A stretch of 64,000 nucleotides of DNA from Candidatus Woesearchaeota archaeon (GTDB lineage Archaea > Nanobdellota > Nanobdellia > SCGC-AAA011-G17 > GW2011-AR18): contig JAGVZG010000001.1 in NCBI GenBank assembly GCA_018302765.1, forward strand, positions 68,482 through 132,481, in the 5' to 3' direction. The notes under the pieces are model-generated. The model did not search any database, was not told where the DNA came from, and was given only the letters and a program-made list of their open reading frames with translations. Positions within the stretch are counted from its first letter, which is position 1. Each line of letters starts with the position of its first letter. The position numbers and the translations under genes are program-made. This document shows, one piece after another, positions 1 through 64,000 of this stretch.

Positions 1-233
1 TAGATAAGAATACATTTGTAAATATATTGTCTTATCACGGCAAGGATTTTTCTGTTTGTAAGCACGTAAGCAAGAGTATTTCTGATGTAACTTTAGCATC
101 TGTTATTGTTGATTCTAGTGATCTTAAGATGTATATTGCAAAGGGAGGTCCATGCAAAAATAAACATGAAGTTTATTCTCTTGAGTAATAAGCTTTTTAT
201 ATTATTTTGTACTTGTATATTTGAGGTGATTTA

Positions 234-512
234 ATGGTAAAAAAAGTTAATAGTAAAAAACTTAGTGATTCTAAAAAGTTTAACGTTATGGTTTATAGAA
301 CTCAAAGTTGTCCATATTGCCACATGGTTGAAGAATTTTTAAAAGAGAATAAGATTAAATATAAATCAATAGACGTAGGTAGAGATCAAAAGGCTGCTCA
401 GGAAATGATTCAAAAATCTGGGCAGATGGGTGTGCCTGTTATTGATATAAACGGAAAGATAATTGTTGGATTTGATAAAACTGCTTTGAGGAAGACATTA
501 GGAATAAGTTAA
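234..512 (+). CDS. glutaredoxin-like / NrdH-like thiol-disulfide oxidoreductase
   Basis: 92 aa with a CPYC active-site motif (SCPYCHMVEEF) and a thioredoxin-fold length; it sits upstream of thioredoxin reductase. Confidence 0.7.
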   Translation: MVKKVNSKKLSDSKKFNVMVYRTQSCPYCHMVEEFLKENKIKYKSIDVGRDQKAAQEMIQKSGQMGVPVIDINGKIIVGFDKTALRKTLGIS

Positions 513-568
513 AATTTATCTGATTAAGAACAACAATTTTAATATACAACTGTGTTTAAGAAAAAAAT

Positions 569-1066
569 ATGACAGTGCATTATTTTGGTGGTGGCAATGA
601 AGATACTAGGGCTGTATATTTAACTAGGGATTCAGATCAGAGTTGGTTAGAAGATTTAGGATTTGATGATTTGGTGCGTAGAGTTCTTGAAATTCATCCA
701 GGATTAGAAGCAGTTGATACATCAGTAAGATATGCTAGGATTCCTTTATCATCTGAGCGCGGGACACGAGACCTTGTACTTGATGGAAGCGTAGCTAGGG
801 TTTATATTAAGGCGGTTCCTCATAATGATATAAAAATAGAAGTTTGGGCATATAAAGATAACAAGCGAGTATGGGTTAGAGTTTATCATAATGGTTTAAA
901 TTATTCTGAAGATGAAATAAGAAGCTCTATGGATTCTATTATCAGAGGTAGATTAATACCTGAAGGTTTCTCACATTTATTTTCTACAGTTGAGGATGTA
1001 CCAGTAATGTTTAAGCAGGCTTCTGTGGTTAGAGTAAAACCAATTGAACGTCTAGTTTTTTCGTGA
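569..1066 (+). CDS. hypothetical protein (GC-elevated relative to surroundings)
   Basis: 165-aa ORF with no recognisable motif; composition differs from its neighbours. Confidence 0.4.
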   Translation: MTVHYFGGGNEDTRAVYLTRDSDQSWLEDLGFDDLVRRVLEIHPGLEAVDTSVRYARIPLSSERGTRDLVLDGSVARVYIKAVPHNDIKIEVWAYKDNKRVWVRVYHNGLNYSEDEIRSSMDSIIRGRLIPEGFSHLFSTVEDVPVMFKQASVVRVKPIERLVFS

Positions 1067-1100
1067 TTAATTTTATATATATGTTTATTTTTTAGTTTGT

Positions 1101-2024
1101 ATGAAAAAGGAGTATGACTGCGTTATTGTGGGTGCTGGTCCTGCTGGAATTACTGCTTCAATATATCTAGCTAGGACGCAGCTCAGTTGCTTAGTTATAG
1201 GAAAATGGAAGCTAGGGAATTTGTATAAAGCACATATAGTCGGAAACTATCCTGGTTTTTCTAATGATGTAAGTGGTGCTTTCTTAATTGATGAGATGAT
1301 TAAGCAGGCCAAGAGATTTGGAGCTGAGTTTTTAGAAGAAGAAATTATAGCTGTGGATAAAAAAGGAGATAATTTTTTTATTAGCACAGATACAAAAAAA
1401 GAGTTTAAGTCAAAAACATTAATTCTTTGTCCTGGAAGGGCTTATAAGATGAGCAACATAAAAAATGAGAAAGAATTAATAGGCAAGGGAGTTTCCTACT
1501 GTGTTACATGCGATGGCTTTTTTTTCAAGAATAAGAAAGTTGCTTTGCTTGGAAGCAAAAATCTTGCTGCAGGTGAAGCTTTAGAATTGCTTACTTATAC
1601 CAAAGATATTACTATATTCACAAATGGAAGAAATCCTGAGTTTTCTGAAGTTTTGATGAAAGAAATACAGAAAAATGGTATAAAAATTAAGAAAGAAAAA
1701 GTTGTTGAGTTTAAGATGGGTGATGGTGGTTTCTTAGAGTATCTTGTTTTTGAAAATGGAGACAGAGAAAAATTTGATGGTGCTTTTATAGCTTTAGGAA
1801 CTACCTCTGCTTTGAATTTTGCCACAAGATTAGGATTAGAACTTTCTGATACTAATCTAAAGGTTGATAAGAATTGTAAAACAAATCTTGATGGAGTTTG
1901 GGCTGCAGGAGATTGCATAGGTAGCAATGCGCAGGCTGTTGTGAGTGCTGGAGATGGATGCAGTGCAGCAATATCTGTTATAAAATACATTAAAGGAAAA
2001 AATGTTTATCTAGATTATGAGTAA
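1101..2024 (+). CDS. trxB: thioredoxin-disulfide reductase
   Basis: FAD-binding GAGPAG near the N-terminus, redox-active CVTCDG, and a second nucleotide-binding motif; ~307 aa. Confidence 0.8.
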   Translation: MKKEYDCVIVGAGPAGITASIYLARTQLSCLVIGKWKLGNLYKAHIVGNYPGFSNDVSGAFLIDEMIKQAKRFGAEFLEEEIIAVDKKGDNFFISTDTKKEFKSKTLILCPGRAYKMSNIKNEKELIGKGVSYCVTCDGFFFKNKKVALLGSKNLAAGEALELLTYTKDITIFTNGRNPEFSEVLMKEIQKNGIKIKKEKVVEFKMGDGGFLEYLVFENGDREKFDGAFIALGTTSALNFATRLGLELSDTNLKVDKNCKTNLDGVWAAGDCIGSNAQAVVSAGDGCSAAISVIKYIKGKNVYLDYE

Positions 2025-2151
2025 AAATTATTATAAATGCAGCAAGTGTGGAATTAAATATAGAAATAAGAAGTGGGCAAATAAGTGTTATAAATGGTGC
2101 AGTAAGCATAAAAGCTGCAATATTGAAATCATTAAACATGCAAATCAATAA
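2017..2151 (+). CDS. small Cys-rich Zn-ribbon-like ORF (44 aa), not in the ORF track
   Basis: The ATG overlaps the trxB stop in another frame. The product is MSKNYYKCSKCGIKYRNKKWANKCYKWCSKHKSCNIEIIKHANQ, with five Cys in CxxC-type spacing. Confidence 0.3.
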   Translation: MSKNYYKCSKCGIKYRNKKWANKCYKWCSKHKSCNIEIIKHANQ

Positions 2152-2281
2152 ATGATATATAGTTTATTTATTATGGACTAGTTATTATAATTTTAATGGA
2201 AACATTATCAATAATGAATAACCAAAATTAGATTAGAAATATTTTTATATATGTTATTTTATTAATTTAGTAGGTGGTAAC

Positions 2282-2737
2282 TTGAAAAAAGTCTTTGTTT
2301 TATTATTAATGTTGTTAGTTTCTTTAGTTGCTTTTGCTTGCACAAGCCAGAGGGACGATCCAAGTATAAAGATAGTTGACACGCCAAAAAATACTCAAGA
2401 AAGTAGTTCTTCCTCAACACAAGAGCAACAAAAAAATACCCAAAGTCCAGGAGTTGGGCAAGTTAGGGAGTTTACTATTCATGGTTCAAGCTTTAAGCTT
2501 ACTTCTTCTGATATTAAAGTTAAGAAAGGAGATAAGGTAAGAATAAATTATGTATCGGATGACATAGGACATAATTTTGTGATTAGTGAATTTGATATTA
2601 AAACTAATATAATTACTAAAGATCAAACTGAAGTCGTTGAGTTTATTGCTGATAAGGAAGGAACTTTTTCAATGTTCTGTAGCGTTGGTAGCCATAGGGC
2701 TTTAGGAATGGAAGGAAAACTAATAGTAGAACCTTAA
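2282..2737 (+). CDS. cupredoxin (blue copper) lipoprotein
   Basis: Signal peptide followed by Cys (LVAFAC). Type-1 Cu ligands are present: H in GHNF and a C-x2-G-x-H-x3-G-M pattern (FCSVGSHRALGM). Confidence 0.65.
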   Translation: MKKVFVLLLMLLVSLVAFACTSQRDDPSIKIVDTPKNTQESSSSSTQEQQKNTQSPGVGQVREFTIHGSSFKLTSSDIKVKKGDKVRINYVSDDIGHNFVISEFDIKTNIITKDQTEVVEFIADKEGTFSMFCSVGSHRALGMEGKLIVEP

Positions 2738-2991
2738 CAATCTTTTTTATCTTCTTTTTTAAGACTATTATAAACTAGTCCAACTACAGCACCTACTAAT
2801 CCTGTACCAGCAGCAGTGTACAATAAATTCTTCGGGTCTGTTGCACTCATATAATATGCGCATCCTGGAGATAGCCTATAAGTGCTATTTGCAAATTCGT
2901 CTACTCCTCTATTAAATGATGGAGAAATTTCTAGACAAAGTAATGTAGTTAATGATGCTAGTCCAATTATTTTTCCTATTGCATTTGACAT
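2734..2991 (-). CDS. small putative membrane protein
   Basis: 85-aa ORF with a hydrophobic Gly/Ala-rich segment. It lies downstream of eno and overlaps an opposite-strand ORF judged spurious. Confidence 0.25.
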   Translation of the reverse strand: MSNAIGKIIGLASLTTLLCLEISPSFNRGVDEFANSTYRLSPGCAYYMSATDPKNLLYTAAGTGLVGAVVGLVYNSLKKEDKKDC

Positions 2992-3109
2992 TTTTACCTC
3001 TAAATTTGGAGAATTTTATAATTTATATACCTTTCTATTGTTGTATCTAATTAGTGGTAAATTCTGGAAAAGTTTATGTATTGTAATTTTGGCAGTCATG
3101 TTTTCAGGC

Positions 3110-4348
3110 TTAGAATTTTGCATATTTTGCTTTTTTACCCAGATCTTCTTCTATTTTTAATAACCTGTTGAATTTTGCTGTCCTTTCTCCTCTGCAAGGA
3201 GCACCTAATTTAATTTGACCGCAACCTAATGCAACTGCAAGATCTGCTATAAAAGTATCTTCTGTTTCTCCACTTCTATGACTAATCATTGTTTTCCATT
3301 TTGCTTTTGTTGCAAGCTTGAATGCTTCCAGAGCTTCTGTTAAAGTGCCTATTTGGTTGAGTTTTAATAGTAAACAATTGCATAAGTTTCCTTTTACTAC
3401 ATATTCTATTCTATTTTTATTTGTTGCCAATAAGTCATCTCCAACAATCTGTATTCTTATTTTTTTCTTCAGTTCTTTGTAAGCAGAGAAATCATCTTGG
3501 TCAAATGGGTCTTCCAATGATATTATAGGGTATTTCTTTATTAGGTCTTTATAATATTCTATGAGCTTATCTGAATTTAGCATCTTGTCTGGCTCTACTT
3601 TGTATTGGGTTCCTGTATAAAATTCTGATGCTGCTGCGTCTATGGCAAGTTTGACTTCATTTGTGTAATTATTTTCTTCTATTGCCTTTGATAGCATATC
3701 AAGGGCTTCACTAGGAGATTTTATTGGAGGAGCAAATCCTCCTTCATCTCCTACATGAGTTGCTAATTTTCCATATTTATCATCTAAATTTTGTTTTAGT
3801 GTGTAGTAAATTTCTGCTGCCATCTGTGTTGCTTGAGAGAATGATTTTGCTTTTATAGGAACTATCATAAATTCTTGTAACTGTAAGTCTCCTTCTGAGT
3901 GCCTTCCACCATTAATTATATTGCAAAAAGGTATTGGAATTATTGTTTTATTTCCTAAGTATTTGTATAAAGGTTTGTTTAATAAATTTGATGCAGCTAC
4001 AGCTACTGCAAGAGAAACAGCAAGCGTTGCATTCGCTCCCAAGTTTGACTTGTTAGGAGTGCCATCTAGATCTACAATTAAATTATCTATATCTTGCTGT
4101 TTTGTGATTTCTTTTCCTATTAATTTTGGAGCTATTAATTTATGTATATTATTGATTGCTTTGTACACTGATTTTCCATGATATTGTCTTTCTTTATCCC
4201 TAAGTTCCAGCGCCTCATATTTTCCAGTTGATGCTCCAGATGGAACTATTGCTGACCCTTTTGATTTTTCTGTAAACACTTCGCATTCTATAGTTGGGTT
4301 TCCTCTTGAATCTAGAACTTGCCTTGCTTTTATTTTTGTTATTTTCAT
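3110..4348 (-). CDS. eno: enolase (phosphopyruvate hydratase)
   Basis: 412 aa with the enolase signature SHRSGETED and conserved Mg-binding/catalytic regions. Confidence 0.9.
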   Translation of the reverse strand: MKITKIKARQVLDSRGNPTIECEVFTEKSKGSAIVPSGASTGKYEALELRDKERQYHGKSVYKAINNIHKLIAPKLIGKEITKQQDIDNLIVDLDGTPNKSNLGANATLAVSLAVAVAASNLLNKPLYKYLGNKTIIPIPFCNIINGGRHSEGDLQLQEFMIVPIKAKSFSQATQMAAEIYYTLKQNLDDKYGKLATHVGDEGGFAPPIKSPSEALDMLSKAIEENNYTNEVKLAIDAAASEFYTGTQYKVEPDKMLNSDKLIEYYKDLIKKYPIISLEDPFDQDDFSAYKELKKKIRIQIVGDDLLATNKNRIEYVVKGNLCNCLLLKLNQIGTLTEALEAFKLATKAKWKTMISHRSGETEDTFIADLAVALGCGQIKLGAPCRGERTAKFNRLLKIEEDLGKKAKYAKF

Positions 4349-4407
4349 CTCTTTTAATAATTTATAATTGAAAATGTTATTTATATTGGTTTTGGATTCT
4401 TAAATAA

Positions 4408-4647
4408 TCAAATTAATTCTACTCCTCTTAAATATTTGAAATCATTGTCTTTTGTTACAAGACCAATATCATTCATTATTGATGTTGTGAAGATTATTGA
4501 ATCTATTAAACCTATTTTTTTATTTATCTTTCTTAGTTCAATGTAATTTTTGCCGCAATTTATTTTGGCTTTAAAAATTTCTGTCATATTATAATATATT
4601 ATAATTATATTTATAAGCTTTTCTTTATAGTTTTTGAATATTTTCAA
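4408..4647 (-). pseudogene. PIN-domain (VapC-like) C-terminal fragment
   Basis: 79 aa. The C-terminus GLIDSIIFTTSIMNDIGLVTKDNDFKYLRGVELI resembles the last PIN helix/strand (xxTxDxDF). The N-terminal acidic catalytic region is absent. Confidence 0.3.
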
Positions 4648-4722
4648 TAGCGTAAAATGATAAAGTAAAATAGATTTCTTAGAAGAGATTTATTTAAATA
4701 ATTTTGATTTAATTTAGTTTTC

Positions 4723-6333
4723 ATGACTAGTTTTACTGCTGATGAAATTGCTTTATTGGCAAGATATGTTTCGGACCCTAATGAAAATATATTTGTTGTT
4801 AGTGGATTAACCGGTATAATTGGTGCAGTTTATGCGCGTTATAGTAGATCACCAACAGGTTTTAGAGAGACATTTCTTAGAGAATTCTTGAATAATGGAA
4901 ATTTGGATCCGAGAAGAGCAGATGAATTAATAGAGAGGGTCTTGGTTGCATATGGTGATGATTCTGTTGGCGAACTTGAGGGGACTCATCTGTCTATTGA
5001 GAACATATCTATTTTAGCCACAAAAGAAATTGAAGACAGGAGAATAGGTGGCTCTCCAATAGAACAATCAACCAGGTACATAATATATAATACTAAAGAT
5101 GATAATGGGAGATTTAGGTTTTTTAGAGATCCTAAAATTATGGCTTCTGAATTTGGACAAAGATGTGAAGACACACTTAATTTTGTTTTTCAAACTTATT
5201 CTGAATTAGTCTCTTTATTGCAAGATTATTTTAAAAAATTAAAACCTATTGAAGATACACAGTATGCTATTAGAGCTGGAGATGAAAGGGAGTATATGCT
5301 TAGTGATTTATCAGAAGAAAGAGACTTAAGAGCTTTTAGATTGACTTATAAGAATGATATTAAGACAAAGGCATGTGATGTAACCAGAGTTTTATTACCT
5401 GCTGCAACATTAACCAATATTGGTATTTTTGGCAATGGAAGATTTTTTCAGGGTTTGCTTTCACATTTATATACGTTAGATGCTTTTGAAATGAATGATA
5501 TTGCTGCTAGGGCACATACTGCTTTGAATACAGTGATGCCAAGATATGTCAAGAGAGCTAGCCGTAGTTATTATCTGCATTCTGTTGATGAGAATATGAA
5601 AGATTTATCTAATAGTATTTTTAGCAGTGTAACTCCAGATAATGATGAGGATGTTGTTTTGCTTGATAATCCAAAGAATGATAAGGAGTATATGGATTTT
5701 TTATTGGCTGTAATGTTGTATAAATATTCATTATGTCCTATGAGGCAAATTAGAAGTGTTATTAGTAAATTACCAGATGAAAGAAAAATTGAGATTTTTA
5801 ATACTTATATTTGTAATAGAGAAAATAGAAGAAACAGGCCAGGCAGGGCTTTAGAATTTGGATATCCTTTGACTTTTGATTTAACTTTAGACTATGGAGA
5901 CTATAGGGATTTAGAAAGGCATAGAATATTGACACAAGAAAGACAAATGTTAACTCCTGATATTGATTTTGTAATATCTGATGAAATAGATGCAGTTGGT
6001 TTTAGAGGCAGAGTAAATGAAGCAGTTGAAAGGTCTGCTGAGCTTTATAATTTACTAAAGAAAGATTTTCCTTATGAAGCACAGTATGCTGTTTTACTTG
6101 GATTTAAAATTAGATGGATGGTGGGAATGAATCCTAGAGAAGCTATGCATATGCTGGAACTAAGAACTGGAAAGCAAGGCCATCCAAGATATAGGGCTAT
6201 GTGTCAGTCAATGCATAACTTGATTTCTCAGAGATGGCCTTTAATTGGTGAATCCATGAGTTTTGTTGACCATAGATCTTATTATTGGAGCAGAGCAGAG
6301 TCTGAAGCTGGTCAAAGAAGGAGAGAAAAATAA
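4723..6333 (+). CDS. thyX: long-form flavin-dependent thymidylate synthase-like protein (ThyX-like)
   Basis: Contains an RHR motif (DLERHRILTQE) and an ARYSRS segment reminiscent of ThyX. At 536 aa it is about twice the length of canonical ThyX. Confidence 0.5.
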   Translation: MTSFTADEIALLARYVSDPNENIFVVSGLTGIIGAVYARYSRSPTGFRETFLREFLNNGNLDPRRADELIERVLVAYGDDSVGELEGTHLSIENISILATKEIEDRRIGGSPIEQSTRYIIYNTKDDNGRFRFFRDPKIMASEFGQRCEDTLNFVFQTYSELVSLLQDYFKKLKPIEDTQYAIRAGDEREYMLSDLSEERDLRAFRLTYKNDIKTKACDVTRVLLPAATLTNIGIFGNGRFFQGLLSHLYTLDAFEMNDIAARAHTALNTVMPRYVKRASRSYYLHSVDENMKDLSNSIFSSVTPDNDEDVVLLDNPKNDKEYMDFLLAVMLYKYSLCPMRQIRSVISKLPDERKIEIFNTYICNRENRRNRPGRALEFGYPLTFDLTLDYGDYRDLERHRILTQERQMLTPDIDFVISDEIDAVGFRGRVNEAVERSAELYNLLKKDFPYEAQYAVLLGFKIRWMVGMNPREAMHMLELRTGKQGHPRYRAMCQSMHNLISQRWPLIGESMSFVDHRSYYWSRAESEAGQRRREK

Positions 6334-6407
6334 TTATTTAGTTAATATACATTCTGCATAATCGAAATTTATTTTTATTAGTATTATTGTTTATATTTTG
6401 ATGCTAT

Positions 6408-7349
6408 TTGATTAATCGTGAATATTTTAATTATGATATGTTAAGACTATTCTGGTATTTTGTATGTGAGAGACAGAGCGTCTGGTATAAGCGTTTTTGT
6501 TGTAAATTAGATCCGCCATGGACCAAAGATATAATTTTACAAAAAGAGAGATTTACTAATGTTTATAGAGAATTAGATCCTGGAACGATTTACGCTATTA
6601 ATAATATACTTGAGGTTGATGCTCCAAAACAAGATAAAATTTTCAATACCATGTTCTATCGTTTGGTTGGTAGTTCCAATACTCACAAAGAAGTTGGATT
6701 TCAGAAACTAAGTTATTTTAATCCAGAGCATTTAGAGGCAAAGATGAAATATATTAGGGACGTTGAAAAGAAGTCTGTTTTTACTGCAGCTTATATGGTT
6801 AGTGGTTATTCCAAAATGGGTTCAAAAGATAAGGTAGAAAATGTTGTCAGGTTATTTACCAAACTGAGAAATTCTTTTGACTCTATTTATTCAGATATTC
6901 AAGGTTGCAAGAATTCTGAAGAGGTTTATAATGTTATTAGAGGTTTGTATGGTTTTGGCAATTTTTTATCATATCAGATATTGGTTGACTTGCTTTATCC
7001 TTTGAGAATATGTAAAGGCAAGAGTCTTTTACCTTATTCACATGATGACTGGGCAAGTGCAGGGCCTGGAGCAAAAATAGGAATCGAATTATTATTGAAA
7101 AAAGGCTTAAAGTTTAGCAATCTTGATGTAATGATGTGGTTAAGAAAAAATCAGTGTGAAGAATTTTTGAGGTTTGGCTTAAATTTTAATTATTTAACTG
7201 ATGACAAAGGTGATAAAATTGAGCTGTCTTTAGCAAACATACAGAACTGCCTTTGCGAATTTCATAAATACATTAAGATTAGGGATGGAACTGGAAGAGG
7301 AAGAAGAAAGTTTACTAGTGGTTTTTTTAATGTAAACAAAATATCCTAA
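6408..7349 (+). CDS. hypothetical protein (Trp/Tyr-rich N-terminus, no P-loop)
   Basis: 313-aa ORF. Its stop overlaps the convergent HIT gene. It is adjacent to the ThyX-like gene. Confidence 0.45.
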   Translation: MINREYFNYDMLRLFWYFVCERQSVWYKRFCCKLDPPWTKDIILQKERFTNVYRELDPGTIYAINNILEVDAPKQDKIFNTMFYRLVGSSNTHKEVGFQKLSYFNPEHLEAKMKYIRDVEKKSVFTAAYMVSGYSKMGSKDKVENVVRLFTKLRNSFDSIYSDIQGCKNSEEVYNVIRGLYGFGNFLSYQILVDLLYPLRICKGKSLLPYSHDDWASAGPGAKIGIELLLKKGLKFSNLDVMMWLRKNQCEEFLRFGLNFNYLTDDKGDKIELSLANIQNCLCEFHKYIKIRDGTGRGRRKFTSGFFNVNKIS

Positions 7350-7786
7350 TTTGATTTCAACATTCTTTTCATTTCCCTATGCAGTTTTAAAAATTCTTCA
7401 GATGATACATTCTTTTTTTTGTAAGATTCAATTCTAATTTTGTCTCCCCTATCTCTTGGTATTATGTGAAAATGTGTATGAGGGATTGTCTGGCTAGCTG
7501 ACTTGCCTTCATTAAGCAGAATATTACATCCTTCATGGTTTTTACGTAAAATATTTACAATTAAAATAGTATGAGTCATTAATTCTTTTAGAATATATTG
7601 TGGAACTTCTCCAATATTACAGTAATGTCTTATTGGAATTACCAGTATCTGTCCATCTTGTTTTTCTGGAACTGCATTTGATAAAAATGATATGGTGTGT
7701 TCTTTTCTATGAATTATTTTAAATGGAAGCCCATCTGAATGAGTTTTTCTTTCACCGTCTACAAATTGGCAAAAAATACATTGCAT
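7346..7786 (-). CDS. HIT-family (histidine triad) nucleotide hydrolase
   Basis: Histidine triad HTHFHIIPR (HxHxHxx) and an N-terminal CxxC. Confidence 0.75.
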   Translation of the reverse strand: MQCIFCQFVDGERKTHSDGLPFKIIHRKEHTISFLSNAVPEKQDGQILVIPIRHYCNIGEVPQYILKELMTHTILIVNILRKNHEGCNILLNEGKSASQTIPHTHFHIIPRDRGDKIRIESYKKKNVSSEEFLKLHREMKRMLKSN

Positions 7787-7870
7787 GAATTTTTGGGACT
7801 CTGCTTGTATTAAAAAGTTTCTAATTTGTATCTTAAAAATTATACCTAGAAAAAATTAAAAAATAAAAAT

Positions 7871-8623
7871 TTATTTTAATAAAACCATTTTTAAGTCTTC
7901 TATTTTGAATACAACGTTAACATTTGCATTTATATTAACTTGTTCTGGTTGTATTGGTGTTTCTTCTCTTTTAGCAGTGCTTTCTGCTGTTAACATATCT
8001 GTATTATAATATCTGTAATATGGAGTTATTGGTGTTTCCAAAGATATGGATTTTATGCCTTTTATTTTGAAACTAACAGACAATCCTAATTTTTTTGCTC
8101 TTTCTCTTGCATTTTCTCCAGCTTTAGCCAGCGCTTCCTGATATATTTCTTCTTTTTTCTCTTCAGACAGCGTGAACTGCAAATTATTTATGTTTTCAAC
8201 ACCATTCTTTGAAGCTAGGTCTATATATTTTCCGATCTTATCAATGTTTTTTGTTTTAATCTGCATTGAATTAATCACCTGAAAGTCTTTGTCAACATAC
8301 TTGTTATTCTCCCAGACAGTTCTTTTATTAGTGTAATAATTAATAGTTTGTATTTCTTTTTCTGTCATTCCAGCTTCTAATAGTACCTTAATTAAGTTAT
8401 TTGCAAGTTCTAAATTCATTTGTTGCGCTTCTAATATAGTGTCTGCCCTAGTTATTAAGTTGAAAGTAATTTCTGCTTGGTCAGGATCAACTTTTGTTGA
8501 ATATGAGCCTGTTATTGCTATTGTTTTTATCTCTTCGACTTTAGTCTGATATATTAAAAACAAAGATATTAATACCAGACCTATTGCCAAAATTATTGTT
8601 AGTATTGTGTTTTTGTTTTCCAT
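7871..8623 (-). CDS. SIMPL/DUF541-like secreted protein
   Basis: N-terminal TM/signal segment. The residue pattern (ITGSYSTKVDPDQAEITF... LGLSVSFKIKGI) is typical of the SIMPL domain; 250 aa. Confidence 0.5.
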   Translation of the reverse strand: MENKNTILTIILAIGLVLISLFLIYQTKVEEIKTIAITGSYSTKVDPDQAEITFNLITRADTILEAQQMNLELANNLIKVLLEAGMTEKEIQTINYYTNKRTVWENNKYVDKDFQVINSMQIKTKNIDKIGKYIDLASKNGVENINNLQFTLSEEKKEEIYQEALAKAGENARERAKKLGLSVSFKIKGIKSISLETPITPYYRYYNTDMLTAESTAKREETPIQPEQVNINANVNVVFKIEDLKMVLLK

Positions 8624-8724
8624 AAAAGTATGAAAATCAAACTTATTTAAATAGCTTTTTTAGACTTCAAATCAAATTGAAGCTTTAAGAAGGCTTATAT
8701 ATCATTATTTTTATAAAGGTTTTA

Positions 8725-9324
8725 ATGAAACAAGACAAATTTTTACTTGTTAATTTAGAAGATGAAAAATCCAAGAATCTGGCCAATGTTATTTCTTCAG
8801 ACAGTGCAAGAAAGATATTAAATTTATTAACAGACAAGCCTTTGTCTGAAACAGATATTTCTAAGAATTTAAATATTCCATTAACGACTGTGCATTATAA
8901 TATTAGTCAGTTACTTAATGCAAATCTGGTTGAGGTTCATGATTTTTTGTGGAGTGAAAAAGGCAAGAAGATTAATTTTTATAAGTTATCCAATAAGTTT
9001 ATTATTATAGCACCATTGAAAAATTCTAGTTCTTTTATTGACAAATTAAAGGAAATCATTCCTGTTGTGATATTTGGCAGTTTAACTTCATTTGGGATTT
9101 ATATTTATCAGTTGTACAAAAGTAAATTAAGTTTTGATAATATACTTTTAGAGGAGTCTATTGCTGATATACCTTTAAGTATGGCACAAGTTACATCCAG
9201 TGCTCCTGTAATGCCTACATTAAGCACTGATTTTAATTACGCTCTGTGGTTTTTCTTAGGATTTCTGAGCTTCACTTTGGTTTATGTTATTGTTGTTTAT
9301 TTAAAAACAAAGAAGAGACATTAA
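8725..9324 (+). CDS. membrane-anchored winged-helix (ArsR-type) transcriptional regulator
   Basis: N-terminal HTH (ARKILNLLTDKPLSETDISKNLNIPLTTVHYNISQL) followed by two hydrophobic helices at the C-terminus. Confidence 0.55.
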   Translation: MKQDKFLLVNLEDEKSKNLANVISSDSARKILNLLTDKPLSETDISKNLNIPLTTVHYNISQLLNANLVEVHDFLWSEKGKKINFYKLSNKFIIIAPLKNSSSFIDKLKEIIPVVIFGSLTSFGIYIYQLYKSKLSFDNILLEESIADIPLSMAQVTSSAPVMPTLSTDFNYALWFFLGFLSFTLVYVIVVYLKTKKRH

Positions 9325-9346
9325 AGGTATTTTTTATTTTATATGT

Positions 9347-10279
9347 TTAGTATATTTCTTTTTTCTTTATAATTAATAATCCTAAATAATATAATAATGA
9401 TGTTAATATCAATATAATAATTACCAATAAAAATAATGAAATGTTAGATACTTTTGCAGGTTCCATTACATAAGAGGGCAGGTTAGTGGACTGAAAATAA
9501 ATATTGCTAAAAACACCAGTAGGAGAAGCAATATTTTCTTTAGCTGCAGGAGTTAGATCAATGCCAAAGGTTTCTAAAATTTTAACAGAAGTTGAACCTA
9601 ATAAAAATGCCAAGTCTGGTACTTTATCTTGATAGCTGCCTATGGTTGCATTTATAATTGGAGGTATAAAAAATATAGATAAAATTAAAACAAAAAGTAC
9701 TGACATACTTATTATATTCTTTTTTATGTTGCTAGACAGAAACATACCAAATGATATTATAAAAAAAGTTAGAAGTATATTATAGAAAAATAAGCTAAAT
9801 GAGGCAGTATACAGACTTTTCATAATAGTTGCATCTAAAGCATAAAAAATGCCCACTAATGATGATACAAAAAATAAAATCATTGTATTTATGAATAAAC
9901 CGTAAAAAAATAATCCTAAGAATTTACCAAGTAAAAATTCATATCTTCTTAAAGGCCTAGTGAAGACTAACATTATAGTTCCATCGTTTATTTCCTTAGA
10001 AACAGAATTCACAGACAAAGCACCTATATAAAGCATGTAAGGCAGACCTACAATCCAGAAAAAGCCCATTAAGAAGTACCAGCTTACAAATTCAGCATTC
10101 TTATCTATAAAGTTTAGGTAACCTGGCTGAATAGATAGTTTCAGGCCTAAAAGTGTTATAGAAACAACAAAAATAAAATATATCCAAGTTTTCTTAAGAC
10201 TTAAGTTCTCTATAAATGTTTGTTTAGCTATAATAAGTGCCTTATTCATTTTTTCAGTTTCTCCATAACAACACTCCAA
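9347..10279 (-). CDS. ABC-2 type transporter permease
   Basis: Six predicted TM segments. It overlaps the downstream end of the ABC ATPase gene in an operon arrangement. Confidence 0.65.
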   Translation of the reverse strand: MECCYGETEKMNKALIIAKQTFIENLSLKKTWIYFIFVVSITLLGLKLSIQPGYLNFIDKNAEFVSWYFLMGFFWIVGLPYMLYIGALSVNSVSKEINDGTIMLVFTRPLRRYEFLLGKFLGLFFYGLFINTMILFFVSSLVGIFYALDATIMKSLYTASFSLFFYNILLTFFIISFGMFLSSNIKKNIISMSVLFVLILSIFFIPPIINATIGSYQDKVPDLAFLLGSTSVKILETFGIDLTPAAKENIASPTGVFSNIYFQSTNLPSYVMEPAKVSNISLFLLVIIILILTSLLYYLGLLIIKKKEIY

Positions 10280-11178
10280 AGTGATTTTCTAGATGTATGA
10301 ACAGATATTAATTCTTCACCGCTAGATATTATTGTTTCTAAAATACTTTTTCTTAATTTATCTATTCCTTTCGCTGACAGCACAATCTTGTCATCTATTA
10401 TAGTGGTGCTTTGCAAGTTGAATTTTTTTCTTAAAATATTGGCTACATTCTCTAAATTTGTAGTTTTTATTTCCAGCTGTTCACTTGAACCTTTCTTTAA
10501 TGATTCTATATCTGAATTAATAATTATTTTTCCAGCATCAAAAATTAAAACATAATCAACAATCATTTCCAATTCTTCCATATGATGACTACTAATAATA
10601 ATAGTTACGCCTTTTTTTTCTGATAAAAACTTAATCACATTCAGCAATTGTTTTTGTCCAATGGGATCCAGAGCAGTAGTAGGTTCGTCCAATATTAATA
10701 TTTCAGGATCGTGCATTAGAGCTTGTATAATTAGTAATTTTTGTTTCATACCAGAACTAAATGTTTCTATTTTCTTTTCTATAGCATTATCTAAATCAAA
10801 ATTCTTTAGAAATTCTTGAGCATAATTAATGGCTTTATCTTTATCCATTCCAGATAATCCTCCCATATATATTAAATAATCTAATGGAAGCATATCGCCG
10901 TATAGTGCTGGCTTTTCAGGAACGTAACCAATTTTGGAATAAATTTTTGTCAGCCCGCCAGCAATGTTAAATTTGACATTTCCAAAAGTAGGCTTAATCA
11001 AGCCCATAAGCATTTTTATTGTTGTTGTTTTACCAGAACCATTTTCTCCGACTAAACCATAAACTTTGCCTTTATTTATACTAAAGCTTATATCATCAAC
11101 TGCTTTAAATAAACCTTTTCTTGTTTTGAAATATTTTTTTATGTTGTTTACTTCTATTATCGTTTCATTCTTTTCCAT
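10246..11178 (-). CDS. ABC transporter ATP-binding protein
   Basis: Walker A GENGSGKTT, ABC signature FSSGMKQK, Walker B ILILDEPT, and an H-loop. Confidence 0.85.
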   Translation of the reverse strand: MEKNETIIEVNNIKKYFKTRKGLFKAVDDISFSINKGKVYGLVGENGSGKTTTIKMLMGLIKPTFGNVKFNIAGGLTKIYSKIGYVPEKPALYGDMLPLDYLIYMGGLSGMDKDKAINYAQEFLKNFDLDNAIEKKIETFSSGMKQKLLIIQALMHDPEILILDEPTTALDPIGQKQLLNVIKFLSEKKGVTIIISSHHMEELEMIVDYVLIFDAGKIIINSDIESLKKGSSEQLEIKTTNLENVANILRKKFNLQSTTIIDDKIVLSAKGIDKLRKSILETIISSGEELISVHTSRKSLWSVVMEKLKK

Positions 11179-14015
11179 TTTAGTATACTTCCTATTGCTA
11201 AAAATGATATTAAAATAAGTGCTATTATGTATTGTGAGATTGAAGTACTTCTAGATATATTTACAGTCAGGTAATCAACATTTGAGACTGTTGTTCCTGG
11301 TATTGTACTTAGAACAATTAAATTATGTTGGCCTGCTGATAATTTTATATCTTCTGAGTTACCAAGTGTTGATGTATAAAATTGATTGTCAGCGTATATT
11401 AATTTTAAATCTCCATTTGTAAATTGTATGTTAAAATCTCCTTTGAAGTATGCATTATCTGCTAAATTTAGTATAGATTGTGGCTTGCTTAGTTCTACAT
11501 CATTTGAATATATTTTACTATCGTATATAGATAGAGGCATTAAGGATATAATTTTTATTTTGTAGTCATTTAAATCAACTAGTATATTACTTGTTGGCCT
11601 AAAGGCTTCTCCACTTGTGCCATATTTTTGAGTTTCACTGGATTTAATTATTAGGTAATTTCCTGCAATATCTATATTTTTTAGTTCTCTAATGTCGATG
11701 TTCTGGTTGAATTTTCCTTTTTCATATACAATGTTACTTTTAGAAGAAGAAACATCAGTTACTATATCGTAACTATTTATAACAGATTTTGAGATTTTAT
11801 CAATGCAATATAGTTTTAAGTTAGAGCTTCCATCACTGCCAACTACAACGACGTCTTTTCTTTCATCCCCGCCACAATTATAAATCAAAACAGAATCTTT
11901 TCCAGGATTTAAGTAGTTAGGCAAGAAATCTAAAATTACATTGTTATTTTCATCTACTAAGACCGGAGCTCTTTCTGAATAATACAGAAGATGTTCACTG
12001 TCTAAAATTTCAGTAAACTGTAAATTATTAAAACTTTCTTCATTTACAACAGATAAGTCATTAACTCTGTATCTTAATATTTTGTTTCCACCAAATAATA
12101 TTATATTATTTCCAATTATATACTTGTGCTGCTGTATAAAATAAGTACCATTAATTATTTTGCTCTTTATCAGATTGTATTTTGCTCCATCAACAATACC
12201 AAACTTATCATTGCTTACAACTAAAACCTCTTTAACACCATCGTTGTTTATATCCTTAGTGCCATCTGTAAAAGAAAAATAAAAGTCTATATTTCCATCT
12301 TTGATCTCAACTTTATTCTTCTCAAATGTTGCAAGGCTTACTTCATAAGTATGTCCAGAATACAATAAGATAAATATTTTATTGCCTAAGTAAGCATAAC
12401 TGCTAATTTGCATTTTTTTCCCTATGTCAGAAGATTCCCAAAAAATCTTTTCATTCTGCAGTTTAAAAAGTTCATCTTGTGATACTTTATTTTTATTTTC
12501 TAATTTTGTTACATCTTCTCTAACGCTAATTATATTTTTCTCTATAGCTGGCTTATCACTTGCATTTGCAGCTGCTAACTTGGTCTGTAATTCATTAAAT
12601 TTGGTTTGCTTTTCAGATATTGACTTAAAATTACTATTTATAGAATTATTAACAGAACTAATTTTATTTATTATATCATCAATTATATCTGCCTGTTCTG
12701 CAGGAGAAACTTGGAAACTTATTTGCTTTAAAGCACTGGTTTTTGGGTATAAAATTCCTAAGGAATTTATATCAATGCCGCTTCCAAATAAAACTAAAAC
12801 CTCTTTAACACCATCGTTATTAATGTCATTTATTTCTTCTAGTCTAGAAATCTGAACGTTTTGTAGTTTGGTATCATCTACAGTACCAGAATATTGTTTA
12901 TATTTATAACTAAACGGCCAGTTTTTACTTATTATGAATTTAGAACTATCTAAATTTAAATTTACAAACTGTTTGTCAATTGAAAAAGTTCCTACTAATT
13001 TATTGTTTTTATATATGTTTACATTATTGTTACTATATGTCAAAATCAATGAATTATCAAACCAAGCTATTTTTGATGAAGAGTCTAAACTTATATTGCT
13101 AACATCAGCTATGTATTTTAATTCATTATCTTTTAGTACTTTAAGTTGTTTGTCCTGCACTATAAATGCTTGCTCATCATCTATGTTTGGCTGGTTTGTG
13201 GTGTCTAATTTAGTCTCTTCACTTCCAAATGTATTATAAATATAAAATTTATTTTCAAATTCATCAACTAAAATAATTTTATCACTAATAGCACTTACAA
13301 GTGTTTTTTGCAAACTAAAGCTGCTGTATTTATTTAATCTAGAATCATAGACAGTAAATTCAGTAGTAGTTCTGGCAGAATAAACTAATTTATACTGCAC
13401 AATAAAATTGCTTGTTAGAAAATACTTTTCCTGTCCGGTTTTTATGCTTTTTTCCTTTATTTTATTAAAATTTAAGTCATATACAACTATTTTTTGTGGT
13501 GTAATAATCACAAAATTATTTCCTAAAACACCAAAGTTTATTATATAATTTCCGGCATTTATTACTTTATTTATTTCACCGTTAATTGATTCATATATAT
13601 TATTAAAGTTTGAAAAAAATGTTCTTCCATTGTTTTTTAATATTTTTGTGGTTGGTGTAGGATAATTATTCTTGTAAGTTTTTTTTGTTATTGGAATTGT
13701 TTTAATTACTTTACCTTGTTTGCCATCTATAATTTTAGTGCTGGGAACAATAAAACTTTGCGAGCCAATTAAAATATCTTGATAACCATTACCATTTACA
13801 TCTTCTATTATTTCAAGGTCATTTATTTTGTCTTCATCAAAAAAGCTCCACATAAATTCTCCTTCTTTAGAAAATGCTAAAATATTACTTCCAGAACCAA
13901 ATAAAATGTAATTTGATGAAGATTTACTTATACTAAATTCAGCATAGCCTGCTGCACCAACAACCGGAAAAATTACTAAAGCCATCAAAATTAAGTATAT
14001 TGTTTGTTTTAGCAT
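11157..14015 (-). CDS. large surface protein with beta-propeller-like (FG-GAP/VCBS-like DxNGDG) repeats, central coiled coil and C-terminal TM anchor
   Basis: 952 aa with an N-terminal signal peptide and repeated motifs VNGNGYQDILIGS, NNDGVKEVLV (x2) and CGGDERKDVVVVGSDG. A heptad-like Lys/Glu stretch is present. The C-terminus is hydrophobic followed by KWKRMKR. It overlaps the ABC ATPase start. Confidence 0.6.
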   Translation of the reverse strand: MLKQTIYLILMALVIFPVVGAAGYAEFSISKSSSNYILFGSGSNILAFSKEGEFMWSFFDEDKINDLEIIEDVNGNGYQDILIGSQSFIVPSTKIIDGKQGKVIKTIPITKKTYKNNYPTPTTKILKNNGRTFFSNFNNIYESINGEINKVINAGNYIINFGVLGNNFVIITPQKIVVYDLNFNKIKEKSIKTGQEKYFLTSNFIVQYKLVYSARTTTEFTVYDSRLNKYSSFSLQKTLVSAISDKIILVDEFENKFYIYNTFGSEETKLDTTNQPNIDDEQAFIVQDKQLKVLKDNELKYIADVSNISLDSSSKIAWFDNSLILTYSNNNVNIYKNNKLVGTFSIDKQFVNLNLDSSKFIISKNWPFSYKYKQYSGTVDDTKLQNVQISRLEEINDINNDGVKEVLVLFGSGIDINSLGILYPKTSALKQISFQVSPAEQADIIDDIINKISSVNNSINSNFKSISEKQTKFNELQTKLAAANASDKPAIEKNIISVREDVTKLENKNKVSQDELFKLQNEKIFWESSDIGKKMQISSYAYLGNKIFILLYSGHTYEVSLATFEKNKVEIKDGNIDFYFSFTDGTKDINNDGVKEVLVVSNDKFGIVDGAKYNLIKSKIINGTYFIQQHKYIIGNNIILFGGNKILRYRVNDLSVVNEESFNNLQFTEILDSEHLLYYSERAPVLVDENNNVILDFLPNYLNPGKDSVLIYNCGGDERKDVVVVGSDGSSNLKLYCIDKISKSVINSYDIVTDVSSSKSNIVYEKGKFNQNIDIRELKNIDIAGNYLIIKSSETQKYGTSGEAFRPTSNILVDLNDYKIKIISLMPLSIYDSKIYSNDVELSKPQSILNLADNAYFKGDFNIQFTNGDLKLIYADNQFYTSTLGNSEDIKLSAGQHNLIVLSTIPGTTVSNVDYLTVNISRSTSISQYIIALILISFLAIGSILKWKRMKR

Positions 14016-14060
14016 ATTTCTCTTAATGTTTTATTATTTATATATTTTAGTAATCTTAAT

Positions 14061-15521
14061 TTATTTAACATTTCCTATCGGAATTAATTTTGTTACAGGT
14101 TTAGAAATTCCTGCTTTAGCTAATGCATCAATTACGTCATTTATTTCTTTGTATGCAGATCCTGCTTCTTCAGCTAATCCAGACATTGATCCAGACTTAA
14201 CATAAATCCCTCTTTGTTCCATTTCTTTTTGTAGTTGATCTCCTCTAAATTCTTTCTTGGCTTGATGCCTTGACATTGTTCTGCCAGAACCATGTGCTGT
14301 ACTTGAGAAAGTTTCATTGTCTGCTTTTTCTGTACCGACTAATAAATAACTTCCTGTTTCCATTGAGCCGCCAATTATTACTGGTGATCCTATATCTCTA
14401 TATAATTTTGAAACCTCTGAATTTCCTGGACCCTGACACAAAGTTGCGCCTTTTCTATGAACAACTAATTTTTTCTTTTTTCCATCAATTTTAAATTCTT
14501 GTAATCTTGCTAAATTATGAGCTACATCATAGACACAGTGCATCTCCATATCTTCTGCTTTAGTTTTGAAAATTTTTTCAAAACCTTCTCTTATTCTATG
14601 TAAAATTACTTGTCTATTTGCGAAAGCCATATTTGCTGCACAAGCCATTGCTTTGTAATAATCTTGTCCTTCCTTGCTTGAAAATGGAGCACATGATAAT
14701 TCTTTATCTAAAATTTTTATTTTTTCTCTTTGCATTACATTTTCAAAAATTTTTAAGTAGTCTGTAGCAACCTGATGACCAAAACCTCTAGAGCCACAGT
14801 GGAACATTATTACAATCTGATCTGGAAAAATTCCAAATTTCCTTGCTATATCTTTATCAATAATATTTTCTGGTTTTACATGCTGAATTTCTAGATAATG
14901 ATTACCTGAGCCAAGTGTTCCTAGTTGATCAATTCCTCTTTGTCTTGCTTTTTGTGAAACTTTACTTGAGTCAGCCCAGTCAATTCTTCCATTACTTTCT
15001 ATTCTTTCTAAGTCTTTTTGCCAACCATAATTATTTTCAACACACCATTTAACACCTTCTTCCATTACATTATTGAATTGCTGATTATTTATTTTTACAA
15101 AACCTTTGCAGCCTACACCAGATGGTACTGTTTGGAAGAAAGTATTCACTAGTTCTTTTAATTTAGGCTGAACGTCTTTAATTGTGAGATTTGTTGTAAC
15201 AAGCCTCATGCCACAATTTATATCAAAACCAATTCCTCCTGGAGAGATTACTCCTGTCTCAGCATCCATTGCAGCAACTCCACCAATTGGAAAACCATAC
15301 CCCCAATGCCCATCAGGCATGCATAGTGCAGCTTTTTGTATTCCAGGTAGGCATGCTACATTGGTTACTTGGTCAAACACTCCGGGATCCATTGTTTCTA
15401 ATAATTTTTTAGTTGCGTAAATCCTTGCAGGTACGTTCATACCTTGCTTGAAACTAGTTGGGATTTCCCAAACTGCTTCTTCTATCTGTTTTGTATCTTT
15501 TGGTATATTTGACATAATCAA
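14061..15521 (-). CDS. rtcB: RNA-splicing ligase RtcB
   Basis: 486 aa. Metal-binding motifs typical of RtcB are present, including DGHWGYGFPIGGV, HCGSRGFGH and NHYLE. Confidence 0.9.
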   Translation of the reverse strand: MIMSNIPKDTKQIEEAVWEIPTSFKQGMNVPARIYATKKLLETMDPGVFDQVTNVACLPGIQKAALCMPDGHWGYGFPIGGVAAMDAETGVISPGGIGFDINCGMRLVTTNLTIKDVQPKLKELVNTFFQTVPSGVGCKGFVKINNQQFNNVMEEGVKWCVENNYGWQKDLERIESNGRIDWADSSKVSQKARQRGIDQLGTLGSGNHYLEIQHVKPENIIDKDIARKFGIFPDQIVIMFHCGSRGFGHQVATDYLKIFENVMQREKIKILDKELSCAPFSSKEGQDYYKAMACAANMAFANRQVILHRIREGFEKIFKTKAEDMEMHCVYDVAHNLARLQEFKIDGKKKKLVVHRKGATLCQGPGNSEVSKLYRDIGSPVIIGGSMETGSYLLVGTEKADNETFSSTAHGSGRTMSRHQAKKEFRGDQLQKEMEQRGIYVKSGSMSGLAEEAGSAYKEINDVIDALAKAGISKPVTKLIPIGNVK

Positions 15522-15590
15522 AATAAATTATGGTGAGTTTATTAAGTTTTACTGTTATTTTACATTATAAAGAAGTCTTATTTTTGGAAT

Positions 15591-15679
15591 TATATTCAAC
15601 GGCTTTGTGTAAGAAGTAGCTGGATTTAATCACTTTATACACAGATTTTGGACTTTTTACACAAAGCTATATTCAACGG
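15591..15679. promoter_or_regulatory. divergent rtcB/downstream-gene intergenic region with direct repeat TATATTCAACGG (x2) nested with 10-bp inverted repeat CTTTGTGTAA/TTACACAAAG
   Basis: Direct repeats at 15591-15602 and 15668-15679. Inverted repeat arms at 15603-15612 and 15657-15666. A TATA-like TTTATAAAT at 15684-15692 lies ~33 bp upstream of the 15725 ATG. Confidence 0.3.
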
Positions 15680-15724
15680 AACATTTATAAATAATTAACT
15701 ATTGCTTAGTAGTGTATTTAAAAT

Positions 15725-17041
15725 ATGGCAGACGTAGTTGTTCCGGATGGATCTAGCAGAGATGACGATACAGATAAAATTATAACTATAGATATGAGTG
15801 CAATAGCAGATGATACTACGCCTTTACTTCAACAAGTTCATAATGAAAAAAGTGAACCAATGGCTATACCTAATTCTTTAAATTTAAATCTTATTCATGA
15901 TACTAAAATTCATGAGCAAATTGAAGATTTGCGTGTTAGAGACTGTCCTAGTTTAGAAAAGGTTTTGATAGGTTTGGGATATGATGATTCACACAATATT
16001 GTTAATGTATCTGTAGAAGACGCTGATCCTATTTATTATAAGGTTGGAACTGGTCTTGTATTTCAAGTAGACTTAGAAATTAATATTGGTACGACTACAA
16101 GTGGTTTTGTTGGAATTGATTATAGGACATGTGAAATTCCGAATTTGCATGTTTTGGCAAGAAATTCTTCTAATTTAAATCGTAATAATAAATTAGCGAG
16201 CTTGTATAAGAAATGGGTAGATTTTAGTTATAAACATAATTTTAGTAAAATTGTAGGAATGATGGACAGCGATGATGTCGTTAGAATATTCAGAATTTTT
16301 GATTATGATAATATTGAAAATGTTGAAATTCATAAAGTTGAATTAGTTAAAAATGAATATTATTTAGAGGCTTCTTGTTTTTATAGATCTTCTGTTGGGA
16401 GTATAAAATCAAGTTTATTTTGTGGAAAAATTCCAGCGAGTAAAATTTTATTAGACGTACGTTATTTGGAAGCAAATGTGATGAATTTGAAGAGAAAATC
16501 TTCAGCAGGAAAAATTATATCTATTGGCGCTTTTGGACTTGCTAGTTTGCTTGGCTTAGCTTATTTAGGATTGAGTACTCAGGATGTTTCTGGCTATAGT
16601 CCTGATTTATTGACTTCAAGTGGCGGTGATTTAGTAAGTCCTGCAGATATGACGCTTCATGAAGATCTTAAGTCTGAATATTTAGGTGACGCTAGCAATG
16701 GCGTTGCGGTTGATTTAGGAAGTAGTTCTAGTCATCCACCAGTTAGAATTTCTTTTATGGCACGCAGACCTAAAACTAAGGGCAGTTTATTTGTTAAGGT
16801 TGGTGGTGCTTCAGATGGAAGACATGTATTTAAGTATACTGCTGGAAAAGTAGGTTCTTATAGTACAAAAACAGGTAAGCCATCTTTTTATTCAGATGCA
16901 TTTAATGATTGGGTTGGCACAACTGCTGACAAATATGAAAAAGTTGATTCAGACGGTGTTTATAATAATAAAAATTGCAACAAACCACAGAAAGGTTTAA
17001 TGAAAGATATGCCTGCTTATGTTTGTGCGCAGCCAAAGTAA
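15725..17041 (+). CDS. membrane protein P1: acidic N-terminal domain, central TM helix, C-terminal FKY/CKPQ/AYVC domain (paralog family)
   Basis: TM segment ISIGAFGLASLLGLAYLGL. The C-terminus (VRISFMARRPKTKGSLFVKVGG...VFKY...VYNNKNCNKPQKGLMKDMPAYVCAQPK) is near-identical in key motifs to the 32512 and 33830 proteins. Confidence 0.55.
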   Translation: MADVVVPDGSSRDDDTDKIITIDMSAIADDTTPLLQQVHNEKSEPMAIPNSLNLNLIHDTKIHEQIEDLRVRDCPSLEKVLIGLGYDDSHNIVNVSVEDADPIYYKVGTGLVFQVDLEINIGTTTSGFVGIDYRTCEIPNLHVLARNSSNLNRNNKLASLYKKWVDFSYKHNFSKIVGMMDSDDVVRIFRIFDYDNIENVEIHKVELVKNEYYLEASCFYRSSVGSIKSSLFCGKIPASKILLDVRYLEANVMNLKRKSSAGKIISIGAFGLASLLGLAYLGLSTQDVSGYSPDLLTSSGGDLVSPADMTLHEDLKSEYLGDASNGVAVDLGSSSSHPPVRISFMARRPKTKGSLFVKVGGASDGRHVFKYTAGKVGSYSTKTGKPSFYSDAFNDWVGTTADKYEKVDSDGVYNNKNCNKPQKGLMKDMPAYVCAQPK

Positions 17042-17102
17042 GATTCTTAGCAATAGAAATGTTTATTTATCTTCACTATTTTAAAGTAGTGCAAATGATA
17101 AA

Positions 17103-18176
17103 ATGGCTGCAATAATTCCAGATGTTTTACCTTTATTGATTGGACAAGATTTATTAGTTAGATATAGTGACGCTGCTACATTGCCTCCTTTTTATGAGGG
17201 GTATGTTGCTAAACTTGTCGATTCTTCGTTAGGAGGTATAAGTAGGATAGCTGATTTAGACACTTTGACTGCAGATCCATGTGATTTAGACGGTATGTTT
17301 TTTAATAGTACTAATGACACTGCTGCCAGGATAGAATACTTTAGAATTTATAGTGGTCGTATTGATAGATTTGATGCAAGTTCTGGAAAATTGTTTTACA
17401 GAGCTGACGCTAGTCTAGGAGTAATTGGAAGTATTGGTGACAGCAGCAGTATATTTGAAGTTGGTAGAAGAGAATATTTATTTTGCTATTACAATGCTAG
17501 AAATGGTAAATGTTCTGTATTAAACGTTAATAATGATTTATGTAATGTGAGTTCTTATCTTCTTCCTTTTCTAAAAACATTTGTTCCTATTACGCATGTT
17601 GAATGCAGCAGTTCTCCTGTAGGAGTTATATATAATAAAGTATTTTTGGATAAGTTAGACATTCCTGAAGATTTTGTTAAAGGTATTCAGGGCGTTGTGC
17701 TTAAAGAAATAAAAAGAGAAAAGTCAAGTAATAGTTATATTTTATCAGGTACAGTTTATTATGCTAACCCAAATGCCAGAGGATTTTCGTTTGTTAAAGG
17801 TGCTTTTAGTAAATTTGATAATTTATTTTTAGAACATGGAACTAATTTTTTTGTAGATGGTGATTATTTGAAATCATGTGGCGTTGATTTAGGCCAAGAT
17901 AATGACTATTCTTATGGTAGTCTTGTTATCAGTAGAGGCACTAATCTTGATTGGAAATTGATTGGATTGGCTGGAGGTATTGCTTTAGGAGTTTTATCTG
18001 CAATTTGGATTGCTTATAATATTGTTCCTGGTTATTCTGCTGTAATGGCTCCAAGTGTTGATGCTGGCGCTGACTTAATTAAATCCTCTGCAGATAAAGA
18101 CAATAGTGGACCAAAATATAAGAAAAAAATTTCTAAACCTAAAAAACATAAAGCCAAGAAAAAATCATCTAAATAA
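17103..18176 (+). CDS. tail-anchored Cys-containing protein P2 with Lys-rich C-terminus
   Basis: 357 aa with several N-x-S/T sequons, a TM helix near the C-terminus (LIGLAGGIALGVLSAIWIAY) and the tail KKKISKPKKHKAKKKSSK. Its stop abuts the convergent archease stop. Confidence 0.5.
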   Translation: MAAIIPDVLPLLIGQDLLVRYSDAATLPPFYEGYVAKLVDSSLGGISRIADLDTLTADPCDLDGMFFNSTNDTAARIEYFRIYSGRIDRFDASSGKLFYRADASLGVIGSIGDSSSIFEVGRREYLFCYYNARNGKCSVLNVNNDLCNVSSYLLPFLKTFVPITHVECSSSPVGVIYNKVFLDKLDIPEDFVKGIQGVVLKEIKREKSSNSYILSGTVYYANPNARGFSFVKGAFSKFDNLFLEHGTNFFVDGDYLKSCGVDLGQDNDYSYGSLVISRGTNLDWKLIGLAGGIALGVLSAIWIAYNIVPGYSAVMAPSVDAGADLIKSSADKDNSGPKYKKKISKPKKHKAKKKSSK

Positions 18177-18611
18177 TTAAATGTCAACAAGCACTTTTGC
18201 TTTCCATTTGTCTTCTTCTTTTATTATTTCAAATTCATGCATTGTAATTGCCTTTGCATCGTCATGGAGATCCTGAGTTTCTCTGTTGATAAAATCACCT
18301 TCACATCTTGCAAATATTTCATATACTTTATTTTTGTGTGATATAACAACATCGAACTTGTTAAACAGCAAACCTTCTGTGTCTTTAACAAATATAAGTT
18401 CTGAAAGAAAATCATAAAGAAGATTTTCTATGGAATTTGTTTTTAGTGATATTTCATAATGCTCTTTAGTCTCCAATGTTTTTATGTCTACCATGATTTC
18501 TTCTAGAGCCAGAGCTGAATTTTCAAATAGGCTTTCTAATGTTTTTCCATAGGCTTCAAAAATTATATCTGCTGTGTGTGGTAGAAATTTATACTTCATC
18601 TTCTTTAACAT
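18177..18611 (-). CDS. archease (RtcB activator)
   Basis: 144 aa. The N-terminal FLPHTADIIFEAYG motif (HTAD) and a C-terminal ...KVLVDI match the archease family. Confidence 0.8.
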   Translation of the reverse strand: MLKKMKYKFLPHTADIIFEAYGKTLESLFENSALALEEIMVDIKTLETKEHYEISLKTNSIENLLYDFLSELIFVKDTEGLLFNKFDVVISHKNKVYEIFARCEGDFINRETQDLHDDAKAITMHEFEIIKEEDKWKAKVLVDI

Positions 18612-19053
18612 TCCTTCTTTCTACAACAATATTTATTTGCGTTGTCACACCTTCTTTATCTTCCCTTATTAAAATATTTCTGTCAGTTATTTGTTTTACA
18701 ATGTCTTTTATTGTGTAATCTGACTTCATTTTATCTCCAATCAAAACAGCATTTAGCATATATTCATTTGAAATTTGTTCTATTGTGATCTGCTTTATTG
18801 CTGATAATACAAATAACTCGTTATTTGCTAGTTCAAATAATCTTTTTAGAAATTGGAAAAGCAGATTTTTAAGATCCCTTGCTCTTATTATCAGTGTTTT
18901 TGTAATAGCTAGATCTATTTCTTCTGTGTTTATTACAATTTCAAATAATGACTTTGCTATTTTTGAGAACGATGCTTCTAAACTTGATGCTTTTTCTGAT
19001 ATTGTTATTTCTTCGACTTTGTGCTTTGACATAAGCTTTTTAATGCAATGCAC
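18589..19053 (-). CDS. archease-like paralog lacking the HTAD motif
   Basis: 154 aa. ASSLEASFSKIAKSLFEIV and ARDLKNLLFQFLKRLFELANNELFV align with archease core helices, but the metal-binding H-T-A-D is replaced by T-I-S-E. It overlaps the archease start by 23 nt. Confidence 0.45.
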   Translation of the reverse strand: MHCIKKLMSKHKVEEITISEKASSLEASFSKIAKSLFEIVINTEEIDLAITKTLIIRARDLKNLLFQFLKRLFELANNELFVLSAIKQITIEQISNEYMLNAVLIGDKMKSDYTIKDIVKQITDRNILIREDKEGVTTQINIVVERRNVKEDEV

Positions 19054-19144
19054 TTTATATAATTAACCTTGATAATGTTATTACTTTTAAGTAGCTAAAT
19101 ATAGGAAGATTTTTAAATAACTGAAGTTTTATTTTCATGTTAAT

Positions 19145-21649
19145 ATGGGAAAGGTTTTGAACTACGTAGGTAGAGGCATAAGAAATTTTGTTAGAAGGCA
19201 CAAGAAAGGGATTTCGCTAGCTGGAGCTTTAGTATTTGGCACTTCTGCTGCTTTAACTTGTGGCATTTATAAGTATATAACTACTCCTCCAAAGGATTTT
19301 GGAAGAGTAGGGCAATACTGGCATACTTACAAAGAACGTGAAAAATTAAAAAGTATAGAAAATAATGGTGCTTTAGAAAATAAGTTGAATATAAATAGAA
19401 AAGATAATGGTTCTTCAGGCGGGGCTTATCCTGATCCTAATATAATAGGCATTTGGCCGTTAACTCCGGATAACGGAATTAAGGTAGTTACTTCCAGTGG
19501 CAGAGAAATTGTTACTAGATACGCCACTTGGAACTATGCTTCTTTGGATGAAGTACCTAAAACTGTTATAAATTCTGTTTTAAGTGTAGAAGATGCAGAC
19601 TATCTTGAGCATAAAGGAGTAAACTGGAATTTAAGGAAGATTAAGGGTTTATTTTCTCCTATTCTTGGTGGAAGACGTGTTGGTGGAAGTGGCATAACAG
19701 AACAAGTATCTAAAATGATGTTTACTGATTTTGGTAAGATAAAGCCTAGGAGATCAGCAATGCAGAAACTTCGTGAGTTGCGTTATGCTTATTATTTAGA
19801 TAGTGTGCTTGGCAAGGAACAAGTATTAGAATTTTATTTGAATACAACGCCATTAGGAGACAGTTGTTATGGCGTAAAGTGCGCTGCTATGAATTACTTT
19901 GGTAAGGAACTGAGTAATTTAACTTTTCCTGAGAGTTTGTTTTTAGCAGCAATTATTAAAAATCCAGGAGCAAATCCAAAGAATAGTGGTTTTGAATTTC
20001 AAAAACGTAGATATGACATGCTCTGTGAGTCTTTGCACGATCTTGAAAGGATTACTGAAGATCAATATAAGGAGTGCAAATCTGCAGATGTGATTAAAAT
20101 GAAGCCTGGCTTAAAAAGAAGAAGATCTCCAATAAGTGATCCTAGTGTTTTTAGTGCTTTGGCTTATGAATTAGAAAATTATGATTTTGATTTAGTTGAC
20201 AATGTTGTTCATCAGCCAAATCCAGGTTTTGGGTTTACAGTTTATACTACAATAAATGATGAGATGCATGACGCTTTAGGCCAAGCATTTGTGGATGGAC
20301 TTAAACCAAATCAAGAACAGGTTCAACTTGGCGCTGGCGCTGTGCTGAATAGCGAGGCTCAAATAGTTGCTATTTTAGGCAGGACAGACTACAGTACGCT
20401 AAGCGGAGCTTGGAGTTTTAGGAATCTTGCTGTAGCTGGGAGACGTGCTGCTGCTTCTTCAATAAAGCCTTTTGTTTATGGTTCTTGCTATGACCAAGAG
20501 AATTCAAATATTACATGCAAACCAGGCAATGTTATTTCTGATTCTAAAAAAGGATTGAGAAATCCTCCTCATAATTTTGATGGAAAGTATGAAAGAAGAA
20601 TGTCTTTAGCAGAAGCTTTAACTTCATCGAATAATGTAATAGCTTATAAAGTGTGTCGTAGAATTGGACTTAGAAATGTACTTCCAGTTATAGAAGCTGT
20701 TGGATTTGATGTTGCTGAATATGAAACAGTATTTAGGGACTGCAGAAATACTGCTTTAGGCTCAGGGCGTGTAACTCCTTTAGAACTTGCTGCTGCTTAT
20801 CGTGTTTTTGTAAAAGACGATGATGGTAATTTTTCTGCAGAATATAGAAAGCCAACAATTATTGATAGGGTTGATTTATGGTCTTTTAATTACAAAGTAA
20901 ATCTATCTGCAACAAAAGTTTTTCGTAGTGCTAACACAGTTGAATCTGTTAGAATTAGCTTAGACAGGCTTGGAAATAAAATTGTTGGCAGTAAATATGA
21001 AGCAGATATAGGTTTTAAGACTGGCACTCCAAACCCCACTACACATTGGTATTTAGGTGGAGTTCTTGACCTTGATAGTGTTTCTTATTCTATAGGTTTT
21101 CTGGCTGTGGCTAAACCTAAAGTTGTACCTTCAAAAAAAAATCCTAAGGTTTTAGTAAAAGTTTATCCTAATAAGTTGTATGCTAGTGGCGTTCTTGGTC
21201 CTGTGGTAAAAAGTTTTGTTGACGGAGTTGCTCCTAGAAAAGAAATGAAGCCTATTGATCTATATGTTCCTGCTGTTGCTAGCTTGGACAGCGTATGCAG
21301 TAATTATAATTTAGCAAGCGTTGAGCTAACTTTGCCTAGTGCTGATAATCACGATCTTGAGACACTGGGAGATATTTTAAGTGCTTGCTCTTCTTATTTT
21401 TCTGCTAATAATGAAAATGAAAAGTATGGCTTATTTTCTTACGCTGCAGGCCGTGTCTGGGAGACTTTGTACAGTAATGAAGCAACGTCTTCTCCAGGCA
21501 GCAAAACTGCTTTGCTTTACTATAGCAGTGCAATTAATTCTTATAAAACAGCTGTTCAGGAAGACAGTTTTAGTAGTTTAGCTGAAGAAAGAATTAGAGA
21601 TTTAAAGATTAAAAGAGAACAGGAAGCTAATAGAATTCATGCAGATTAA
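19145..21649 (+). CDS. class A penicillin-binding protein (bifunctional GT51 peptidoglycan glycosyltransferase / D,D-transpeptidase), N-terminal TM anchor
   Basis: GT51 motifs EDADYLEHKG, GGSGITEQ, QKLRE and VLEFYLNTTPLG...YGVKCAAMNYFGK...LTFPESLFLAAIIKNP. Transpeptidase motifs SSIKP (SxxK), SSN (SxN) and KTGT appear with canonical spacing. A TM segment lies near the N-terminus. Confidence 0.8.
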   Translation: MGKVLNYVGRGIRNFVRRHKKGISLAGALVFGTSAALTCGIYKYITTPPKDFGRVGQYWHTYKEREKLKSIENNGALENKLNINRKDNGSSGGAYPDPNIIGIWPLTPDNGIKVVTSSGREIVTRYATWNYASLDEVPKTVINSVLSVEDADYLEHKGVNWNLRKIKGLFSPILGGRRVGGSGITEQVSKMMFTDFGKIKPRRSAMQKLRELRYAYYLDSVLGKEQVLEFYLNTTPLGDSCYGVKCAAMNYFGKELSNLTFPESLFLAAIIKNPGANPKNSGFEFQKRRYDMLCESLHDLERITEDQYKECKSADVIKMKPGLKRRRSPISDPSVFSALAYELENYDFDLVDNVVHQPNPGFGFTVYTTINDEMHDALGQAFVDGLKPNQEQVQLGAGAVLNSEAQIVAILGRTDYSTLSGAWSFRNLAVAGRRAAASSIKPFVYGSCYDQENSNITCKPGNVISDSKKGLRNPPHNFDGKYERRMSLAEALTSSNNVIAYKVCRRIGLRNVLPVIEAVGFDVAEYETVFRDCRNTALGSGRVTPLELAAAYRVFVKDDDGNFSAEYRKPTIIDRVDLWSFNYKVNLSATKVFRSANTVESVRISLDRLGNKIVGSKYEADIGFKTGTPNPTTHWYLGGVLDLDSVSYSIGFLAVAKPKVVPSKKNPKVLVKVYPNKLYASGVLGPVVKSFVDGVAPRKEMKPIDLYVPAVASLDSVCSNYNLASVELTLPSADNHDLETLGDILSACSSYFSANNENEKYGLFSYAAGRVWETLYSNEATSSPGSKTALLYYSSAINSYKTAVQEDSFSSLAEERIRDLKIKREQEANRIHAD

Positions 21650-21745
21650 TTTTATATATATGTACTATTATTACTATTGAATATAGCAAATCATTTAAGG
21701 TATGAAAAAATAACCAGACTTTACACACAAAAATTTTTCGTAAGC

Positions 21746-21754
21746 TTTATAAAT
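21746..21754 (+). promoter_or_regulatory. putative archaeal TATA box (TTTATAAAT) for the EF-1alpha operon
   Basis: AT-rich TATA-like element ~49 bp upstream of the ATG. A GAGGGGGA Shine-Dalgarno-like element lies 9-16 nt upstream of the start. Confidence 0.35.
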
Positions 21755-21802
21755 TACTTAAAAATCCAAGTTTTATTGAAATTTTGAGGGGGATATTCAA
21801 AT

Positions 21803-23083
21803 ATGGCTAAGGCAAAACCACATTTAAACGTTGTATTTGTAGGTCACGTAGACCACGGAAAGAGCACTACAGTTGGGAGATTAATGTATGACGCAGGTGT
21901 TATTCCTGAGCAGGATATGAGAAAACTTAAGGAAATGGCTCAGCAGTTAGGAAAGGTTGGTTTTGAATTTGCTTTTGTTATGGATAATCTTAAAGAAGAA
22001 AGAGAGAGAGGAGTTACTATTGATTTAAGCCATAAAAAATTTGACACTCCTAAATTCGAATGTACAATTATAGATGCTCCAGGGCACAGAGATTTCATTA
22101 AAAATATGATTACAGGCGCTAGCCAAGCAGACGTTGCTTTCTTAGTTGTGGCTGCACCTGACGGAGTAATGGCACAAACTAAAGAACATGTTTTCTTGTT
22201 AAAGACTTTTGGTGTAAATCAGATTGCTATTGTTGTTAACAAGATGGACGTAGTAAAATATGACCAAGCTAGATTTAATAAAGTAAAGGAAGATGTAAGT
22301 GCTTTGTTAAAGTCTGTTGGATACAAGCCAGATCAAGTTAAGTTTATTCCAGCTGCTTCTTTCTTAGGAGATAACGTAGTGAAGAAGAGTACAAATATGT
22401 CTTGGTATACTGGATCAACTATCTTAGAACAAATAGATAATTTCAGTCCTCCTGAAAAACCAACAAACTTGCCGCTAAGATTGCCTTTGCAAGATGTTTA
22501 TAATATTACAGGCATTGGCGTTGTTCCAGTTGGTAGAGTTGAAACTGGAGTAATGAAAGTTGGCGATAAAGTGATTATAGTTCCTGGAAGGGAAGGAACT
22601 GGTATAAAAGGAGAAGTTAAAACTATTGAGATGCATCACGAGCAAATACAAGAGGCTGTTCCAGGTGATAATATAGGATTTTCAGTCAGAGGAGTTAATA
22701 AAAAAGATATTGCTAGAGGAGATGTTGTAGGACATGAAAATAATTCACCAATAGTTGTAAGTGAGTTTACAGCACAGATAGTTGTTTTAAATCATCCTAC
22801 AGTATTGACAGTTGGATACACTCCTGTATTTCATATACACACTGCACAAGTTGCTTGCCAATTTGTTAAGTTGTTAGCAAAACTTGATCCTGCAACAGGA
22901 CAAGTAATGCAAGAAAATCCTGACATGCTAAAGAACGGAGATGCAGCTAGGGTTGTTATAAAACCTACAAAACCTTTAGTAATTGAGAAACAGAAAGATA
23001 TACCTCAAATGAGTAGGTTTGCAGTTAGAGATGCAGGTCAAACTGTTGCTGCAGGCATGTGTATTGATTATGTGAAAAAGTAA
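21803..23083 (+). CDS. tuf: translation elongation factor 1-alpha (aEF-1A)
   Basis: 426 aa. [14 protein letters not shown] and the FKYAWV-like segment ([22 protein letters not shown]) are diagnostic of the archaeal/eukaryotic EF-1alpha form. Confidence 0.95.
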
Positions 23084-23091
23084 ATTTAACT

Positions 23092-23110
23092 TCTTTTTTT
23101 AATTTTTAAT
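23092..23110 (+). terminator. T-rich tract downstream of EF-1alpha (archaeal oligo-T terminator-like)
   Basis: cttctttttttaatttttaa lies immediately after the stop. Confidence 0.25.
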
Positions 23111-23185
23111 ATAAAATCAAGAAAGTATAAATTCTGTAAAACTGAACTAAGAAAGCTTTAAAAATAGTCGTCTTTTCTAAATGTC

Positions 23186-23497
23186 ATGCAAAAAGCAAGA
23201 ATAAAATTGGCAAGCGCTGAAATTGACTTACTCAATGAAGTAGTTAATTCTATAGTCGATATAGCTAAAAAAACTAATACTGTTATTAGAGGACCAATTC
23301 CTTTGCCAACTAAGAAATTAAAAATAACCACTAGAAAGTGCCCTTGCGGCGACGGCAGGGCTAGTTTTGATAGGTTTGAAATGAGAGTTCATAAAAGACT
23401 AATTGATTTAGGCGTTGATGAGAGAGCATTAAGATTAGTTATGAGAGTTCCTTTACCAAAAGGGGTGAACATAGAAATAAACCTTTTGGAGAAGTAA
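23186..23497 (+). CDS. rps10: 30S ribosomal protein S10
   Basis: 103 aa. The conserved tuf-rps10 order of archaea is present, and [11 protein letters not shown] matches the S10 loop. Confidence 0.85.
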
Positions 23498-23956
23498 ATG
23501 ACTAGAGAATTAGAATTAATGTTGGGCGTTGACCTTGCTGGTGAAAATGCACCAAATAGATTAGCTATTTTTCTAAATGATTTTGTTAAAGTATTACATT
23601 CTCCCAATTTAAGAGTTTTTCAATTTCATCCTTTGCCTTCTAAGAAAGGAGATAACTATAGAAGATTAATATCCTTAGGTTCTCATGAAGTTCCTCTCGA
23701 TGTTTTTAGTCAAAGTGACTGGGGTCCAAAGGTTTCTTTGTATGATGCTGTAAGAAAGGATAGATTTTTTTCTTTTGAGTTAAATTATGGTAGGATTGTT
23801 CCTGTTGAAATTCTTCCAGACAATTTACTTCCAGGTAACTATCTTTTGATGGAATTGCATAATGGAAATAGTCATAAATCTTATCATATTCTATATTTAG
23901 ATGAAGGATTACAAGAGTTTGCTTTTTCTGGCGGACCAAAGTATAAGAAACAGTAA
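23498..23956 (+). CDS. hypothetical protein
   Basis: 152-aa ORF that starts directly at the S10 stop. Confidence 0.4.
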   Translation: MTRELELMLGVDLAGENAPNRLAIFLNDFVKVLHSPNLRVFQFHPLPSKKGDNYRRLISLGSHEVPLDVFSQSDWGPKVSLYDAVRKDRFFSFELNYGRIVPVEILPDNLLPGNYLLMELHNGNSHKSYHILYLDEGLQEFAFSGGPKYKKQ

Positions 23957-24304
23957 TTATAAGAATTCTACTTCAGTTTCTAATTCTTGTTCATCTGGAA
24001 TAAATTCTACAATTGCAGGTATTAAGTTTTTGGATTTTATTTCTTGTTTATGTCTAAGAACAATTCTTCTGGATGTCCATAATCTGTAATGTTTTTCATC
24101 GACTAAAATATCTTGCTTATTTATTCTAAGATCTTGGCATATTTCTGTTCTTAAGTGCTTTAGCTTTTCTATTTCCTCTTGTTTGTTTTTTTGTTTTAGG
24201 TATTCTGTATAATTGAAAGAAGGTTTTTCTGTATATATTGCCCCTCTTATTATTGTTCCTTGTTCTGTTTTTAGATCAAATTTTGCTTTTTTAAACTCTT
24301 TCAT
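23957..24304 (-). CDS. hypothetical protein (charged, Lys/Glu-rich)
   Basis: 115-aa ORF. Confidence 0.35.
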   Translation of the reverse strand: MKEFKKAKFDLKTEQGTIIRGAIYTEKPSFNYTEYLKQKNKQEEIEKLKHLRTEICQDLRINKQDILVDEKHYRLWTSRRIVLRHKQEIKSKNLIPAIVEFIPDEQELETEVEFL

Positions 24305-24339
24305 GGGATTGTTTCTTTAGGAAAAGATTTAAATATTAG

Positions 24340-25383
24340 TTGCATTTATTTTTATACCTTGATGGTGATAACATAAATAAGATGGCAAGAGAAATTAAAC
24401 GTACAAGATTTGGAGATGGTCCTAATGATATTCTTGTTATAGAGATTGATACAGGAGATGAAGGAGGCGCCAAGGAAGTTGAACCAAGTTCATCTGCTCA
24501 TTGCCTTGCAATAAAATATTTGCATGAAAGTATGAATACAGTTTATCCAGATAGCTATGTTAAATATAGGGTTGCTTTGTACGACGCTGCTAATCTTGCA
24601 CATAAGAACAGGGTTGGTTCAAGTAATGTTAAAGAGGGCAGAACAGTAGGATACGTTAAACCTTATGAAGGTATAAATCCTGAAATACTTCTTCTTAACC
24701 CTAGTGTTGTTAGCTATACTTTTTCAGTTTTGGAGCGCTGTAGAAAGGATCCTAAAAGATCGCTTAACGGGCAATCTTATATTAAACTAGAGAACCTTGT
24801 TAGATCAACTTTAGAGAAAAGAAGAAGGCTGGAAGCGCAAGATTTAGAGACTGGTTTAATTGAGACAGTTTACAGCCCTTTTATTTCTAATGTGCCAGAT
24901 GACTTTAAGATTGAAGCAGCAGTTTTGGATTATCTTATAAACCAGGGAGTGCCGCCTACTTTTGTTCCTGTAGAATATGAAATGCCAATTTCCCAGCTTT
25001 ATAATTCTGTACCTAAAAATCACCCTAAGGTAAGTAAAGATTTTCAGGCAGGTATTTTAACTGCATTAAATCTTGTTAGTACACAATTAGCTTCTTTTGT
25101 TAAGACGTTATCACCTGATGCTAAAAATGCAACTGCAATTAAAAAGAGTCAGTTTTTTTCTGCAATAATGGATTTGAATAAAGGAAAGTCACTTATTCCT
25201 GATTCATGTATGCATCAACTACTTGAGGTTTATGATAGATTTACTGGAGCAAAAATTTTTGATGATGGAAGTAAGCCTCCTATGTTTTACCTTAATAGGC
25301 CAGGTAATCATTTTTTAACAAGTTTAACTATACGTATGATAATTAAAGAACTAGAGAAAAAAGAATTTATAGTTGTTGGTTAA
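24340..25383 (+). CDS. hypothetical protein
   Basis: 347-aa ORF. The true start is possibly at the internal MAREIK (24382). Confidence 0.45.
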   Translation: MHLFLYLDGDNINKMAREIKRTRFGDGPNDILVIEIDTGDEGGAKEVEPSSSAHCLAIKYLHESMNTVYPDSYVKYRVALYDAANLAHKNRVGSSNVKEGRTVGYVKPYEGINPEILLLNPSVVSYTFSVLERCRKDPKRSLNGQSYIKLENLVRSTLEKRRRLEAQDLETGLIETVYSPFISNVPDDFKIEAAVLDYLINQGVPPTFVPVEYEMPISQLYNSVPKNHPKVSKDFQAGILTALNLVSTQLASFVKTLSPDAKNATAIKKSQFFSAIMDLNKGKSLIPDSCMHQLLEVYDRFTGAKIFDDGSKPPMFYLNRPGNHFLTSLTIRMIIKELEKKEFIVVG

Positions 25384-25430
25384 TTCTTTAGAACAAACTA
25401 TTTAAATTTGTATTTCTCTTTATTTAAGAG

Positions 25431-25748
25431 GTGATGTTAATGTCTGAATTTGTCAAAGTAGCAGGTGTTGATGAAATAAAAAATGGTAAGATGAAGAGCT
25501 TTTCTGTTAATGGAAGTAAATTGTTAATAGCAAATGTTGATGGAAAATATTATTCTATGTGTTCTGTTTGTACTCACAAAGGTGGTCCTTTAGAGTATGG
25601 CAAACTTAATGGCAATATAGTGACTTGCCCGTGGCATGGTGCTGAATTTGATGTTACAAACGGGAAAGTTTTGAAAGGGCCTGCTGAGAAGAATGAAAAA
25701 AAATATGAAGTAAAGATACAAGGTAATGATATATTAGTTAAAATTTAA
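25431..25748 (+). CDS. Rieske [2Fe-2S] domain protein
   Basis: CSVCTHKGGPL (CxH) and CPWHGAEF (CxxH) with canonical spacing; 105 aa. Confidence 0.75.
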   Translation: MMLMSEFVKVAGVDEIKNGKMKSFSVNGSKLLIANVDGKYYSMCSVCTHKGGPLEYGKLNGNIVTCPWHGAEFDVTNGKVLKGPAEKNEKKYEVKIQGNDILVKI

Positions 25749-26156
25749 TATTTGTTGATATTAATTTGGGAGCGTTTGGGCTTCTGATATTTAGAAGCAT
25801 TTTTCCTGGAAATTGATCTGAATGGTATAAACAGTAAGTTATATTTGTTTTATATTTATTATTTATTTTTTTAATAATATTACTTAATTCTTTTAAATCC
25901 ACTTCTGTAATATGGGTGTTTCCTAGATTGAAATCTATTTCTAAATCGTTTTTTGATATTAGTTTAGAAGGAATTTTTCCGTATAGTTTGAATTTTATTG
26001 ATATTATATTTTTAATTATACTATTTAAGAATTCTTTATTTTTGAATGGCTTTTGTGTATTAATTTTGGTTCACCCTAAACTATTTAGATTTTTATTTTA
26101 TTTAAAATTATCTGTAAAGCGAAAGGTTAATTTATTACCTATTTTTTGATTTTACC

Positions 26157-26702
26157 ATGAGAAAATTAATTTTAGTATTGTTTTTTATCTTAGCTGTTTC
26201 TTCAGTTTTTGCTGGCTGTTCTGGACAAAGTAATACATCTTTGCCTATGGGTCATAGTGTTCAGGATGTTGGAAATGACAAAGGAGATGTAGCTCCTGAT
26301 TTCAGTGTTAAACTTATTGATGGTACAGATTTTAAATTAAGTGATTACAAAGGTGAGAAACCAGTTTTACTTTATTTCTGGGCTACTTGGTGCCCTTATT
26401 GCAAGGAAGATTTTTCTGTTGTGAAAAATGTTTATCCTAAATATAAAGACGGTGTTGAGTTTTTAGCAATGGATTTGGATTCTAGTGAAGACATTGAATC
26501 TATTAAGGAATATGTTAATAAAATGGGTTTGCATGATATTAAGTTTACAACTGCTCAATCAAGTGTATTAGTTGATTATGGAGTTCATTCTACTACAACT
26601 AAATACGCTATTGGCAGAAATGGTCTTATTTTATGGAAGGGTAGTGGGGCAGTAGATGAAGAAACTTGGGAGACAATATTTACAGGTTTGAAGAATTCTT
26701 AG
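26157..26702 (+). CDS. TlpA/ResA-like thioredoxin-fold lipoprotein
   Basis: Signal peptide followed by Cys (VFAGCSG) and a WCPYC thioredoxin active site (FWATWCPYCKED). Confidence 0.7.
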   Translation: MRKLILVLFFILAVSSVFAGCSGQSNTSLPMGHSVQDVGNDKGDVAPDFSVKLIDGTDFKLSDYKGEKPVLLYFWATWCPYCKEDFSVVKNVYPKYKDGVEFLAMDLDSSEDIESIKEYVNKMGLHDIKFTTAQSSVLVDYGVHSTTTKYAIGRNGLILWKGSGAVDEETWETIFTGLKNS

Positions 26703-26910
26703 ATTTTTGAATATTTAGACAATTTTATAAACTAATTATGTTCATTCAGATCACGCTGATGTTTTCCGATGTTCTAATTTTACACTGTTTTTGTGTTTTA
26801 AACTTTATATCTTTGTTTCTTGCTTAGCTGTGCAATGGAACACTTGACTTATAGATGTCATAGTTTTCTAAAACCTTATCTACATAATAAAGACGTGACT
26901 TATATTTAAG

Positions 26911-26936
26911 CTCATCCCTGTTTTTCTAATATTTGT
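26911..26936. repeat. 26-bp direct repeat CTCATCCCTGTTTTTCTAATATTTGT (copy 1 of 2, flanking the Fic gene)
   Basis: Exact copy also at 27899-27924. Confidence 0.85.
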
Positions 26937-27003
26937 GCTATATTTACCCCTACATTTTGTATAAAATGGTAATATTTATATAGTTGTAGAGGTAGTTATT
27001 TGT

Positions 27004-27894
27004 ATGGTTTTGATAAGAAAAAAATCAATAGATAGCAAGGAGTATTATTATTTGGAACATTCATTTAGAGAAGCAGGTTCTGTCAAAAAAAAAGAACTTT
27101 ACTTAGGAACTGAGATTCCCAAAAATATTGAAGAAATCAAGATAAAATTTACTGAAGAAATATATAAAGAAAGATGGAGTAAAACATTAGAAGAGATAAA
27201 AAAAGAGTATAATAAAGAAAATAGATCAATACCAGAATCGTTAACTGAAAAAGAAATAGAATCTTTTATGATTAAATTTACTTATAATACTCAAAGGATA
27301 GAAGGTTCAAGGTTAACATTAAGAGAAACTGCAAATTTATTAGAAAAAGGAATAACGCCCAAAGAAAAACCTGTTAGAGATGTTAGAGAAGCAGAAGCAC
27401 ATAAAAAAGTATTCTATGAAGTGTTAAAATTCAAAAAAGACTTGTCATTAGATTTAATTCTTCATTGGCATAGAATGTTGTTTTTAGAAACAAAAAAAGA
27501 TATGGCTGGAATACTAAGAAAACACCAGGTTGCAATATCTGGGAGTAAGTTTATACCTTCCTCTCCTGTAGAAGTTTATTTATTATTAAGGGAATTCTTT
27601 AAATGGTATGAAAAAAATAAAAGTAAGATAAATCCTGTAGAATTAGCAGCATGCGTTCATTTAAAATTTGTTACAATACACCCATTTGGAGATGGGAATG
27701 GGAGAATATCAAGACTGATGATGAATTTTGTTCTCAAAAAAAATAAATATCCAATGTTAAATATAAAATATGAAGGAAGAAATAGTTATTATAATGCGCT
27801 TGAAAGATCGCAAGTAAAGAAAAATGAAGGAATATTTATACAATGGTTTATAAAAACTTATATAAAAGAAAATAAAAGATATTTGAAGAAATAA
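27004..27894 (+). CDS. fic: Fic-family protein (AMPylase-type) with putative inhibitory helix
   Basis: Fic motif HPFGDGNGRISR (HPFx[DE]GNGR). An upstream TQRIEG matches the [ST]xxxE[GN] auto-inhibition motif. Confidence 0.8.
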   Translation: MVLIRKKSIDSKEYYYLEHSFREAGSVKKKELYLGTEIPKNIEEIKIKFTEEIYKERWSKTLEEIKKEYNKENRSIPESLTEKEIESFMIKFTYNTQRIEGSRLTLRETANLLEKGITPKEKPVRDVREAEAHKKVFYEVLKFKKDLSLDLILHWHRMLFLETKKDMAGILRKHQVAISGSKFIPSSPVEVYLLLREFFKWYEKNKSKINPVELAACVHLKFVTIHPFGDGNGRISRLMMNFVLKKNKYPMLNIKYEGRNSYYNALERSQVKKNEGIFIQWFIKTYIKENKRYLKK

Positions 27895-27898
27895 GTTC

Positions 27899-27924
27899 CT
27901 CATCCCTGTTTTTCTAATATTTGT
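27899..27924. repeat. 26-bp direct repeat (copy 2 of 2)
   Basis: Identical to 26911-26936. Confidence 0.85.
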
Positions 27925-28078
27925 ACAAATATAGATCCTTTAATTCGTTTTGGAAAAATTTTTAGCTATCTCTCTTGAAGTTAAACTAAACTATGAATTT
28001 CCGCAAGGGTATGCTCATACTATCTAAATAAAACTTTGAAATTTTAAAAATTTAAGATGAATAGTCGCCAGAAATCTA

Positions 28079-28665
28079 GCGAGCTTCTAAATTGAGAAAT
28101 TATTTAATTAAGCTCGCGACCACTCTTTAGAGTGGAGTGAATGGTGTGTAGAAACATTATTCTAGAAATAGTTTAGGAATAATGCTGGTAAAGTGATGCA
28201 TCCCGAAGGAGGCAACGATGAGCATCTACTAGCAAAATACTCATGCACATTCAATCGCATGGAGCACATGGCATTTTGAATGGTGCACTAAGTATTGGTA
28301 TAATATATTCAGGCAAGACTACATTAAAAATCTTTGCCTGATTGCAATAAGCGAAGCTGCAAAGAAGAATAAGATAGAAATTATGGAAATTGAAGTGGAT
28401 GTAGATCACATTCATCTTATTGCTTCAATTCCACTAACAATGGCGCCTAGTAAAGCACTAAACTTAATCAAAGGATTTAGTGCTTACTTATTGTTTAAGA
28501 TTGTACCAAATCTCAGGCTTAGATATAGAAAAGGACATTTATGGAGCAAGGGAAAATTTGCAGCAAGTGTTGGGCATATAACTTTAGAAAATGCGAAAAA
28601 ATATCTCGAGGAGCATCACGCCAAATCAATTAAAGGAATCTCCACCCTTTAGGGTGTGAGAGGAT
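28079..28665 (+). mobile_element. IS200-like (tnpA-only IS200/IS605 family) element with subterminal hairpins
   Basis: Left hairpins GCGAGCTT/AAGCTCGC (28079-28117) and CCACTC-TTTA-GAGTGG (28120-28135). A similar CACCC-TTTA-GGGTG hairpin sits at the tnpA stop (~28645-28660). An HUH/Y1 transposase ORF lies in between. Confidence 0.55.
28233..28652 (+). pseudogene. tnpA: IS200/IS605 family transposase TnpA (HUH Y1), N-terminally degenerate or frameshifted
   Basis: The C-terminal two-thirds is conserved (EIEVDVDHIHLI HUH motif; GHLWSKGKFAASVG; catalytic Tyr region KKYLEEH). The in-frame upstream part has no ATG, and an ATG is found only in another frame. Confidence 0.55.
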
Positions 28666-29193
28666 GTCAATTTTTAGAAATGTGGAAACAAGCTGAGAGA
28701 TGATACAGGGTGTTTTATGGGATGTACTTTATATTCTAATTCTACTTATTATAACTATGAAAACAAAAATTAAATTGGAGGTAAATAAAATGCACTTATG
28801 TCATGAAACTGAGGATTTTGTGATTGTTTCAAAAGATCTCAAAAGTTAATTTTATATAGGTATGGAAGACTTTCTAAAATTACGCCGAGGTCGCCTAACC
28901 TGGTATGGCACAGGATTGCTATATAATGGTTTGCAAATATCCTGCGTCCTCACGGACTTGTGGGTTCAAAAACCATTTAGCACTATCAATGATGTGGCTT
29001 AGTGCCTTTAGATGATTGATAGTCCCACCCTATAAAGGTTCATTTAGAATCTTTAGGTGAACGGCGTTTATAGTAACTGTGCTTAAGACCTCGGATAAAC
29101 TTTTTTAATAGATAAAAATGGTAAAATAAAAGATATTATTGATAAAATTAATTGTGAAACACATGGTAAAGATGTTTTGGAGATGTTTTAAAA

Positions 29194-29454
29194 ATGGGAA
29201 AAAAATATAGGGTTGAATTGGATAGAGAAGGTTGTATAGGTGCAGCAGCCTGCGTTGCTGTAGATTCTGATAATTGGATAATTGTTGAAGATGGAAAAGT
29301 TGATTTGAAAGATAGTATTAAAGATCAAAAAACTAGTTTTTTTGTAAGAGAAATTGATGAGTCTGAATTACAGAAATGGAAGGAAGCTGCTGAAGCTTGT
29401 CCTGTTACTGTAATACATATTGTTGATTTAGAAACTGGTAAGAGGATAATATGA
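29194..29454 (+). CDS. small ferredoxin-like protein (single-cluster 4Fe-4S/3Fe-4S type)
   Basis: CIGAAACVAV...EACP Cys pattern; 86 aa. Confidence 0.45.
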   Translation: MGKKYRVELDREGCIGAAACVAVDSDNWIIVEDGKVDLKDSIKDQKTSFFVREIDESELQKWKEAAEACPVTVIHIVDLETGKRII

Positions 29455-29651
29455 AAACTGAATGTCCCAAATGCAAAAGCAAGCACATTGATGCTGTTGA
29501 ATTAATGGGAAGTAAATTTCTAATATGTTTAAGTTGTGGTTATGATGAAAGTGAAAGTGTGTTAGATGTTTATCCAGAATCCAGGGGTGGAAAAGGCGGG
29601 AAAGGTACCCCTTATAAACGTGGTGGACCAATGAGAAGTGTAAAAAGATAA
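29451..29651 (+). CDS. small zinc-ribbon protein with Gly/Lys-rich basic tail
   Basis: CPKC...CLSCG (two CxxC pairs); the start overlaps the ferredoxin-like stop. Confidence 0.45.
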   Translation: MKTECPKCKSKHIDAVELMGSKFLICLSCGYDESESVLDVYPESRGGKGGKGTPYKRGGPMRSVKR

Positions 29652-29655
29652 TTTT

Positions 29656-30018
29656 TTATATTTTTACTCTAAAATGGAATTTTCTTCCTATATAATATCC
29701 TTTAAGATATGACTCTGAAGCCTCACTTGGGGAAATATTTATTAATCCGTCGTTTAATCCCCTAGAGAACTTAATGGCAGCAACGTCTTGTGTCCTTGCT
29801 TTGGCTAAATCTTGACCAGCTTGATATAGTTTTGATCCGTCACCACAACTTATATCTTGATTTGTATTCATTATTCTTTTATCATAAAATCCTTTAATAA
29901 TATATTCTATATTAATAAAAGTTAATTTATTTAAGATTGTGTCTAAAGAATTACTTGGTAATTGGTATTTTGTAGCAATGCGTTTTAAAGTTACTACTTC
30001 TTCATCTGCGCCAAACAT
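29656..30018 (-). CDS. hypothetical protein
   Basis: 120-aa ORF downstream of trpS on the same strand. Confidence 0.4.
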   Translation of the reverse strand: MFGADEEVVTLKRIATKYQLPSNSLDTILNKLTFINIEYIIKGFYDKRIMNTNQDISCGDGSKLYQAGQDLAKARTQDVAAIKFSRGLNDGLINISPSEASESYLKGYYIGRKFHFRVKI

Positions 30019-30055
30019 AAATCATCAATTTTTTCTTTACTTTTTAAATATTTAG

Positions 30056-31186
30056 TTATTTCATCATATTATTTTTATAAATAAATTTGTCAATTTGCTT
30101 TTTTGCCAATTCTCTTTTTCTTTGATGTTCTTTTAGAAAAGAATTTATTTTTTCAATTAATATTTCTTTCAGTTCTCCTGTTAATAATTTTCCTGATTTG
30201 TAATCGTAGTAAATTTTTTCTAGTTTTTTATCATCAGGTTCAAACAACATTCTTAACCATTGGTAGCTTATATCTATTTCTGGATTGCCGCCTTTTTTTC
30301 TGTGTTCCTCTACTGTTGCTTGACCGCCTGAAAATGCGTACTTTCTGATTTTTTTAGCTACTACTTCAGGCGGATCTATTGTGTGTAGTGCAGATGATTC
30401 TTCTGATGATGACATTTTTCCACTTGATCCTGTTAGTGATGGCAAGAACATGCACTGAATACTTGCTGGTTTGTAATAACCTAATTTTGGTAGAATATCT
30501 CTTGTAATTCTGAAATGTGGATCTTGATCGATGGCATGTGGTATTAAACAAGGGATATTTTTATTTTTTATAACTGAAGGTAGGAATGCTGGAACAGTTT
30601 GCATTGAAGTATAAAATATGGCACCTATATTTGTTTGTTCATTTAATCCAAAAGAGGATTTAACCATAGAAAATGTTATTTTTTTAGCGATTTTGCATGC
30701 TTCTTTATACATTAAGTCAGCATGTTTTGTATCAACTAAGAATTTTGTTTTTTTCTGATCAAAACCAATAGCAATAACGTCTAGCATATTTTCATGTAAA
30801 TATTTTTCTGTATCTTCAGATGTTAATTCTTGTTTGAATAAAAATTTTTCTTCATCTGGAAATTGGAACCACAATTCCGCATCAAATTGGTCTTGCAACC
30901 ACTTTGTGAACAACCAAGGCATTAAATGTCCTAAATGTACATTACCAGATGGAGCCCTGCCACTATATAAGTAAAATTTATTTCCTTTTTCGTATTCGTT
31001 AAGCAGCCAATTTAAATCTCTATGAGCAAAGAATACTTTTCTTCTTAACATGAAATGTAGATCTTTTGTGTGTTTTTTTATTCTTGTTAGGATTTCATCA
31101 TTAATTTTTTCAACGCCAAATTCCTTGATTAATCTGTCGTAATCAACTTCCCCTTTTACATCCCATGGAGTTACTGTGAAATTCAT
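30056..31186 (-). CDS. trpS: tryptophanyl-tRNA synthetase (archaeal/eukaryotic type)
   Basis: Class I HIGH-type motif PSGNVHLGHL and KMSSS (KMSKS variant typical of TrpRS); 376 aa. Confidence 0.75.
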   Translation of the reverse strand: MNFTVTPWDVKGEVDYDRLIKEFGVEKINDEILTRIKKHTKDLHFMLRRKVFFAHRDLNWLLNEYEKGNKFYLYSGRAPSGNVHLGHLMPWLFTKWLQDQFDAELWFQFPDEEKFLFKQELTSEDTEKYLHENMLDVIAIGFDQKKTKFLVDTKHADLMYKEACKIAKKITFSMVKSSFGLNEQTNIGAIFYTSMQTVPAFLPSVIKNKNIPCLIPHAIDQDPHFRITRDILPKLGYYKPASIQCMFLPSLTGSSGKMSSSEESSALHTIDPPEVVAKKIRKYAFSGGQATVEEHRKKGGNPEIDISYQWLRMLFEPDDKKLEKIYYDYKSGKLLTGELKEILIEKINSFLKEHQRKRELAKKQIDKFIYKNNMMK

Positions 31187-31282
31187 ACAAGAATTGGTTT
31201 TAGCTTATTTTTAATTTTATTGTTTTACTTTTTAATGGTGTTAATATGCTTTTGAAGCTAGTTTTATAAGTTTTTTGTATTT

Positions 31283-32281
31283 TTGTTATTTATGGTTTAT
31301 AAAGAAGCAGCAAATATGCACACTGTAGGAGATGGCGAAATACCTTATTTAATTATTAGGCTATTAAACGGTAGAGGAAGCCTTAAGAATTTAGACATTA
31401 ATGCAGTGATATGTTCTCCTTTAGAAAGTCAACATAGTGATATAATTAGAACTGGAGGACTAAATGCTATTAATTGTGTTTATTCTGATTTAAGTCCTGA
31501 TTATATAAGAATGAAAATTGCAGAGAAGGGCAACTATAAATTTAATGTTCTTTTGGTTTTTCCCGGTGGTCCTGTTGTTGATTCTTTTATGTATGATAAA
31601 GTTTCTTCTGCTTTGGAAATATCAATGGAAGAAATTCAAATGCCTATTAATCTAATTGTTTCTGATGATACAATACTTAATGATAGAGCTTTTGTTCCTA
31701 CTGATGTTGAATTTATATTGAGATACGGATATAAATATTTTGTTGGAAAAAAAGAATATGAAAAATTTGATTTAGACGTTCCTGATAAATTAAAAGCCAG
31801 ATTTGCAAACAACTTGTCTGCTGTAAGAGCTAATTTATTAACTTCTAGACATTACTTAGCTTATAATGAAGAAAAGTTCTATGAAAATTTTAAAGAATCT
31901 GTGCGTATTGCAATTGGCTCTATAGGCCTTATGACATCAATACTCAGAAGTGACGGCCACAACATACCTGACGTTAAATTACTAAGCAACTTAAAAACAT
32001 ATCTTGGCGAATTAGACTTTAGTGGGCTTATTGAATTAGTTGATGAAGGTAAATTAGACCACAATTACAATCACTTAAGAGGAAGAGCTGACGAAGTGTT
32101 AAAATATTCTAAGGTTTGTGTTAACATTTTGGAAAACTTAGTAAGATCTTATTTGAGAACTTATAGAGTTGACAGTGATATTTATGAACAATTTCTTGTT
32201 ACTAGATGTTCTGCAGAAAGACTTGTTGGGCTACAAGCATTTAGGGGAAATTCTCTGCAGCATTTAGAGTGCAGAATTTAG
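31283..32281 (+). CDS. hypothetical protein
   Basis: 332-aa ORF. Confidence 0.45.
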   Translation: MLFMVYKEAANMHTVGDGEIPYLIIRLLNGRGSLKNLDINAVICSPLESQHSDIIRTGGLNAINCVYSDLSPDYIRMKIAEKGNYKFNVLLVFPGGPVVDSFMYDKVSSALEISMEEIQMPINLIVSDDTILNDRAFVPTDVEFILRYGYKYFVGKKEYEKFDLDVPDKLKARFANNLSAVRANLLTSRHYLAYNEEKFYENFKESVRIAIGSIGLMTSILRSDGHNIPDVKLLSNLKTYLGELDFSGLIELVDEGKLDHNYNHLRGRADEVLKYSKVCVNILENLVRSYLRTYRVDSDIYEQFLVTRCSAERLVGLQAFRGNSLQHLECRI

Positions 32282-32511
32282 TAAATTTTATTATTTTGTA
32301 GTTATTTTATTTTTTGTGAGCACTTTCAGATTTATCAGAACGGCCCCAATTGTTAATATAAAATAATAAGCATTGCTGGGGAAAGATGCTGTGCGCAGGA
32401 GTTGCGGCTACAAAAAGCTTCGTTATTAAATTGCTGTTTTTGATAAATGCTGCAAAATAGAAATCTTTATAAGTATGTTACTACTTTAGGGATGTTACGG
32501 AGTTTTGAATT

Positions 32512-33774
32512 ATGTCTATTAAAAATTGGACAATAGGTGGCCTTGGTGCACTTGTTTTAGGACTTGCTGCTTCTTCTTTAACTTGTAAGCCTTGCAATGA
32601 TTTAGCAAGAAAAGTTAGTGGTAAAGAACTTCCTTTATTTGGTCGTGTTAATGGAAATACGCAAAACAAAAATCCTGCTCCTTTGCCTAAGCCTCATGTT
32701 GCAGATGACGAACCTGCTGCTGACGAAGGTAGTAGTGATGATAGTTCTGAAAAAACTACAGAATCTGCAGAAGTAGAATCAAAAAGTTCTGGTTCATCAG
32801 ACGCAGATTCTTCTTCTAAAAAACCTAGTTTTGTTAAAGTTGGCAATGTTGGAAATAAAGACGTATTCAAATATGACTTAGGTAAAGTTAGGGATGGAGA
32901 GGGTTCATTTTTGTACGCTGTTAGATTTAATAAATGGGACGACAGTTCTGAAGGAGACACCTATAAAAAAGTTGGTCAAAATGATGTTTACAATAATAAA
33001 AATTGTAAGCCACAGAAAAATTTTATGAAAGGTATGCCTGCTTATGTTTGTGTTCTTCCTAATAATGGGGAAAGTGGAGACACTCCTGGAGATGCTGGTG
33101 ATCGTGCTCCAAATAATGTTGAAGTGAGGTCAGATTCTGGTGCAGTTGCAACAACAGATCCTACATCTACTCGAACTTTGCACGTAGCAATAGAACGTCC
33201 AAGTTCTCCAGATCTTGGTTCAGATTCTGGCGTAGGCAGTTCTGGAACAATTGAATTAGTTGTTAATCCTTATGCTAATGCTACTGAGACAGCAACTCCT
33301 GCTGAGAGTGGCGACTCTGAAGATGATAGTTCTGGCGATACTTACGATGAAGATGCTGCTGGCACTTCTGGTCGTCGTGATTATACTGACCCTTTTGGCG
33401 TTGTTTTGTCTGGCGACCCAGTTGCAGCACAATATGGCACTGCAATAATAAGTGGTTTTAATGAAGCTTATCAAGATAAATATAGGACTAAGAACAGCGG
33501 TAAATGCTTAAGTGTAAATATTGGTTTAGAATACGCTGTTGGAGCAAAAGGCGAACTTGTTAGTATAAGGGGATATTTTTGTGGGGACTTAGAATCATGC
33601 GCTGGAAGAGGAAAACTTTATTTGGATCAACCTCATGATTCTAGTTTAGATGAAAATTTTACTTTTGGAAGAGAGCTGATTAAGGTAATAAGAGTAGAGA
33701 ATTCTAAAAGGCCACTTGTTTCTGTCAAAAGAGGAAACTACGTAGGTTCTATAATTGAATTTGGTTGTGAATGA
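32512..33774 (+). CDS. secreted protein P3: signal/TM N-terminus, acidic Ser/Asp/Glu-rich low-complexity linkers, FKY/CKPQ/AYVC domain (paralog family)
   Basis: N-terminal hydrophobic segment GGLGALVLGLAASSL. The KKPSFVKVGNVG...VFKY...VYNNKNCKPQKNFMKGMPAYVCVLP domain matches the C-terminus of the 15725 protein. Confidence 0.55.
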   Translation: MSIKNWTIGGLGALVLGLAASSLTCKPCNDLARKVSGKELPLFGRVNGNTQNKNPAPLPKPHVADDEPAADEGSSDDSSEKTTESAEVESKSSGSSDADSSSKKPSFVKVGNVGNKDVFKYDLGKVRDGEGSFLYAVRFNKWDDSSEGDTYKKVGQNDVYNNKNCKPQKNFMKGMPAYVCVLPNNGESGDTPGDAGDRAPNNVEVRSDSGAVATTDPTSTRTLHVAIERPSSPDLGSDSGVGSSGTIELVVNPYANATETATPAESGDSEDDSSGDTYDEDAAGTSGRRDYTDPFGVVLSGDPVAAQYGTAIISGFNEAYQDKYRTKNSGKCLSVNIGLEYAVGAKGELVSIRGYFCGDLESCAGRGKLYLDQPHDSSLDENFTFGRELIKVIRVENSKRPLVSVKRGNYVGSIIEFGCE

Positions 33775-33829
33775 TAAGTTTTAAATAGTAGTAATCACTC
33801 TTGTGTGATAACACCATTGGGAGGAGTAA

Positions 33830-36061
33830 ATGTCTTTAAGATCACTACTATATGCAGCGCTTTTTTTATTTATTGGCAGTGCTGAAACTAACGTTGATGC
33901 TGCTAGAAAACCTAGGTCAGAGAGAACAGCGTTTTCTAAAATAAAAGAAAAGGGTAATGTACATGTTTTTAAGTACAGAGTATCTAGTGGTGAAAAAGAC
34001 AGTGATATTGCTTTGAAATTTGGGATTTGGGACAGAGGCCAAGGCAGTTTGTATGAAACAGTTACTTCTGCAAGCGTTACTGGCGACCCTTCTTGTAAAC
34101 CTCAACTTCTTAAAAAAGAAAACATTGCTTATGTTTGCGCTAATAGAAAACTACGTGTAGTGCCTAATGATTTCAAAGGGCCTTCTATTGAATTTATAGA
34201 TTTGTTTGATACTCCTTATTGGGGTTCTTTGTTGAAGGTTACAAAGAGTTTTGGTCCTGATGGATTTCCAGTTCACACTGTTGATTTAAATATAACTGCA
34301 AGAGAAAAAATAAATGTTAATTCTAGGAGAAGTGCTTATGCTTATAGAGGTTCACATGATTTGGAAAGTATAACTATTTTTGCTTTTGATAGAGATGCTG
34401 AGAGAGATCTTACTTTATGTCCAGAAAAAGTCTATGAGTTTAAGTATGACGAGCTAGTTACTTTGCCTAATTGCATTACTGATGGTTCTTATGGTATTTT
34501 GGCAGCTTTAGAACATTTTGCTAAGTTTGAGTATGGCGTTTTAGATAAATATACAGAAACTGTTCCGCCAGGATTAGCAGGTTTTAAGGCTGGAAGATTA
34601 GTTAAACCATCTGCAGAACTTGCACCAGCTCCGATAATATTTATAACTCCTCCACCTTCTCCAACACCTTTAGTTCCAGTTCCAGTTTCAACAATACCAG
34701 CAGCTCCTAGTGGTTCAAGTGCTTCATCTTCTGCTACTACAACAGTTCATTCTCCACCTATTAGTTTCAAAGCTAGAAGACCAGGACCTGGTTCAGCTGT
34801 ACCTTCAGTTGGTTCAGGAATTTCAACAATACCAGCAGCTCCTAGTGGTTCAAGTGCTTCATCTTCTGCTACTACAACAGTTCCTTCTCCACCTATTAGT
34901 TTCAAAGCTAGAAGACCAGGACCTGGTTCAGCTGTACCTTCAGTTCCAGCTTCGGTTTCTGTTTTTAGCGGTTGGACTGATACCGCTTTAGGTTCAAGCA
35001 CTGAATCTTGTAGTGCCTGCGCATCAACAAACTCAGTACAATTTGTAGGAGGAGTTAGAGTTCGTGGCTTGTTAAGTAACGTTGAATTTAATAGCAACAC
35101 AGGTTTAGAATCTTCTTATGGTTTTATTGGTGGAGATTTACGTTTAGTTTTGGGTGGGGGTGTTGGGAATAATTATTTAGCAGTTTCTGCAGCTGCTGGA
35201 TTAAGAAAAGTTGGCGTAGATGGATTATTAAGTAAAAGGCTTTTGGACTTTGGTGACAATAGTAATACAACTCATGTAGAAGTTGGACCGTCTGGAAGAT
35301 TACATTTAGCTAAAGGAAATAAATTGGAAGTTGATGCTGTACTTAATCCTGCTTTTTTATATAGTAGAGAGCGTGTAAATAATTTTGGCGGAAATAGTTT
35401 CTTAGAGGAAGGTAAAGGGCTTAGGATAAATGGCAGTGTAGCTTTACCTCGTCTCTTATTTAATGGAGAAAAATTTGCTTGGGGTTTATACGGTGATTTT
35501 GATTTAGAGGCATTGAGACTAAAGCAAACTAATCTGAATAGTGGACAGGAAACTTTGTTTGGCTGGAGAACTAGAGGATCTTATGGCGGAGGCAGTTCTT
35601 TTAGTTTTGATGCTTTAGGAACAGACGTTAATATTGGTGTTGGATTTAGGACGCACCATAATTATAATTTAGCTTTAAGAAGTAATTTATCTCCTAATGA
35701 TTTAAAGTGGTTACAATACAGACAACAGAGAGGTTTTATACTTGATTTAAGTGATCTTACTGTAGGTGATTCTAGAGGGTATACTTTAGACCCAGCTTTA
35801 ACTATTGAAAATGATAGGTTTTATTTAAGACTTGAAGGACAAGTATCTATTTATGGAAATGTAAGGAGAGGGGGATTTTGCTTAAATACTGGTGGCAAAA
35901 CCAGAGGTGGTTTATACATTGGTAGTGGGTTTTGTTACAGTGATATTACTCAAGAATCTGAAGCAGGCAGTGCCAGAAGCAGGGGAGGATCAGTTAATAT
36001 TACTTTAGGAAGTCCCAGTATTAAATTAAATCCAAGAATTGATCAGGCAGACATAAGATAA
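33830..36061 (+). CDS. secreted protein P4: signal peptide, divergent FKY/CKPQ/AYVC domain, Pro/Ser-rich region with tandem ISFKARRP-containing repeat, Gly/aromatic-rich beta-strand-like C-terminal domain
   Basis: Signal peptide LLYAALFLFIGSA. Motifs VFKY...SCKPQ...IAYVCA are present. SPPISFKARRPGPGSAVPSV appears twice. The C-terminal ~350 aa shows alternating hydrophobic/polar residues rich in G, N, R, Y and F. Confidence 0.55.
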   Translation: MSLRSLLYAALFLFIGSAETNVDAARKPRSERTAFSKIKEKGNVHVFKYRVSSGEKDSDIALKFGIWDRGQGSLYETVTSASVTGDPSCKPQLLKKENIAYVCANRKLRVVPNDFKGPSIEFIDLFDTPYWGSLLKVTKSFGPDGFPVHTVDLNITAREKINVNSRRSAYAYRGSHDLESITIFAFDRDAERDLTLCPEKVYEFKYDELVTLPNCITDGSYGILAALEHFAKFEYGVLDKYTETVPPGLAGFKAGRLVKPSAELAPAPIIFITPPPSPTPLVPVPVSTIPAAPSGSSASSSATTTVHSPPISFKARRPGPGSAVPSVGSGISTIPAAPSGSSASSSATTTVPSPPISFKARRPGPGSAVPSVPASVSVFSGWTDTALGSSTESCSACASTNSVQFVGGVRVRGLLSNVEFNSNTGLESSYGFIGGDLRLVLGGGVGNNYLAVSAAAGLRKVGVDGLLSKRLLDFGDNSNTTHVEVGPSGRLHLAKGNKLEVDAVLNPAFLYSRERVNNFGGNSFLEEGKGLRINGSVALPRLLFNGEKFAWGLYGDFDLEALRLKQTNLNSGQETLFGWRTRGSYGGGSSFSFDALGTDVNIGVGFRTHHNYNLALRSNLSPNDLKWLQYRQQRGFILDLSDLTVGDSRGYTLDPALTIENDRFYLRLEGQVSIYGNVRRGGFCLNTGGKTRGGLYIGSGFCYSDITQESEAGSARSRGGSVNITLGSPSIKLNPRIDQADIR
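34688..34945 (+). repeat. near-perfect tandem duplication: two 123-bp units separated by 12 bp (period 135 bp) inside the P4 coding sequence
   Basis: Units 34688-34810 and 34823-34945 differ at about one base (cattct vs ccttct). Each encodes STIPAAPSGSSASSSATTTV[H/P]SPPISFKARRPGPGSAVPSV. Confidence 0.85.
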
Positions 36062-36091
36062 ATTTTTATAGCTTTAATTTTTTAAAAAATC

Positions 36092-36565
36092 ATGATATTT
36101 TCTATTATAGTTATTTTGGGATGCTTTTTTGGATATTTAATAGCTAGGCTTACAAAGGAGGAATTGAAGAAAGGCTTGGTTTATTTTAAAATATTAGAAC
36201 TTTTTATTTTGGCTTTGTTGCCTTTTATATTTTTATATCATTCTTTTAATATTTTCTTTTTTATTTTAGGAATGTTATTTGGATTTGTTTTTAGATACGA
36301 ATATTTTTATTTTGGTGTTGGTTTTTTTTCTAGTTTTCTGAATAAAGACTTAAATTTTTTAACTTCTTCTTTGATTTTTATTTACGGTCTGCCTTATGGA
36401 AGCGTATTATTTTTTGTTAAGAAATTTAGAATGTTGTTTTATAATGTTGTTTTATTTTTTATACCATTTTTAATTTATTATCTGAATTATGATTTTTTGT
36501 CTTTCTCTGCTGGGGGCTTGTTAGTATTGTTTTTCATGAATTTTTATAGGCTTTTTAATAAATGA
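36092..36565 (+). CDS. Phe-rich small integral membrane protein
   Basis: 157 aa with 4-5 hydrophobic segments; immediately downstream of P4. Confidence 0.4.
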   Translation: MIFSIIVILGCFFGYLIARLTKEELKKGLVYFKILELFILALLPFIFLYHSFNIFFFILGMLFGFVFRYEYFYFGVGFFSSFLNKDLNFLTSSLIFIYGLPYGSVLFFVKKFRMLFYNVVLFFIPFLIYYLNYDFLSFSAGGLLVLFFMNFYRLFNK

Positions 36566-36632
36566 ATATACTTTATGAAATTTATATTGAATTTACAAAA
36601 TTTTTATAAGTTAAATATCTAAGAATTATTAA

Positions 36633-37091
36633 ATGGGATTTAAAGCAAGAGTTATTTTGCCTGAAAATAGACCGCCTGGCAGGGCTTATATTCATTACCT
36701 TGGAATGAACGAAGTTTATGGCTCTGTTAAATCAGCTTATAATTATTTGTTTTTTGCTCTTTCAAAGCATGGTGATAAATTATTGACTTTTGATTTCTTT
36801 TTGGCTAATGTTTGGGGAGATATTAAAGAGGACAAGAAGGTTATAGATTTTTTTGGCTATAAAGATATTAAAGTATGGGGCAATAGTAATCCAAGTGCAA
36901 TTCCATTTCAAGTTGTAAATGGGGATTATTTTCCAGATGGAATTATCACTTGCGAAGATACTCTTATTGCTTTTGGTAGAGAAGGTGAATTTAGGAGAAA
37001 AACTAATAATCTAGATGAGTTTATGAGAAATTATCCAAGTGATATTGGCGGTTTAGAAAAAGGAATAATTACTATTTATCCTAGAAAATAG
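36633..37091 (+). CDS. hypothetical protein
   Basis: 152-aa ORF. Confidence 0.4.
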   Translation: MGFKARVILPENRPPGRAYIHYLGMNEVYGSVKSAYNYLFFALSKHGDKLLTFDFFLANVWGDIKEDKKVIDFFGYKDIKVWGNSNPSAIPFQVVNGDYFPDGIITCEDTLIAFGREGEFRRKTNNLDEFMRNYPSDIGGLEKGIITIYPRK

Positions 37092-37127
37092 CACTAATCT
37101 TATAAACTTTCTTGAAGTTTTATTTTT

Positions 37128-37871
37128 ATGTTATACTTAATTGGACTAGGATTGGGAGATGAGAAGGATTTAACTCTTAATTCTCTGGACGTTATTAAAA
37201 ACTGCAGTTTTGTTTACTTAGAAAATTATACTTCTTTTTTAGTATTTGATGTTAAGAAATTAGAATCTTTAATTGGCAAAAATGTTATTTTAGCAGAAAG
37301 GGAGTTTGTTGAAACCAGTGATGAAATGATTAACAATGCTTTAAATTCTGATGTTGCATTTTTAGTAAAAGGTGATGTTTTTTCCGCAACAACGCATGTG
37401 GACTTGTTTTTGAGAGCAGTTCATCATGGCATTAGGTGTAGTGTTTTGCATAATTCTTCCGTGCTTACAGCTGTAAGTGATACTGGATTAAGCTTATATA
37501 AATTTGGAAGAGTTGTTTCTATACCTTTTGATTATAATAATGTTTACAGTTCTTATGAAACATTTTTAAGCAACGGAGATTCACATACACTTTTCTTACT
37601 AGACTTAAAACCCAGTGAGAATAAATTCATGAACTTTAAAGACGGATTTAATTATTTATTAAATAAAAGTGGAGAAAGAAATGACAGTAGAATTGGCCTT
37701 GACACTATGTGTGTTGTTTGCGCAGCATTAGGAACTGATAAGGCTGTTATAAAATATGGCAAGATCTGTGACTTATTAAATTTTAATATTGATGCTTACC
37801 CGCAGTGCATTATAATTCCTGGCAAGACGCATTTTGTTGAAGAAGAAGTTCTTAATTTATTTAGACTATAA
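37128..37871 (+). CDS. dph5: diphthine synthase
   Basis: MLYLIGLGLGDEKDLT at the N-terminus, and a tetrapyrrole-methylase fold pattern characteristic of Dph5; 247 aa. Confidence 0.8.
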   Translation: MLYLIGLGLGDEKDLTLNSLDVIKNCSFVYLENYTSFLVFDVKKLESLIGKNVILAEREFVETSDEMINNALNSDVAFLVKGDVFSATTHVDLFLRAVHHGIRCSVLHNSSVLTAVSDTGLSLYKFGRVVSIPFDYNNVYSSYETFLSNGDSHTLFLLDLKPSENKFMNFKDGFNYLLNKSGERNDSRIGLDTMCVVCAALGTDKAVIKYGKICDLLNFNIDAYPQCIIIPGKTHFVEEEVLNLFRL

Positions 37872-38566
37872 TGGTGTCGGAACAATACAAGAGATATGTA
37901 GAAAATTTTTCTCGAGTAAATGGCAATGGTGATTTATTTAATCCTATTCGTGAAATTTTTAGAACTAGAAGTGATTGGGTATTACCTATTGATTTTTTCT
38001 TAGTTGGATATCTAAATGATTCTGGAGACTATATTGAAAGTCTTGGAATTCCCGGTCTTCGTATAATGTGTCGAAGAGATTCTGCAATGTGGAATGGTTT
38101 TTGTTCTTATACTGAAAGACAATTAAATACTATTATTAATTATCTAAATAATAGTTATGGTTTACCAACAAAAGATAGATTAAATTTTTCTAGTAGAAAA
38201 TTTGTTATGCACACTGTTAAAATAACTGATATTCTTGATAGTTGTTGTTTGGAATTACCTGGCGATGAAGTAGTTGATTTATCTTCTAAAATTGACTCAA
38301 TTACTGTTAGAATTATACCAAGACTATCCCATCCATCAAAGTTTAATGTTGAACAAGGATTTTATCATGCGAATGGCGTTCTTGATATTTATCAATCTCC
38401 TGTTTTAAGAGGAGATATTTTAGCTCATGAAATAGGGCATGGCATATTTGGTTATGACCATCATGAAATAAAGGGTTGTTTGATGGATAGTACTTCAAAT
38501 AAAAATGAACCAAATATTAGCTTTTGTGAAGAAGATCAAAAAGTACTTGCAAGATTAATATCTTAA
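37871..38566 (+). CDS. archaemetzincin-like zinc metalloprotease
   Basis: HEIGHGIFGYDHH...GCLMD...FCEED matches the HExxHxxGxxH...CxM...C pattern of the archaemetzincin family. Confidence 0.55.
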   Translation: MVSEQYKRYVENFSRVNGNGDLFNPIREIFRTRSDWVLPIDFFLVGYLNDSGDYIESLGIPGLRIMCRRDSAMWNGFCSYTERQLNTIINYLNNSYGLPTKDRLNFSSRKFVMHTVKITDILDSCCLELPGDEVVDLSSKIDSITVRIIPRLSHPSKFNVEQGFYHANGVLDIYQSPVLRGDILAHEIGHGIFGYDHHEIKGCLMDSTSNKNEPNISFCEEDQKVLARLIS

Positions 38567-38803
38567 TTATTCTTCATCTGCCACAATCAATGTGCTTGTT
38601 TTTACTACGCCTTTTACTTTTCCTATTTTTTCCAAAGCCAGTTCTTTTAAGTCAATTAGGTTTTTTGATTTTACATGCACCATTATATCATATTCACCAT
38701 ATATTAAATGCACATTCTCTATTTCTTCTATATTTGTTAGTTCTTTGGCTACTTTATTTACATCTACACCTTCAACTGCAATCATAACATAAGCTCTTAC
38801 CAC
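38567..38803 (-). CDS. stand-alone Lrp/AsnC C-terminal (RAM) domain protein
   Basis: 78 aa. RAYVMIAVEGVDVNKVAKELTNIEEIENVHLIYGEYDIMVHVKSKNLIDLKELALEKIGKVKGV fits the RAM-domain beta-alpha-beta-beta-alpha-beta pattern. Confidence 0.5.
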   Translation of the reverse strand: MVRAYVMIAVEGVDVNKVAKELTNIEEIENVHLIYGEYDIMVHVKSKNLIDLKELALEKIGKVKGVVKTSTLIVADEE

Positions 38804-38815
38804 ATTAAAGCCTCC

Positions 38816-39340
38816 TTATTTTTTCTCCTTTACCAGCTCTAATTTTGTTAGGTTTGAATTAGGTATAAATATTATCTCATTATTATTTGTTTCTATTTTT
38901 GTTTCTAATAGTTTTATCTCTATTACTTTGCCTTTTATATCTTTGGTTTTTATTTTATCCCCTAGTTTTATTTTTTCAGTCCTTATTATATAAATTCCTG
39001 ATATAAGGTTTGGAAGCCAGTCTTTGAATGCCAAAATTATAAATATAACTATTAAAATAATGAATACTACAAGAATTGTCTGCAATATCTTTGTTGATAC
39101 ACCTAATTGGTTTAGTGCAAATATTATTGTTATCAGGTATATTATATATTTTACAATTGCGCTTATGTAATTCTCTAGATTTATTTTTATCTTTAATTGT
39201 TGTTCTAGTGTTTTGTTTACTTCTATGCCTTTTATAAATCTTCTAAGTATGTTGCTTGTTACTTGCGCTATTATTAGACCCATAATTAATATTAAAAACC
39301 CAGTTAATAGCCTTATTAATAATTCTTGATACGGGACCAT
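38816..39340 (-). CDS. small MscS-family mechanosensitive channel
   Basis: N-terminal TM helices followed by an MscS-like beta domain (KLGDKIKTKDIKGKVIEIKLLETKIETNNNEIIFIPNSNL). Confidence 0.55.
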   Translation of the reverse strand: MVPYQELLIRLLTGFLILIMGLIIAQVTSNILRRFIKGIEVNKTLEQQLKIKINLENYISAIVKYIIYLITIIFALNQLGVSTKILQTILVVFIILIVIFIILAFKDWLPNLISGIYIIRTEKIKLGDKIKTKDIKGKVIEIKLLETKIETNNNEIIFIPNSNLTKLELVKEKK

Positions 39341-39416
39341 ATTTGTTGTTTTGATTAAATCTTTTTAATTTTATGGCTATGAATTTATAAAAGTTGTGCT
39401 TTTTTATAGTTTTATT

Positions 39417-40016
39417 CTAAGAATCTGAATTTTTGCTTATATAAATCCTGTAGCCTGAGGATTTTGATATTTCAGTTACGTTGTTAAAAACCTCTTTCAT
39501 TTTCCTTGAGAGCTCTTTTCCGCCCTTGTTGTGCCTTGCTACTACCTGCAGTAAACCATTTTTTTCTAAGTATTCTTTAGAATTTTCTATTAATTTAAAG
39601 CACAATTCTTTGCCTGCAGTTTGCGGTGGATTTAATAGTATTGCATTAAATTTTTCTCTTATATTTTCAAACCCATTGCTTTGGACAACTGTTGCTTTTA
39701 GTTTATATATATCTAAGTTTTTCTTTGTTAACTGTATTGCTCTTTCATTTATGTCTGAGAAAGTTAATTTTAATGTTTTATTTGATTTAAGTAAAGCTAG
39801 ACCTATAATTCCATAACCGCAGCCTAAATCTAAAACTTTCCAGTTGTCTTCTATTATACATTTATTTATTAATATTTCAGAACCTAGGTCTACTCTAGAA
39901 ATTGAGAATAAACCAGATGCTGTGAAGAACTCTATTTCTTTGTTTCTTAATTTAACTTTTAATTTCTTTATTATTAATTTTGATTGGGGTGACTTGGTAA
40001 AGTAATGTTCTTGCAT
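39417..40016 (-). CDS. class I SAM-dependent methyltransferase (MTS small domain, NPPQ motif)
   Basis: SAM-binding LDLGCGYGIIG and catalytic NPPQ; 199 aa. Confidence 0.65.
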   Translation of the reverse strand: MQEHYFTKSPQSKLIIKKLKVKLRNKEIEFFTASGLFSISRVDLGSEILINKCIIEDNWKVLDLGCGYGIIGLALLKSNKTLKLTFSDINERAIQLTKKNLDIYKLKATVVQSNGFENIREKFNAILLNPPQTAGKELCFKLIENSKEYLEKNGLLQVVARHNKGGKELSRKMKEVFNNVTEISKSSGYRIYISKNSDS

Positions 40017-40090
40017 ATCTTTTATAAAATCTATAAATCTTTTAATAATTGCTCCGAAACATATTAAAATCTGAATAAGTTATTATTTTT

Positions 40091-41089
40091 ATGTCTGTCT
40101 ATGAATTGATAAAAATTAATTGGAAAGCCTATTGCTTAATGTCTGCTATTGCTTATATTGAAGAAATGACTAAACCTAAACATAAAGTTGAATATAAAAC
40201 TCGTTATGGTAAAAATTACAAATGTAATTCTTTTAGAAGTTTAAGACTTAAAATGAAAGATAAAGAATTTATTGATTATTTATTTAATATAACTAAAGAA
40301 TGGGGAAAAAAGAAAGGCATTAGATTTATTGGGCCTTCTTATAAAAAACCTAGATTAGAAAACTATGATAAACAATATTCATTTTTATTTAGTCCTTTAT
40401 GGTTGAATTTAATAATAGCTGAATGTGGAAAATTACCTAATAATTATTCTTATTCTACAGCATTAAAAAGAATTGAATATATGAAACATTATGATATAGT
40501 CCCAATAGATAAAGATAAAAATCTCTTTAATTTATTATTTAAAGATAAAAAATTAGCTGCTGGTGCTTTTATATTAAGTTTTGATTTAGAATGCCGTGGA
40601 GTACAATTTGGAAGAATTTCTTTGTGTATGAGTGAACCATTTAAAGATTTTTTAGAATTTATGCTAAATGTTGCTAAACATTATAGATGGACTAATAATA
40701 AAAATTTATCTCCTGTGAGTGTTGAGTATAGTAGAAAAATAGGAATAAAAGCATCAAATCAATACCAATTTGGAATAAGTATTAAAGGCTTAAAAGAAAT
40801 CTATGAATTAGCTGGCCCATTGATAATTAAAAATAAAGATCAATGTGTTAATTTTCATGTTCAACGTTCTAAAAATTATGTAAATCTAGGTGGAAAAGGC
40901 AGATTTAAATTAACTAGAGATAAAATATTAAATCAATTCAAAAATAAAAGTAATTTAACAACAACTCAATTACAATTTGTTGCTGGTGTTGGCGGTGATG
41001 TAGTTCTTGATCACTTAAATAAATTATATAAGGATGGAAAAATAAATAAAAAAAGACAGGGAAAAAGATATATATGGAACTTAATTTAA
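40091..41089 (+). CDS. hypothetical protein
   Basis: 332-aa ORF, Lys-rich, with no convincing motif. Confidence 0.45.
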   Translation: MSVYELIKINWKAYCLMSAIAYIEEMTKPKHKVEYKTRYGKNYKCNSFRSLRLKMKDKEFIDYLFNITKEWGKKKGIRFIGPSYKKPRLENYDKQYSFLFSPLWLNLIIAECGKLPNNYSYSTALKRIEYMKHYDIVPIDKDKNLFNLLFKDKKLAAGAFILSFDLECRGVQFGRISLCMSEPFKDFLEFMLNVAKHYRWTNNKNLSPVSVEYSRKIGIKASNQYQFGISIKGLKEIYELAGPLIIKNKDQCVNFHVQRSKNYVNLGGKGRFKLTRDKILNQFKNKSNLTTTQLQFVAGVGGDVVLDHLNKLYKDGKINKKRQGKRYIWNLI

Positions 41090-41104
41090 TTCTAATGAGA
41101 TAAA

Positions 41105-42091
41105 ATGCCAACAAATGCAGGAGTAGAATACAGCTTAGCTTTAGTAGAATATAATAAAGCTAAAACTAACGAGGAGAAAATTAGAGCTTTAGAAAAGGTT
41201 TATGCAGCTGCTCCCAAACACAAATCAGCGGAAAAGCTTTTACAAGAAATAAAAACTAAAATTTCAAAATTAAAAGCGAAAGTTGAAAAAGATAGAAGTA
41301 AAAAATCCGGAGGTTTTAGTTTAAGCATTAAAAAAGAAGGTGCTGCACAAGTTGCTTTAGTTGGATTGCCCAATTCTGGCAAAAGTACTATATTAAATAA
41401 ATTGACAGGAGCTAAAGTTGAGATTGCTGCTTATCCATTCACAACTAAAATGCCTGAAGTTGGAGTAATGGATTACAATGGGGTAAAGATACAAATTATA
41501 GAAATACCTGCTTTATTTGAAGGATTTATAGAAAGTGATAGAGGACCAAGTTTTTTAGCTATAGCAAGAAGCGCTGATTTAGTTATTGTTGTTTTAGATG
41601 GTACTGAGAACTGTGAGAAACAATTAGAAATTATTGAGGGGGAAATTGACAAAGCTTTTTTTAGATTAAAAACAGTAAAAAATTATAAAGCTAAAAATAA
41701 GACCGGTTTTGCCCAAGATTTAATAAATAAATATGAAAAGGAATTAGAGGAAAATACAAAAAAGTGTTTAGTTGTAGTAAATAAACTCATAAATAATTTT
41801 AAGTGTCCATATCCTGTATGCTGGGTTGATGATTTAAAAAATGCCATATGGAGTCTGCTAGATTTGGTTTATGTGCAGACTAAGATGCCTGGAAAAAAAG
41901 CAGACTGGCCTCCTGTTGCTTTGAGAAAAGGAAGCACTGTTGGAGAACTAGCTGGGGTTGTACATAAAGATTTTGTTAAGAACTTTAAATATGCGAGAAT
42001 ATGGGGAAAAAGTGTGAAACATAATAGAAGCACTGTTGGTTTAGATCATGTTTTAGGCGAAGGGGACGTTGTTGAGATTCATACTAAATAA
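41105..42091 (+). CDS. Obg/DRG-family GTPase with C-terminal TGS domain
   Basis: G1 GLPNSGKST, G2 PFTT, a G3 region, and a C-terminal TGS-like RIWGKSVKH...GDVVEI. Confidence 0.75.
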   Translation: MPTNAGVEYSLALVEYNKAKTNEEKIRALEKVYAAAPKHKSAEKLLQEIKTKISKLKAKVEKDRSKKSGGFSLSIKKEGAAQVALVGLPNSGKSTILNKLTGAKVEIAAYPFTTKMPEVGVMDYNGVKIQIIEIPALFEGFIESDRGPSFLAIARSADLVIVVLDGTENCEKQLEIIEGEIDKAFFRLKTVKNYKAKNKTGFAQDLINKYEKELEENTKKCLVVVNKLINNFKCPYPVCWVDDLKNAIWSLLDLVYVQTKMPGKKADWPPVALRKGSTVGELAGVVHKDFVKNFKYARIWGKSVKHNRSTVGLDHVLGEGDVVEIHTK

Positions 42092-42148
42092 TTTTGTTGT
42101 TCTGCCACCATAAAGCTTAAAAAAGGCTTATATCTTAATAGTTTTGGT

Positions 42149-42778
42149 ATGATTAGCAGGATAAAGGGTTTTTTCGGCGGCGTTTTTAGTGTATTTAAAA
42201 AAAGAAGATCTATAAAATTAGGAATATATGGTCACCCGAATGCAGGTAAGAGTACAATCGCAAATAGAATTTCTAAGGACTGGTTAGGTGAAGAGTTTAC
42301 AAAATCAAGTGCAGTTCCTCATGAAACTAGAGAAGTAATAGTAAAGGAAAAGGTTACTATTAAGTCAAAAGGAAAAGAACTTACTTTTAATTTAGTTGAT
42401 ACTCCAGGCATAGCAACAAAGATTGATTATGAAGATTTCTTGAAGTTTAAAATTAATCCTAAAGAGGCAAAGGAAAGGGCTAAGGAAGCTACCAAAGGAG
42501 TTATAGAAGCTATTAAGTGGCTTGACGATATGGATTGCGTTTTAGTAGTTATAGATTCAACACAAAACCCTTACAGTCAAGTTAATATTACAATTATTGG
42601 AAATTTAGCTGCTAGAGATATTCCAGTTTTAATAGTTGCTAATAAAATAGATTTAAGGAAGTCAGACGTTAAAAGGGTAGAATCAGCTTTCCCGCAATAC
42701 CCAACTGTTGCAGTAAGTGCTATTAAGGGAGACAATATGGAGTCATTTTATGAGCACTTGTTTAAGCTTGTCAAATAA
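42149..42778 (+). CDS. small GTP-binding protein (Era/EngB-like)
   Basis: G1 GHPNAGKST, G3 DTPG, G4 ANKID. Confidence 0.65.
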   Translation: MISRIKGFFGGVFSVFKKRRSIKLGIYGHPNAGKSTIANRISKDWLGEEFTKSSAVPHETREVIVKEKVTIKSKGKELTFNLVDTPGIATKIDYEDFLKFKINPKEAKERAKEATKGVIEAIKWLDDMDCVLVVIDSTQNPYSQVNITIIGNLAARDIPVLIVANKIDLRKSDVKRVESAFPQYPTVAVSAIKGDNMESFYEHLFKLVK

Positions 42779-42793
42779 AAAAGAGGAGGAAAC

Positions 42794-43168
42794 ATGCTAA
42801 CATTACAATATGTACCACATCATGAATTTGTTTCTTTGGACATGGATGAAAAGATAAGAAGAATTCTTAAATCTGTTAAGGATGGTAAAATTTTGTTGAT
42901 TGAAGGAAGATTGGATCATATTGAAGAATCAGAACTAATAAAGAGAACAATGCAGATAATAAACAAAACTTTCAAAGGCATAGAGATTGCAAGCATAGAT
43001 TATGAGTTCAAGGGTGATTTTTTAGACAAACTTAAGAAAGATATTGCGCATTTTTTATTAAGAAAGAGATCTGGTTTAACAATTGTAGGTCCTGCAACCA
43101 TAGTTAAGGAAATAAGGAAAGATCCTAGCAAAATAGAACTTTTAACTATGGAAAAAAAGAAGAAATGA
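42794..43168 (+). CDS. hypothetical protein (possibly DUF2073-like archaeal protein)
   Basis: 124-aa ORF downstream of the GTPase. The family assignment is from memory only. Confidence 0.35.
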   Translation: MLTLQYVPHHEFVSLDMDEKIRRILKSVKDGKILLIEGRLDHIEESELIKRTMQIINKTFKGIEIASIDYEFKGDFLDKLKKDIAHFLLRKRSGLTIVGPATIVKEIRKDPSKIELLTMEKKKK

Positions 43169-43357
43169 TATTTAGGAATCATAGGATAAACCCTGGCTTT
43201 ATTGTTGTTGGGTCTTTTGTTTTTACTTCTTTAGTACATTATTTTATATTTAGTAGATTGCAGCAGGTTAATTCTACAGTGCATGCTTTTATTGGAACAT
43301 TATTATTTTTTATAGTTTTTACTGTAAGTTCTTCTTTGAATAGGAAATAATATTTTA

Positions 43358-43759
43358 CTAAAAATATTTATTGTTTTTTCCTGATATTGAGTAAAATGCT
43401 AAGCCAACTGCAACCAGACCTAAGCCTATTTCTAGTTCATGGTTTCCTAATTTGACAGCTAGATCTCTGTCTCTTTGAATTTTTCCGCCTGTTGCTGTCA
43501 ATTCACTATAACAGCACCAAGATCCAGATATGAAACCAGATTCGTCACAAGTTCCTTCATTATAATTACTAACTCTTGTTTGATAAAGAGGAAAGCATTC
43601 GTGTTCAAGTTTAACTCCTAAAATTTTTGAAGTTATATTTACATCGGGAAGAACGCCATCATCAAGAGTATTTTCTAGAGTGCATTTAATTAAAACATTA
43701 CCAGCAAGCACCAAACCTCCTAAAAATGCAATTGCTCCAGCAGGTTTATTTTTTATCAT
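43358..43759 (-). CDS. secreted/membrane Cys-containing hypothetical protein
   Basis: N-terminal hydrophobic segment, several Cys, and a C-terminal hydrophobic segment. Confidence 0.4.
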   Translation of the reverse strand: MIKNKPAGAIAFLGGLVLAGNVLIKCTLENTLDDGVLPDVNITSKILGVKLEHECFPLYQTRVSNYNEGTCDESGFISGSWCCYSELTATGGKIQRDRDLAVKLGNHELEIGLGLVAVGLAFYSISGKNNKYF

Positions 43760-43900
43760 TTTAAGTAATTGTTCTGTTATTTTATTTAAAACTTTCTATT
43801 GGTAATTACTTGTTAGTAATTAAATAATTCAGTACAAAACTAATTATTTTTACAGAAACTTTAATATAGTACGTTTTTTTATTAATTATAGTGATACAAA

Positions 43901-44287
43901 GTGCCCCACCAATGTGTTAAGTGTAATAAAATATACGAAGATGCAAGTAACGAAATTCTGAAAGGTTGCAACAGTTGCGGTGGTAAATTTTTCTTTTTTA
44001 TTAAGAAAGAGGCTTTGGAACGTGTTAAGGAAGTTACAAGTCAATTAACAAAGGAAGATAAAGAAAAGATAGAAAGGGATGTTTTAGATATTATTGGCTA
44101 TGAAGAGGATAAGCCTATTATTTTGGATTTGGCTTCTGTCAATATCCTGAAACCTGGCAAATTTGAATTGGATATAGTTAGATTGTTTAAGGGAGAGCCA
44201 ATGGTTTATAGACTAGAAGAGGGAAAATATGTTATAGATATAGCTGAGACTTTTAAAAACGTGAAAAAGAGCTTAGTTGGAAAGTAA
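43901..44287 (+). CDS. Zn-ribbon protein
   Basis: CVKC...CNSCG (two CxxC pairs) at the N-terminus; 128 aa. Confidence 0.45.
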   Translation: MPHQCVKCNKIYEDASNEILKGCNSCGGKFFFFIKKEALERVKEVTSQLTKEDKEKIERDVLDIIGYEEDKPIILDLASVNILKPGKFELDIVRLFKGEPMVYRLEEGKYVIDIAETFKNVKKSLVGK

Positions 44288-44603
44288 AATGTCAATGCAG
44301 CATATTCAGAAACAAGTTGATGAATGGACTCAACAATTTAAAGTTCCTTATTGGAGTCCGTTAGAAATGCTGGCTAGGTTAACTGAAGAGACTGGAGAGC
44401 TAGCGAGAGAAGTAAATCATCGTTTTGGTCCTAAAAAGAAAAAACCTACTGAGGAAGTTAAAGAGGTTGGAGATGAAATAGGAGACATAATATTTACAGT
44501 TTGCTGCTTAGCTAATTCTCTCAATATAAATCTTGATGATAGCTTTTCTAGAGTAATGGATAAATGTTATGGAAGAGATAAAGATAGATATGAGAAAAAA
44601 TAA
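44277..44603 (+). CDS. MazG-like nucleoside triphosphate pyrophosphohydrolase
   Basis: EExGELAxE and EVGDEIGDIIF motifs (the EExxE...ExxD pattern of all-alpha NTP-PPases). Confidence 0.7.
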   Translation: MESKMSMQHIQKQVDEWTQQFKVPYWSPLEMLARLTEETGELAREVNHRFGPKKKKPTEEVKEVGDEIGDIIFTVCCLANSLNINLDDSFSRVMDKCYGRDKDRYEKK

Positions 44604-44611
44604 TTTCTAAA

Positions 44612-45247
44612 ATGGCATTTAAACTAATTTGTTTTGATATGGATGGCGTTATTTTTAAAGATATTAATTTTTGGATTGAGCTACATAAAAAGTTTGGAAC
44701 ACTAGAACAAGGTAAAATATTGACTGAAAAATATCTCCATTCAGATTATGCTAAATTAGTTGAGGAAGTAGTTATTAAGTTGTGGAAGGGGAAAAACGCT
44801 GAACTATATTATGATTTAGTTAATTCTTTGGAATATTTGCCTGGTGTTAAAGAAGTTTTTAATTATGTGAAGAACAATTATTATTTTACTGCAATTATTA
44901 GTGGTTCAAGTATAGATGTTGCTAGAAGAGTTCAAAGAGATTTTGGTATAGATCATATATATGCTAATGAATTAGTTATTAAAAATGGAAAAGTAAGTGG
45001 TGAATTTGTTTGGCCAATAGGTGCAGGAAAAGAGAAAAAGGCACAAATTATTATGAATTTATGTAATGATTTGAATATACTTACAAAAGAAGCTATTTAT
45101 ATTGGAGATAGTGATAATGATATAGAAGCATTTAAAGAAGTAGGTTTATCTATTGCGTTTAATTCTGATTCTAAAGAACTGAAAAAATTTGCAACTTATG
45201 TTGTTGATAGTAATAATTTATCTGATATATTGAAGTATTTACCTTAA
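44612..45247 (+). CDS. HAD-superfamily hydrolase (phosphoserine phosphatase-like, subfamily IB)
   Basis: Motif I FDMDGV and motif IV GDSDND. Confidence 0.7.
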   Translation: MAFKLICFDMDGVIFKDINFWIELHKKFGTLEQGKILTEKYLHSDYAKLVEEVVIKLWKGKNAELYYDLVNSLEYLPGVKEVFNYVKNNYYFTAIISGSSIDVARRVQRDFGIDHIYANELVIKNGKVSGEFVWPIGAGKEKKAQIIMNLCNDLNILTKEAIYIGDSDNDIEAFKEVGLSIAFNSDSKELKKFATYVVDSNNLSDILKYLP

Positions 45248-45317
45248 ACTCTAACTTCAATTTTTCTTCTATTGTCTAGGTCTTTAAGAAGCTCTTGTCC
45301 TAATTTGGATTTTTTAT
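45244..45317. repeat. 74-bp perfect direct repeat, copy 1 of 2 (flanks the hicBA cassette; duplicates the 3' end of the PIN-PhoH-KH ATPase gene)
   Basis: Identical to 45805-45878. Confidence 0.85.
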
Positions 45318-45559
45318 AAATATTTTGCAAATTCTTCTTCATCTATTTTTGCTAGTTTTAATACAGATTTAAGAGTTCCTATTTTTATTTCTTTATGCAT
45401 TGGAACAACAGTACCAACTTTTCCTTCAGGTGTTTCTTTAGATAATCTTACATGGCTTCCAGTTCTGCCACTTATTTGGAATCCAAGTTTATTACAAAGA
45501 ATTTTAATTGCTTCCTGTCCTGAAACTTTTCTTAGCTGTGGCATGAATATCAACCTCAA
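45314..45559 (-). CDS. hicA: HicA-family mRNA interferase toxin
   Basis: SGRTGSHVRL motif (GSH) and a dsRBD-like fold; 81 aa (the start may be the internal Met). Confidence 0.7.
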   Translation of the reverse strand: MRLIFMPQLRKVSGQEAIKILCNKLGFQISGRTGSHVRLSKETPEGKVGTVVPMHKEIKIGTLKSVLKLAKIDEEEFAKYL

Positions 45560-45743
45560 ATGTAGTCATTATGGGCTTCTCTATATCCTCTGCAGGAAAT
45601 TCTTCTAAGTATAACTCTGTAGCTTCTTTTAGATTAAATATTGCTTCTTCTATAGTATTGCCCTGACTAACTGTACCAATTTCAGGGCATTCGGCAACAT
45701 ACACATCTTCTTCTTTATGTAAAACTGCAGTTAACGTTTTCAT
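45504..45743 (-). CDS. hicB: HicB-family antitoxin
   Basis: YVAECPEIGTVSQGNTIEEAIFNLKEATELYLEE matches the HicB/UPF0150 N-terminal domain. It lies upstream of hicA with overlap. Confidence 0.7.
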   Translation of the reverse strand: MKTLTAVLHKEEDVYVAECPEIGTVSQGNTIEEAIFNLKEATELYLEEFPAEDIEKPIMTTFEVDIHATAKKSFRTGSN

Positions 45744-45804
45744 AATATTTTATAGTTGTACATTTTTATATACTTATCGCCCCTTTAAACGTAAATCTTT
45801 CAGA

Positions 45805-45878
45805 TTAAACTCTAACTTCAATTTTTCTTCTATTGTCTAGGTCTTTAAGAAGCTCTTGTCCTAATTTGGATTTTTTAT
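45805..45878. repeat. 74-bp direct repeat, copy 2 of 2 (native 3' end of the ATPase gene)
   Basis: Identical to 45244-45317. Confidence 0.85.
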
Positions 45879-47628
45879 TTATTTTTAATTCTGCTTTATT
45901 TCCTATAGTATATGTTAACAAAAAATGGCCATCAACGTAAACTTCTGCTATTTTTCCTGCATGTTCTTGGGGAAGTTTGAATACTAATGCTTTTTTTGAT
46001 TCTTCAACTTTATAATTTATAGGAATTTTATCAGACTCTTCATTTTCTATAACTTCTTTTAGTTCTTTTACTGTTAGACCAAAACCTAACTTTTTTTCTA
46101 TTTGAGAAATGTTCTTGCCTTCTTTGCCTATGAATTTAGCTATTTCATCTTCTGGAAGATATACTTCTGCTCTGTTATTATTTATTATTTTTACTTTGAC
46201 ATCATTAACATAAGCTCTAAGTTCTCTTTCTAGTTGTTTTGCTGCTAATGCTTTTGTAGGATCATGCAAGAATTCTTCTTGTACAGGAATTACTACTGTT
46301 TCTTCACCATAGCTGTATATTTCAAATTCTAGTTTGTTTGTTATATAATCACGAACTTCAATTACAGGTCTTGCAAGGTCTGCTTCTGTCATCCCAGAAG
46401 GGACTTTTACTATCATTTGTACTGTAAGTATTCTTGAGACATTTCCTTTTTCTATAAATATTAAAGTATCTAGAACACTTGGAATCATACCAACTTCTAA
46501 TCTTCCAATAAATCTTTGTATTGCATCTATGGGGGTAGCTGCATGTAATACTCCTAAAACATTTGATCCACCTAATCTTAAATCTGTGAATAATATAAAA
46601 TCTGGAGTATCTCTCATTTCATCAAATATAATATAATCAGGCCTTGATAAAAACAAAATGTCATGGATTTCTTCTGAGCTTGCTAGATTTTTACTGTACT
46701 GCGTAACGTCTTTGCTTAGAATTAAACTTCTAGGACTTTCTATTGTTTTTGTTATAAAACTATTAGTTGCATAATATTCTGCTAGAGATTGTGCGAAGGT
46801 AGATTTTCCAGATCCCGTAGTGCCAGCAATTATAACACCTCTTGCTTTTGTCTTTACTCTTTCTGCTATGTTAGTTGGTAAATTATAATCATCAATTTTT
46901 AAGACTTTAATCGGTCTTACAGCAGTTATTTCCCAGCCGTCAGAAACTGGTGTTTTAGTTATTACTATTCTGTAATTTTTGTATTGAACTATTGTTGATC
47001 CAGGTCTTGAAATTTCAATAAATGCATCAGACTCTATCCTTGATCTTTCTACTATTTCTTTTGCCATTTCTTGTACTTCTTGTTGAGTTAGAATATTTGT
47101 GGCTACGTCTAATAATTTCCATTCTCCTGGCTTTCCTTTTTTAGCCCTTGGAGGGCAACCTTCTCTCAGATGCACAGACATTGTTTCATAATCAAAATAT
47201 TGTTCAATTTCTAAAGCTTCTGTTAATTGCCTATGTGGAGAATATATTACTTCTACGCCTAATGCTTTTGCTGATTCTGCTTGTATTCTATCTGCTGTAA
47301 CCAGAATAGCTCCTTCATTGTAGGCAATATCCCTTATTATAGCATCTATCTCTCCACCTTGTTTTGCATAAGCAATTTGATAGAGGTTTGGACGTTCTCC
47401 TGTAAACATTAGTGTTATTTTTCCTTCTTTGAATAGCTTTTGTAAGTTTTGAACTTCTTCTAAACCTAGAAATCCAATCTCTTGGCCTGTGTTAGCCTGG
47501 TGTTCTAGTTCAGCCATTACAGCTTTAGGCACTATAATTTTACCTGAAATTTTCTTAGATTTGATAAACTGAGACACTAGGCGTTCTACAACTACAGATG
47601 TATCAACAACATATGTTTTTTCTTCCAT
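45805..47628 (-). CDS. PIN-domain + PhoH-like ATPase + KH-domain protein (archaeal PilT/PhoH2-like)
   Basis: N-terminal PIN (VVDTSVV), Walker A AGTTGSGKST, and a C-terminal KH GxxG (IGKEGKNI); 607 aa. Confidence 0.7.
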   Translation of the reverse strand: MEEKTYVVDTSVVVERLVSQFIKSKKISGKIIVPKAVMAELEHQANTGQEIGFLGLEEVQNLQKLFKEGKITLMFTGERPNLYQIAYAKQGGEIDAIIRDIAYNEGAILVTADRIQAESAKALGVEVIYSPHRQLTEALEIEQYFDYETMSVHLREGCPPRAKKGKPGEWKLLDVATNILTQQEVQEMAKEIVERSRIESDAFIEISRPGSTIVQYKNYRIVITKTPVSDGWEITAVRPIKVLKIDDYNLPTNIAERVKTKARGVIIAGTTGSGKSTFAQSLAEYYATNSFITKTIESPRSLILSKDVTQYSKNLASSEEIHDILFLSRPDYIIFDEMRDTPDFILFTDLRLGGSNVLGVLHAATPIDAIQRFIGRLEVGMIPSVLDTLIFIEKGNVSRILTVQMIVKVPSGMTEADLARPVIEVRDYITNKLEFEIYSYGEETVVIPVQEEFLHDPTKALAAKQLERELRAYVNDVKVKIINNNRAEVYLPEDEIAKFIGKEGKNISQIEKKLGFGLTVKELKEVIENEESDKIPINYKVEESKKALVFKLPQEHAGKIAEVYVDGHFLLTYTIGNKAELKINKKSKLGQELLKDLDNRRKIEVRV

Positions 47629-47736
47629 TGTATTTTGTTTTATTATATTTTATTTAAATGTTTCTAGTACTTTTCTTTGCTATGGATTTGATTTATAACT
47701 AATAAAGGACATCACAAACTATAAATATTATTTTTC

Positions 47737-48102
47737 TTGAATACATTTTATATGACAAAATTTAAAGAAATTTCAAATCATGATTTTAGAGATTTTTTAT
47801 CAAAATTAGTTTCAGATTATAGATCTGGAAAATTACCTACAAGTAAAGCAACCCATAATTTTAAAGTTGAGAAAATTGATTTTAGGATTGAGGCTGATGG
47901 TATTTTATCATCTGCTTTTAAATGCTCAGATGTTGAATTATCTATAGAAGTCTCGTATGATCTTATGCAATTTTCTATTAATTATCCTAATCGCGGAAAT
48001 CCAAGTACTAGAATTATTGTCCCAAGGTATAATATTTTGTCGCCTAGTAATGATATCTATAAAATTTCATTTAAAGATTTGGAAATTGTACTGAGATTTT
48101 AG
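47737..48102 (+). CDS. hypothetical protein
   Basis: 121-aa ORF. Confidence 0.4.
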   Translation: MNTFYMTKFKEISNHDFRDFLSKLVSDYRSGKLPTSKATHNFKVEKIDFRIEADGILSSAFKCSDVELSIEVSYDLMQFSINYPNRGNPSTRIIVPRYNILSPSNDIYKISFKDLEIVLRF

Positions 48103-48352
48103 TTTTTGATATTTATTTGTTTCTAGTTAAAATAATCTTTCTAAGTTCATTATCTAATAACTTTGTATTTTTAATCTGTGTTTTTGTTTCTATTTGCTTG
48201 CAGATTTTTCTTATTATTTCTTTCATAGTGCTGCCTTGGTAATTGTTATGGGATTTTTTGACTTAAATAGCTTTATATATTAGTTATAAGACATATTTTT
48301 TAGTCAACATCTACTTCTTTGGAAGTATTTGTTATTATAGGAGGAATATAGA

Positions 48353-48520
48353 ATGAGAGAAGGACACGGCAGATCTGGTGGTTTTAGAAGTATGGGTCCT
48401 AGAGAAATGCACGACGCAGTTTGTCATAAGTGCGGCGAACAGACTCAAGTACCATTTAAACCGGCAGAAGGAAGACCTGTATTTTGTAAGAAGTGTTACA
48501 TGGAAAATAAAGGAATGTAA
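48353..48520 (+). CDS. small Zn-ribbon protein (55 aa), not in the ORF track
   Basis: GGAGG Shine-Dalgarno 8 nt upstream of the ATG. The product is MREGHGRSGGFRSMGPREMHDAVCHKCGEQTQVPFKPAEGRPVFCKKCYMENKGM (CxxC-x17-CxxC). Confidence 0.5.
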   Translation: MREGHGRSGGFRSMGPREMHDAVCHKCGEQTQVPFKPAEGRPVFCKKCYMENKGM

Positions 48521-48567
48521 TAACCTCAATAATATAGCGTTCTAATCTAATTAATTATTTTTTATTT

Positions 48568-48939
48568 TTGTTTAATTTTTTAGGAATATTTATAATTTTT
48601 GTTCATTATGAATTTTATGGAAGCAATAGAAAATCCTTATTGCCTTATTTCAAAGCTGTAAGTCAAGTATTAAGAGGAACAGTTGTTGAAGATCTTGATA
48701 GTATTAGGGATAAATGTAATGAAAGATTTTTTGCTTCTGTTGATCGTAGTTTAGGTAGAATTGTTGGTTATACTCCGGAAGCTATCATAATAAGTTATGC
48801 AGCAGATGCGGAAAATAGAATTCTTAGGGGTGAAGATCCTATAATTTTATATAATGTTTTTAAAGGGCTTGACCCTTCTATAGCTAGGAGTAAATATAGA
48901 ACTATTCTTGAACATACTGCGTCTGAGCATTTACATTAA
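48568..48939 (+). CDS. hypothetical protein
   Basis: 123-aa ORF; the N-terminal 20 codons are doubtful. Confidence 0.35.
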   Translation: MFNFLGIFIIFVHYEFYGSNRKSLLPYFKAVSQVLRGTVVEDLDSIRDKCNERFFASVDRSLGRIVGYTPEAIIISYAADAENRILRGEDPIILYNVFKGLDPSIARSKYRTILEHTASEHLH

Positions 48940-48974
48940 AAATGTTTATATATTAGTTTAAGCCGTATAATTAT

Positions 48975-49775
48975 ATGGGAAAACTTGTCTTAGGCTTGTT
49001 TCTTCTGGTTTTACTTTTTGGTTGTACTCAACAGACTATTAATCAAGAGAAGGTTTCTTCTGGAAGGGTTGTTTTTGTGGTTACAGATGCTGCAGCAGAT
49101 ATGAAGATAGCCACAAATGTAAAATTAACTTTTGATAGTGTAGAAGTTCATAGCAATACAGAAGGATGGACAAATGTATCTTCTACTCCTAAAACTTATG
49201 ATTTGCTGCAGCTGACTGAAGGTCATAAAGTTATATTAGCTGATGTTCAATTAAAAGAAGGAACATATCAACAAGTTCGTTTAGATGTTTCAAAAGTTGT
49301 TGTGACAGATGCTAGTGGTGATCATGAAGCTAAATTGCCTTCTGGAGAATTGAAGATAGTTGGCGAGTTGGTAGTTAAATCTAATACAACTACTGCAGTA
49401 ACTTTTGACTTTATTATGAATGAGTCATTGCACGTAACTGGAAATGGTAAGTATATATTGGCTCCTGTTGTACGTTTAGAAATACATGAGGATGCTGATA
49501 TTAAACCTCAGCCATATGGTAAATTTGAAGTTATAGGTAAATTAAAAACTAATGTTAAAGTTGGTATGGATATTAATGGAAATTTTGGTACTGGTCTTAG
49601 CATTCCAAAAGGTAGCGAGTTATCAATTGAAAATGATAAAGTTAAAGTTGGCGCAAGAATTACAGGCGCTGCTGTTAGTGAGAAACCAAAAGTTGTTGTT
49701 CGTGATTTATCTTCTGATAGCGGTGATGATGGTGGTATTGTTGATATAGAGGGTTATTCTATTGTTAATCAGTAG
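48975..49775 (+). CDS. secreted lipoprotein (DUF4382-like)
   Basis: Signal peptide plus LFGC lipobox-like Cys. The YDLLQLTEG...GTYQQVRLDV...LPSGELKI pattern resembles the DUF4382 family. Confidence 0.45.
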   Translation: MGKLVLGLFLLVLLFGCTQQTINQEKVSSGRVVFVVTDAAADMKIATNVKLTFDSVEVHSNTEGWTNVSSTPKTYDLLQLTEGHKVILADVQLKEGTYQQVRLDVSKVVVTDASGDHEAKLPSGELKIVGELVVKSNTTTAVTFDFIMNESLHVTGNGKYILAPVVRLEIHEDADIKPQPYGKFEVIGKLKTNVKVGMDINGNFGTGLSIPKGSELSIENDKVKVGARITGAAVSEKPKVVVRDLSSDSGDDGGIVDIEGYSIVNQ

Positions 49776-49813
49776 AATAGTAGTTTTTTAAATTTTCTTG
49801 TTTCTCTATTTTT

Positions 49814-50340
49814 ATGAGTTTAGATAAAATTGTTTACAATGGTCTTATACTTGCAATTTATGAATATATAATAATATTTGGAGATTCTTTTTGGAGCAGT
49901 GTTAGAAAAATAGCAGCTGAAAGGCATAGTACTAATTTAGATTTATCTTTTAATTTTTTTGAATCTGCTTCTGAGGCTTGGGAAGACACTAGAAGCAAAG
50001 CTTATGATTTGTATATAATAGATGGTGCTTGCGATAATGAAGTTTTAAAAAACAAAGTTTTTCTAGAGCTCTTCGGGATATTTATCCTTCTAGATATATT
50101 TTAGGCGTTAGTGCGAATGCAGGATTTTTAAGAGCAGACTATTTTGCCAGAGAAAATAACCCTTATAGTAGTATTATATCTACACTTAGTTTAAATCCGG
50201 GGTCATTTATAAGGGTTTTAGTTGATGGTAGTTTTATACCTGAGGATACTAATAATATCACGCCTGAAGAAGATAAATTAGTTGATAGACTTATTGATGA
50301 TAGGAGAGTAGGTAGAATTCTTGAGGATGAAGGTTATTAA
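49814..50340 (+). pseudogene. frameshifted gene: ORF 49814-50104 continues in another frame (50054-50340) across a T5 homopolymer
   Basis: The second frame is stop-free for ~95 codons with protein-like sequence (ALRDIYPSRYILGVSANAGFLRADYFARENNPY...). The junction is at aaagtttttcta (~50063-50074). Confidence 0.35.
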
Positions 50341-50347
50341 CAATTGT

Positions 50348-51055
50348 TTATATTTTTCTTGCAAATACTAAAAAAGCTGTATGTCCAAGCATTTGATTTT
50401 TAGGACGGACTTTTAATCCTTCAATATGCCACTCCCTTTCCAATAATTCTGAAACTTTCCACAGGTAGAATTTATTTTCTAAGTTTTTTACAAATTCCAT
50501 AACTTGCGTTATTGTTGGAAGATAAGCAACCAGAAAAGCTCCAGATTTTAAAGATTTCTGAGCATGATCAATAACTTTCCAAGGTTCTAATAAATCTAAA
50601 GTTATAATATCTAGGTCTTTTTCTTCTATTCCTTCATAAATATCTTGGTTTTTTATTTCTACTTTTAATTTTAAGTTTTCCAGATTTTCTTTTGCTATTT
50701 TATAAAATTCTGGATTTATTTCATAAGTTGTAACATCACAACCTATTCTAGCTAGATGCGCAGCTATTTTTCCAGATCCAGATCCTACATCAACTACTTT
50801 TGATTTTACACCAATTCCTGTTTCTGTTATAATTAATCCTATATCTTTAATGTGTGCTATTGCTGGACCTCTTTTTATTCCATGAATATTATCACTAAAA
50901 TTTGCATCAAATACTAGAAATTCCTTACCTATATCACTTTTAACTATGCCAGGTTTAATTTCTTTTTCTCTTATTACTCCAAACATACTATGGAAATCTC
51001 CTTTTTTATAATTAGATAAGTTTCCTTTTCTGTCTATTATTATTTTTGTAATCAT
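50348..51055 (-). CDS. trmI: tRNA (adenine57/58-N1)-methyltransferase TrmI
   Basis: VVDVGSGSGKIAAHLA SAM motif, DLLEPW (DLPxPW) motif, and an N-terminal beta-barrel domain; 235 aa. Confidence 0.7.
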   Translation of the reverse strand: MITKIIIDRKGNLSNYKKGDFHSMFGVIREKEIKPGIVKSDIGKEFLVFDANFSDNIHGIKRGPAIAHIKDIGLIITETGIGVKSKVVDVGSGSGKIAAHLARIGCDVTTYEINPEFYKIAKENLENLKLKVEIKNQDIYEGIEEKDLDIITLDLLEPWKVIDHAQKSLKSGAFLVAYLPTITQVMEFVKNLENKFYLWKVSELLEREWHIEGLKVRPKNQMLGHTAFLVFARKI

Positions 51056-51459
51056 AGCAATTTTCTCATTGATTTTTTCAAATTTTTTATTTTATTTATT
51101 ATTAATTCTGCTTCTTCTATAGAGACATCTTTTCCATAATAATTTATATTGTTTCTTATCTTTCTTATTTCATCAAATTCTTCTGCTTGTGAATTCATTT
51201 TTAGAATTTCTTTTAGAAATGGCGTGTAACATTCATGATTGTATATTTTGTATTTGTTTTTTATTGCTATTGCTTCTAGTAGTTCTCTTAGTGAATCATA
51301 AACTAAGCTTATTTTTGAACTTGCAGTTATTTTATCCATAATTAGCTTATCTTCTGATAGTTCTTTGTTTTTACTTGATTTTATTAAAGAATTAATTAAT
51401 TCGTTATCAATGTTAATTTCTTTTGCTATTCTTTTATTGCAACATTCTTTCCAATCCAT
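51052..51459 (-). CDS. HEPN-like domain protein (partner of adjacent nucleotidyltransferase)
   Basis: All-alpha 135-aa protein. IRKIRNNINYYG resembles Rx4-6H with Tyr in place of His. Confidence 0.45.
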   Translation of the reverse strand: MDWKECCNKRIAKEINIDNELINSLIKSSKNKELSEDKLIMDKITASSKISLVYDSLRELLEAIAIKNKYKIYNHECYTPFLKEILKMNSQAEEFDEIRKIRNNINYYGKDVSIEEAELIINKIKNLKKSMRKLL

Positions 51460-51968
51460 TATAGTCTTAACCTTCCGCTTAATGTTACTCCATTAATAAT
51501 ACTATTTTTTAATTCGTTGTTTTTAACTTCCTCCATTGATTTAAACCATAATATTTGAATTTTTCTTTTTATTCTAGCTTCAAAATTTTTTATGTCTATA
51601 TCTTTTTTTATACCTATAATTGCTATGTCTATGTCTGAATCTTCCTTAATTTCTCCTTTTGAAGTTGAACCAAAAAGTATTATTGTTTGTGTTATTAGTT
51701 TTTTTTCTATGTGTTCTATAAATTCTTTTAATCTTAATCTCCAGTAGATTTTTGATAATTCTATAAACAATTTATTTTCTTTATTTGCATAGAATAACAT
51801 ATAATTTTTGTATTCTTCCATTAGCAATAATCCTTCTTTTTTGTAGTAAGATAGTAGTTTTGATGCTGTAGGGGGAGAAATCTTAACTAATTTTCCATAT
51901 TCCCTGACATTTATTCTTCTATAATTATCTTCGAAGAATGGTTGTAAATCATTAATTATTTTTAACAT
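51459..51968 (-). CDS. minimal nucleotidyltransferase (MNT) with N-terminal winged-helix domain
   Basis: GSTSKGEIKEDSDIDIAI (the GSx9-13DxD NTase motif). Its stop overlaps the HEPN-like start. Confidence 0.6.
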   Translation of the reverse strand: MLKIINDLQPFFEDNYRRINVREYGKLVKISPPTASKLLSYYKKEGLLLMEEYKNYMLFYANKENKLFIELSKIYWRLRLKEFIEHIEKKLITQTIILFGSTSKGEIKEDSDIDIAIIGIKKDIDIKNFEARIKRKIQILWFKSMEEVKNNELKNSIINGVTLSGRLRL

Positions 51969-52085
51969 ATGTAAAATATATTTAACACTTGTTTAAATAA
52001 CTTTCTATATTTTCCTGTTTTTATTGCATAGTTAAAGTGACTACAATTAATAATTATTTTGTTGTTTTGAGTCAAATTTAAATAA

Positions 52086-52598
52086 TTGTTAATGTCTTGT
52101 AATGGTGTGAATATAAAACAAAAATTAATTTACTTAAATATGATAGAGAAGGGAGAATTTCTTTTAAGGAGTGGTGGGAAAAGTAATATTTATTTTAATG
52201 TTAAAAAAGCATATGGAAATCCAGGCTTGCTGAGTAATATTGCAGATAATTTATTTAATTTGTTTGATAAGAATATCACATGCGTAGCTGCTTCTGGCCA
52301 TGGAGGTTTACCTTTAGCTACAGTTATAAGCCAGACTTATGATTTACCTTTGGTTTTAGTCAGACAAGAAATTAAAGATCATGGTTTGCAGAATAGTATT
52401 GACGGTTATATTCCTAATAAGACTGACAACGTTGCTGTAGTTGATGATGTTTTTACAACTGGAAGTAGTTTGTTAGATACAATAAGTATTTTGAAGAGTA
52501 TTACAAACATTGAAGGTTGTTATGTTGTTTTTAGAAGAACAGAGAATGATTTTAATTATAAGATTAAATTTTTATTTGATTACAGAGAATTTTTGTAA
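52086..52598 (+). CDS. type I phosphoribosyltransferase (orotate PRTase-like)
   Basis: PRPP-binding motif VAVVDDVFTTGSSL; 170 aa. Confidence 0.5.
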   Translation: MLMSCNGVNIKQKLIYLNMIEKGEFLLRSGGKSNIYFNVKKAYGNPGLLSNIADNLFNLFDKNITCVAASGHGGLPLATVISQTYDLPLVLVRQEIKDHGLQNSIDGYIPNKTDNVAVVDDVFTTGSSLLDTISILKSITNIEGCYVVFRRTENDFNYKIKFLFDYREFL

Positions 52599-52604
52599 AA
52601 ATTT

Positions 52605-52754
52605 TGGTGCGGGGGACAGGACTTTCGTTTTTGTTTAAACTTTTTCAAAAAGTTTGTATTCGAACCTGCGTAGGCCTGAGCCAGTAGCTCTTGAGGCTAC
52701 CCCGTCAAGCCATGGTTAATTTATAATCCATTTTGGCCACTCCGGCACCCCCGC
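52605..52754 (-). tRNA. tRNA-Leu(CAA) with two putative non-canonical introns (D-loop region and T-loop/T-stem junction), encoded CCA
   Basis: Acceptor GCGGGGG/CCCCCGC with discriminator A and CCA. Anticodon stem GTAGC/GCTAC with loop CTCAAGA (anticodon CAA). A long variable arm is present. The T-arm GCAGG-TTCGAAT...CCTGT is interrupted by a 37-nt insert containing hairpin AAACTTTTT-G-AAAAAGTTT. A ~26-nt insert lies between the D-loop and the 3' D-stem. Mature length is ~86 nt. Confidence 0.6.
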
Positions 52755-52841
52755 TTACAAAATAGATTTTAATGTTTATTTATAAGTATTTCTGACTAGC
52801 TATTCAAAATATTTATTAACATAACATTAACTTAATTTATT

Positions 52842-53987
52842 GTGTCTAAAATAAATAAAAAAGTTGTGTGGCTTGGAATAGCTAGCTTTTTTAGTGATGT
52901 TGCTTCTGAGATGATTTTTCCAATATTGCCTTTGTTCTTTGCTAATGTTCTAAACCTAAATAAATCAGTAATTGGATTAATTGAAGGGACAGCTGAGAGT
53001 TTTTCTTCTTTACTTAAAGTATTTGCTGGCTGGTTAAGTGATAAATTAAAGAAGAGAAGGATTTTTTTATTATTTGGCTATGGAGTTCCTGTATTAACTA
53101 AGCCAATATTAGCACTATCTACAATATGGCAATATGTTTTTTTGTTCAGATTTTTTGATAGAACTGGAAAGGGATTAAGAACAAGCCCAAGAGATGCATT
53201 GATTTCAGAGTTAAGTGATGTAAAAATAAGAGGTGAATATTTTGGTTTTCATAGAACGATGGATACACTTGGAGCTGTTCTAGGTGTTTTGGTTACTGTG
53301 TTTTTAATATATTTTGTAGGAAACCAATATAGATTTATATTCTGGCTAACATTAATACCTGCATTTATTTCTTTTCTAATTATACTTTTATTTGTCAAGG
53401 AAAGCAAAAATAAGTTTGTCAGTAATTTTAAATTTAGTTTTAGTAACCTTGACGGCAAGTTCAAGAAGTTTATTTTTGTCAGTTTCTTGTTTTCCTTGGC
53501 TAACTTTAGTTATGCTTTTTTTATTTTAAGAGTTAATGAATTAGGAATTGCTTTGTTTTTAATACCTTTATTGTATTTGGTTTACAATATTTTTTATGCT
53601 TCTGCATCATTGCCTTTTGGAAAATTGAGTGATAAAATTGGAAGATTACCAACTTTATTTTTAGGATATGTTTTATTTGCTTTATTGTGTTTAGGATTTG
53701 TATTTGTAAAGAATAGTTTATTTTTGTGGTTGTTATTCGCTATATATGGTATTGTTGTAGCAATAGTGCAGACTGTACCAAGTGCTTATATTGGTGACTT
53801 AATAGAACAAGATAAAAGAGGAACTGCTTATGGTATTTATTTTGCAGTTGTAGGATTTACTATTTTATTATCCAATATTATTGCTGGTATTTTGTGGGAT
53901 AAGTTTACTTTTGCTGGAGCTTTTTACTTTGGGGCTGTAGTTTCTTTTTTAAGTGCTATAATTTTAGTTTTATTGTTTAGAAAGTAG
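52842..53987 (+). CDS. MFS transporter
   Basis: 12 predicted TM segments and an MFS loop motif region (DRTGKGLRTSPRDAL). Confidence 0.7.
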   Translation: MSKINKKVVWLGIASFFSDVASEMIFPILPLFFANVLNLNKSVIGLIEGTAESFSSLLKVFAGWLSDKLKKRRIFLLFGYGVPVLTKPILALSTIWQYVFLFRFFDRTGKGLRTSPRDALISELSDVKIRGEYFGFHRTMDTLGAVLGVLVTVFLIYFVGNQYRFIFWLTLIPAFISFLIILLFVKESKNKFVSNFKFSFSNLDGKFKKFIFVSFLFSLANFSYAFFILRVNELGIALFLIPLLYLVYNIFYASASLPFGKLSDKIGRLPTLFLGYVLFALLCLGFVFVKNSLFLWLLFAIYGIVVAIVQTVPSAYIGDLIEQDKRGTAYGIYFAVVGFTILLSNIIAGILWDKFTFAGAFYFGAVVSFLSAIILVLLFRK

Positions 53988-54520
53988 GTTTTTAGTTTTA
54001 TTATACATAGTATTATTATTAATAACATTGCAGTTATATTCATTAAAGGTATTGTTATGTATCCATATTGCATAAAACTTGTTTGAGAACAAGAAGGTCC
54101 TGTCGCTGAGCATACTGCATTTTGCACAGTAAAAAATACATTTTTTATTTGTAAACTATAATGATAAGTCCCTATTAACAGGCTTATTGCTGCAAGAGAT
54201 AGTATACACTTTGCGTATACTCTTTCTTTTGTAATTAAGCTCACTAATGCAATTATAAGTATTGGATATGTAAATGCTCTTTGATACCAGCATAGTTTAC
54301 ATGGATCTATTCCTGCAATTTCTGATATAAATAAACTAGCTAGAACTGCTATTAGGCTTATTGCTATTATTATTTCTATGTTTCTTTCATACAGAAATTT
54401 GTTTATTTTATCTGATATTTTATTTTTTGTGACTAATGTAATTATATAAATTAAAATAAATATCTGGATAATTAAAGTCCCAGTTGATAGTATATTTATT
54501 ATTATTTCTTTGGCAGTCAT
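53924..54520 (-). CDS. DsbB/BdbC-like disulfide bond formation membrane protein
   Basis: Four TM helices. DPCKLCWYQR (the PCxLCxYQR DsbB signature) is in the first extracytoplasmic loop, with a second Cys pair CSATGPSC. Confidence 0.55.
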   Translation of the reverse strand: MTAKEIIINILSTGTLIIQIFILIYIITLVTKNKISDKINKFLYERNIEIIIAISLIAVLASLFISEIAGIDPCKLCWYQRAFTYPILIIALVSLITKERVYAKCILSLAAISLLIGTYHYSLQIKNVFFTVQNAVCSATGPSCSQTSFMQYGYITIPLMNITAMLLIIILCIIKLKTYFLNNKTKIIALKKETTAPK

Positions 54521-54522
54521 TT

Positions 54523-54900
54523 TTATTGTGGAATTTCACATCCGCTATACTGGCTTAACTGCTCAAATGGTAATTCTCTTTCTACTCTTTTACTATCTTT
54601 AAATTCCCAAGTAGGATATCTTCTTATTCCTGCTTGGTTGCATTCTTGGGTCTGGCCTTTTCCATCAGGAAGTGAACATTCAATGTAGTTAATGTGCTTG
54701 AAAGAATCTCCAAACATTTCTTTTTGATTTTTACAATGAGAGCACCAGTATGCACCATACATCTTTGTTCCATTTTCTGTCAGGCATTTTGCAAAGTTGT
54801 CATACTTACTTTCTTTTGTCACATTACCTGTTGAAGTGCAAGCACTTATAGCAGTGCCTGTTAACACAAATAGAATTATTATTATTGCTAATTTTTTCAT
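54523..54900 (-). CDS. thioredoxin-fold lipoprotein (DsbA/BdbA-like)
   Basis: Signal peptide followed by Cys (ISAC) and a WCSHC CxxC active site. It is immediately upstream of the DsbB-like gene. Confidence 0.6.
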   Translation of the reverse strand: MKKLAIIIILFVLTGTAISACTSTGNVTKESKYDNFAKCLTENGTKMYGAYWCSHCKNQKEMFGDSFKHINYIECSLPDGKGQTQECNQAGIRRYPTWEFKDSKRVERELPFEQLSQYSGCEIPQ

Positions 54901-54995
54901 AAACTTCTATTTTTTAATTCTTATTTATAAAGTTTATTAAAGTAAGTTCTTTATGTAACAAATAGTTTTATTAATCTTTAATTGAATCCTATTTT

Positions 54996-55934
54996 ATGGG
55001 ATACTTATTGTTTCTGAATAAGTTTGACTTAGACAAGGAAAAACTAAAGAATAAGATAAATAATTTGGATAACTCTGCTAAATTTGAATATGATGAAGGA
55101 AGATTATTTGTAAATACTAAACTAGATCCTGAGAATTTTTTAGAGCTTCAAGAAGTTTCTAAATTATGCGTTGTTTTTAATCATTGGAAAAAATTTAGTT
55201 TTAAAATTTTGAAGGAAGATTGTTTGAGGCTTTGCCAGGATAAAAACATTAAAAGTTATTTTATTGAAGTAAAGTTTCATAATAAAGTTCCTATGTCTGC
55301 AAGTTCTTTATACAAACATATTAATCCTTATCTTAAGCATGAAGGCATTTTAGTTAATGAAGAAAACGGAAACATAATTTATTTAGAGTTTAAGAAGATC
55401 AATGGTATATTAAATTATAGATTAAGTTATTCTAAGAAAGAATACTGGTATAAAATTAATAATATTGATGTTGATCTAAGCAGGTTTGTTGTTGTTATTG
55501 AAAATCCAACTTTGGTTAGTGAAGTTTCTGATTTTTTAAGACTATGCTGGATCTTTAGATTGCCTTTATACATTTTAACTGGAGATAAAGTTGGTTTTGG
55601 TAATATACTTAAAAAAGCAAAAGAAGAAACAAAAGGAATAGACTATGAAAAGTTTAAATTAAATATTGCTGAAAAAATTCCTACAGGATTTGTGCTTGTC
55701 GGATTTAGCAAACATGCCAATAGAAATGAAAAATATATGAAAGATGTAATTTTTAACGATGCAAAAATTGCTTTGGTATTTGGGGATGATAAATATGGAT
55801 TAACGCAAGAAACCAGAGACAAGTTAAATTATTGCTTTAGATTAACTCCTGAAATTAAAAAGCCATTAAGAGCAAGCCATGCTTTAAGTTACGTTATTGG
55901 TTTTTATACTGCTTATAAAATTTTAGATAAATAA
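54996..55934 (+). CDS. SPOUT-class RNA methyltransferase with N-terminal extension
   Basis: C-terminal SpoU-like motifs (IALVFGDDKYGLTQE ... LRASHALSYVIGFY). Confidence 0.5.
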   Translation: MGYLLFLNKFDLDKEKLKNKINNLDNSAKFEYDEGRLFVNTKLDPENFLELQEVSKLCVVFNHWKKFSFKILKEDCLRLCQDKNIKSYFIEVKFHNKVPMSASSLYKHINPYLKHEGILVNEENGNIIYLEFKKINGILNYRLSYSKKEYWYKINNIDVDLSRFVVVIENPTLVSEVSDFLRLCWIFRLPLYILTGDKVGFGNILKKAKEETKGIDYEKFKLNIAEKIPTGFVLVGFSKHANRNEKYMKDVIFNDAKIALVFGDDKYGLTQETRDKLNYCFRLTPEIKKPLRASHALSYVIGFYTAYKILDK

Positions 55935-56206
55935 CTGCCAATTGTTGCTCCTGTATAAATTCCTAATGATCCTGAAATTCTTCCTGAATTATCAGTTTTA
56001 AAAAATGGCAGATAACTCATTAATAACGTACTTGAAGTTGCAATCTCAGGATACTTTTTAATTCCTATACTTCCAAAAATATAACCACAAACTAAGCCAA
56101 ACCCTAATGCCACAATAAACTTTTCAATAAAAATTCTTTCTCCTACATTTTCTTCTCTTTTATTGCTTACTTCAACTGCTAAATCTTCTAATCTTATATC
56201 TTCCAT
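55913..56206 (-). CDS. small membrane protein
   Basis: 97-aa ORF with two hydrophobic segments. Confidence 0.3.
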   Translation of the reverse strand: MEDIRLEDLAVEVSNKREENVGERIFIEKFIVALGFGLVCGYIFGSIGIKKYPEIATSSTLLMSYLPFFKTDNSGRISGSLGIYTGATIGSYLSKIL

Positions 56207-56306
56207 AGTAAAGAGAAATTTACTTTATTTATAAATTTTACTATCTTAATTACTTATAAGTAGTAAAAATAGTAAGGTTTATAAACTTTGAACACTCATT
56301 ATTTTT

Positions 56307-57365
56307 ATGGAAATTTTTAAAGTATTCAATCCGGAAACTGGCGAAGAGGCAGTTGCGTACGTACCACCAAAAATACCTGATGAGCTTTCTGATGCTATAT
56401 TAAAATTTGATGAACGAGCTAGAAGGCCAGCATTTACTTTAGTTGAAACATTATATGATTCTTCTGATGCAGGAAATTGGGACTTGGAAAGTTTAATTTG
56501 GGTTGCAAATGCAGTTTCTAGGATTTATAGCGCAGTTCCTGAGAAAGGAGACGCTCTTGTTGAATCTGGATATTGTTTATCTCTTTTAGATGCTAAAGCT
56601 AGAGAAGCATATTTTTCTAGATTTTCTGGATGTTTAACTAATGGAATTAATAAGAGTGAATTAAATAATTTTGTTGATGCTGTTCTTAATTTAGTTTTGG
56701 GAGTAAGAGCAGGATTAGATTCTGAATATGCTGTTGATTTTGCAAATAATGCAACTGATGGCAAATTACGTGAAGCTGGAAAGGTTTTTGCAAATTTTTA
56801 TCGTTTAAAGGAAGACAATGCTGATCTTTTTGGTAGAATATATGAAATAGCTTGTGAGAAACATGGCTTGTTTAACGCTACTCTTGGATTTGCATGTCCT
56901 TATATTGCTAGTCTTCGTGTCGCTACAAATAGATTTAATGTTGAAGAATTAACATTAACTGGTTTAGCTAATTTCGTAGACCCTTGCGTAGAAATATTTC
57001 AGGATGGAATGGTAAGAATAGATAATTTAGATAACTTAGCTTATCATGCTTTAGGTGCACAACTAAGTGGAATGACTAATTGCCCAGACCAAGCTTGGTG
57101 GTACGCTACTGCTTTATTAGAAGCTGCTTCAGAGAAATGGAATATAAATAGATGGAGTGAATCTGTTAAAAGATATGTTTCAAATCGTTTAAGTTTAGAT
57201 GGGGCAGTATCTTTGGCTAGTTCATTAGAGATGCATGCTAAGGAAAAAGGTCAATATTGCGATAATACTGTAGATAGATGTGTAAATTTGCAGCAAGGTA
57301 TGATATTTGATAATGAAGAGAAATTGGTAAATAATGCTGTTAGTGCACTATATGATTATCTTTGA
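56307..57365 (+). CDS. hypothetical protein (GC-elevated)
   Basis: 352-aa ORF with multiple Cys and no recognised motif. Confidence 0.45.
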   Translation: MEIFKVFNPETGEEAVAYVPPKIPDELSDAILKFDERARRPAFTLVETLYDSSDAGNWDLESLIWVANAVSRIYSAVPEKGDALVESGYCLSLLDAKAREAYFSRFSGCLTNGINKSELNNFVDAVLNLVLGVRAGLDSEYAVDFANNATDGKLREAGKVFANFYRLKEDNADLFGRIYEIACEKHGLFNATLGFACPYIASLRVATNRFNVEELTLTGLANFVDPCVEIFQDGMVRIDNLDNLAYHALGAQLSGMTNCPDQAWWYATALLEAASEKWNINRWSESVKRYVSNRLSLDGAVSLASSLEMHAKEKGQYCDNTVDRCVNLQQGMIFDNEEKLVNNAVSALYDYL

Positions 57366-57375
57366 TATAGTTGCA

Positions 57376-59139
57376 TTATTTTTTAACTATGTCTAATTTT
57401 ATATTAAGTTCTTTTAACTGTTTTTCATCAATGTCGCTTGGTGAGCCATCCATAGGACATTGAGCTGCTTTGTTTTTTGGAAATGCTATTACTTCTCTAA
57501 TGTCTTTTAATCCTATTAGTAGTGTAACTAATCTGTCTAAACCTATACCAACTCCTCCGTGTGGCGGACCAGCATACTTATATGCTTCAAGTAAAAATCC
57601 GAATTTCTTTTCTGCTTCTTTTTCACTTAACCCTATTATTGAGAATATTTTTTTTTGTATTTCTGGTTTGTGGATACGTAAGCTTCCTGAGCATAATTCT
57701 ACTCCATTTAAGACAAGATCATAAAGTGTTGCATATACTTTACCTGGATCAGAATCTAAAAATTTAATATGTTCTTGCTTTGGCATGCAAAACGGATGAT
57801 GTTCTGGTTCCCATTTTTGTTCTTCTTCATTCCATGCAAAAAGTGGAAAGTCTGTAATCCAGCAGAATTTATATTCATTTTTTGGAATGGTTTTAAGTTT
57901 TTCTGCTATTGCTAATCTAACTTGACCAAGCGCAGTGCAAGTAGTCTTGAAACTGTCTGCTATAAATAATAACAAATCACCTTCTTTTGCTTTTGTTACT
58001 TTTATTAATTCTTTTTGTAATTTTTCATCTATATATTTTGTAATTGAACTTTCTAGTTTTCCTTTTTCTACTTTTGCCCATGCCATTCCCTTAGCGTGAT
58101 ATCTTTTTGACAGTTCAATTAATTCATCAATGTCTTTTCTTGAGAAATTGGAGCAGCCGACTGCATTTAGACATTTAATTAATCCTTTATTTTTAACTGC
58201 TGACTTAAATACTTCAAAATCTGAATCTGCAACAGTATTAGTTACGTCAATTAATTCTAAATTAAATCTTAAGTCTGGCTTGTCAGATCCGTATCTTGAC
58301 ATTGCTTCATTATAAGATAATCTAACAAATGGTTTTTTGATTTTTATATTTCTTGTTTTAAATACTGCTTCCATTAATCCTTCTACAGTTTTAAATATGT
58401 CTTCTTCAGTAACAAAACTCATTTCTATGTCGATCTGCGTGTGCTCTGGCTGTCTGTCTGCTCTTAGATCTTCATCTCTTAGACATCTAGCTAATTGAAA
58501 GTATCTATCGCAGCCAGCCACCATAAGAATTTGCTTATATAATTGTGGGCTTTGAGGCAGGGCATAAAATTTTCCAGGATTTATCCTGCTTGGAACTAAG
58601 TAATCACGTGCTCCTTCAGGAGTTGGTTTTACGAGCATTGGTGTTTCTATTTCTAGGAATCCTTGAGACGATAGATATTCTCTTGCAGCTTGGGCAGCTT
58701 TATGCCTTATTAACAAACGTTCCTGCATTACAGGTCTTCTTAAATCTAGATATCTATATTTTAGTCTTATTTCTTCATTTGCTTCTATTCTGTCATCAAT
58801 TTCAAAAGGCGGAATTTCTGATTCATTTATTATTTCTAGTTTTTTAACCTCTACTTCAATTTCTCCTGTTATTAGTTTTTTATTTTCCATTCCTTTTGGT
58901 CTTTCTCTTACTTTACCTTCTATTTTTATACACCATTCTCTTCTTAGCTTATTTGCATCTGGAATTTTACTTGGATCTAGAACTACTTGGGTAAAACCAT
59001 ATTTGTCTCTTAAATCTATAAAGATAATACCGCCATGATCTCTTCTAGAGTTAACCCAACCACATAACTTAATCTCTTTTTTAATATCTTTACTTGTAAG
59101 TTGTCCACAAGTGTGGGTTCTTAGTGTTGTTGTTAACAT
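57376..59139 (-). CDS. aspS: aspartyl-tRNA synthetase, bacterial-type (with GAD insertion domain)
   Basis: 587 aa. N-terminal OB fold (GGIIFIDLRD) and class II motifs (FRAD...QPEHTQIDIE; GGVGIGLDRLV). Confidence 0.85.
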   Translation of the reverse strand: MLTTTLRTHTCGQLTSKDIKKEIKLCGWVNSRRDHGGIIFIDLRDKYGFTQVVLDPSKIPDANKLRREWCIKIEGKVRERPKGMENKKLITGEIEVEVKKLEIINESEIPPFEIDDRIEANEEIRLKYRYLDLRRPVMQERLLIRHKAAQAAREYLSSQGFLEIETPMLVKPTPEGARDYLVPSRINPGKFYALPQSPQLYKQILMVAGCDRYFQLARCLRDEDLRADRQPEHTQIDIEMSFVTEEDIFKTVEGLMEAVFKTRNIKIKKPFVRLSYNEAMSRYGSDKPDLRFNLELIDVTNTVADSDFEVFKSAVKNKGLIKCLNAVGCSNFSRKDIDELIELSKRYHAKGMAWAKVEKGKLESSITKYIDEKLQKELIKVTKAKEGDLLLFIADSFKTTCTALGQVRLAIAEKLKTIPKNEYKFCWITDFPLFAWNEEEQKWEPEHHPFCMPKQEHIKFLDSDPGKVYATLYDLVLNGVELCSGSLRIHKPEIQKKIFSIIGLSEKEAEKKFGFLLEAYKYAGPPHGGVGIGLDRLVTLLIGLKDIREVIAFPKNKAAQCPMDGSPSDIDEKQLKELNIKLDIVKK

Positions 59140-59207
59140 AGAGTTGTTAGTTCTTAGTACATTTATAAAATTAATTGTTTTAAAAGTAAAATAGCTTTTG
59201 ACTTTAT

Positions 59208-60218
59208 TTATTCAGCTAAGCCATCTCCTCTTTTTACAAGCCTTTCTTTAATTATTGTAGTTATGTAAGGGGTAATTTCATCAGATAGTTTGTTTTTAAG
59301 ATCATATAAAGAGTCACCAAAGTAGCCTTGTTTTTTCTTTGCAGCTATTAGTTCATTGACTCTTTCTACAATTTCTGATAGTGACTTAAATTCATGAATC
59401 TCAATTTTCTCTTTTATCTTATCAAGACCAATTCTGCGTTTTTCCCAATTGTCTTGGACTCCGAATATTACACATATCGAATCTAAGGGTTTTCCTAGCA
59501 ATAGTGTACTTGTTTTATAATTAAGAACGAAAGTGAATGGCGTATGAGATAATCCTATAATTCCTTCGTATGAATCATCCAGGTTTTCTCCCTTAACAAT
59601 TCTCGTACTTCCATTTTCTATTTTTCTTCCTTCTAATGATGTCACACCAATGCCATTCGGTAAGCTGTAGCCATATGAAAGATATTCTCTGACTGTTTTT
59701 TCAGCTTCAATATCACCTTTGAATTCATCTTCAATCAAATTGTATGATATTGCTAGATTTGATTTTCCTTTTGGAGTAAATCTTGTAAACCTGAAGTCGT
59801 ATTCTCCATTTCTAATATTTACCCCATCTAGAAAGTCAATTGCAGCAAGTTCCTTATCTAAATAATGGTGTTTTCCTTCATCAAAACATAAGTTTGCTAT
59901 ATGGTCAACTATATTATCCAATAAGTTTTCATCAAATAGGAAACCTCCTGAAGAATATTGACTTGTTTGATCAACATCGTAATTTCTTTGTTTTAGTCTT
60001 TGCAATATTAATGGAATTTGTTCTCTTCTTTCTTCTTTTGAATCATATGCTGTTAATAAACCGTGAGTTGATGTAATAACTCTTCTAGTGTCGTCGTCAT
60101 TTGCAATATTGTCTAACCATAAGTCTTTTAACTCAGTACCTTTTTGTACTGCGCTTAGTGCAATAAGTAAGTGATTGTATATATTTGATTCACTATAAAT
60201 ATGCATAATATTTGGCAC
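59208..60218 (-). CDS. hypothetical protein
   Basis: 336-aa ORF. Confidence 0.45.
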   Translation of the reverse strand: MPNIMHIYSESNIYNHLLIALSAVQKGTELKDLWLDNIANDDDTRRVITSTHGLLTAYDSKEERREQIPLILQRLKQRNYDVDQTSQYSSGGFLFDENLLDNIVDHIANLCFDEGKHHYLDKELAAIDFLDGVNIRNGEYDFRFTRFTPKGKSNLAISYNLIEDEFKGDIEAEKTVREYLSYGYSLPNGIGVTSLEGRKIENGSTRIVKGENLDDSYEGIIGLSHTPFTFVLNYKTSTLLLGKPLDSICVIFGVQDNWEKRRIGLDKIKEKIEIHEFKSLSEIVERVNELIAAKKKQGYFGDSLYDLKNKLSDEITPYITTIIKERLVKRGDGLAE

Positions 60219-60224
60219 TTCTTT

Positions 60225-60719
60225 TTAATATTTTTCTCTTGCTTTTTCTGCTAAGATTTCATATATTTCATTGAAATTATCTTTGTTCTTATCAAAAGAA
60301 GCAATGATGTCTAAAATACCTATTAATCTATTAAACTGTGGTGAGAATTTTCTTACTGCTTCTCTAGTTACACTTTTATGTTTACACCATTCTCTTAGTT
60401 CTCTTTTAAATTCTACTAGCATTTCATTGTAATGTGGTCTTACTACATCAGCAAACTTGTCTTTCTTGAAATCATTTCTTAATTGTTCTTTAGTTCCACC
60501 ATATTGTTCATAGACTTCTTCTAGTGTAATTGGCCTTTCTGTTTTTTTAACTTCTACTTCAAATCTGGCCTTGATGTCTTTATCTTTACCAGCAACATTT
60601 TGATCAGTAGCAAGCGGTAAAATATATGAAACTTTGTATAAATTAATAGAAAAAGGCTTAGTTGAAGTTTTTGTTGAAAATGGAGTAAAGCAGTTTATAG
60701 CAGCTGACCCTGATAGCAT
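60225..60719 (-). CDS. hypothetical protein (start uncertain; the N-terminal ~45 codons are antisense to a TrmB-like remnant)
   Basis: 164-aa ORF; the C-terminal 120 aa look protein-like. Confidence 0.35.
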   Translation of the reverse strand: MLSGSAAINCFTPFSTKTSTKPFSINLYKVSYILPLATDQNVAGKDKDIKARFEVEVKKTERPITLEEVYEQYGGTKEQLRNDFKKDKFADVVRPHYNEMLVEFKRELREWCKHKSVTREAVRKFSPQFNRLIGILDIIASFDKNKDNFNEIYEILAEKAREKY

Positions 60720-61230
60720 ACTGCTTTACATGGAAGAAAGAAAAAGAGCAATAAGCGAGCAAGCAAAAAAACTTCAGGATGCTCTTCCTGAAATGCAGAA
60801 ATTAAAGAGGTTTAAGAATTTTGACAATGTTTATCTAATTAAAGGATTTAGAGGAATACAGCCCATTGTTTACAAGGCGTTAAGAGAAGCTAATGGTGAG
60901 ATAAAAATCATGGGAGTAAGGTCTTCCAAAGATAAAAAATTTAATATTTTTTGGCAACATTGGCATAAGGAACGCGTTGATTTAAAGATTAATGCAAAAA
61001 TGTTGTTTACAGATAGAAATACAGAATATTGGAATTTTTTTAAAAGTTTAGGCAATACTGTTATTAGAACTGTATCTGAATTAAGCCCTTCAGCAATAAT
61101 GATTATTGATGAAAATGTCTTTATACTTTCTTATGAAAAAGAATTTACATGCATACATATAAGATCTGAAGATATTTCTAAATCATTTAGTTCATTTTTT
61201 GATGGGCTTTGGAACACAGGGAAACTTTAG
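60604..61230 (+). pseudogene. TrmB-family transcriptional regulator, N-terminally truncated (HTH lost)
   Basis: The frame opens after a stop at 60601-60603. It retains only the end of the recognition helix (SGKIYETLYKLIEKGLV) plus the C-terminal domain. The annotated start is TTG at 60634. Confidence 0.4.
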
Positions 61231-61347
61231 GATTTTGTATTGCAATTGTTTATTGAATTGAGTTTTCGCTCTAACTACCAAGTGGTTGCTATGACTGGCT
61301 ATAGAAATCTTTTTATATTTAAGCATTTACAGTATTTCGAGGGTTTT

Positions 61348-62739
61348 ATGATGAAGGGGAAATTAACTATACTGTTGCCTATTTTGTTTGTTTTATTGTC
61401 TAGTTTTGTATTTGCTGCTCCTATAGCTCCTACTAATTTTCAAGCCAGAGCAGTCAGTATAAATACTATTAATTTAACTTGGAACTACAATTTTGGCAGT
61501 GAAGACCGTTATTATATATACCAATCTACAGACGGTACAAATTTTGCATATAAAACTACAGTTCTTTTTAGTGCTTTTGCCATGAGTACTTTGATTGGAA
61601 GTTTATCTCCTAATACTAGGTATTGGTATTCTATTAGGTCTTCAGACGGATTTCAAAATTCCACTGCTGTTTTTGCATTTCCGGTTTATACTTTGGCTAG
61701 TACACCTACATCTGTGGCAGCCGCAACCTTAAACAAAACCTCTGTTTTTGTTTCGTGGAATGGAGATGGAAATGATTATTATGTAACAGCAACTACAGGT
61801 TTAACTTCAAAGGCTTCAGGTTTTGTGACAGGCAAAAATTATACTTTTACAGATTTAAGTTGTTCTTCTACTTACGGTTTTCGTGTTTTAGGTAGAAATG
61901 GAGATGGACGTAATTCAAGTTTTTCGTTCCCTGAATTTTCTGCAACAACAAGTTCTTGTTTTACTCCTCCTCCTGCAGACGCTGTTAGTCCGCGAGTTAC
62001 TGGGGTTGTTGATAAATCTATAGCTGTTAGTTGGGACGATGGTGGCGGAGGAGAAATCCAATATAAATTAGAGCAGTCTACAAATGGAACAGATTTTGTT
62101 CAGATTGCTACAGTTCCTGCAACAACTTTACAATTTGCTTTTAGTTCTTTGGTGCCAAACACCCCTTATTGGTTTAAGATTAAAGCTACAAATGGCGAAA
62201 CTACTACTGACGGAGTTATAGCGATTGTAGCTCCTACTCATACAAGAGCAGAACCTCCAGGGTTAACTCAAGGTACTGCAACAGAGACTGAAATTCCTTT
62301 GTTTATAGATCCAGGAAATAATACTGATTATACATTATATAATATTAGAGTAAATAATGGCGGCTTTTTAGGTTCTTGGCAAAATCTTTCTTCTTGGGGC
62401 AATATAGTTGCTAGAAATCTAATACCTAATACTGTTTATGTTTTTGATGTTTACGCTGTAAATGAAGGTGGGTATATAGCACAGGGCTCAACAGTTGTTG
62501 AAAGTACACTTCCTACAACTACTCCATTGGCTCCTTATAATTTAGCTGTTAGTGACGTAGTAAATGATTCAGTAACATTACAATGGTCTCCAAGTTTTGG
62601 AACAGAAACAAATTTCTTGATAGAGCAAGACAGCGGAGCAGGATTTGTTCAGGTAGGTTCAGTTCCATCAACATCAACATCATACCAGGCTACAGGTCTT
62701 CTTCAGCATATACAAATACAGAACAGGCAACTACATTAG
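61348..62739 (+). CDS. fibronectin type III repeat surface protein (N-terminal part, up to the frameshift)
   Basis: Signal peptide MMKGKLTILLPILFVLLSSFVFAA and a GAGGG Shine-Dalgarno. Repeated ~95-aa FN3-like units (PTNF..L.W; Y.Y.V.A.N..G). Confidence 0.6.
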   Translation: MMKGKLTILLPILFVLLSSFVFAAPIAPTNFQARAVSINTINLTWNYNFGSEDRYYIYQSTDGTNFAYKTTVLFSAFAMSTLIGSLSPNTRYWYSIRSSDGFQNSTAVFAFPVYTLASTPTSVAAATLNKTSVFVSWNGDGNDYYVTATTGLTSKASGFVTGKNYTFTDLSCSSTYGFRVLGRNGDGRNSSFSFPEFSATTSSCFTPPPADAVSPRVTGVVDKSIAVSWDDGGGGEIQYKLEQSTNGTDFVQIATVPATTLQFAFSSLVPNTPYWFKIKATNGETTTDGVIAIVAPTHTRAEPPGLTQGTATETEIPLFIDPGNNTDYTLYNIRVNNGGFLGSWQNLSSWGNIVARNLIPNTVYVFDVYAVNEGGYIAQGSTVVESTLPTTTPLAPYNLAVSDVVNDSVTLQWSPSFGTETNFLIEQDSGAGFVQVGSVPSTSTSYQATGLLQHIQIQNRQLH

Positions 62740-64000
62740 CTAATATTCCTACTGGTGTTGTAGCCAATACAATTGATAGAGACTCTATTATCGTTTCATG
62801 GAATGGGGATGCAACTGAATACTATGTTTTTGATATTTTTAATCCAAGTACTAATTCAGATTGGATTACTGGAACGTCTTATACTTTTAATAATTTAAAT
62901 TGTGGCGTTTTTTATAGCTTTAGTGTTAGAGGAAGAAATTCTATTGGTAATGAGACAACAGATTCTGAAGTTGTTTCAAATAGAACAGCTGACTGCCCAG
63001 CACCATTAAATCCTACTAGTGTTATTGCAGAAAATGCTACCAATGAAAGTATGGACATAAGTTGGACTCCTGCAAGTGGAGGTATAGAAACTAATTATAT
63101 AGTACAAAAATCTACTAATGGGTTTAGTTTTTCAACAATAGCAACAGTTCCTGCAATAGTTACATCATATCAAGCTAGAGATTTATTTACAGATACTAGT
63201 TATTGGTTTAGGATACAGTCAACTGACGGAACAATAATATCAAGTGGCACTGTATCAAGTCCTCTTTATACACTAGCAAATATTCCAGGAATTCCCACAT
63301 TGACTAGTGAAACTTCAAATACTATTAAAGTAGTAATAGATCCAGCTAATAATCCATTTAACACAGGGTACTTTTTATATGATTCTACAACAAATAAATA
63401 TCTTCAATCAGATTATAGTTGGGGAGATGTTTCTACTCGTGGTTTGTTTGGTTATTTTGGTTTAGGTGGACCAAATGGAGCAACTACAATAGGAATAAGT
63501 CCAAATAGTTTACATAGTATAAATGTTGCTTCTGTTAATGGTAATGGGATTGTAAGAGGTGGCTCTGCTGCTAATGTATATACTTTAGCAAGCATCCCTG
63601 CAAATGTTACAACAAATGCAAATAATAATAGTGCCATTACTGTTTCATGGAATGGAGATGCAACTGATTATTATGTTCTTGAGTCTTCTGGAATGAATTC
63701 AGACTGGATTACTGGAACGTCTTATACTTTTAATAATTTAAATTGTGGCGCTTTTTATAGCTTTAGAGTGAAGGGAAATAATGCTGTGGGCGCTGAGACA
63801 ATATATTCAAATGATTTTGGTCAGAGTACCCAAGCTTGTGATCCTACAGTTAATGCTCCTACAGATCTTCAAGTTGATTTTGTAACTAATGAGACAGTAG
63901 ATTTAAGCTGGACATCAGGAAGAGGAAGTGAGAGTACTTTTATAATAGAACAAAGTTTAAATGGAAATGATTTCAGTGTTGTAGGTTTCACTCAGTCTCT
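62697..64000 (+). pseudogene. continuation of the FN3-repeat protein in the +2 frame (more FN3 units; runs off the window end)
   Basis: Stop-free frame to the window end. It encodes repeats such as IVSWNGDATEYYV...NLNCG.FYSF.V.G.N. The junction lies inside an FN3 unit. Confidence 0.5.

Follow-up and report, generated by a model that had tools for sequence, protein, structure and literature searches.

What do two neighboring genes of an uncultured Woesearchaeota archaeon, P3 and P4, encode, and are they the tandem pair of secreted paralogs with a compositional shift that an earlier note had taken them to be? We analyzed them within a 64-kb stretch of DNA, hereafter the window. The pair appears to encode a TonB-like, membrane-anchored partner (P3) and a stalked, outer-membrane-type, 14-stranded β-barrel (P4), part types otherwise typical of Gram-negative bacterial envelopes. 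In the literature searched, we found no description of such parts in archaea. The gene pair delimited by the earlier note corresponds exactly to two co-directional ORFs, with an intergenic gap of 55 nt between P3 and P4 and one of 30 nt between P4 and the next gene:

32512..33774 (+ strand), P3 coding sequence, 420 aa; NCBI MBS3151884.1, annotated "hypothetical protein" (ORF list and exact-sequence look-up)
33830..36061 (+ strand), P4 coding sequence, 743 aa (ORF list and look-ups)

The identical 743-aa sequence of P4 was found only on its source ENA contig, as against 23–26 contigs for the next gene and for P1, a gene lying elsewhere in the window (15725..17041). A near-identical NCBI entry, MBS3151885.1, falls in the same 90% cluster as P4 and is also annotated as a hypothetical protein.

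Overall GC content is 0.383 in P3 and 0.372 in P4 compared with ≈0.30 in the flanks, so the compositional shift is real. A breakdown by codon position shows that the excess is confined to the first and second codon positions. At the third position, GC is 0.169 in P3 and 0.163 in P4, within the range of their neighbors (0.125–0.23), which indicates that the DNA is native rather than foreign; the shift is an effect of amino acid composition. An exhaustive HMMER search of 1.84 billion representatives identified 12 relatives of P4, 10 of them full-length proteins (541–746 aa) with the same architecture and two of them fragments or chimeras of P4. All six full-length relatives whose contigs we examined lie in the same syntenic Woesearchaeota locus, and the gene order TrpRS...barrel...Dph5-AsnC-MscS occurs in at least nine Woesearchaeota/Nanoarchaeia assemblies. 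The P3/P4 locus is native and conserved in Woesearchaeota, and a foreign origin is indicated neither by GC3 nor by synteny.

The relationship between the two proteins is confined to one shared module of ≈85 aa, here called the FKY module (P3 residues 102–185 against P4 residues 30–114; 36% identity, BLASTP E 7e-9):

32806..33066 (+ strand), FKY module, P3 copy ("FKY/CKPQ/AYVC", ≈85 aa); BLASTP, HMM match at aa 99–185, Cys pair 165/180
33902..34156 (+ strand), FKY module, P4 copy (aa 25–109); BLASTP, HMM and alignment, Cys pair 89/103

Outside this module, P3 and P4 have no detectable similarity, and the P3 C terminus appears TonB_C-like, a feature absent from the earlier note. The term tandem paralogs therefore overstates their relation. 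Within the barrel family, the module occurs only in P4 and its closest orthologue, P0004.

The architecture of P4 can be followed from its signal peptide to its C-terminal tail:

33830..33901 (+ strand), Sec-type signal peptide (aa 1–24); direct reading of MSLR, hydrophobic core and GSA/VDA cleavage motifs, with R4 in the n-region
34190..34561 (+ strand), family-wide N-domain (aa 121–244); motifs SW..L.V, DRD and LP.W..DG.F, Cys pair 197/215
34562..35041 (+ strand), Pro/Ser/Ala/Thr-rich stalk (aa 245–404); composition S21 P18 A13 T9
34686..34945 (+ strand), 135-bp tandem repeat in the stalk; TRF, 1.9 copies, 99% identical, coding for a 45-aa ISFKARRP unit
35042..36010 (+ strand), predicted 14-stranded β-barrel domain (aa 405–727); AlphaFold2, Foldseek and periodicity
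36011..36058 (+ strand), C-terminal tail (aa 728–743, SPSIKLNPRIDQADIR); ends in a family-invariant Arg, unstructured in the model, pLDDT 74–86

All 13 family members (P4 and its 12 relatives) open with a signal peptide in which an n-region and a hydrophobic core precede a motif of the AxA type. The N-domain aligns in all family members and is detected by HMM in every barrel protein (E 1e-19 to 1e-36), with no match in the PDB or Pfam. Both the FKY copy and the Pro/Ser-rich stalk with ISFKARRP repeats, described in the earlier note, were recovered, the former by BLASTP and the latter by composition and TRF. Across the barrel family, the stalk varies in length and content, and within the 90% cluster, public assemblies hold P4 in forms of 743 and 698 aa that differ by exactly one 45-aa repeat (P0002 is the one-copy variant). 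The eight cysteines of P4 form four local pairs, 89/103, 197/215, and 684/702 among them. As read from the sequence, these pairs, together with a DsbB gene in the window, would fit extracytoplasmic folding, and we count them in its support.

The C-terminal ≈350 aa, proposed earlier to be amphipathic strands of a barrel or β-helix, were modeled by AlphaFold2 as a meander of 14 strands with a pLDDT of 90.3 and a pTM of 0.84 (88.5–90.3 in pLDDT across five models), on an alignment of only 11 sequences (P4 and 10 homologues); prediction from the single sequence gave a pLDDT of 29. In the model, 14 consecutive long antiparallel strands are joined by short turns, and all loops but two are very short. 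A long loop (aa 612–647) holds a conserved helix (aa 622–633), and the Cys pair 684/702 lies on neighboring strands. A Foldseek search of the PDB with this model returned 155 matches at E ≤ 1e-3, and the best 50 of the 155 are bacterial outer-membrane barrels or their components, with no β-helix or S-layer protein among those 50. The top matches are themselves 14-stranded, namely FadL (E 6.8e-8), OmpG, and CymA (TMq up to 0.55); overall, the FadL/TodX, OmpG, and CymA matches span E 7e-8 to 1e-5 and TMq 0.42–0.55. Porins also rank first in a viral structure library, where autotransporter β-domains are among the matches.

The sequence of this domain (composition G15 L13 S9 R8 N8) has a period-2 hydrophobic moment of z = +3.4 and a helical periodicity of z = −2.9 relative to shuffles, and its period-2 score is the second-highest among the 50 ORFs of ≥150 aa in the window. 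In most strands, the two faces formed by alternate residues differ strongly, as in TVIVFTH versus DNGGRHN (faces taken from the sequence); amphipathicity is weak in the last three. A C-terminal β-signal with a terminal aromatic residue (Phe/Trp) is absent from all 13 family members, each of which ends instead in Arg after a nonstrand tail of ≈16 aa, mostly with the pattern L.P..R....[LI]R. Searches of P4 and its relatives against Pfam and NCBIfam gave no credible match and no outer-membrane family, only two unrelated one-member matches (E 0.05–0.07), and sequence and profile searches of the PDB with the P4 family gave nothing relevant. Structure prediction yielded no known fold unrelated to surface β-structures, and the sequence corresponds to no annotated family. 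We consider it fairly secure that the P4 C terminus is, as modeled, a β-barrel of the bacterial outer-membrane type, and the S-layer-like sheet or β-helix also suggested for it does not agree with the model. Nor does P4 show the marks of an archaeal S-layer protein, such as a known S-layer domain or lattice-forming repeats of Ig-like or β-sandwich type: no S-layer family in Pfam or NCBIfam matched, the model is a barrel, and no S-layer protein is among the best 50 PDB matches.

P3 is built differently:

32533..32586 (+ strand), N-terminal hydrophobic segment (aa 8–25); probable signal-anchor/transmembrane helix
32629..32805 (+ strand), spacer 1, acidic Ser/Asp/Glu/Pro low-complexity; composition S20 P11 D11 K9 A9 E9
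33067..33366 (+ strand), spacer 2, Ser/Asp/Gly/Thr low-complexity; composition S14 D13 G12 T11
33367..33771 (+ strand), TonB_C-like domain (aa 286–420); profile searches, hhalign and hmmsearch

Among the 15-aa windows of P3, LGALVLGLAASSLTC scores highest in hydropathy (mean 1.87); it lies within the single hydrophobic segment of the protein, and the counterparts of P3 carry one transmembrane helix ahead of the spacer. This segment is more likely a signal-anchor than a signal peptide, so the view that both are signal-peptide proteins holds for P4, with its canonical Sec signal, and less well for P3. The acidic Ser/Asp/Glu low-complexity linkers reported for P3 are borne out by composition; the spacers contain 7–11% Pro, are rich in Ser, Asp, Glu, Gly, and Thr, have the FKY module inserted between them, and are not of the Pro-rich rigid type.

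When the family profile including P3 was compared with the PDB, all 13 matches were TonB C-terminal domains (best 7zc8_B, E 2e-4); with P3 left out, TonB chains were again the first 13 matches (E 0.0034–0.15), followed by two unrelated chains. P3 itself matches the P3-less profile with E 7.6e-5 in hhalign (probability 62%, with only the first half aligned) and with E 0.0017 among 850 ORFs in hmmsearch. Pfam TonB_C is the sole family match, found below threshold in three of seven members with a best E of 0.012, far below family-level strength. These comparisons provide an indirect and modest link between the P3 C terminus and a TonB_C-like family. In every locus in which that side is readable, the barrel gene is preceded by a gene with a TonB_C-like domain, detected by HMM in the window as well as L002, L003, L005, L007, L008, L009, and L012, and in L013 by inspection, where a 620-aa upstream protein was counted as TonB_C-like by eye. 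Pfam families of the ExbB/ExbD (MotA/TolQ) type were not found among the called genes of the 64-kb window and seven related loci.

Comparison with known systems shows how far each resemblance extends. Like FadL/TodX, OmpG, and CymA, P4 has a Sec signal peptide followed by a predicted all-next-neighbor antiparallel meander of 14 strands. FadL and CymA carry hatch or plug elements in the lumen, and the long-loop helix of P4 could occlude its lumen in a similar way. Unlike these proteins, P4 is an archaeal gene product whose sequence resembles no outer-membrane family in Pfam, has very short loops on both sides apart from two, has a 16-aa tail with an invariant Arg in place of a terminal aromatic residue, and has its barrel fused behind an N-terminal region and stalk of ≈400 aa. 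P3 and its counterparts share with TonB (PF03544) one membrane helix, a long spacer that is Lys/Pro-rich in several relatives (e.g. PTPKPKPKKKP in L005), a C-terminal domain of ≈100 aa, and a gene position adjoining that of a β-barrel. They differ from it in that family matches stay below the Pfam threshold, the P3 spacer is acidic with an inserted FKY module, no ExbB/ExbD is found nearby, and the P3 relatives have a ≈270-aa N-terminal cytoplasmic domain; the P4 barrel, in turn, differs from the 22-stranded TonB-dependent transporters in having 14 strands and no plug domain. Tethers of the OmpM/SlpA and OmpA types carry a globular inter-membrane module and a membrane barrel on one polypeptide, along with an extended stalk or hinge, an overall logic like that of P4. 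Unlike them, P4 has no SLH or OmpA_C match in Pfam, a Pro/Ser stalk without a coiled coil, and 14 strands.

We propose that P3 and P4 may form a two-protein envelope bridge, in which a TonB-like tether and a stalked barrel channel would link a second lipid layer to the cytoplasmic membrane, and we give this proposal an even chance of being right. P4 would be exported by Sec, and its C-terminal ≈325 aa would form a 14-stranded barrel embedded in a lipid layer beyond the cytoplasmic membrane, providing a channel that the conserved loop helix, the Arg-terminated tail, or both probably block in part. The Pro/Ser stalk, ≈160 aa and variable in length, would bridge the gap between the layers, with the FKY module and the N-domain hanging from it. 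P3 would be anchored in the cytoplasmic membrane by its N-terminal helix and extend outward through its acidic spacers, and its TonB_C-like domain would be expected to dock on a β-strand of P4, as TonB pairs strands with its transporters. Because no ExbB/ExbD was seen, a static tether or gate is likelier than an energized transducer. We infer membrane insertion of P4, contact between P3 and P4, channel function, and the choice of membrane, for which we slightly favor an outer layer of the cell's own.

The barrel prediction, the TonB_C-like partner, the conserved native locus, and the paired cysteines speak for the bridge, as does the envelope context: the same window encodes an intact class A PBP, a lipobox lipoprotein, and a SIMPL protein. 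Neither BamA/Omp85 nor lipid-transport genes were found in the 64-kb window or the retrieved related loci, and the P4 type is the only barrel family seen. Cultivated DPANN archaea imaged to date mostly have S-layers. The genes not found, the single barrel family, and the S-layers, together with the missing C-terminal aromatic residue, the modest TonB_C link, the lack of ExbB/ExbD, and the shallow AlphaFold2 alignment, count against the bridge, and in the literature we found no imaging of the Woesearchaeota envelope. As a precedent in its favor, double membranes have been reported from part of the archaea, the DPANN group ARMAN among them (PMC4243693, PMC8871954).

The lack of a BAM-like gene in the window and retrieved loci and the single barrel family would also be in line with insertion elsewhere. 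A barrel at the far end of a flexible stalk, tethered through the N-terminal modules of P4 and P3, might instead act as a contact-dependent pore that enters the outer membrane of another cell, a partner or host such as a Gram-negative bacterium, and draws nutrients or lipids across it. We know of no precedent for a monomeric 14-stranded barrel inserting spontaneously into a foreign membrane; the invariant C-terminal tail suggests dedicated machinery within the archaeal cell, a TonB_C-like partner makes more sense within an inter-membrane space, and there is no known host. For these reasons we regard the pore as less likely, even though an episymbiotic life is the rule among DPANN archaea, attachment to bacteria or predation on them has been put forward for Woesearchaeota and Pacearchaeota (PMC8204110, PMC9723730), and the number of stalk repeats varies within the population. 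The occurrence of the exact P4 sequence on one contig, against 23–26 for P1 and the next gene, likewise fits a variable, surface-exposed protein and speaks for the pore. The order of signal peptide, N-terminal globular domains of extracellular type, linker, and C-terminal barrel is that of type Va autotransporters, and EstA is among the Foldseek matches (3kvn, E 1.2e-6, TMq 0.43), as are β-domains of this type in the viral library. On this basis, the barrel could serve chiefly to export an FKY/N-domain passenger and anchor it as a surface adhesin, while the Pro/Ser segment runs through the pore. We consider such display unlikely: the model has 14 strands rather than 12, EstA is mid-ranking behind FadL, OmpG, and CymA, no Pfam Autotransporter family matches, the linker is a Pro/Ser stalk rather than a short α-helix, and the first strand begins right at the domain boundary. 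Autotransport would, moreover, still require an outer membrane.

That the closed barrel is an overconfident AlphaFold2 output from a shallow alignment, and P4 a β-rich wall or S-layer-type protein (a sheet, a β-helix, or an open β-taco), strikes us as similarly improbable. The small alignment, the low single-sequence confidence, moderate TM-scores to real barrels (0.45–0.55), weak amphipathicity of the last three strands, and the absent aromatic residue would be consistent with it, and set against them are the agreement of the five models, the outer-membrane identity of all the best 50 of 155 PDB matches, the significant strand-type periodicity, and the long antiparallel strands with short turns that are the signature of a meander barrel. 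Bacterial-type genes are abundant in Woesearchaeota (PMC8204110), and both the bacteria-typical folds and the raised GC could suggest a gene island acquired recently and not integrated into the biology of the archaeon. This is very hard to reconcile with a GC3 equal to that of neighboring housekeeping genes, a position between archaeal TrpRS and diphthine synthase genes in at least nine assemblies, and 10 full-length relatives of shared architecture, the six with opened contigs all in this archaeal locus; an ancient transfer to the clade's ancestor may have occurred.

The earlier note had also placed P1 and P2 in the same surface system. No link between P2 and the P3/P4 system was found, and P1 has no more than the ≈85-aa module in common with it (E 3e-17 to P3, 5e-6 to P4), which lies at its C terminus, preceded by a transmembrane helix and an ISFMARRP motif:

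16760..17038 (+ strand), FKY module, third copy, P1 C terminus (aa 346–438)

In this window from an uncultured Woesearchaeota archaeon, P3 (32512-33774, 420 aa) and P4 (33830-36061, 743 aa) appear in the ORF list as two co-directional open reading frames with exactly the boundaries first drawn for them, 55 nt apart and with 30 nt between P4 and the next gene. An exact-sequence lookup in NCBI returned MBS3151884.1 for P3 and MBS3151886.1 for the gene after P4 (both identical), and P4 clusters at 90% with MBS3151885.1, whereas the source ENA contig was the only place where its exact sequence was found; "hypothetical protein" is the annotation of each of these entries. No sequence match to P3, P4, or their immediate neighbors was found in Pfam, NCBIfam, or the PDB. 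The surrounding genes are archaeal housekeeping genes, including those for aEF-1alpha, an archaeal-type TrpRS, diphthine synthase, RtcB with archease, OapB, and OapC.

The earlier note had read the two genes as tandem paralogs with a compositional shift, and each part of that reading holds only in a narrower form. P3 and P4 share a single module of ≈85 residues (P3 aa 102-185 versus P4 aa 30-114, 36% identity, E 7e-9), but the rest of the two proteins is unrelated, so they are not full paralogs. Their GC content is indeed raised (0.383 in P3 and 0.372 in P4 versus about 0.30 around them), but the excess is confined to codon positions 1 and 2, and GC3 values of 0.169 and 0.163 lie among those of the neighbors (0.125-0.23), so that we reject a foreign origin as the source of the shift. 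The raised GC instead follows from the Gly/Ala/Pro/Ser/Arg-rich proteins that the genes encode.

We refer to the shared module as the FKY module for its FKY...CKPQ...AYVC motifs. A third copy forms the end of P1 (15725-17041; E 3e-17 against P3 and 5e-6 against P4), and others occur in P0004, the P4 orthologue, and within the large TonB-like proteins of two related loci, L013 (E 1.8e-11) and L009. Searches of the PDB and Pfam returned no match to the module, leaving a by-eye impression of LysM likeness unsupported. The module looks like a mobile building block of the P3/P4 system. The P1 sequence recurs unchanged on at least 23 contigs, drawn from many samples, which indicates a widespread population. 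P2, which had been proposed as a further member of the system, could not be tied to any component by anything detectable. RtcB and, ≈2.7 kb away, two adjacent archease genes flank the P1/P2 pair (14061-15521 and 18177-19053, both on the minus strand).

The C-terminal domain of P4 has the composition G15 L13 S9 R8 N8. Compared with shuffled sequences, its period-2 hydrophobic moment is elevated (z = +3.4) and helical periodicity is depleted (z = -2.9), giving P4 the second-highest period-2 score among the 50 window ORFs of at least 150 aa. AlphaFold2 run on the single sequence of aa 370-743 gave a pLDDT of 29; with an alignment of 11 sequences, it modeled the domain at a pLDDT of 90.3 and a pTM of 0.84 (88.5-90.3 over five models). 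The model consists of 14 consecutive strands of 13 to 23 residues joined by turns of mostly 1 to 7 residues, with one 36-residue loop (aa 612-647) bearing a conserved helix and an unstructured stretch over the final 16 residues. A Foldseek search of the PDB with this model yielded 155 matches at E ≤ 1e-3, the best 50 of which are all bacterial outer-membrane barrels or barrel components, headed by 14-stranded FadL (E 6.8e-8), OmpG, CymA (TMq up to 0.55), and TodX. Also among the matches listed are PorB and an autotransporter, EstA. Porins likewise came first in a search of a viral structure library. Most strands have one hydrophobic face and one polar or charged face, and because the interior of a closed 14-strand barrel would be wider than a packed hydrophobic core could fill, the hydrophobic face would be expected to lie against lipid. 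The C-terminal β-strands suspected from the sequence are thus borne out by strand periodicity, model, and structural matches, and we predict an outer-membrane-type barrel, presumably closed between strands 1 and 14; the prediction is limited by a shallow alignment, moderate TM-scores, and a family C terminus that is Arg where an aromatic residue is canonical.

Periodicity also flagged 48975-49775 as a second barrel candidate, which proved to be a DUF4382 lipoprotein:
48975-49775, plus strand: exported lipoprotein of bacterial periplasmic flavor, lipobox LLFGC, DUF4382 at E 2e-22

Out of 1.84 billion representatives, an exhaustive HMMER search queried with P4 aa 370-743 returned 12 proteins at E ≤ 1e-3. 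Two of these are a truncated variant of P4 and a chimeric contig; the remaining 10 are P0004, with 38% identity (E 2e-55), and nine relatives that are distant (E 2e-13 to 8e-4), and in each of the 10 the domain lies at or near the C terminus. Word-index searches, even with family alignments, recovered only P4 itself, the truncated variant, and the chimeric contig, probably because their word filter was swamped by the Pro/Ser stalk. The last of these encodes P0003 (JGI contig, 2176 bp), a 410-aa protein in which domains of the PheRS beta subunit are joined to 72 aa of the P4 barrel (93-96% identity); almost certainly, P0003 reflects a chimeric assembly and not a real fusion. Two members from loci retrieved later bring the family to 13. 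A full-length alignment gives a common architecture of signal peptide, N-domain of ≈120 aa, variable linker, and C-terminal domain of ≈335 aa. The N-domain carries the motifs SW..L.V, DRD, and LP.W..DG.F and has no detectable relatives in the PDB or Pfam, and no family member has a credible Pfam match.

Bacterial outer-membrane proteins normally carry an aromatic β-signal at the C-terminal position. In the P4 family, the C-terminal residue is Arg in every member, in most cases closing a tail with the pattern L.P..R....[LI]R, and we know of no sorting signal that matches such an Arg-terminated tail.
36011-36058: P4 C-terminal tail, invariant terminal Arg in 13 of 13 members

The C-terminal ≈100 to 130 residues of P3 align with a fragment from locus L002, with the C termini of the large proteins encoded upstream of related barrel genes, and with a 200-aa protein of locus L008. 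An eight-sequence profile of this region matched 13 PDB sequences at E ≤ 10, all of them TonB C-terminal domains from several species, the best being 7zc8_B (E 2e-4) over nearly the whole domain. With P3 left out of the profile, 13 TonB chains still ranked first (E 0.0034-0.15). In Pfam, TonB_C was the sole family matched, below threshold (three of seven members, best E 0.012). P3 matched the P3-less profile over the first half of the domain by hhalign (E 7.6e-5, probability 62%) and by hmmsearch at E 0.0017 among 850 ORFs. By these profile comparisons, the family has a good TonB_C assignment, and P3 itself has a moderate one. The likeness extends in outline to the whole protein: in P3 and its relatives, a single membrane helix is followed by a long spacer and then by the C-terminal domain, and several relatives have Lys/Pro runs in the spacer; the spacers of P3, which flank the FKY module, are acidic and rich in Ser/Asp/Glu.

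The pairing of the two domains is conserved. Six relative contigs that we opened and two later members all fall in one locus, with the order TrpRS, a protein of 513 to 794 aa with a single, central TM helix, an anchored protein of ≈190 to 290 aa, the barrel protein, and a polytopic membrane protein of ≈155 aa, followed by a ≈150-aa protein (in some loci), diphthine synthase, AsnC, MscS, and a methyltransferase. Carrying assemblies include those of the entries MBS3151884 to MBS3151886, plus GCA_018302545.1, GCA_053531355.1, GCA_023245565.1, GCA_964372555.1, and GCA_964359805.1. A gene with a TonB_C-like domain lies upstream of the barrel gene in the window and, by HMM, in seven of the eight related barrel loci; in L013, the C terminus of the upstream TonB-like protein was added by eye. 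The relatives' TonB-like protein (513-794 aa) has a conserved N-terminal domain of ≈260 aa ahead of the TM helix, presumably cytoplasmic, that P3 does not have. No homology to this domain was detected in the N-terminal part of P1 or in orf332.

Large TonB-like genes in related loci
L003 7393-9273
L005 3019-4920
L007 3817-6201
L009 4422-6269
L012 3799-5340
L013 3772-5634

The signal-anchored protein between the two genes is present in six of the eight related loci and carries the motifs YDVECFD..GR and Y.C.AAN. In L008, a 200-aa protein with the same C-terminal domain replaces the large one, and the middle protein is absent. The window and L002, which represent one lineage, also have no middle gene, and only this lineage has an N-terminal FKY module on the barrel protein.

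Signal-anchored middle genes in related loci
L003 9266-9940
L006 4651-5346
L007 6198-6935
L009 6238-6936
L012 5343-6215
L013 5624-6319

Downstream of P4, the window continues as follows:
36092-36565, plus strand: polytopic membrane protein of ≈157 aa (orf157), no Pfam match
36633-37091, plus strand: soluble protein of ≈152 aa, no Pfam match, present in about half of the barrel loci
37871-38566, plus strand: zinc-protease-like 231-aa protein with the motif HEIGHGIFGYDHH, conserved, with orthologues in L002 and L008

The last of these has weak matches to matrixin, reprolysin, and archaemetzincin. The ≈157-aa protein is strongly conserved (E 1e-23 to 1e-55) directly 5' of diphthine synthase in many Woesearchaeota and Nanoarchaeia loci. 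A genome scan seeded with it returned 15 loci, 14 labeled as Woesearchaeota, Nanoarchaeia, or Nanoarchaeota MAGs and one as "archaeon," and only a subset of these contain the barrel. We rejected orf157 as a dedicated partner because it pairs with diphthine synthase in many barrel-less Woesearchaeota loci.

Between its N-terminal modules and the barrel, P4 has the stalk for which ISFKARRP repeats had been described, and these proved to lie in a 135-bp tandem unit, or 45 aa, present in 1.9 copies that are 99% identical (34686-34945). In public assemblies of the same population, P4 comes in two lengths, 743 aa with two units and 698 aa with one, each in several independent assemblies and differing by exactly one 45-aa unit; together with a known one-copy fragment, these indicate polymorphism in the number of repeat copies. 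At 16745-16780 in P1 and at 33890-33925 and 34740-34945 in P4, a short basic motif is repeated, as ISFMARRP just before the P1 FKY module, as AARKPRSER before that of P4, and as ISFKARRPGPGS twice in the stalk. The motif may serve for processing or as a docking strand, or it may be left over from module duplication.

From the domain anatomy, family, synteny, and predicted folds, we infer a mechanism in which P4 would be exported by Sec and its barrel would insert in a lipid layer beyond the cytoplasmic membrane, forming a channel, perhaps blocked by the conserved helix of the long loop, by the Arg-terminated tail, or by both. The N-terminal modules would hang on the variable-length Pro/Ser stalk, which would bridge the space between this layer and the cytoplasmic membrane. 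From its anchor in the cytoplasmic membrane, P3 would reach outward and dock via its TonB_C-like domain by strand pairing, candidate strands being the first conserved strand of the N-domain (IEFIDLFD in P4; VEIVTLDD and similar in relatives), the ISFKARRP motif, or the tail. Because no ExbB/ExbD-type genes were seen in the window or the retrieved flanks, P3 is more likely a static tether or gate than an energized transducer. Both proteins contain paired cysteines, which fit, together with a DsbB gene implying disulfide formation outside the cytoplasm, with oxidative folding there:
53924-54520, minus strand: DsbB-family gene (PF02600)

Other envelope genes of the window are as follows:
7871-8623, minus strand: SIMPL/DUF541 exported protein, E 1e-38, bacterial periplasmic flavor
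11157-14015, minus strand: 952-aa protein with signal peptide, weak FG-GAP matches, and C-terminal TM anchor
19145-21649, plus strand: class A penicillin-binding protein (PBP), 834 aa, by Pfam

The 952-aa protein looks like a typical large archaeal surface protein. In the PBP, a TM helix at the N terminus is combined with two Pfam domains, a GT51 transglycosylase (E 2e-38) and a transpeptidase (E 1e-10), with the motifs EDADYLEHKG, GGSGITEQ, SSIK438, SSN494, and KTG625; RKxxE is the only checked motif that is missing. Review passages describe archaeal walls as lacking peptidoglycan (PMC5744192). The PBP could make a layer resembling murein, or its target could be a bacterial partner.

The lipid layer reached by P4 may be the cell's own outer layer or the membrane of a partner cell. 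The tether-like architecture argues for an own layer, as do the invariant C-terminal signal, which suggests resident machinery, and the further periplasm-type genes of the window (the class A PBP, the lipobox lipoprotein, and the SIMPL protein); some archaea, the DPANN group ARMAN among them, are reported to have double membranes (PMC4243693, PMC8871954). A partner's membrane would suit the symbiotic lifestyle proposed for these lineages, possibly with attachment to bacteria (PMC8204110, PMC9723730), and also the polymorphic stalk, the single barrel family, and the window and retrieved flanks having no BAM-like gene in view.

By analogy, the parts of P3 and P4 may work like bacterial outer-membrane barrels and TonB, but they depart from the curated families in sequence, C-terminal signal, partner genes, and barrel size; P4 has 14 predicted strands and no plug, whereas TonB-dependent transporters have 22 strands and a plug. 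The pair would place bacterial-type parts in an unexpected domain of life. Transmembrane β-barrels and TonB-type tethers characterize the outer membrane of bacteria and the organelle membranes descended from it; to our knowledge, neither has been described in archaea. In a full-text literature search, neither outer-membrane-type barrels nor TonB-like proteins turned up for Woesearchaeota or DPANN. Closest to one is a porin-like protein mentioned for Altiarchaeales as a possible distant relative (PMC12228718), and for two-membrane archaea, including some DPANN, no protein comparable to bacterial outer-membrane proteins is known (PMC4243693). The "pore-forming toxin" of Woesearchaeota in the literature is TlyC and unrelated.

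A conserved, vertically inherited barrel and TonB-like pair would offer a testable molecular entry point to whether these uncultured nano-archaea possess their own second membrane and how they plug into their partners' membranes. It defines a new protein family whose unusual invariant C-terminal Arg signal could reveal a BAM-independent route of barrel assembly. A wider reading, which we consider rather unlikely, would give a Woesearchaeota clade a Gram-negative-style two-membrane envelope with its own Arg-signal barrel family, a TonB-like tether, a catalytically intact class A PBP making a murein-like layer, DsbB disulfides, and lipoproteins. The 64-kb window itself encodes several of these parts, and if true, the reading would open an archaeal outer membrane to molecular study for the first time and make these barrels the first transmembrane ones known from archaea.

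Elsewhere in the window, the annotation of locus L001 places mobile and defense-type genes at 27004-28652 and in the region 45247-45805, namely a Fic-domain protein, an 89-aa fragment of a Y1 transposase (IS200/IS605-like), and a HicA/HicB pair.

What the first reader, a model, noticed from the sequence alone, without database searches (positions are those of the whole stretch)
34688..34945. Near-identical 123-bp tandem duplication inside P4 encoding the ISFKARRP motif
Two 123-bp units (34688-34810 and 34823-34945, 12-bp spacer) differ at a single position (His vs Pro codon). Each encodes STIPAAPSGSSASSSATTTV[H/P]SPPISFKARRPGPGSAVPSV. Near-perfect identity implies a very recent duplication or an actively varying repeat, i.e. 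contingency-like length variation in a surface protein. The repeated motif is the same ISF[KM]ARRP element that precedes the conserved domain in the 15725 protein, so it may be a recognition, processing or attachment site.
Basis: seen in the sequence. Interest (0 to 1): 0.55.

Follow-up and report, generated by a model that had tools for sequence, protein, structure and literature searches.

The report
Duplicated tether segment in archaeal surface protein
A 135-base stretch is duplicated head to tail, in frame, inside the floppy tether of a secreted protein of a tiny groundwater archaeon; the duplication is real but ordinary, while the protein it sits in, which ends in a barrel resembling bacterial outer-membrane pores, is the more unusual thing.

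Summary
Window 34688-34810 and 34823-34945 are identical except at 34749 (A/C, His/Pro). The period is 135 nt, and this is the only strong tandem repeat in the 64 kb.

It lies in frame in ORF 33830-36061 (743 aa) of a Candidatus Woesearchaeota archaeon. It falls inside a Pro/Ser/Thr/Ala-rich segment that AlphaFold2 leaves unstructured (residues 246-401). That segment joins a signal-peptide-led N-terminal region to a confidently predicted barrel of about 14 strands. By fold, the barrel matches only bacterial outer-membrane barrels.

The two-copy form recurs in independent assemblies and carries a unique 12-nt spacer, so it is not an expansion artefact.

Other assemblies of the same near-clonal Rifle aquifer population show exact one-copy forms, with either His or Pro, and two-copy His/His and Pro/Pro forms. 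All six one-copy contigs I could inspect are MEGAHIT assemblies. Real recombination between the copies and assembler collapse therefore cannot be separated without reads.

The unit is not a contingency locus and not part of a diversity-generating retroelement.

The ISFKARRP motif is shared with a paralog through different codons, and a similar SFKKR element sits in the linker of a 37%-identical ortholog. It is probably a conserved linker element of unknown role.

The duplication is an ordinary in-frame repeat in a surface-protein linker. The barrel is the notable by-product.

The parts
33830..36061 (+). Host gene ('P4'), 743 aa. An identical protein is deposited as MBS3151885.1, hypothetical protein J4230_00585, Candidatus Woesearchaeota archaeon.
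   Evidence: ORF list and cluster look-up. No Pfam, NCBIfam or PDB sequence match.
33830..33901 (+). Predicted Sec-type signal peptide, MSLRSLLYAALFLFIGSAETNVDA (residues 1-24).
   Evidence: Read from the sequence. All 11 family members start with a basic residue, a hydrophobic stretch and an A-x-A-like site. The cleavage site is inferred.
33902..34150 (+). Small N-terminal domain with two conserved Cys (HVFKY...CKPQ...AYVC), shared with two paralogs in the window.
   Evidence: BLASTP E 7e-6 against the 15725 protein and 2e-8 against the 32512 protein. A profile built from the three copies finds only these three ORFs in the window.
34187..34564 (+). Beta-rich middle ('passenger') domain, residues about 120-245. 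It is conserved across the family (DRD and LP.CITDGSY motifs).
   Evidence: Family alignment A1. AlphaFold2 pLDDT 58-79.
34565..35032 (+). Pro/Ser/Thr/Ala/Gly-rich tether predicted to be disordered (residues 246-401); it contains the duplication.
   Evidence: pLDDT below 50 over 246-282 and 310-401. P+S+T+A+G makes up 0.67-0.80 of the residues and sequence entropy is low. This is the most length-variable region of the family alignment.
34580..34597 (+). Motif-like element GFKAGR at the start of the tether. It aligns with YSFKKR of ortholog P0014.
   Evidence: Pairwise alignment A2.
34686..34810 (+). Repeat copy 1 (the His allele in this window).
34749..34749 (+). The only position that differs between the copies (A here, C at 34884). 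Both positions vary A/C among public contigs.
34760..34783 (+). ISFKARRP motif, copy 1.
34811..34822 (+). Unique 12-nt spacer GGTTCAGGAATT (GSGI). It is absent from all one-copy contigs and is not a copy of either flank.
34821..34945 (+). Repeat copy 2 (the Pro allele in this window).
34895..34918 (+). ISFKARRP motif, copy 2.
35036..36010 (+). C-terminal beta-barrel of about 14 strands (residues 403-727) with an outer-membrane-protein-like fold.
   Evidence: AlphaFold2 on the domain alone gives pLDDT 89.3 and pTM 0.84. All of the top 50 Foldseek PDB hits are bacterial outer-membrane barrels: FadL E 5e-8, CymA TM 0.50-0.57, OmpG TM 0.55. Part of each strand shows alternating hydrophobic residues.
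36011..36058 (+). Conserved C-terminal tail ...PRIDQADIR. The final Arg is invariant in all 11 family members.
16748..16771 (+). ISFMARRP in paralog 15725-17041, immediately before its copy of the shared domain. It is encoded by different codons: TCT versus AGT for Ser, CGC versus AGA for Arg.

Best explanation
The feature is a genuine in-frame head-to-tail duplication of 45 codons (135 nt). It lies inside an intrinsically disordered, Pro/Ser/Thr/Ala-rich tether of a secreted envelope protein of a Woesearchaeota (DPANN) archaeon.

The protein reads: signal peptide, small disulfide-type N-domain, beta-rich middle domain, tether, then a C-terminal barrel of about 14 strands.

The duplication is the kind of product made by replication slippage or unequal recombination in a structurally unconstrained linker. 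Its direct effect is to lengthen the tether by 45 residues. That is roughly 110 instead of 65 low-complexity residues between the last conserved strand of the middle domain and the conserved VF..W.D segment before the barrel. It also doubles a short basic element (H/P-S-P-P-I-S-F-K-A-R-R-P).

The two copies then form a substrate for homologous deletion and gene conversion. That would yield exactly the one-copy His, one-copy Pro, His/His and Pro/Pro forms seen in other assemblies. An assembler mishandling the repeat would yield the same forms.

Shown: the repeat, its reading frame, its recurrence in independent assemblies, the predicted disorder of the host segment, the barrel prediction, and lineage specificity. 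Inferred: the slippage or recombination origin, any effect on reach or spacing, possible O-glycosylation of the Ser/Thr tract, and any role of the motif.
For: - The repeat and its frame are established.
- The identical two-copy His/Pro sequence, unique spacer included, is found in at least ten contigs. Four were inspected (three JGI assemblies and one SPAdes-style NODE contig), and ANAN16 scaffolds carry Pro/Pro and His/His two-copy forms.
- The one-copy contigs are exact 135-nt deletions, 34686-34820 or 34750-34884. These are the two products expected from a crossover left or right of the SNP.
- The repeat lies in the pLDDT<50, low-complexity segment between folded parts.
- The same segment is the most variable in length and content across 11 family members.
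- Syntenic orthologs in L013 and L014 have no tandem repeat there, so the event is lineage-specific.
- It is the only strong tandem repeat in the 64 kb.
Against: - No reads were available, so the mechanism of origin and the reality of the variant forms are not shown.
- The spacer GSGI is not explained by a simple duplication of a contiguous 135-nt ancestral segment. Neither flank matches it (4 of 12 nt against the left flank, my count).
- The shared motif hints that the duplicated peptide may be more than a passive spacer.
- The disorder call rests on an AlphaFold2 model built from only 11 sequences.
Confidence: 0.75

Rival explanations
1. The locus is truly unstable in the living population. 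One-copy and two-copy alleles and His/Pro conversion variants coexist because the two 125-nt copies recombine often, giving real tether-length variation.
For: - Five of the six possible states are seen on an otherwise almost invariant background, with 0-2 SNPs in about 8 kb.
- In a His/Pro genome the longest exact repeat is only 63 nt. Collapse at k=127 or k=141 is therefore not a trivially expected assembler outcome (coordinates; assembler behaviour is my own knowledge).
- The population is demonstrably not perfectly clonal: SNPs at 32727 and 33334, and indels at 37120-37140.
Against: - All six inspected one-copy contigs are MEGAHIT assemblies (names k127_/k141_), while the JGI contigs, the SPAdes-style NODE contig and the ANAN16 scaffolds have two copies.
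- L002, L006 and L012 share the rare 32727T and a break at 37123, yet show one-copy Pro, one-copy His and His/His respectively. L002 and L006 are contigs of the same length, 17409 nt. That pattern suggests different assemblies of similar data disagreeing with each other.
- The protein-level assemblies from SRR3989338 (the collection's 'SRC' source; that these are Plass assemblies is my own inference) can jump between identical repeats.
Confidence: 0.4
2. The population is uniformly two-copy His/Pro. The one-copy, His/His and Pro/Pro forms are products of short-read assemblers (repeat collapse, bubble popping, consensus mis-phasing).
For: - The association with one assembler, and the lack of linkage to SNP 32727.
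- His/Pro is by far the commonest state: at least 10 contigs plus the window.
- Low-quality scaffolds of the same strain carry gaps and frameshifts (L015). A chimeric contig joins this gene to a PheRS beta gene (P0003). This organism is therefore often poorly assembled.
Against: - Some one-copy contigs are 17-29 kb long, so coverage was not negligible.
- An exact repeat of at most 63 nt should be resolved at large k.
- His/His and Pro/Pro occur on 132-kb scaffolds from apparently well-covered samples.
Confidence: 0.45
3. The duplicated peptide is a functional short linear motif (a processing, attachment or partner-binding site), and doubling it is selected for. The tether length is incidental.
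For: - ISF[KM]ARRP (7 of 8 residues) is shared with paralog 15725-17041, exactly at the boundary of the shared domain, and is encoded by different codons.
- A match of at least 7/8 anywhere in the window's ORFs arose in 2 of 60 shuffles.
- Local alignment of the paralog's linker to the tandem region gives p about 0.003, and the ortholog P0014's linker (SFKKRTVAPGSA...) gives p about 0.001, against composition-preserving shuffles.
- P4 itself has GFKAGR at the orthologous position.
Against: - The motif is not visible in the nine more distant family members, where only a hydrophobic-x-F-x strand is kept.
- No protease, sortase-like or glycosylation signal is known to me with this sequence.
- Low-complexity linkers inflate alignment scores.
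- The duplication also copies 30 residues of plain Ser/Thr/Ala/Pro sequence.
Confidence: 0.25
4. The two-copy form is an assembly expansion artefact.
For: None beyond the general difficulty of assembling repeats.
Against: The same two-copy sequence, with a unique 12-nt spacer that no assembler could invent, was recovered from assemblies in several different naming styles and from several samples.
Confidence: 0.03
5. The pair is a template/variable repeat of a diversity-generating retroelement, or a phase-variable contingency repeat.
For: DPANN genomes are known to carry diversity-generating retroelements (my own knowledge). The single difference is A versus C.
Against: - No reverse transcriptase was found among 40 of the window's 69 ORFs of at least 100 aa scanned against Pfam, which included nearly all those of 200 aa or more.
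- Only one of many adenines differs.
- Both copies are adjacent and coding within one ORF, and they lie in a disordered linker rather than a C-type lectin fold.
- The unit is 135 nt, a multiple of three, with two copies, so there is no frame switching.
Confidence: 0.02

Closest known systems
Long, nearly identical in-frame tandem repeats in cell-surface proteins (for example alpha C/Rib proteins of group B streptococci, Mycoplasma Vlp, yeast FLO/ALS adhesins). Named from my own knowledge.
   Same: The repeat is head to tail and in frame, nearly identical at the DNA level, and lies in a secreted protein. Recombination between units changes length without destroying the protein. One-copy and two-copy forms are seen among assemblies.
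   Different: There are only two copies. The unit is a disordered low-complexity tether rather than a folded repeat domain. The organism is an uncultured DPANN archaeon. Real copy-number variation is not proven.
Pro/Thr/Ser-rich interdomain linkers and membrane-proximal O-glycosylated stalks (for example glycoside hydrolase linkers, and the Thr-rich stalk of haloarchaeal S-layer glycoprotein). Named from my own knowledge.
   Same: Composition (P+S+T+A+G at 0.7-0.8), predicted disorder, position between a folded extracellular part and the membrane anchor, and high length variability among homologs.
   Different: Glycosylation was not tested. The tether carries an embedded basic motif (FKARRP) that typical PT linkers lack.
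Type Va autotransporters of diderm bacteria
   Same: The order of parts is signal peptide, passenger, linker, C-terminal beta-barrel. The EstA autotransporter is among the top fold matches.
   Different: The barrel is predicted with about 14 strands and is closer to FadL, CymA and OmpG than to the 12-strand autotransporter barrel. There is no Pfam autotransporter hit. The linker is long, Pro-rich and predicted disordered, not a lumen-spanning helix. The host is an archaeon with no known outer membrane or BAM machinery.
Simple-sequence contingency loci (Haemophilus, Neisseria)
   Same: Repeat-mediated variation in a surface protein gene.
   Different: Those loci use 1-9-nt units in many copies and switch expression by frameshift. 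Here the unit is 135 nt, there are two copies, and the repeat is always in frame.

Membership tests
In-frame intragenic tandem repeat (VNTR-type) of a surface protein | Head-to-tail copies with a unit length that is a multiple of three, inside one ORF | tested here: met
   Period 135 nt, both copies in frame in ORF 33830-36061.
In-frame intragenic tandem repeat (VNTR-type) of a surface protein | The host protein is exported or surface-located | tested here: met
   An N-terminal signal-peptide-like sequence is present in all 11 family members, together with a conserved Cys pair and a predicted C-terminal membrane barrel. This is prediction only.
In-frame intragenic tandem repeat (VNTR-type) of a surface protein | Copy number differs between isolates or cells | tested here: inconclusive
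   One-copy (7 contigs) and two-copy (at least 12 contigs) forms exist in assemblies of one population. All inspected one-copy contigs are MEGAHIT assemblies and no reads were available.
Simple-sequence contingency (phase-variation) locus | Short unit (1-9 nt) in many copies, where a change in copy number shifts the frame or the promoter spacing | tested here: not met
   The unit is 135 nt with 1.9 copies, and the one-copy and two-copy forms both keep the frame (698 and 743 aa).
Diversity-generating retroelement (template/variable repeat pair) | A reverse transcriptase gene nearby, with mismatches confined to many template adenines | tested here: not met
   No reverse transcriptase domain was found among 40 ORFs scanned, which included nearly all those of 200 aa or more. 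There is a single A/C difference.
Diversity-generating retroelement (template/variable repeat pair) | The variable repeat lies in a C-type-lectin or Ig-like ligand-binding fold at the 3' end of the target gene | tested here: not met
   Both copies lie mid-gene in a segment with pLDDT below 50.
Type Va autotransporter | C-terminal 12-strand barrel recognised by the Pfam Autotransporter model | tested here: not met
   No Pfam hit in any of the 11 members. The model has about 14 strands.
Type Va autotransporter | N-terminal Sec signal, passenger domain, and a linker leading into a C-terminal barrel | tested here: met
   Architecture. This is a resemblance in the order of parts only.
Bacterial outer-membrane 14-strand barrels (FadL/OmpG/CymA-like fold) | Closed antiparallel barrel of about 14 strands with a lipid-facing hydrophobic belt | tested here: inconclusive
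   The fold prediction is confident (pLDDT 89, pTM 0.84) and all of the top 50 PDB matches are outer-membrane barrels at TM about 0.5. Alternating hydrophobic faces are seen in part of each strand.
Bacterial outer-membrane 14-strand barrels (FadL/OmpG/CymA-like fold) | Resides in an outer membrane, inserted by BAM, with a C-terminal aromatic beta-signal | tested here: not met
   The organism is archaeal: archaeal-type EF-1alpha and the NCBI label. The protein ends in ...DIR with an invariant Arg, not an aromatic residue. Localisation is not testable here.

The most novel reading that the evidence does not exclude
The host protein would belong to an undescribed family of Sec-exported, outer-membrane-protein-like beta-barrel proteins. 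The family is conserved in synteny in Woesearchaeota-type DPANN archaea, organisms not known to have an outer membrane. The barrel would anchor the protein in a second membrane, or in the membrane of a host cell. The Ser/Thr/Pro tether would set how far the N-terminal domains reach. The 45-residue duplication, and its loss by recombination, would then be a real, population-level way of tuning that reach. The conserved FK(A/K)RR element would be a processing or docking site.
Probability: 0.2. Interest if true: 0.8.

Novelty: new member of a known kind. Interest (0 to 1): 0.33.

Why it matters
On its own, the duplication is a routine example of how disordered linkers of surface proteins grow and shrink.

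It matters in two modest ways.

First, it is a concrete, testable locus for microdiversity. A single 150-nt read can span the one-copy junction. The many public Rifle aquifer read sets could therefore show whether an almost clonal DPANN population really carries tether-length variants, or whether assemblers create them. That is also a caution for anyone using assembled proteins to infer repeat variation.

Second, it draws attention to its host protein. This is a conserved, syntenic, unannotated family with a confidently predicted outer-membrane-type beta-barrel in an archaeon. If that holds, it bears on how episymbiotic DPANN cells build their envelope or contact their hosts.

Tried and rejected
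1. The word-indexed protein searches with the family alignment A1 and the N-domain alignment A3 returned only the query's own cluster or a fragment of it. I could therefore not collect more orthologs to test motif conservation.
2. A genome-contig scan with alignment A2 found 91 pattern matches but no relative. The A1 alignment was too divergent to scan with.
3. A metagenome-contig scan for a 38-nt exact piece of the repeat found nothing. No three-copy or other variants could be sought there.
4. Pfam, NCBIfam and PDB sequence searches of P4, its paralogs and all 11 family members found no family.
5. A third, degenerate repeat unit upstream (residues 237-286) or downstream of the duplication is not significant: p 0.29 and 0.27 against shuffles.
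6. P0015 is an 888-aa protein made of 14 repeats, which matched the repeat region at E 5e-20. It is an unrelated repetitive sequence with a chance resemblance (TVHSAPISHWKHKRRG), and I rejected it as a relative.
7. P0003 looks like a relative but is a chimeric contig product: PheRS beta fused to 72 residues of P4.
8. The diversity-generating-retroelement and contingency-locus readings were rejected (see the membership tests).
9. Linkage of the repeat state to neighbouring SNPs was examined and none was found.
10. Literature searches for DPANN or Woesearchaeota beta-barrels or surface tandem repeats found nothing relevant.
Full report
**Observation**

Window 34688-34810 and 34823-34945 are 123-nt copies that differ only at 34749 (A versus C; CAT His versus CCT Pro). 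Identity extends two bases further left. Tandem Repeats Finder therefore reports 34686-34945 with period 135, 1.9 copies, 99% matches and score 513. It is the only tandem repeat scoring at least 80 in the 64 kb. The copies are separated by a unique 12-nt spacer, GGTTCAGGAATT. Both lie in frame in ORF 33830-36061 (743 aa), at residues 287-327 and 332-372.

**Organism and gene**

An identical protein is deposited as MBS3151885.1, a hypothetical protein of a Candidatus Woesearchaeota archaeon. The window encodes an archaeal-type EF-1alpha whose best PDB matches are deposited as elongation factor 1-alpha (I recognise the top entries as archaeal); bacterial EF-Tu scores far lower. It also encodes RtcB, a DRG-type GTPase and a TP_methylase-family protein (diphthine synthase by my reading), alongside some bacterial-type genes. 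G+C content is about 30%. The protein has no Pfam, NCBIfam or PDB sequence match.

**Architecture of the host protein**

An exhaustive HMMER search of 1.8 billion representatives found 13 hits. The informative ones are:
- a 37%-identical ortholog, P0014;
- nine distant homologs, P0016 to P0024, at 25-31% identity.

Their alignment (A1) shows four parts: a signal peptide, a beta-rich middle domain, a region of highly variable length and content, and a conserved C-terminal domain of about 330 residues ending in an invariant Arg.

AlphaFold2 on this alignment leaves residues 246-401 at pLDDT below 50. It predicts residues 403-727 as long antiparallel strands at pLDDT of about 90. Modelled alone, the C-terminal domain reaches mean pLDDT 89.3 and pTM 0.84, with about 14 strands. 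In both Foldseek searches, all of the top 50 PDB matches are bacterial outer-membrane barrels: FadL at E 5e-8, CymA at TM 0.50-0.57, OmpG at 0.55, and the EstA autotransporter. Part of each strand alternates hydrophobic and polar residues.

The repeat therefore sits in a disordered tether, with P+S+T+A+G making up 0.7-0.8 of the residues. That tether links the extracellular N-terminal domains to a barrel-type anchor.

The first 80 or so mature residues form a small two-Cys domain. The same domain occurs in the proteins at 15725-17041 and 32512-33774.

**Is the duplication real, and does it vary?**

The 90%-identity cluster of this protein contains otherwise identical sequences in five repeat states:
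- two copies His/Pro (the window, P0004 on at least 10 contigs, P0013);
- two copies Pro/Pro (P0001, P0009);
- two copies His/His (P0008);
- one copy Pro (P0005 on 5 contigs, P0012);
- one copy His (P0006 on 2 contigs, P0002).

At the DNA level, 12 retrieved contigs are 99.97-100% identical to the window outside the repeat. All come from Rifle aquifer groundwater assemblies. The one-copy forms are exact 135-nt deletions, 34686-34820 (leaving Pro) or 34750-34884 (leaving His).

The two-copy form is not an artefact, for two reasons. It was recovered from assemblies with several different naming styles and from several samples. It also contains a spacer that is unique sequence.

The spacer is absent from the one-copy forms and is not a copy of either flank. 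The one-copy forms are therefore derived from the two-copy form, either by recombination in cells or by collapse in software. The reverse direction is not possible by simple duplication.

Whether the variants exist in cells cannot be settled here.

Evidence for an artefact:
- All six inspected one-copy contigs carry MEGAHIT-style names (k127_/k141_). The JGI contigs, the SPAdes-style NODE contig and the ANAN16 scaffolds show two copies.
- The repeat state is not linked to SNP 32727.
- L002, L006 and L012 share 32727T and a break at 37123, yet show three different repeat states. L002 and L006 are both 17409 nt long.

Evidence for real variation:
- In a His/Pro genome the longest exact repeat is 63 nt. 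Collapse at k of 127 or more is therefore not automatic (this rests on my own knowledge of assemblers).
- Some one-copy contigs are 17-29 kb long.
- The His/His and Pro/Pro forms are on 132-kb scaffolds.

I put real polymorphism at roughly 40-50%. A single 150-nt read can span the one-copy junction, so the test is simple.

**Lineage specificity**

The ortholog P0014 lies in the same gene neighbourhood, next to the 157-aa membrane protein, a 152-165-aa protein, the TP_methylase-family gene and AsnC. It has a shorter Pro/Ser/Ala linker and no tandem repeat. The same holds for the syntenic homolog in L014. Linkers of the other homologs differ freely, carrying Lys/Pro/Glu-rich periodic stretches, Asp-rich stretches or extra inserted sequence. 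This region tolerates insertions and duplications, which fits a spacer role.

**The motif**

ISF[KM]ARRP occurs only in the two repeat copies and at 16748 in the 15725-17041 protein. There it directly precedes the shared domain. The DNA differs in most codons, including TCT versus AGT for Ser and CGC versus AGA for Arg. This is therefore old, protein-level similarity, not recent DNA exchange.

- A match of at least 7/8 to the 41-aa unit arose in 2 of 60 residue shuffles of all the window's ORFs.
- The similarity extends to H-(S)-P-P-..-I-S-F, with local alignment p of about 0.003.
- The ortholog's linker aligns with the tandem region in a shifted register (SFKKRTVAPGSA... with SFKARRPGPGSA...), with p of about 0.001.
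- P4 itself has GFKAGR at the orthologous position.
- His matches the paralog, so His may be the older state.

The element is thus probably a conserved feature of these linkers. The nine distant homologs keep only a hydrophobic-x-Phe-x strand there. Nothing here tests processing or attachment.

**Alternatives rejected**

- Contingency locus: the unit is 135 nt, there are two copies, and the repeat always stays in frame.
- Diversity-generating retroelement: no reverse transcriptase was found among 40 of the window's ORFs scanned against Pfam, which included nearly all of the larger ones. There is a single A/C difference, and both copies lie inside a disordered coding segment.
- Folded repeat domain: the low complexity and pLDDT below 50 argue against it.
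- Expansion artefact: excluded as explained above.

**Verdict**

This is a real, lineage-specific, in-frame 45-codon duplication in the disordered tether of a surface protein. It is ordinary in kind, a new member of the known class of intragenic repeats in surface-protein linkers. Whether it varies in the population is an open and easily testable question.

The more surprising result is a by-product. The host protein belongs to an unannotated, syntenically conserved DPANN family with a confidently predicted outer-membrane-type beta-barrel. Four literature searches found no description of it.

Noticed in passing
window 35036-36010 (residues 403-727 of ORF 33830-36061): The C-terminal domain is predicted with high confidence (pLDDT 89, pTM 0.84) as a beta-barrel of about 14 strands. 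All of its top 50 PDB fold matches are bacterial outer-membrane barrels (FadL, CymA, OmpG, EstA). This is in an archaeal (Woesearchaeota) genome, with no sequence-level family hit and an invariant C-terminal Arg instead of an aromatic end.
   Followed up: partly
window 31283-37091; loci L013, L014, L016, L017: The gene order is conserved in several DPANN contigs: two unannotated proteins, then the barrel protein, then a polytopic membrane protein of about 157 aa (36092-36565). It often lies near TyrRS/TrpRS and the TP_methylase-family gene. This suggests an envelope module of unknown function.
   Followed up: partly
window 37120-37140: This is a second variable spot among otherwise identical contigs, just upstream of or at the start of the TP_methylase gene. 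L007 lacks 21 nt. L012 has a scaffold gap plus about 100 nt of extra sequence. Contigs L002 and L006 end exactly at 37123.
   Followed up: partly
window 32727 and 33334 (inside ORF 32512-33774): Two population SNPs occur in the paralogous surface protein: A>T in L002, L006 and L012, and G>T in L006. These were the only substitutions seen outside the repeat across about 8 kb in the twelve clean contigs (L001-L012).
   Followed up: no
window 15725-17041, 32512-33774, 33830-34150: Three proteins share a domain of about 80 aa with two Cys (HVFKY...NKNCKPQ...MPAYVC) and no Pfam match. The copies in 15725-17041 and 32512-33774 are 79-89% identical at the DNA level over about 100 nt (repeat families D3 and D7). 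This suggests recent exchange between those two.
   Followed up: partly
window 45244-45325 and 45805-45886: An 82-nt direct repeat at 96% identity, 561 nt apart, at the 3' end of the PIN-domain/secretion-type ATPase gene (45805-47628, minus strand). It may be a remnant of a partial gene duplication.
   Followed up: no
window 4723-7349: A 536-aa protein with a ThyX domain lies next to a 5-hydroxymethyl-dU DNA kinase family protein (PF18723). The pairing is typical of thymidine hypermodification systems of phages, here in an archaeal contig.
   Followed up: no
window 19145-21649: A class A penicillin-binding protein (transglycosylase plus transpeptidase domains) and a bacterial-type AspRS with a GAD domain (57376-59139) lie in an otherwise archaeal genome. 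They are probably acquired from bacteria.
   Followed up: no
window 61689-63808: Diverged internal repeats of 102-113 nt (66-86% identity) lie in and after the fibronectin-type-III protein gene (61240-62739). These are probably repeated fn3 modules in adjacent genes.
   Followed up: no
proteins P0003 and P0015 (public databases): P0003 (JGI, 2.2-kb contig) is a chimera of PheRS beta and 72 residues of this barrel protein. P0015 is an unrelated 888-aa repetitive protein whose unit (TVHSAPISHWKHKRRG) mimics the repeat motif and scores E 5e-20. Both are traps for automated homology calls.
   Followed up: yes

What the first reader, a model, noticed from the sequence alone, without database searches (positions are those of the whole stretch)
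45244..45878. hicB-hicA toxin-antitoxin cassette bracketed by 74-bp perfect direct repeats that duplicate the 3' end of the PIN-PhoH-KH ATPase gene
The sequence TTAAACTCTAACTTCAATTTTTCTTCTATTGTCTAGGTCTTTAAGAAGCTCTTGTCCTAATTTGGATTTTTTAT occurs at 45244-45317 and again at 45805-45878. The second copy is the genuine last ~24 codons plus stop of the 607-aa ATPase gene. The first copy abuts the HAD hydrolase stop. Between them lies only hicB-hicA. A 74-bp duplication is far longer than a transposase target-site duplication, so it points to site-specific (att-like) integration or recombination-mediated cassette insertion. It gives a clean example of TA cassette mobility with intact boundaries.
Basis: seen in the sequence. 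Interest (0 to 1): 0.6.

Follow-up and report, generated by a model that had tools for sequence, protein, structure and literature searches.

The report
hicBA cassette inserted with 74-bp duplication
A tiny two-gene toxin-antitoxin module was inserted into the tail of a conserved ATPase gene in a groundwater archaeon, and a duplicated 74-base copy of that tail keeps the gene intact; this is a clean archaeal toxin-antitoxin example of an insertion type known mainly from bacterial restriction-modification genes.

Summary
A perfect 74-bp direct repeat lies at 45244-45317 and 45805-45878, with 0 of 100 shuffles matching it. All 22 other contigs of the same Rifle groundwater Woesearchaeota population that span both positions also carry both copies. 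Between the copies lie 487 bp: a 61-nt promoter leader, hicB and hicA. Copy 2 is the true end of the PIN-ATPase-KH gene. Copy 1 is a relic that supplies the stop codons of both HAD and hicA.

The insertion reading is supported. An outgroup relative (L100, about 80% identical proteins) has HAD and ATPase converging on the same CCTTAAAC overlapping-stop junction, with no hicBA and no repeat. One contig of the same population (L081) shows a precise empty site, though assembler loop-skipping is not excluded. The same cassette, conserved at nucleotide level (alignment mean column identity 79%), sits in three unrelated chromosomal contexts.

No integrase, transposase, tRNA gene or terminal inverted repeats were found. 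The best fit is "insertion with long target duplication" through host recombination or repair. The DNA probably came from a relative whose cassette already abutted its ATPase stop codon, as in L014. Site-specific integration in trans remains possible.

I rate it a new member of a known kind, of moderate interest.

The parts
44612..45247 (+). HAD-IB family phosphatase gene (211 aa). It converges on the ATPase gene, and its last base and stop codon (TAA, 45245-45247) lie inside repeat copy 1.
   Evidence: Pfam Hydrolase/HAD hits; NCBIfam HAD-SF-IB above its cut-off; the same HAD/ATPase TTAA stop overlap in L100 and L081.
45244..45317 (.). Repeat copy 1 (R'). A non-functional relic copy of the last 74 bp of the ATPase gene, which supplies the stop codons of HAD and of hicA.
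   Evidence: No ORF continues into it in the ATPase frame.
45318..45804 (-). The 487-bp unique insert: a 61-nt leader, hicB and hicA up to its last sense codon. GC is 0.316, against 0.309 for the window.
   Evidence: Absent from L081 and L100. Found at nucleotide-level similarity in three unrelated contexts. GC.
45314..45544 (-). hicA toxin gene (76 aa from the ATG at 45544; the ORF extends to a TTG at 45559). It carries a GSH motif, and its stop TAA lies inside R'.
   Evidence: Pfam HicA_toxin, 58.4 bits against a cut-off of 27. Gene callers use the 76-aa form. Sequence.
45504..45743 (-). hicB antitoxin gene (79 aa, short form without a DNA-binding domain), overlapping hicA by 41 nt.
   Evidence: Sub-threshold Pfam HicB_lk_antitox, DUF7387 and UPF0150 hits. 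The identical protein is named HicB family antitoxin by NCBI. Weak PDB hit to TTHA1756.
45744..45804 (-). 61-nt cassette leader that abuts the ATPase stop codon. Its BRE/TATA-like core GCGATAAGTATATAAAAA lies at 45763-45780, 19 nt before the hicB ATG.
   Evidence: The core is conserved upstream of hicB in L014, L094, L095, L096 and L101. The whole leader matches the L014 leader at 48 of 61 positions, above all 300 shuffles.
45805..45878 (.). Repeat copy 2 (R): the functional last 23 codons plus stop of the ATPase gene.
   Evidence: The tail is conserved in relatives.
45805..47628 (-). Target gene: PIN-ATPase-KH protein (607 aa), PRK13764 type, related to the Holliday-junction branch-migration ATPase PINA.
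   Evidence: Pfam PIN, T2SSE and KH hits. NCBIfam NF010335, 751.9 bits against a cut-off of 340. The PINA model scores 505 against a cut-off of 800.

Best explanation
Before the insertion, the HAD and PIN-ATPase-KH genes converged with overlapping stop codons (CCTTAAAC) and no intergenic space. A compact hicB-hicA module with its own promoter (487 bp) then entered 74 bp inside the 3' end of the ATPase gene. The insertion came with a duplication of those 74 bp.

The copy next to the ATPase body completes that gene. The copy left next to HAD is a relic that still provides the HAD stop and, by a join at or next to the hicA stop codon, the hicA stop.

This matches the pattern called "insertion with long target duplication". 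I infer it was made by host recombination or repair, not by a recombinase encoded in or near the cassette. The incoming DNA most likely came from a related Woesearchaeote in which a hicBA cassette already abutted the ATPase stop codon, as seen in L014. One junction was guided by the shared ATPase 3' terminus. The other was an illegitimate join with 2-4 nt of microhomology (AT..A / ATAA) between the hicA stop and position -74 of the ATPase gene.

Once in place, the two repeats allow loop-out of a 561-bp unit by homologous recombination. That would give a precise empty site. Loss should be opposed by the stable HicA toxin and labile HicB antitoxin.

Shown here: the repeat, the cassette content, the ancestral empty arrangement, the cassette in other contexts, and the lack of recognisable recombinase genes. 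Inferred: the donor, the junction chemistry, excision and addiction.
For: Repeat and anatomy. The structure was reproduced in all 22 other contigs that span both positions.

Ancestral empty arrangement: L100 (HAD 81%, ATPase 80% aa) has OapC-HAD-><-ATPase with an identical CCTTAAAC junction. Its R region matches at 62 of 74 positions, and it has no hicBA and no repeat. ATPase identities are W-L014 90%, W-L100 80% and L014-L100 80%, which makes L100 the outgroup. The adjacency is therefore ancestral by parsimony.

Same-population empty allele: in L081, HAD|single R|ATPase has both flanks 100% identical apart from one 10-N scaffold gap.

Cassette is a discrete horizontally moving unit: its closest HicB relatives (79-85% aa) sit between unrelated genes in L094, L095 and L096. 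Nucleotide homology (alignment mean column identity 79%) runs from the promoter core to the hicA stop and ends exactly there. Those copies use TGA, whereas W uses a TAA supplied by R'.

Donor-type arrangement exists: L014, the closest relative, has a different hicBA allele (54% and 40% aa). It starts right after its ATPase stop and has a homologous 61-nt leader (48 of 61 matches, above all shuffles) and no repeat. This explains why the repeat's outer edge falls exactly on the stop codon.

Recency: R and R' are identical, whereas R differs from the L014 sequence at about 17 of 74 positions (my count from the alignment).

No integrase or transposase domain in the neighbours or in 20 mid-size ORFs; no tRNA gene; no terminal inverted repeats.

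Precedent: insertions with target duplications longer than 30 bp, often spanning a stop or start codon so that the target gene stays intact, are documented for restriction-modification systems (PMC2853133).
Against: No donor carrying the W-type hicBA coding sequence next to an ATPase gene was found.

Perfect identity of the two copies requires either a near-identical donor or a duplication templated from the recipient. The second would shift weight to the staggered-break or template-switch rival.

The only same-population empty site is one contig from a scaffolding assembler that seems to use k=55, shorter than the repeat. L009 from that pipeline ends with exactly 55 nt of R, and its scaffolds carry N gaps. 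L081 could therefore be a loop-skip.

No circle or tandem junction was seen.

Other copies of the cassette carry no flanking repeats, so this is a single event and not a demonstrated habit.

Several ORFs in the window have no Pfam hit, so an unrecognised recombinase is not excluded.

HicA toxicity and HicB neutralisation are untested.
Confidence: 0.6

Rival explanations
1. Target-derived duplication. Only the 487-bp cassette came in. The 74-bp repeat was generated from the recipient itself, either by a staggered double-strand break with 74-nt overhangs that were filled in, or by replication template switching or microhomology-mediated repair involving sister chromosome copies.
For: The two copies are 100% identical, which is automatic if both derive from the recipient. 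This is the literal meaning of "long target duplication" in the restriction-modification literature. No donor with an identical R is known.
Against: The outer edge of the repeat falls exactly on the ATPase stop codon. The leader that follows is homologous to the leader that follows the ATPase stop in L014. That is expected if donor and recipient sequences diverge at that point, and would be a coincidence for a random staggered cut. A duplication extending into HAD would have been equally tolerated.
Confidence: 0.2
2. Site-specific integration. The 561-bp unit is a non-autonomous integrative cassette (comparable to a cis-mobilisable element). Its attP equals the ATPase 3' end, and it is inserted and excised by an integrase acting in trans from elsewhere in the genome or from a co-resident element. 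It could also be the remnant of a larger element after internal deletion.
For: Identical direct repeats that duplicate the 3' end of the target gene and restore it are the classic signature of integrase-mediated integration. An apparently precise empty site exists. hicBA cassettes lie just downstream of the same ATPase gene in three lineages: W, L014 and L043.
Against: No integrase was found within 6 kb on either side or among 20 further ORFs of the window. No repeat flanks the cassettes of L014 and L043 or the nearest-sequence copies in L094-L096. Neither R nor the cassette occurs in viral contigs. No circular junction was seen. The repeat boundaries coincide with the stop codons of two genes, not with a recognisable core site.
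Confidence: 0.13
3. hicBA is old at this locus, inherited from the common ancestor of W and L014. The relic copy arose later in situ, or is kept identical by gene conversion. The empty contig is then only a repeat-mediated deletion or an assembly loop-skip.
For: W and L014 share the ATPase-stop|leader junction and a homologous leader. Deletion between 74-bp direct repeats is easy.
Against: The W hicBA coding sequence is far closer to copies in unrelated contexts (79-85% aa) than to L014 (54% and 40%). The HAD|R junction is identical to that of outgroup L100, so R' sits in its ancestral place. A non-coding copy as old as the W-L014 split should have diverged, since R itself differs at about 17 of 74 positions between the two lineages.
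Confidence: 0.05
4. Assembly artefact: the repeat or the cassette position is a chimeric join.
For: Some contigs break at or inside the repeat (L009, L013, L085).
Against: The same structure was recovered in all 22 other contigs that span both positions, from several samples and assemblers, including k=127 and k=141, which are longer than the repeat.
Confidence: 0.01

Closest known systems
Insertion with long target duplication of restriction-modification gene units (Nobusato et al. 2000, Gene 259:99; Furuta, Abe & Kobayashi 2010, PMC2853133)
   Same: A small self-contained addiction-type gene unit lies between direct repeats longer than 30 bp. A single copy of the repeat occupies the empty site of a related genome. 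No integrase or transposase is linked. The repeat spans the stop codon of the target gene, so that gene stays intact.
   Different: The cargo is a type II toxin-antitoxin pair whose toxin family cuts RNA, not DNA. The cargo-made DNA break suggested for restriction-modification units therefore cannot apply. The host is a DPANN archaeon, and no archaeal case survived the 2010 screen. The insert is only 487 bp. I found no paper in the searchable library that describes this pattern for a toxin-antitoxin module.
Integrase-mediated integrative elements and their integrase-less derivatives (cis-mobilisable elements)
   Same: Identical direct repeats (attL/attR-like) duplicate the 3' end of the target gene and restore it, and an empty site is precise.
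   Different: No integrase lies in or near the element. The target is not a tRNA gene. No excised circle was detected. The repeat edges are gene stop codons. This comparison rests on my general knowledge of such elements.
Homology-facilitated illegitimate recombination in naturally transformable bacteria (de Vries & Wackernagel 2002; my knowledge, not read here)
   Same: Foreign DNA is anchored by one homologous flank, here the ATPase 3' end, and joined at the other end by a few bases of microhomology.
   Different: Such events usually replace or delete recipient DNA. Here the illegitimate joint lies inside the anchor region and gives a duplication. DNA uptake and recombination pathways in Woesearchaeota are unknown.
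HicAB toxin-antitoxin family
   Same: The HicA domain scores above the Pfam threshold. The antitoxin gene is adjacent and overlapping. The distribution across contexts and lineages is patchy and horizontally mobile.
   Different: The gene order is antitoxin first. HicB is a 79-aa short form without a DNA-binding domain and scores below the Pfam thresholds.

Membership tests
HicA toxin (PF07927) | Profile match above the curated threshold | tested here: met
   58.4 bits against a cut-off of 27, E 7.9e-16, covering profile positions 1-58 of 58. There is no NCBIfam hit and no PDB sequence hit.
HicA toxin (PF07927) | Conserved Gly-x-His catalytic motif | tested here: met
   GRTGSHVRL is present in the 76-aa product. 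The role of the motif is from my knowledge of HicA structures, not tested here.
HicA toxin (PF07927) | RNase toxicity neutralised by the partner protein | not testable with these tools
   Needs expression experiments.
HicB antitoxin | Profile match to the HicB N-terminal (partial RNase H-like) domain | tested here: inconclusive
   PF15919 scores 24.4 against 27, DUF7387 24.2 against 27.9 and UPF0150 18.5 against 27.3. NCBIfam gives nothing. The identical protein is named HicB family antitoxin by NCBI. Weak PDB hit to 2yzt TTHA1756, E 0.008.
HicB antitoxin | Gene adjacent to and co-oriented with hicA | tested here: met
   hicB lies at 45504-45743 and hicA at 45314-45544, on the same strand with a 41-nt overlap.
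HicB antitoxin | C-terminal DNA-binding domain (RHH/HTH) of canonical HicB | tested here: not met
   The protein is only 79 aa and shows no such domain. Short HicB forms of 67-80 aa dominate its homologues.
Insertion with long target duplication (criteria of PMC2853133) | The complete cargo unit lies inside an insert shorter than 20 kb | tested here: met
   The promoter, hicB and hicA lie within 487 bp.
Insertion with long target duplication (criteria of PMC2853133) | Direct duplication of target sequence longer than 30 bp | tested here: met
   74 bp, 100% identical.
Insertion with long target duplication (criteria of PMC2853133) | A related genome has an empty site where a single copy of the repeat aligns | tested here: met
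   L100 (62 of 74 identical, same flanking genes) and L081 (74 of 74, identical flanks). L081 may be an assembler loop-skip.
Insertion with long target duplication (criteria of PMC2853133) | No linked mobility gene, and the repeat is not a multicopy element | tested here: met
   No integrase or transposase domain was found. The window holds only two copies. The rest of the genome was not available.
Integrase-mediated integrative element | Integrase gene within or next to the element | tested here: not met
   Some ORFs remain without any Pfam hit.
Integrase-mediated integrative element | Excised circular form with an attP junction | tested here: inconclusive
   No leader|R|hicA junction occurs in any fetched contig. 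Raw reads were not available.
DNA transposon / IS / MITE | Terminal inverted repeats, a short (2-15 bp) target duplication and a transposase | tested here: not met
   No inverted repeat lies at the cassette ends. The duplication is 74 bp. No transposase was found.
PIN-ATPase-KH protein (NF010335 / PRK13764), the target gene | Equivalog-level profile match | tested here: met
   751.9 bits against a cut-off of 340. The PINA branch-migration ATPase model scores 505 against a cut-off of 800, so the protein is a relative, not a PINA equivalog.

The most novel reading that the evidence does not exclude
hicBA modules of Woesearchaeota could be discrete, non-autonomous mobile cassettes with defined ends: a conserved leader (CTGAAAGATTT...CGATAAGTATATAAA) on one side and the hicA stop on the other. 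On this reading they are repeatedly targeted to the 3' end of the PINA-like recombination ATPase gene by a recombination activity acting in trans, and the 74-bp repeats are functional attachment sites. That would explain three different hicBA alleles sitting downstream of the same gene in W, L014 and L043.
Probability: 0.1. Interest if true: 0.65.

Novelty: new member of a known kind. Interest (0 to 1): 0.38.

Why it matters
How chromosomal toxin-antitoxin modules move without any mobility gene is poorly documented. Here both boundaries, the ancestral empty site and possibly a segregating empty allele are all visible at base resolution. The host is a DPANN archaeon with almost no intergenic space.

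The case shows that "insertion with long target duplication" is not restricted to bacteria or to DNA-cutting restriction-modification cargo.

It also illustrates how a streamlined genome can accept a cassette inside a gene tail without losing the gene. The result is a repeat-flanked unit that could excise, amplify or be exchanged.

This is a single natural example, not a new mechanism.

Tried and rejected
- **Metagenome collection:** I scanned it for the R core and for the conserved HAD/R junction and found 0 hits. The collection evidently lacks this population, so no further empty or filled alleles came from there.
- **Viral contigs:** scans for R and for HicB found nothing.
- **Flanking repeats elsewhere:** I looked around hicBA or downstream of the ATPase gene in 16 related loci and in L094-L096 and found none.
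- **Split ATPase genes:** L068, L071 and L073 show an apparent 40-residue overlap that looked like a second insertion with duplication. They are inteins in the Walker A loop (GSGK|C...HN|S).
- **L036 leader match:** the 36-nt match is only a generic archaeal promoter in front of an unrelated 278-aa gene.
- **566-bp HicB contig (L101):** its size is close to the 561-bp unit, but it is a linear fragment from another context, not a circle.
- **Target-site motif:** upstream stop codons of five cassette copies show no common motif, only leaders of 52-61 nt abutting a stop in four of the five.
- **Composition:** the insert has GC 0.316 against 0.309 for the window, so it is not distinct.
- **More relatives:** L102 (82%) and L103 (79%) have other downstream neighbours. 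This confirms a hypervariable region but adds no empty site.

Full report
**Observation.** The 74-mer TTAAACTCTAAC...GGATTTTTTAT occurs at 45244-45317 and 45805-45878 with no mismatch. It occurs nowhere else in the window even with 3 mismatches allowed, and none of 100 dinucleotide-preserving shuffles gave a match. The spacing is 561 bp, leaving 487 unique bases between the copies.

Copy 2 starts exactly at the stop codon of the 607-aa PIN-ATPase-KH gene on the minus strand. It encodes that gene's last 23 residues. Copy 1 overlaps the convergent HAD phosphatase gene by 4 nt and contains its stop codon. At its other end it contains the stop codon of hicA.

The interval holds a 61-nt leader, hicB (79 aa) and hicA (76 aa from its ATG). 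HicA is a clear Pfam match. HicB is sub-threshold but is named as such by NCBI. All 22 other fetched contigs that span both positions carry both copies at the same spacing; the remainder end inside or next to the repeat or cassette. They come from several Rifle groundwater samples and assemblers, including k=127 and k=141. The structure is therefore real. The organism is a Woesearchaeote (DPANN archaeon) with about 31% GC.

**Which state is ancestral.** I fetched 64 related ATPase loci and mapped the window's proteins onto them. The stretch between the ATPase gene and the origin-associated genes OapC/OapB turned out to be hypervariable.

The decisive locus is L100, found through the HAD homologue P0242. 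Its HAD is 81% and its ATPase 80% identical to the window's. The two genes converge on the same ...TATTTACCTTAAACTCTAAC... junction with overlapping stops. L100 has no hicBA and no repeat, and its 74-bp region matches at 62 of 74 positions.

ATPase identities are W-L014 90%, W-L100 80% and L014-L100 80%. L100 is therefore the outgroup, and the HAD/ATPase adjacency is ancestral by parsimony. It follows that the outer junctions of the window's structure (HAD|R' and R|ATPase body) are native and the two inner junctions are new. hicBA was inserted.

**A possible empty allele in the same population.** L081 (ENA ERZ28563803) reads HAD|single 74-mer|ATPase. It matches the window at 100% over 4.7 kb on one side, apart from one 10-N scaffold gap, and over 998 bp on the other. 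Among contigs of 10 kb or more, 16 collection blocks hold HAD and 15 hold HicB or HicA. That difference of one is consistent with L081's contig.

The pipeline that made L081 produces N-gapped scaffolds. Another of its contigs (L009) ends with exactly 55 nt of the repeat, which suggests k=55, shorter than 74. Skipping of the R-X-R loop therefore cannot be excluded. I treat the allele as probable but unproven. No contig carries a circle or tandem junction.

**The cassette is a discrete unit that moves.** The closest HicB relatives (79-85% aa) lie in unrelated places:
- L094: between a peptidase and RNase J. Its contig belongs to the same MAG as ATPase locus L021, where no hicBA was found next to the ATPase gene.
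- L095: next to ribosomal protein genes.
- L096: in another Rifle organism.

The nucleotide alignment has a mean column identity of 79%. Homology runs from the promoter core (C)GATAA(G/C)TATATAAA to the hicA stop and ends exactly there. The other copies stop with TGA. W stops with a TAA that belongs to R'. None of these copies has flanking repeats.

The leader in W is a mosaic clue. It is not significantly similar to the leaders of L094 and L096. It is clearly homologous to the leader of L014 (48 of 61 matches; the best of 300 shuffles gave 43). L014 is the closest relative, and a different hicBA allele (54% and 40% aa) starts right after its ATPase stop codon without any repeat.

**Mechanism.** There is no integrase or transposase domain in the neighbours or in 20 further ORFs. 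There is no tRNA gene and there are no inverted repeats at the cassette ends. A 74-bp duplication is far beyond transposase footprints.

The pattern meets the published criteria for "insertion with long target duplication". That pattern was described for restriction-modification units in bacteria, where the repeats often span a stop or start codon and so spare the target gene (PMC2853133).

I favour a homology-guided version of it. On this view the incoming DNA came from a relative in which a cassette abutted the ATPase stop (the L014 arrangement). It paired through the ATPase 3' terminus, and its other end joined illegitimately at 2-4 nt of microhomology between the hicA stop and position -74.

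This explains three things:
- The repeat's outer edge is exactly the stop codon, because that is where donor and recipient diverge.
- The leader resembles that of L014.
- The relic copy sits in the ancestral position.

Identity of the two copies, set against about 17 of 74 differences between W and L014 in the same stretch (my count from the alignment), argues that the event is recent. The same identity is the main weakness of the model. It requires a near-identical donor or a crossover at the very end of the gene. Otherwise both copies derive from the recipient, which is the staggered-break or template-switch rival (0.2). Site-specific integration in trans keeps 0.13. An old in-situ origin gets 0.05 and an artefact 0.01.

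**Consequences (inferred).** Because HAD and ATPase share their stop codons, there is no neutral place to insert. Only an insertion that carries or creates a spare gene tail is viable. The repeats make the 561-bp unit excisable by homologous recombination. The HicA/HicB pair would penalise loss.

**Comparison and verdict.** The hicBA family and long target duplication are both known. A toxin-antitoxin cargo, an archaeal (DPANN) host and base-level empty sites make this a new member of a known kind. I found no description of this pattern for toxin-antitoxin modules in the searchable library.

The toxin family cuts RNA, so the cargo-made DNA break proposed for restriction-modification units is not needed for such insertions. 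Interest is moderate (0.38). This is a tidy, well-bounded example that read mapping could turn into a demonstrated segregating insertion/excision polymorphism, but it is not a surprise to specialists.

Noticed in passing
L068:3455-5001, L071:3485-5001, L073:4028-5001: In three related Woesearchaeota the PIN-ATPase-KH gene is interrupted right after the Walker A GSGK by a roughly 1-1.5 kb insert. The insert starts with Cys and ends with HN followed by Ser. This is an intein in the P-loop, not a gene split or duplication.
   Followed up: partly
window 43169-45804 and L014-L044, L102, L103 downstream of the ATPase gene: The stretch between the ATPase gene and OapC/OapB is a hypervariable hotspot among relatives. 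It holds other hicBA alleles (L014, L043), an AbrB-like plus PIN pair that looks like vapBC (L018), a 234-263 aa basic protein (L015, L017, L023), a NUDIX hydrolase (L019), a DEAD-box helicase (L103) and a TrmB-like regulator (L014).
   Followed up: partly
window 42794-44287: Genes for the origin-associated proteins OapB and OapC lie 1-2.5 kb from the insertion, so a replication origin may be close. The cumulative GC skew shows no obvious turn there.
   Followed up: no
window 45795-45807: A small palindrome, AATCT-GAA-AGATT, spans the ATPase stop and the start of the cassette leader. The same arms with a flipped spacer (AATCTTTCAGATT) occur in the leader of the L096 cassette. It could be an operator or a terminator, or chance.
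   Followed up: no
window 34686-34945: Two tandem copies of a 135-bp unit (125 nt aligned at 99% identity) lie inside the 743-aa ORF at 33830-36061.
   Followed up: no
window 61689-63808: Diverged direct repeats (66-86% identity, spacings 843-1043 bp) suggest a short array of paralogous genes or domains at the end of the window.
   Followed up: no
window 16928-17027 and 32956-33052: About 100 nt at 79-89% identity are shared by the 3' ends of two ORFs without Pfam hits (15725-17041 and 32512-33774). They are probably paralogues.
   Followed up: no
window 6408-7349 and 27004-27894: One ORF matches the 5-hmdU DNA kinase helical domain (HMUDK_hel, E 5e-57), a family linked to hypermodified thymidine in phages. 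A Fic/DOC family protein is also present. Both are unusual for a small DPANN genome.
   Followed up: no
L096:4200-4470 and L095:4231-4400: The closely related hicBA copies in other genomes are decaying. hicA has a 1-nt insertion in L096 (called as 50 aa), and its homology is lost halfway in L095. The window's copy is intact.
   Followed up: partly
L006:4330-4365 and L006:1838-1847, L081:2421-2430: The ANAN16-1 re-assemblies contain 10-N scaffold gaps and a garbled 26-nt stretch inside the ATPase gene, which splits it into 87- and 458-aa products. They should be used with caution as evidence for variants.
   Followed up: yes
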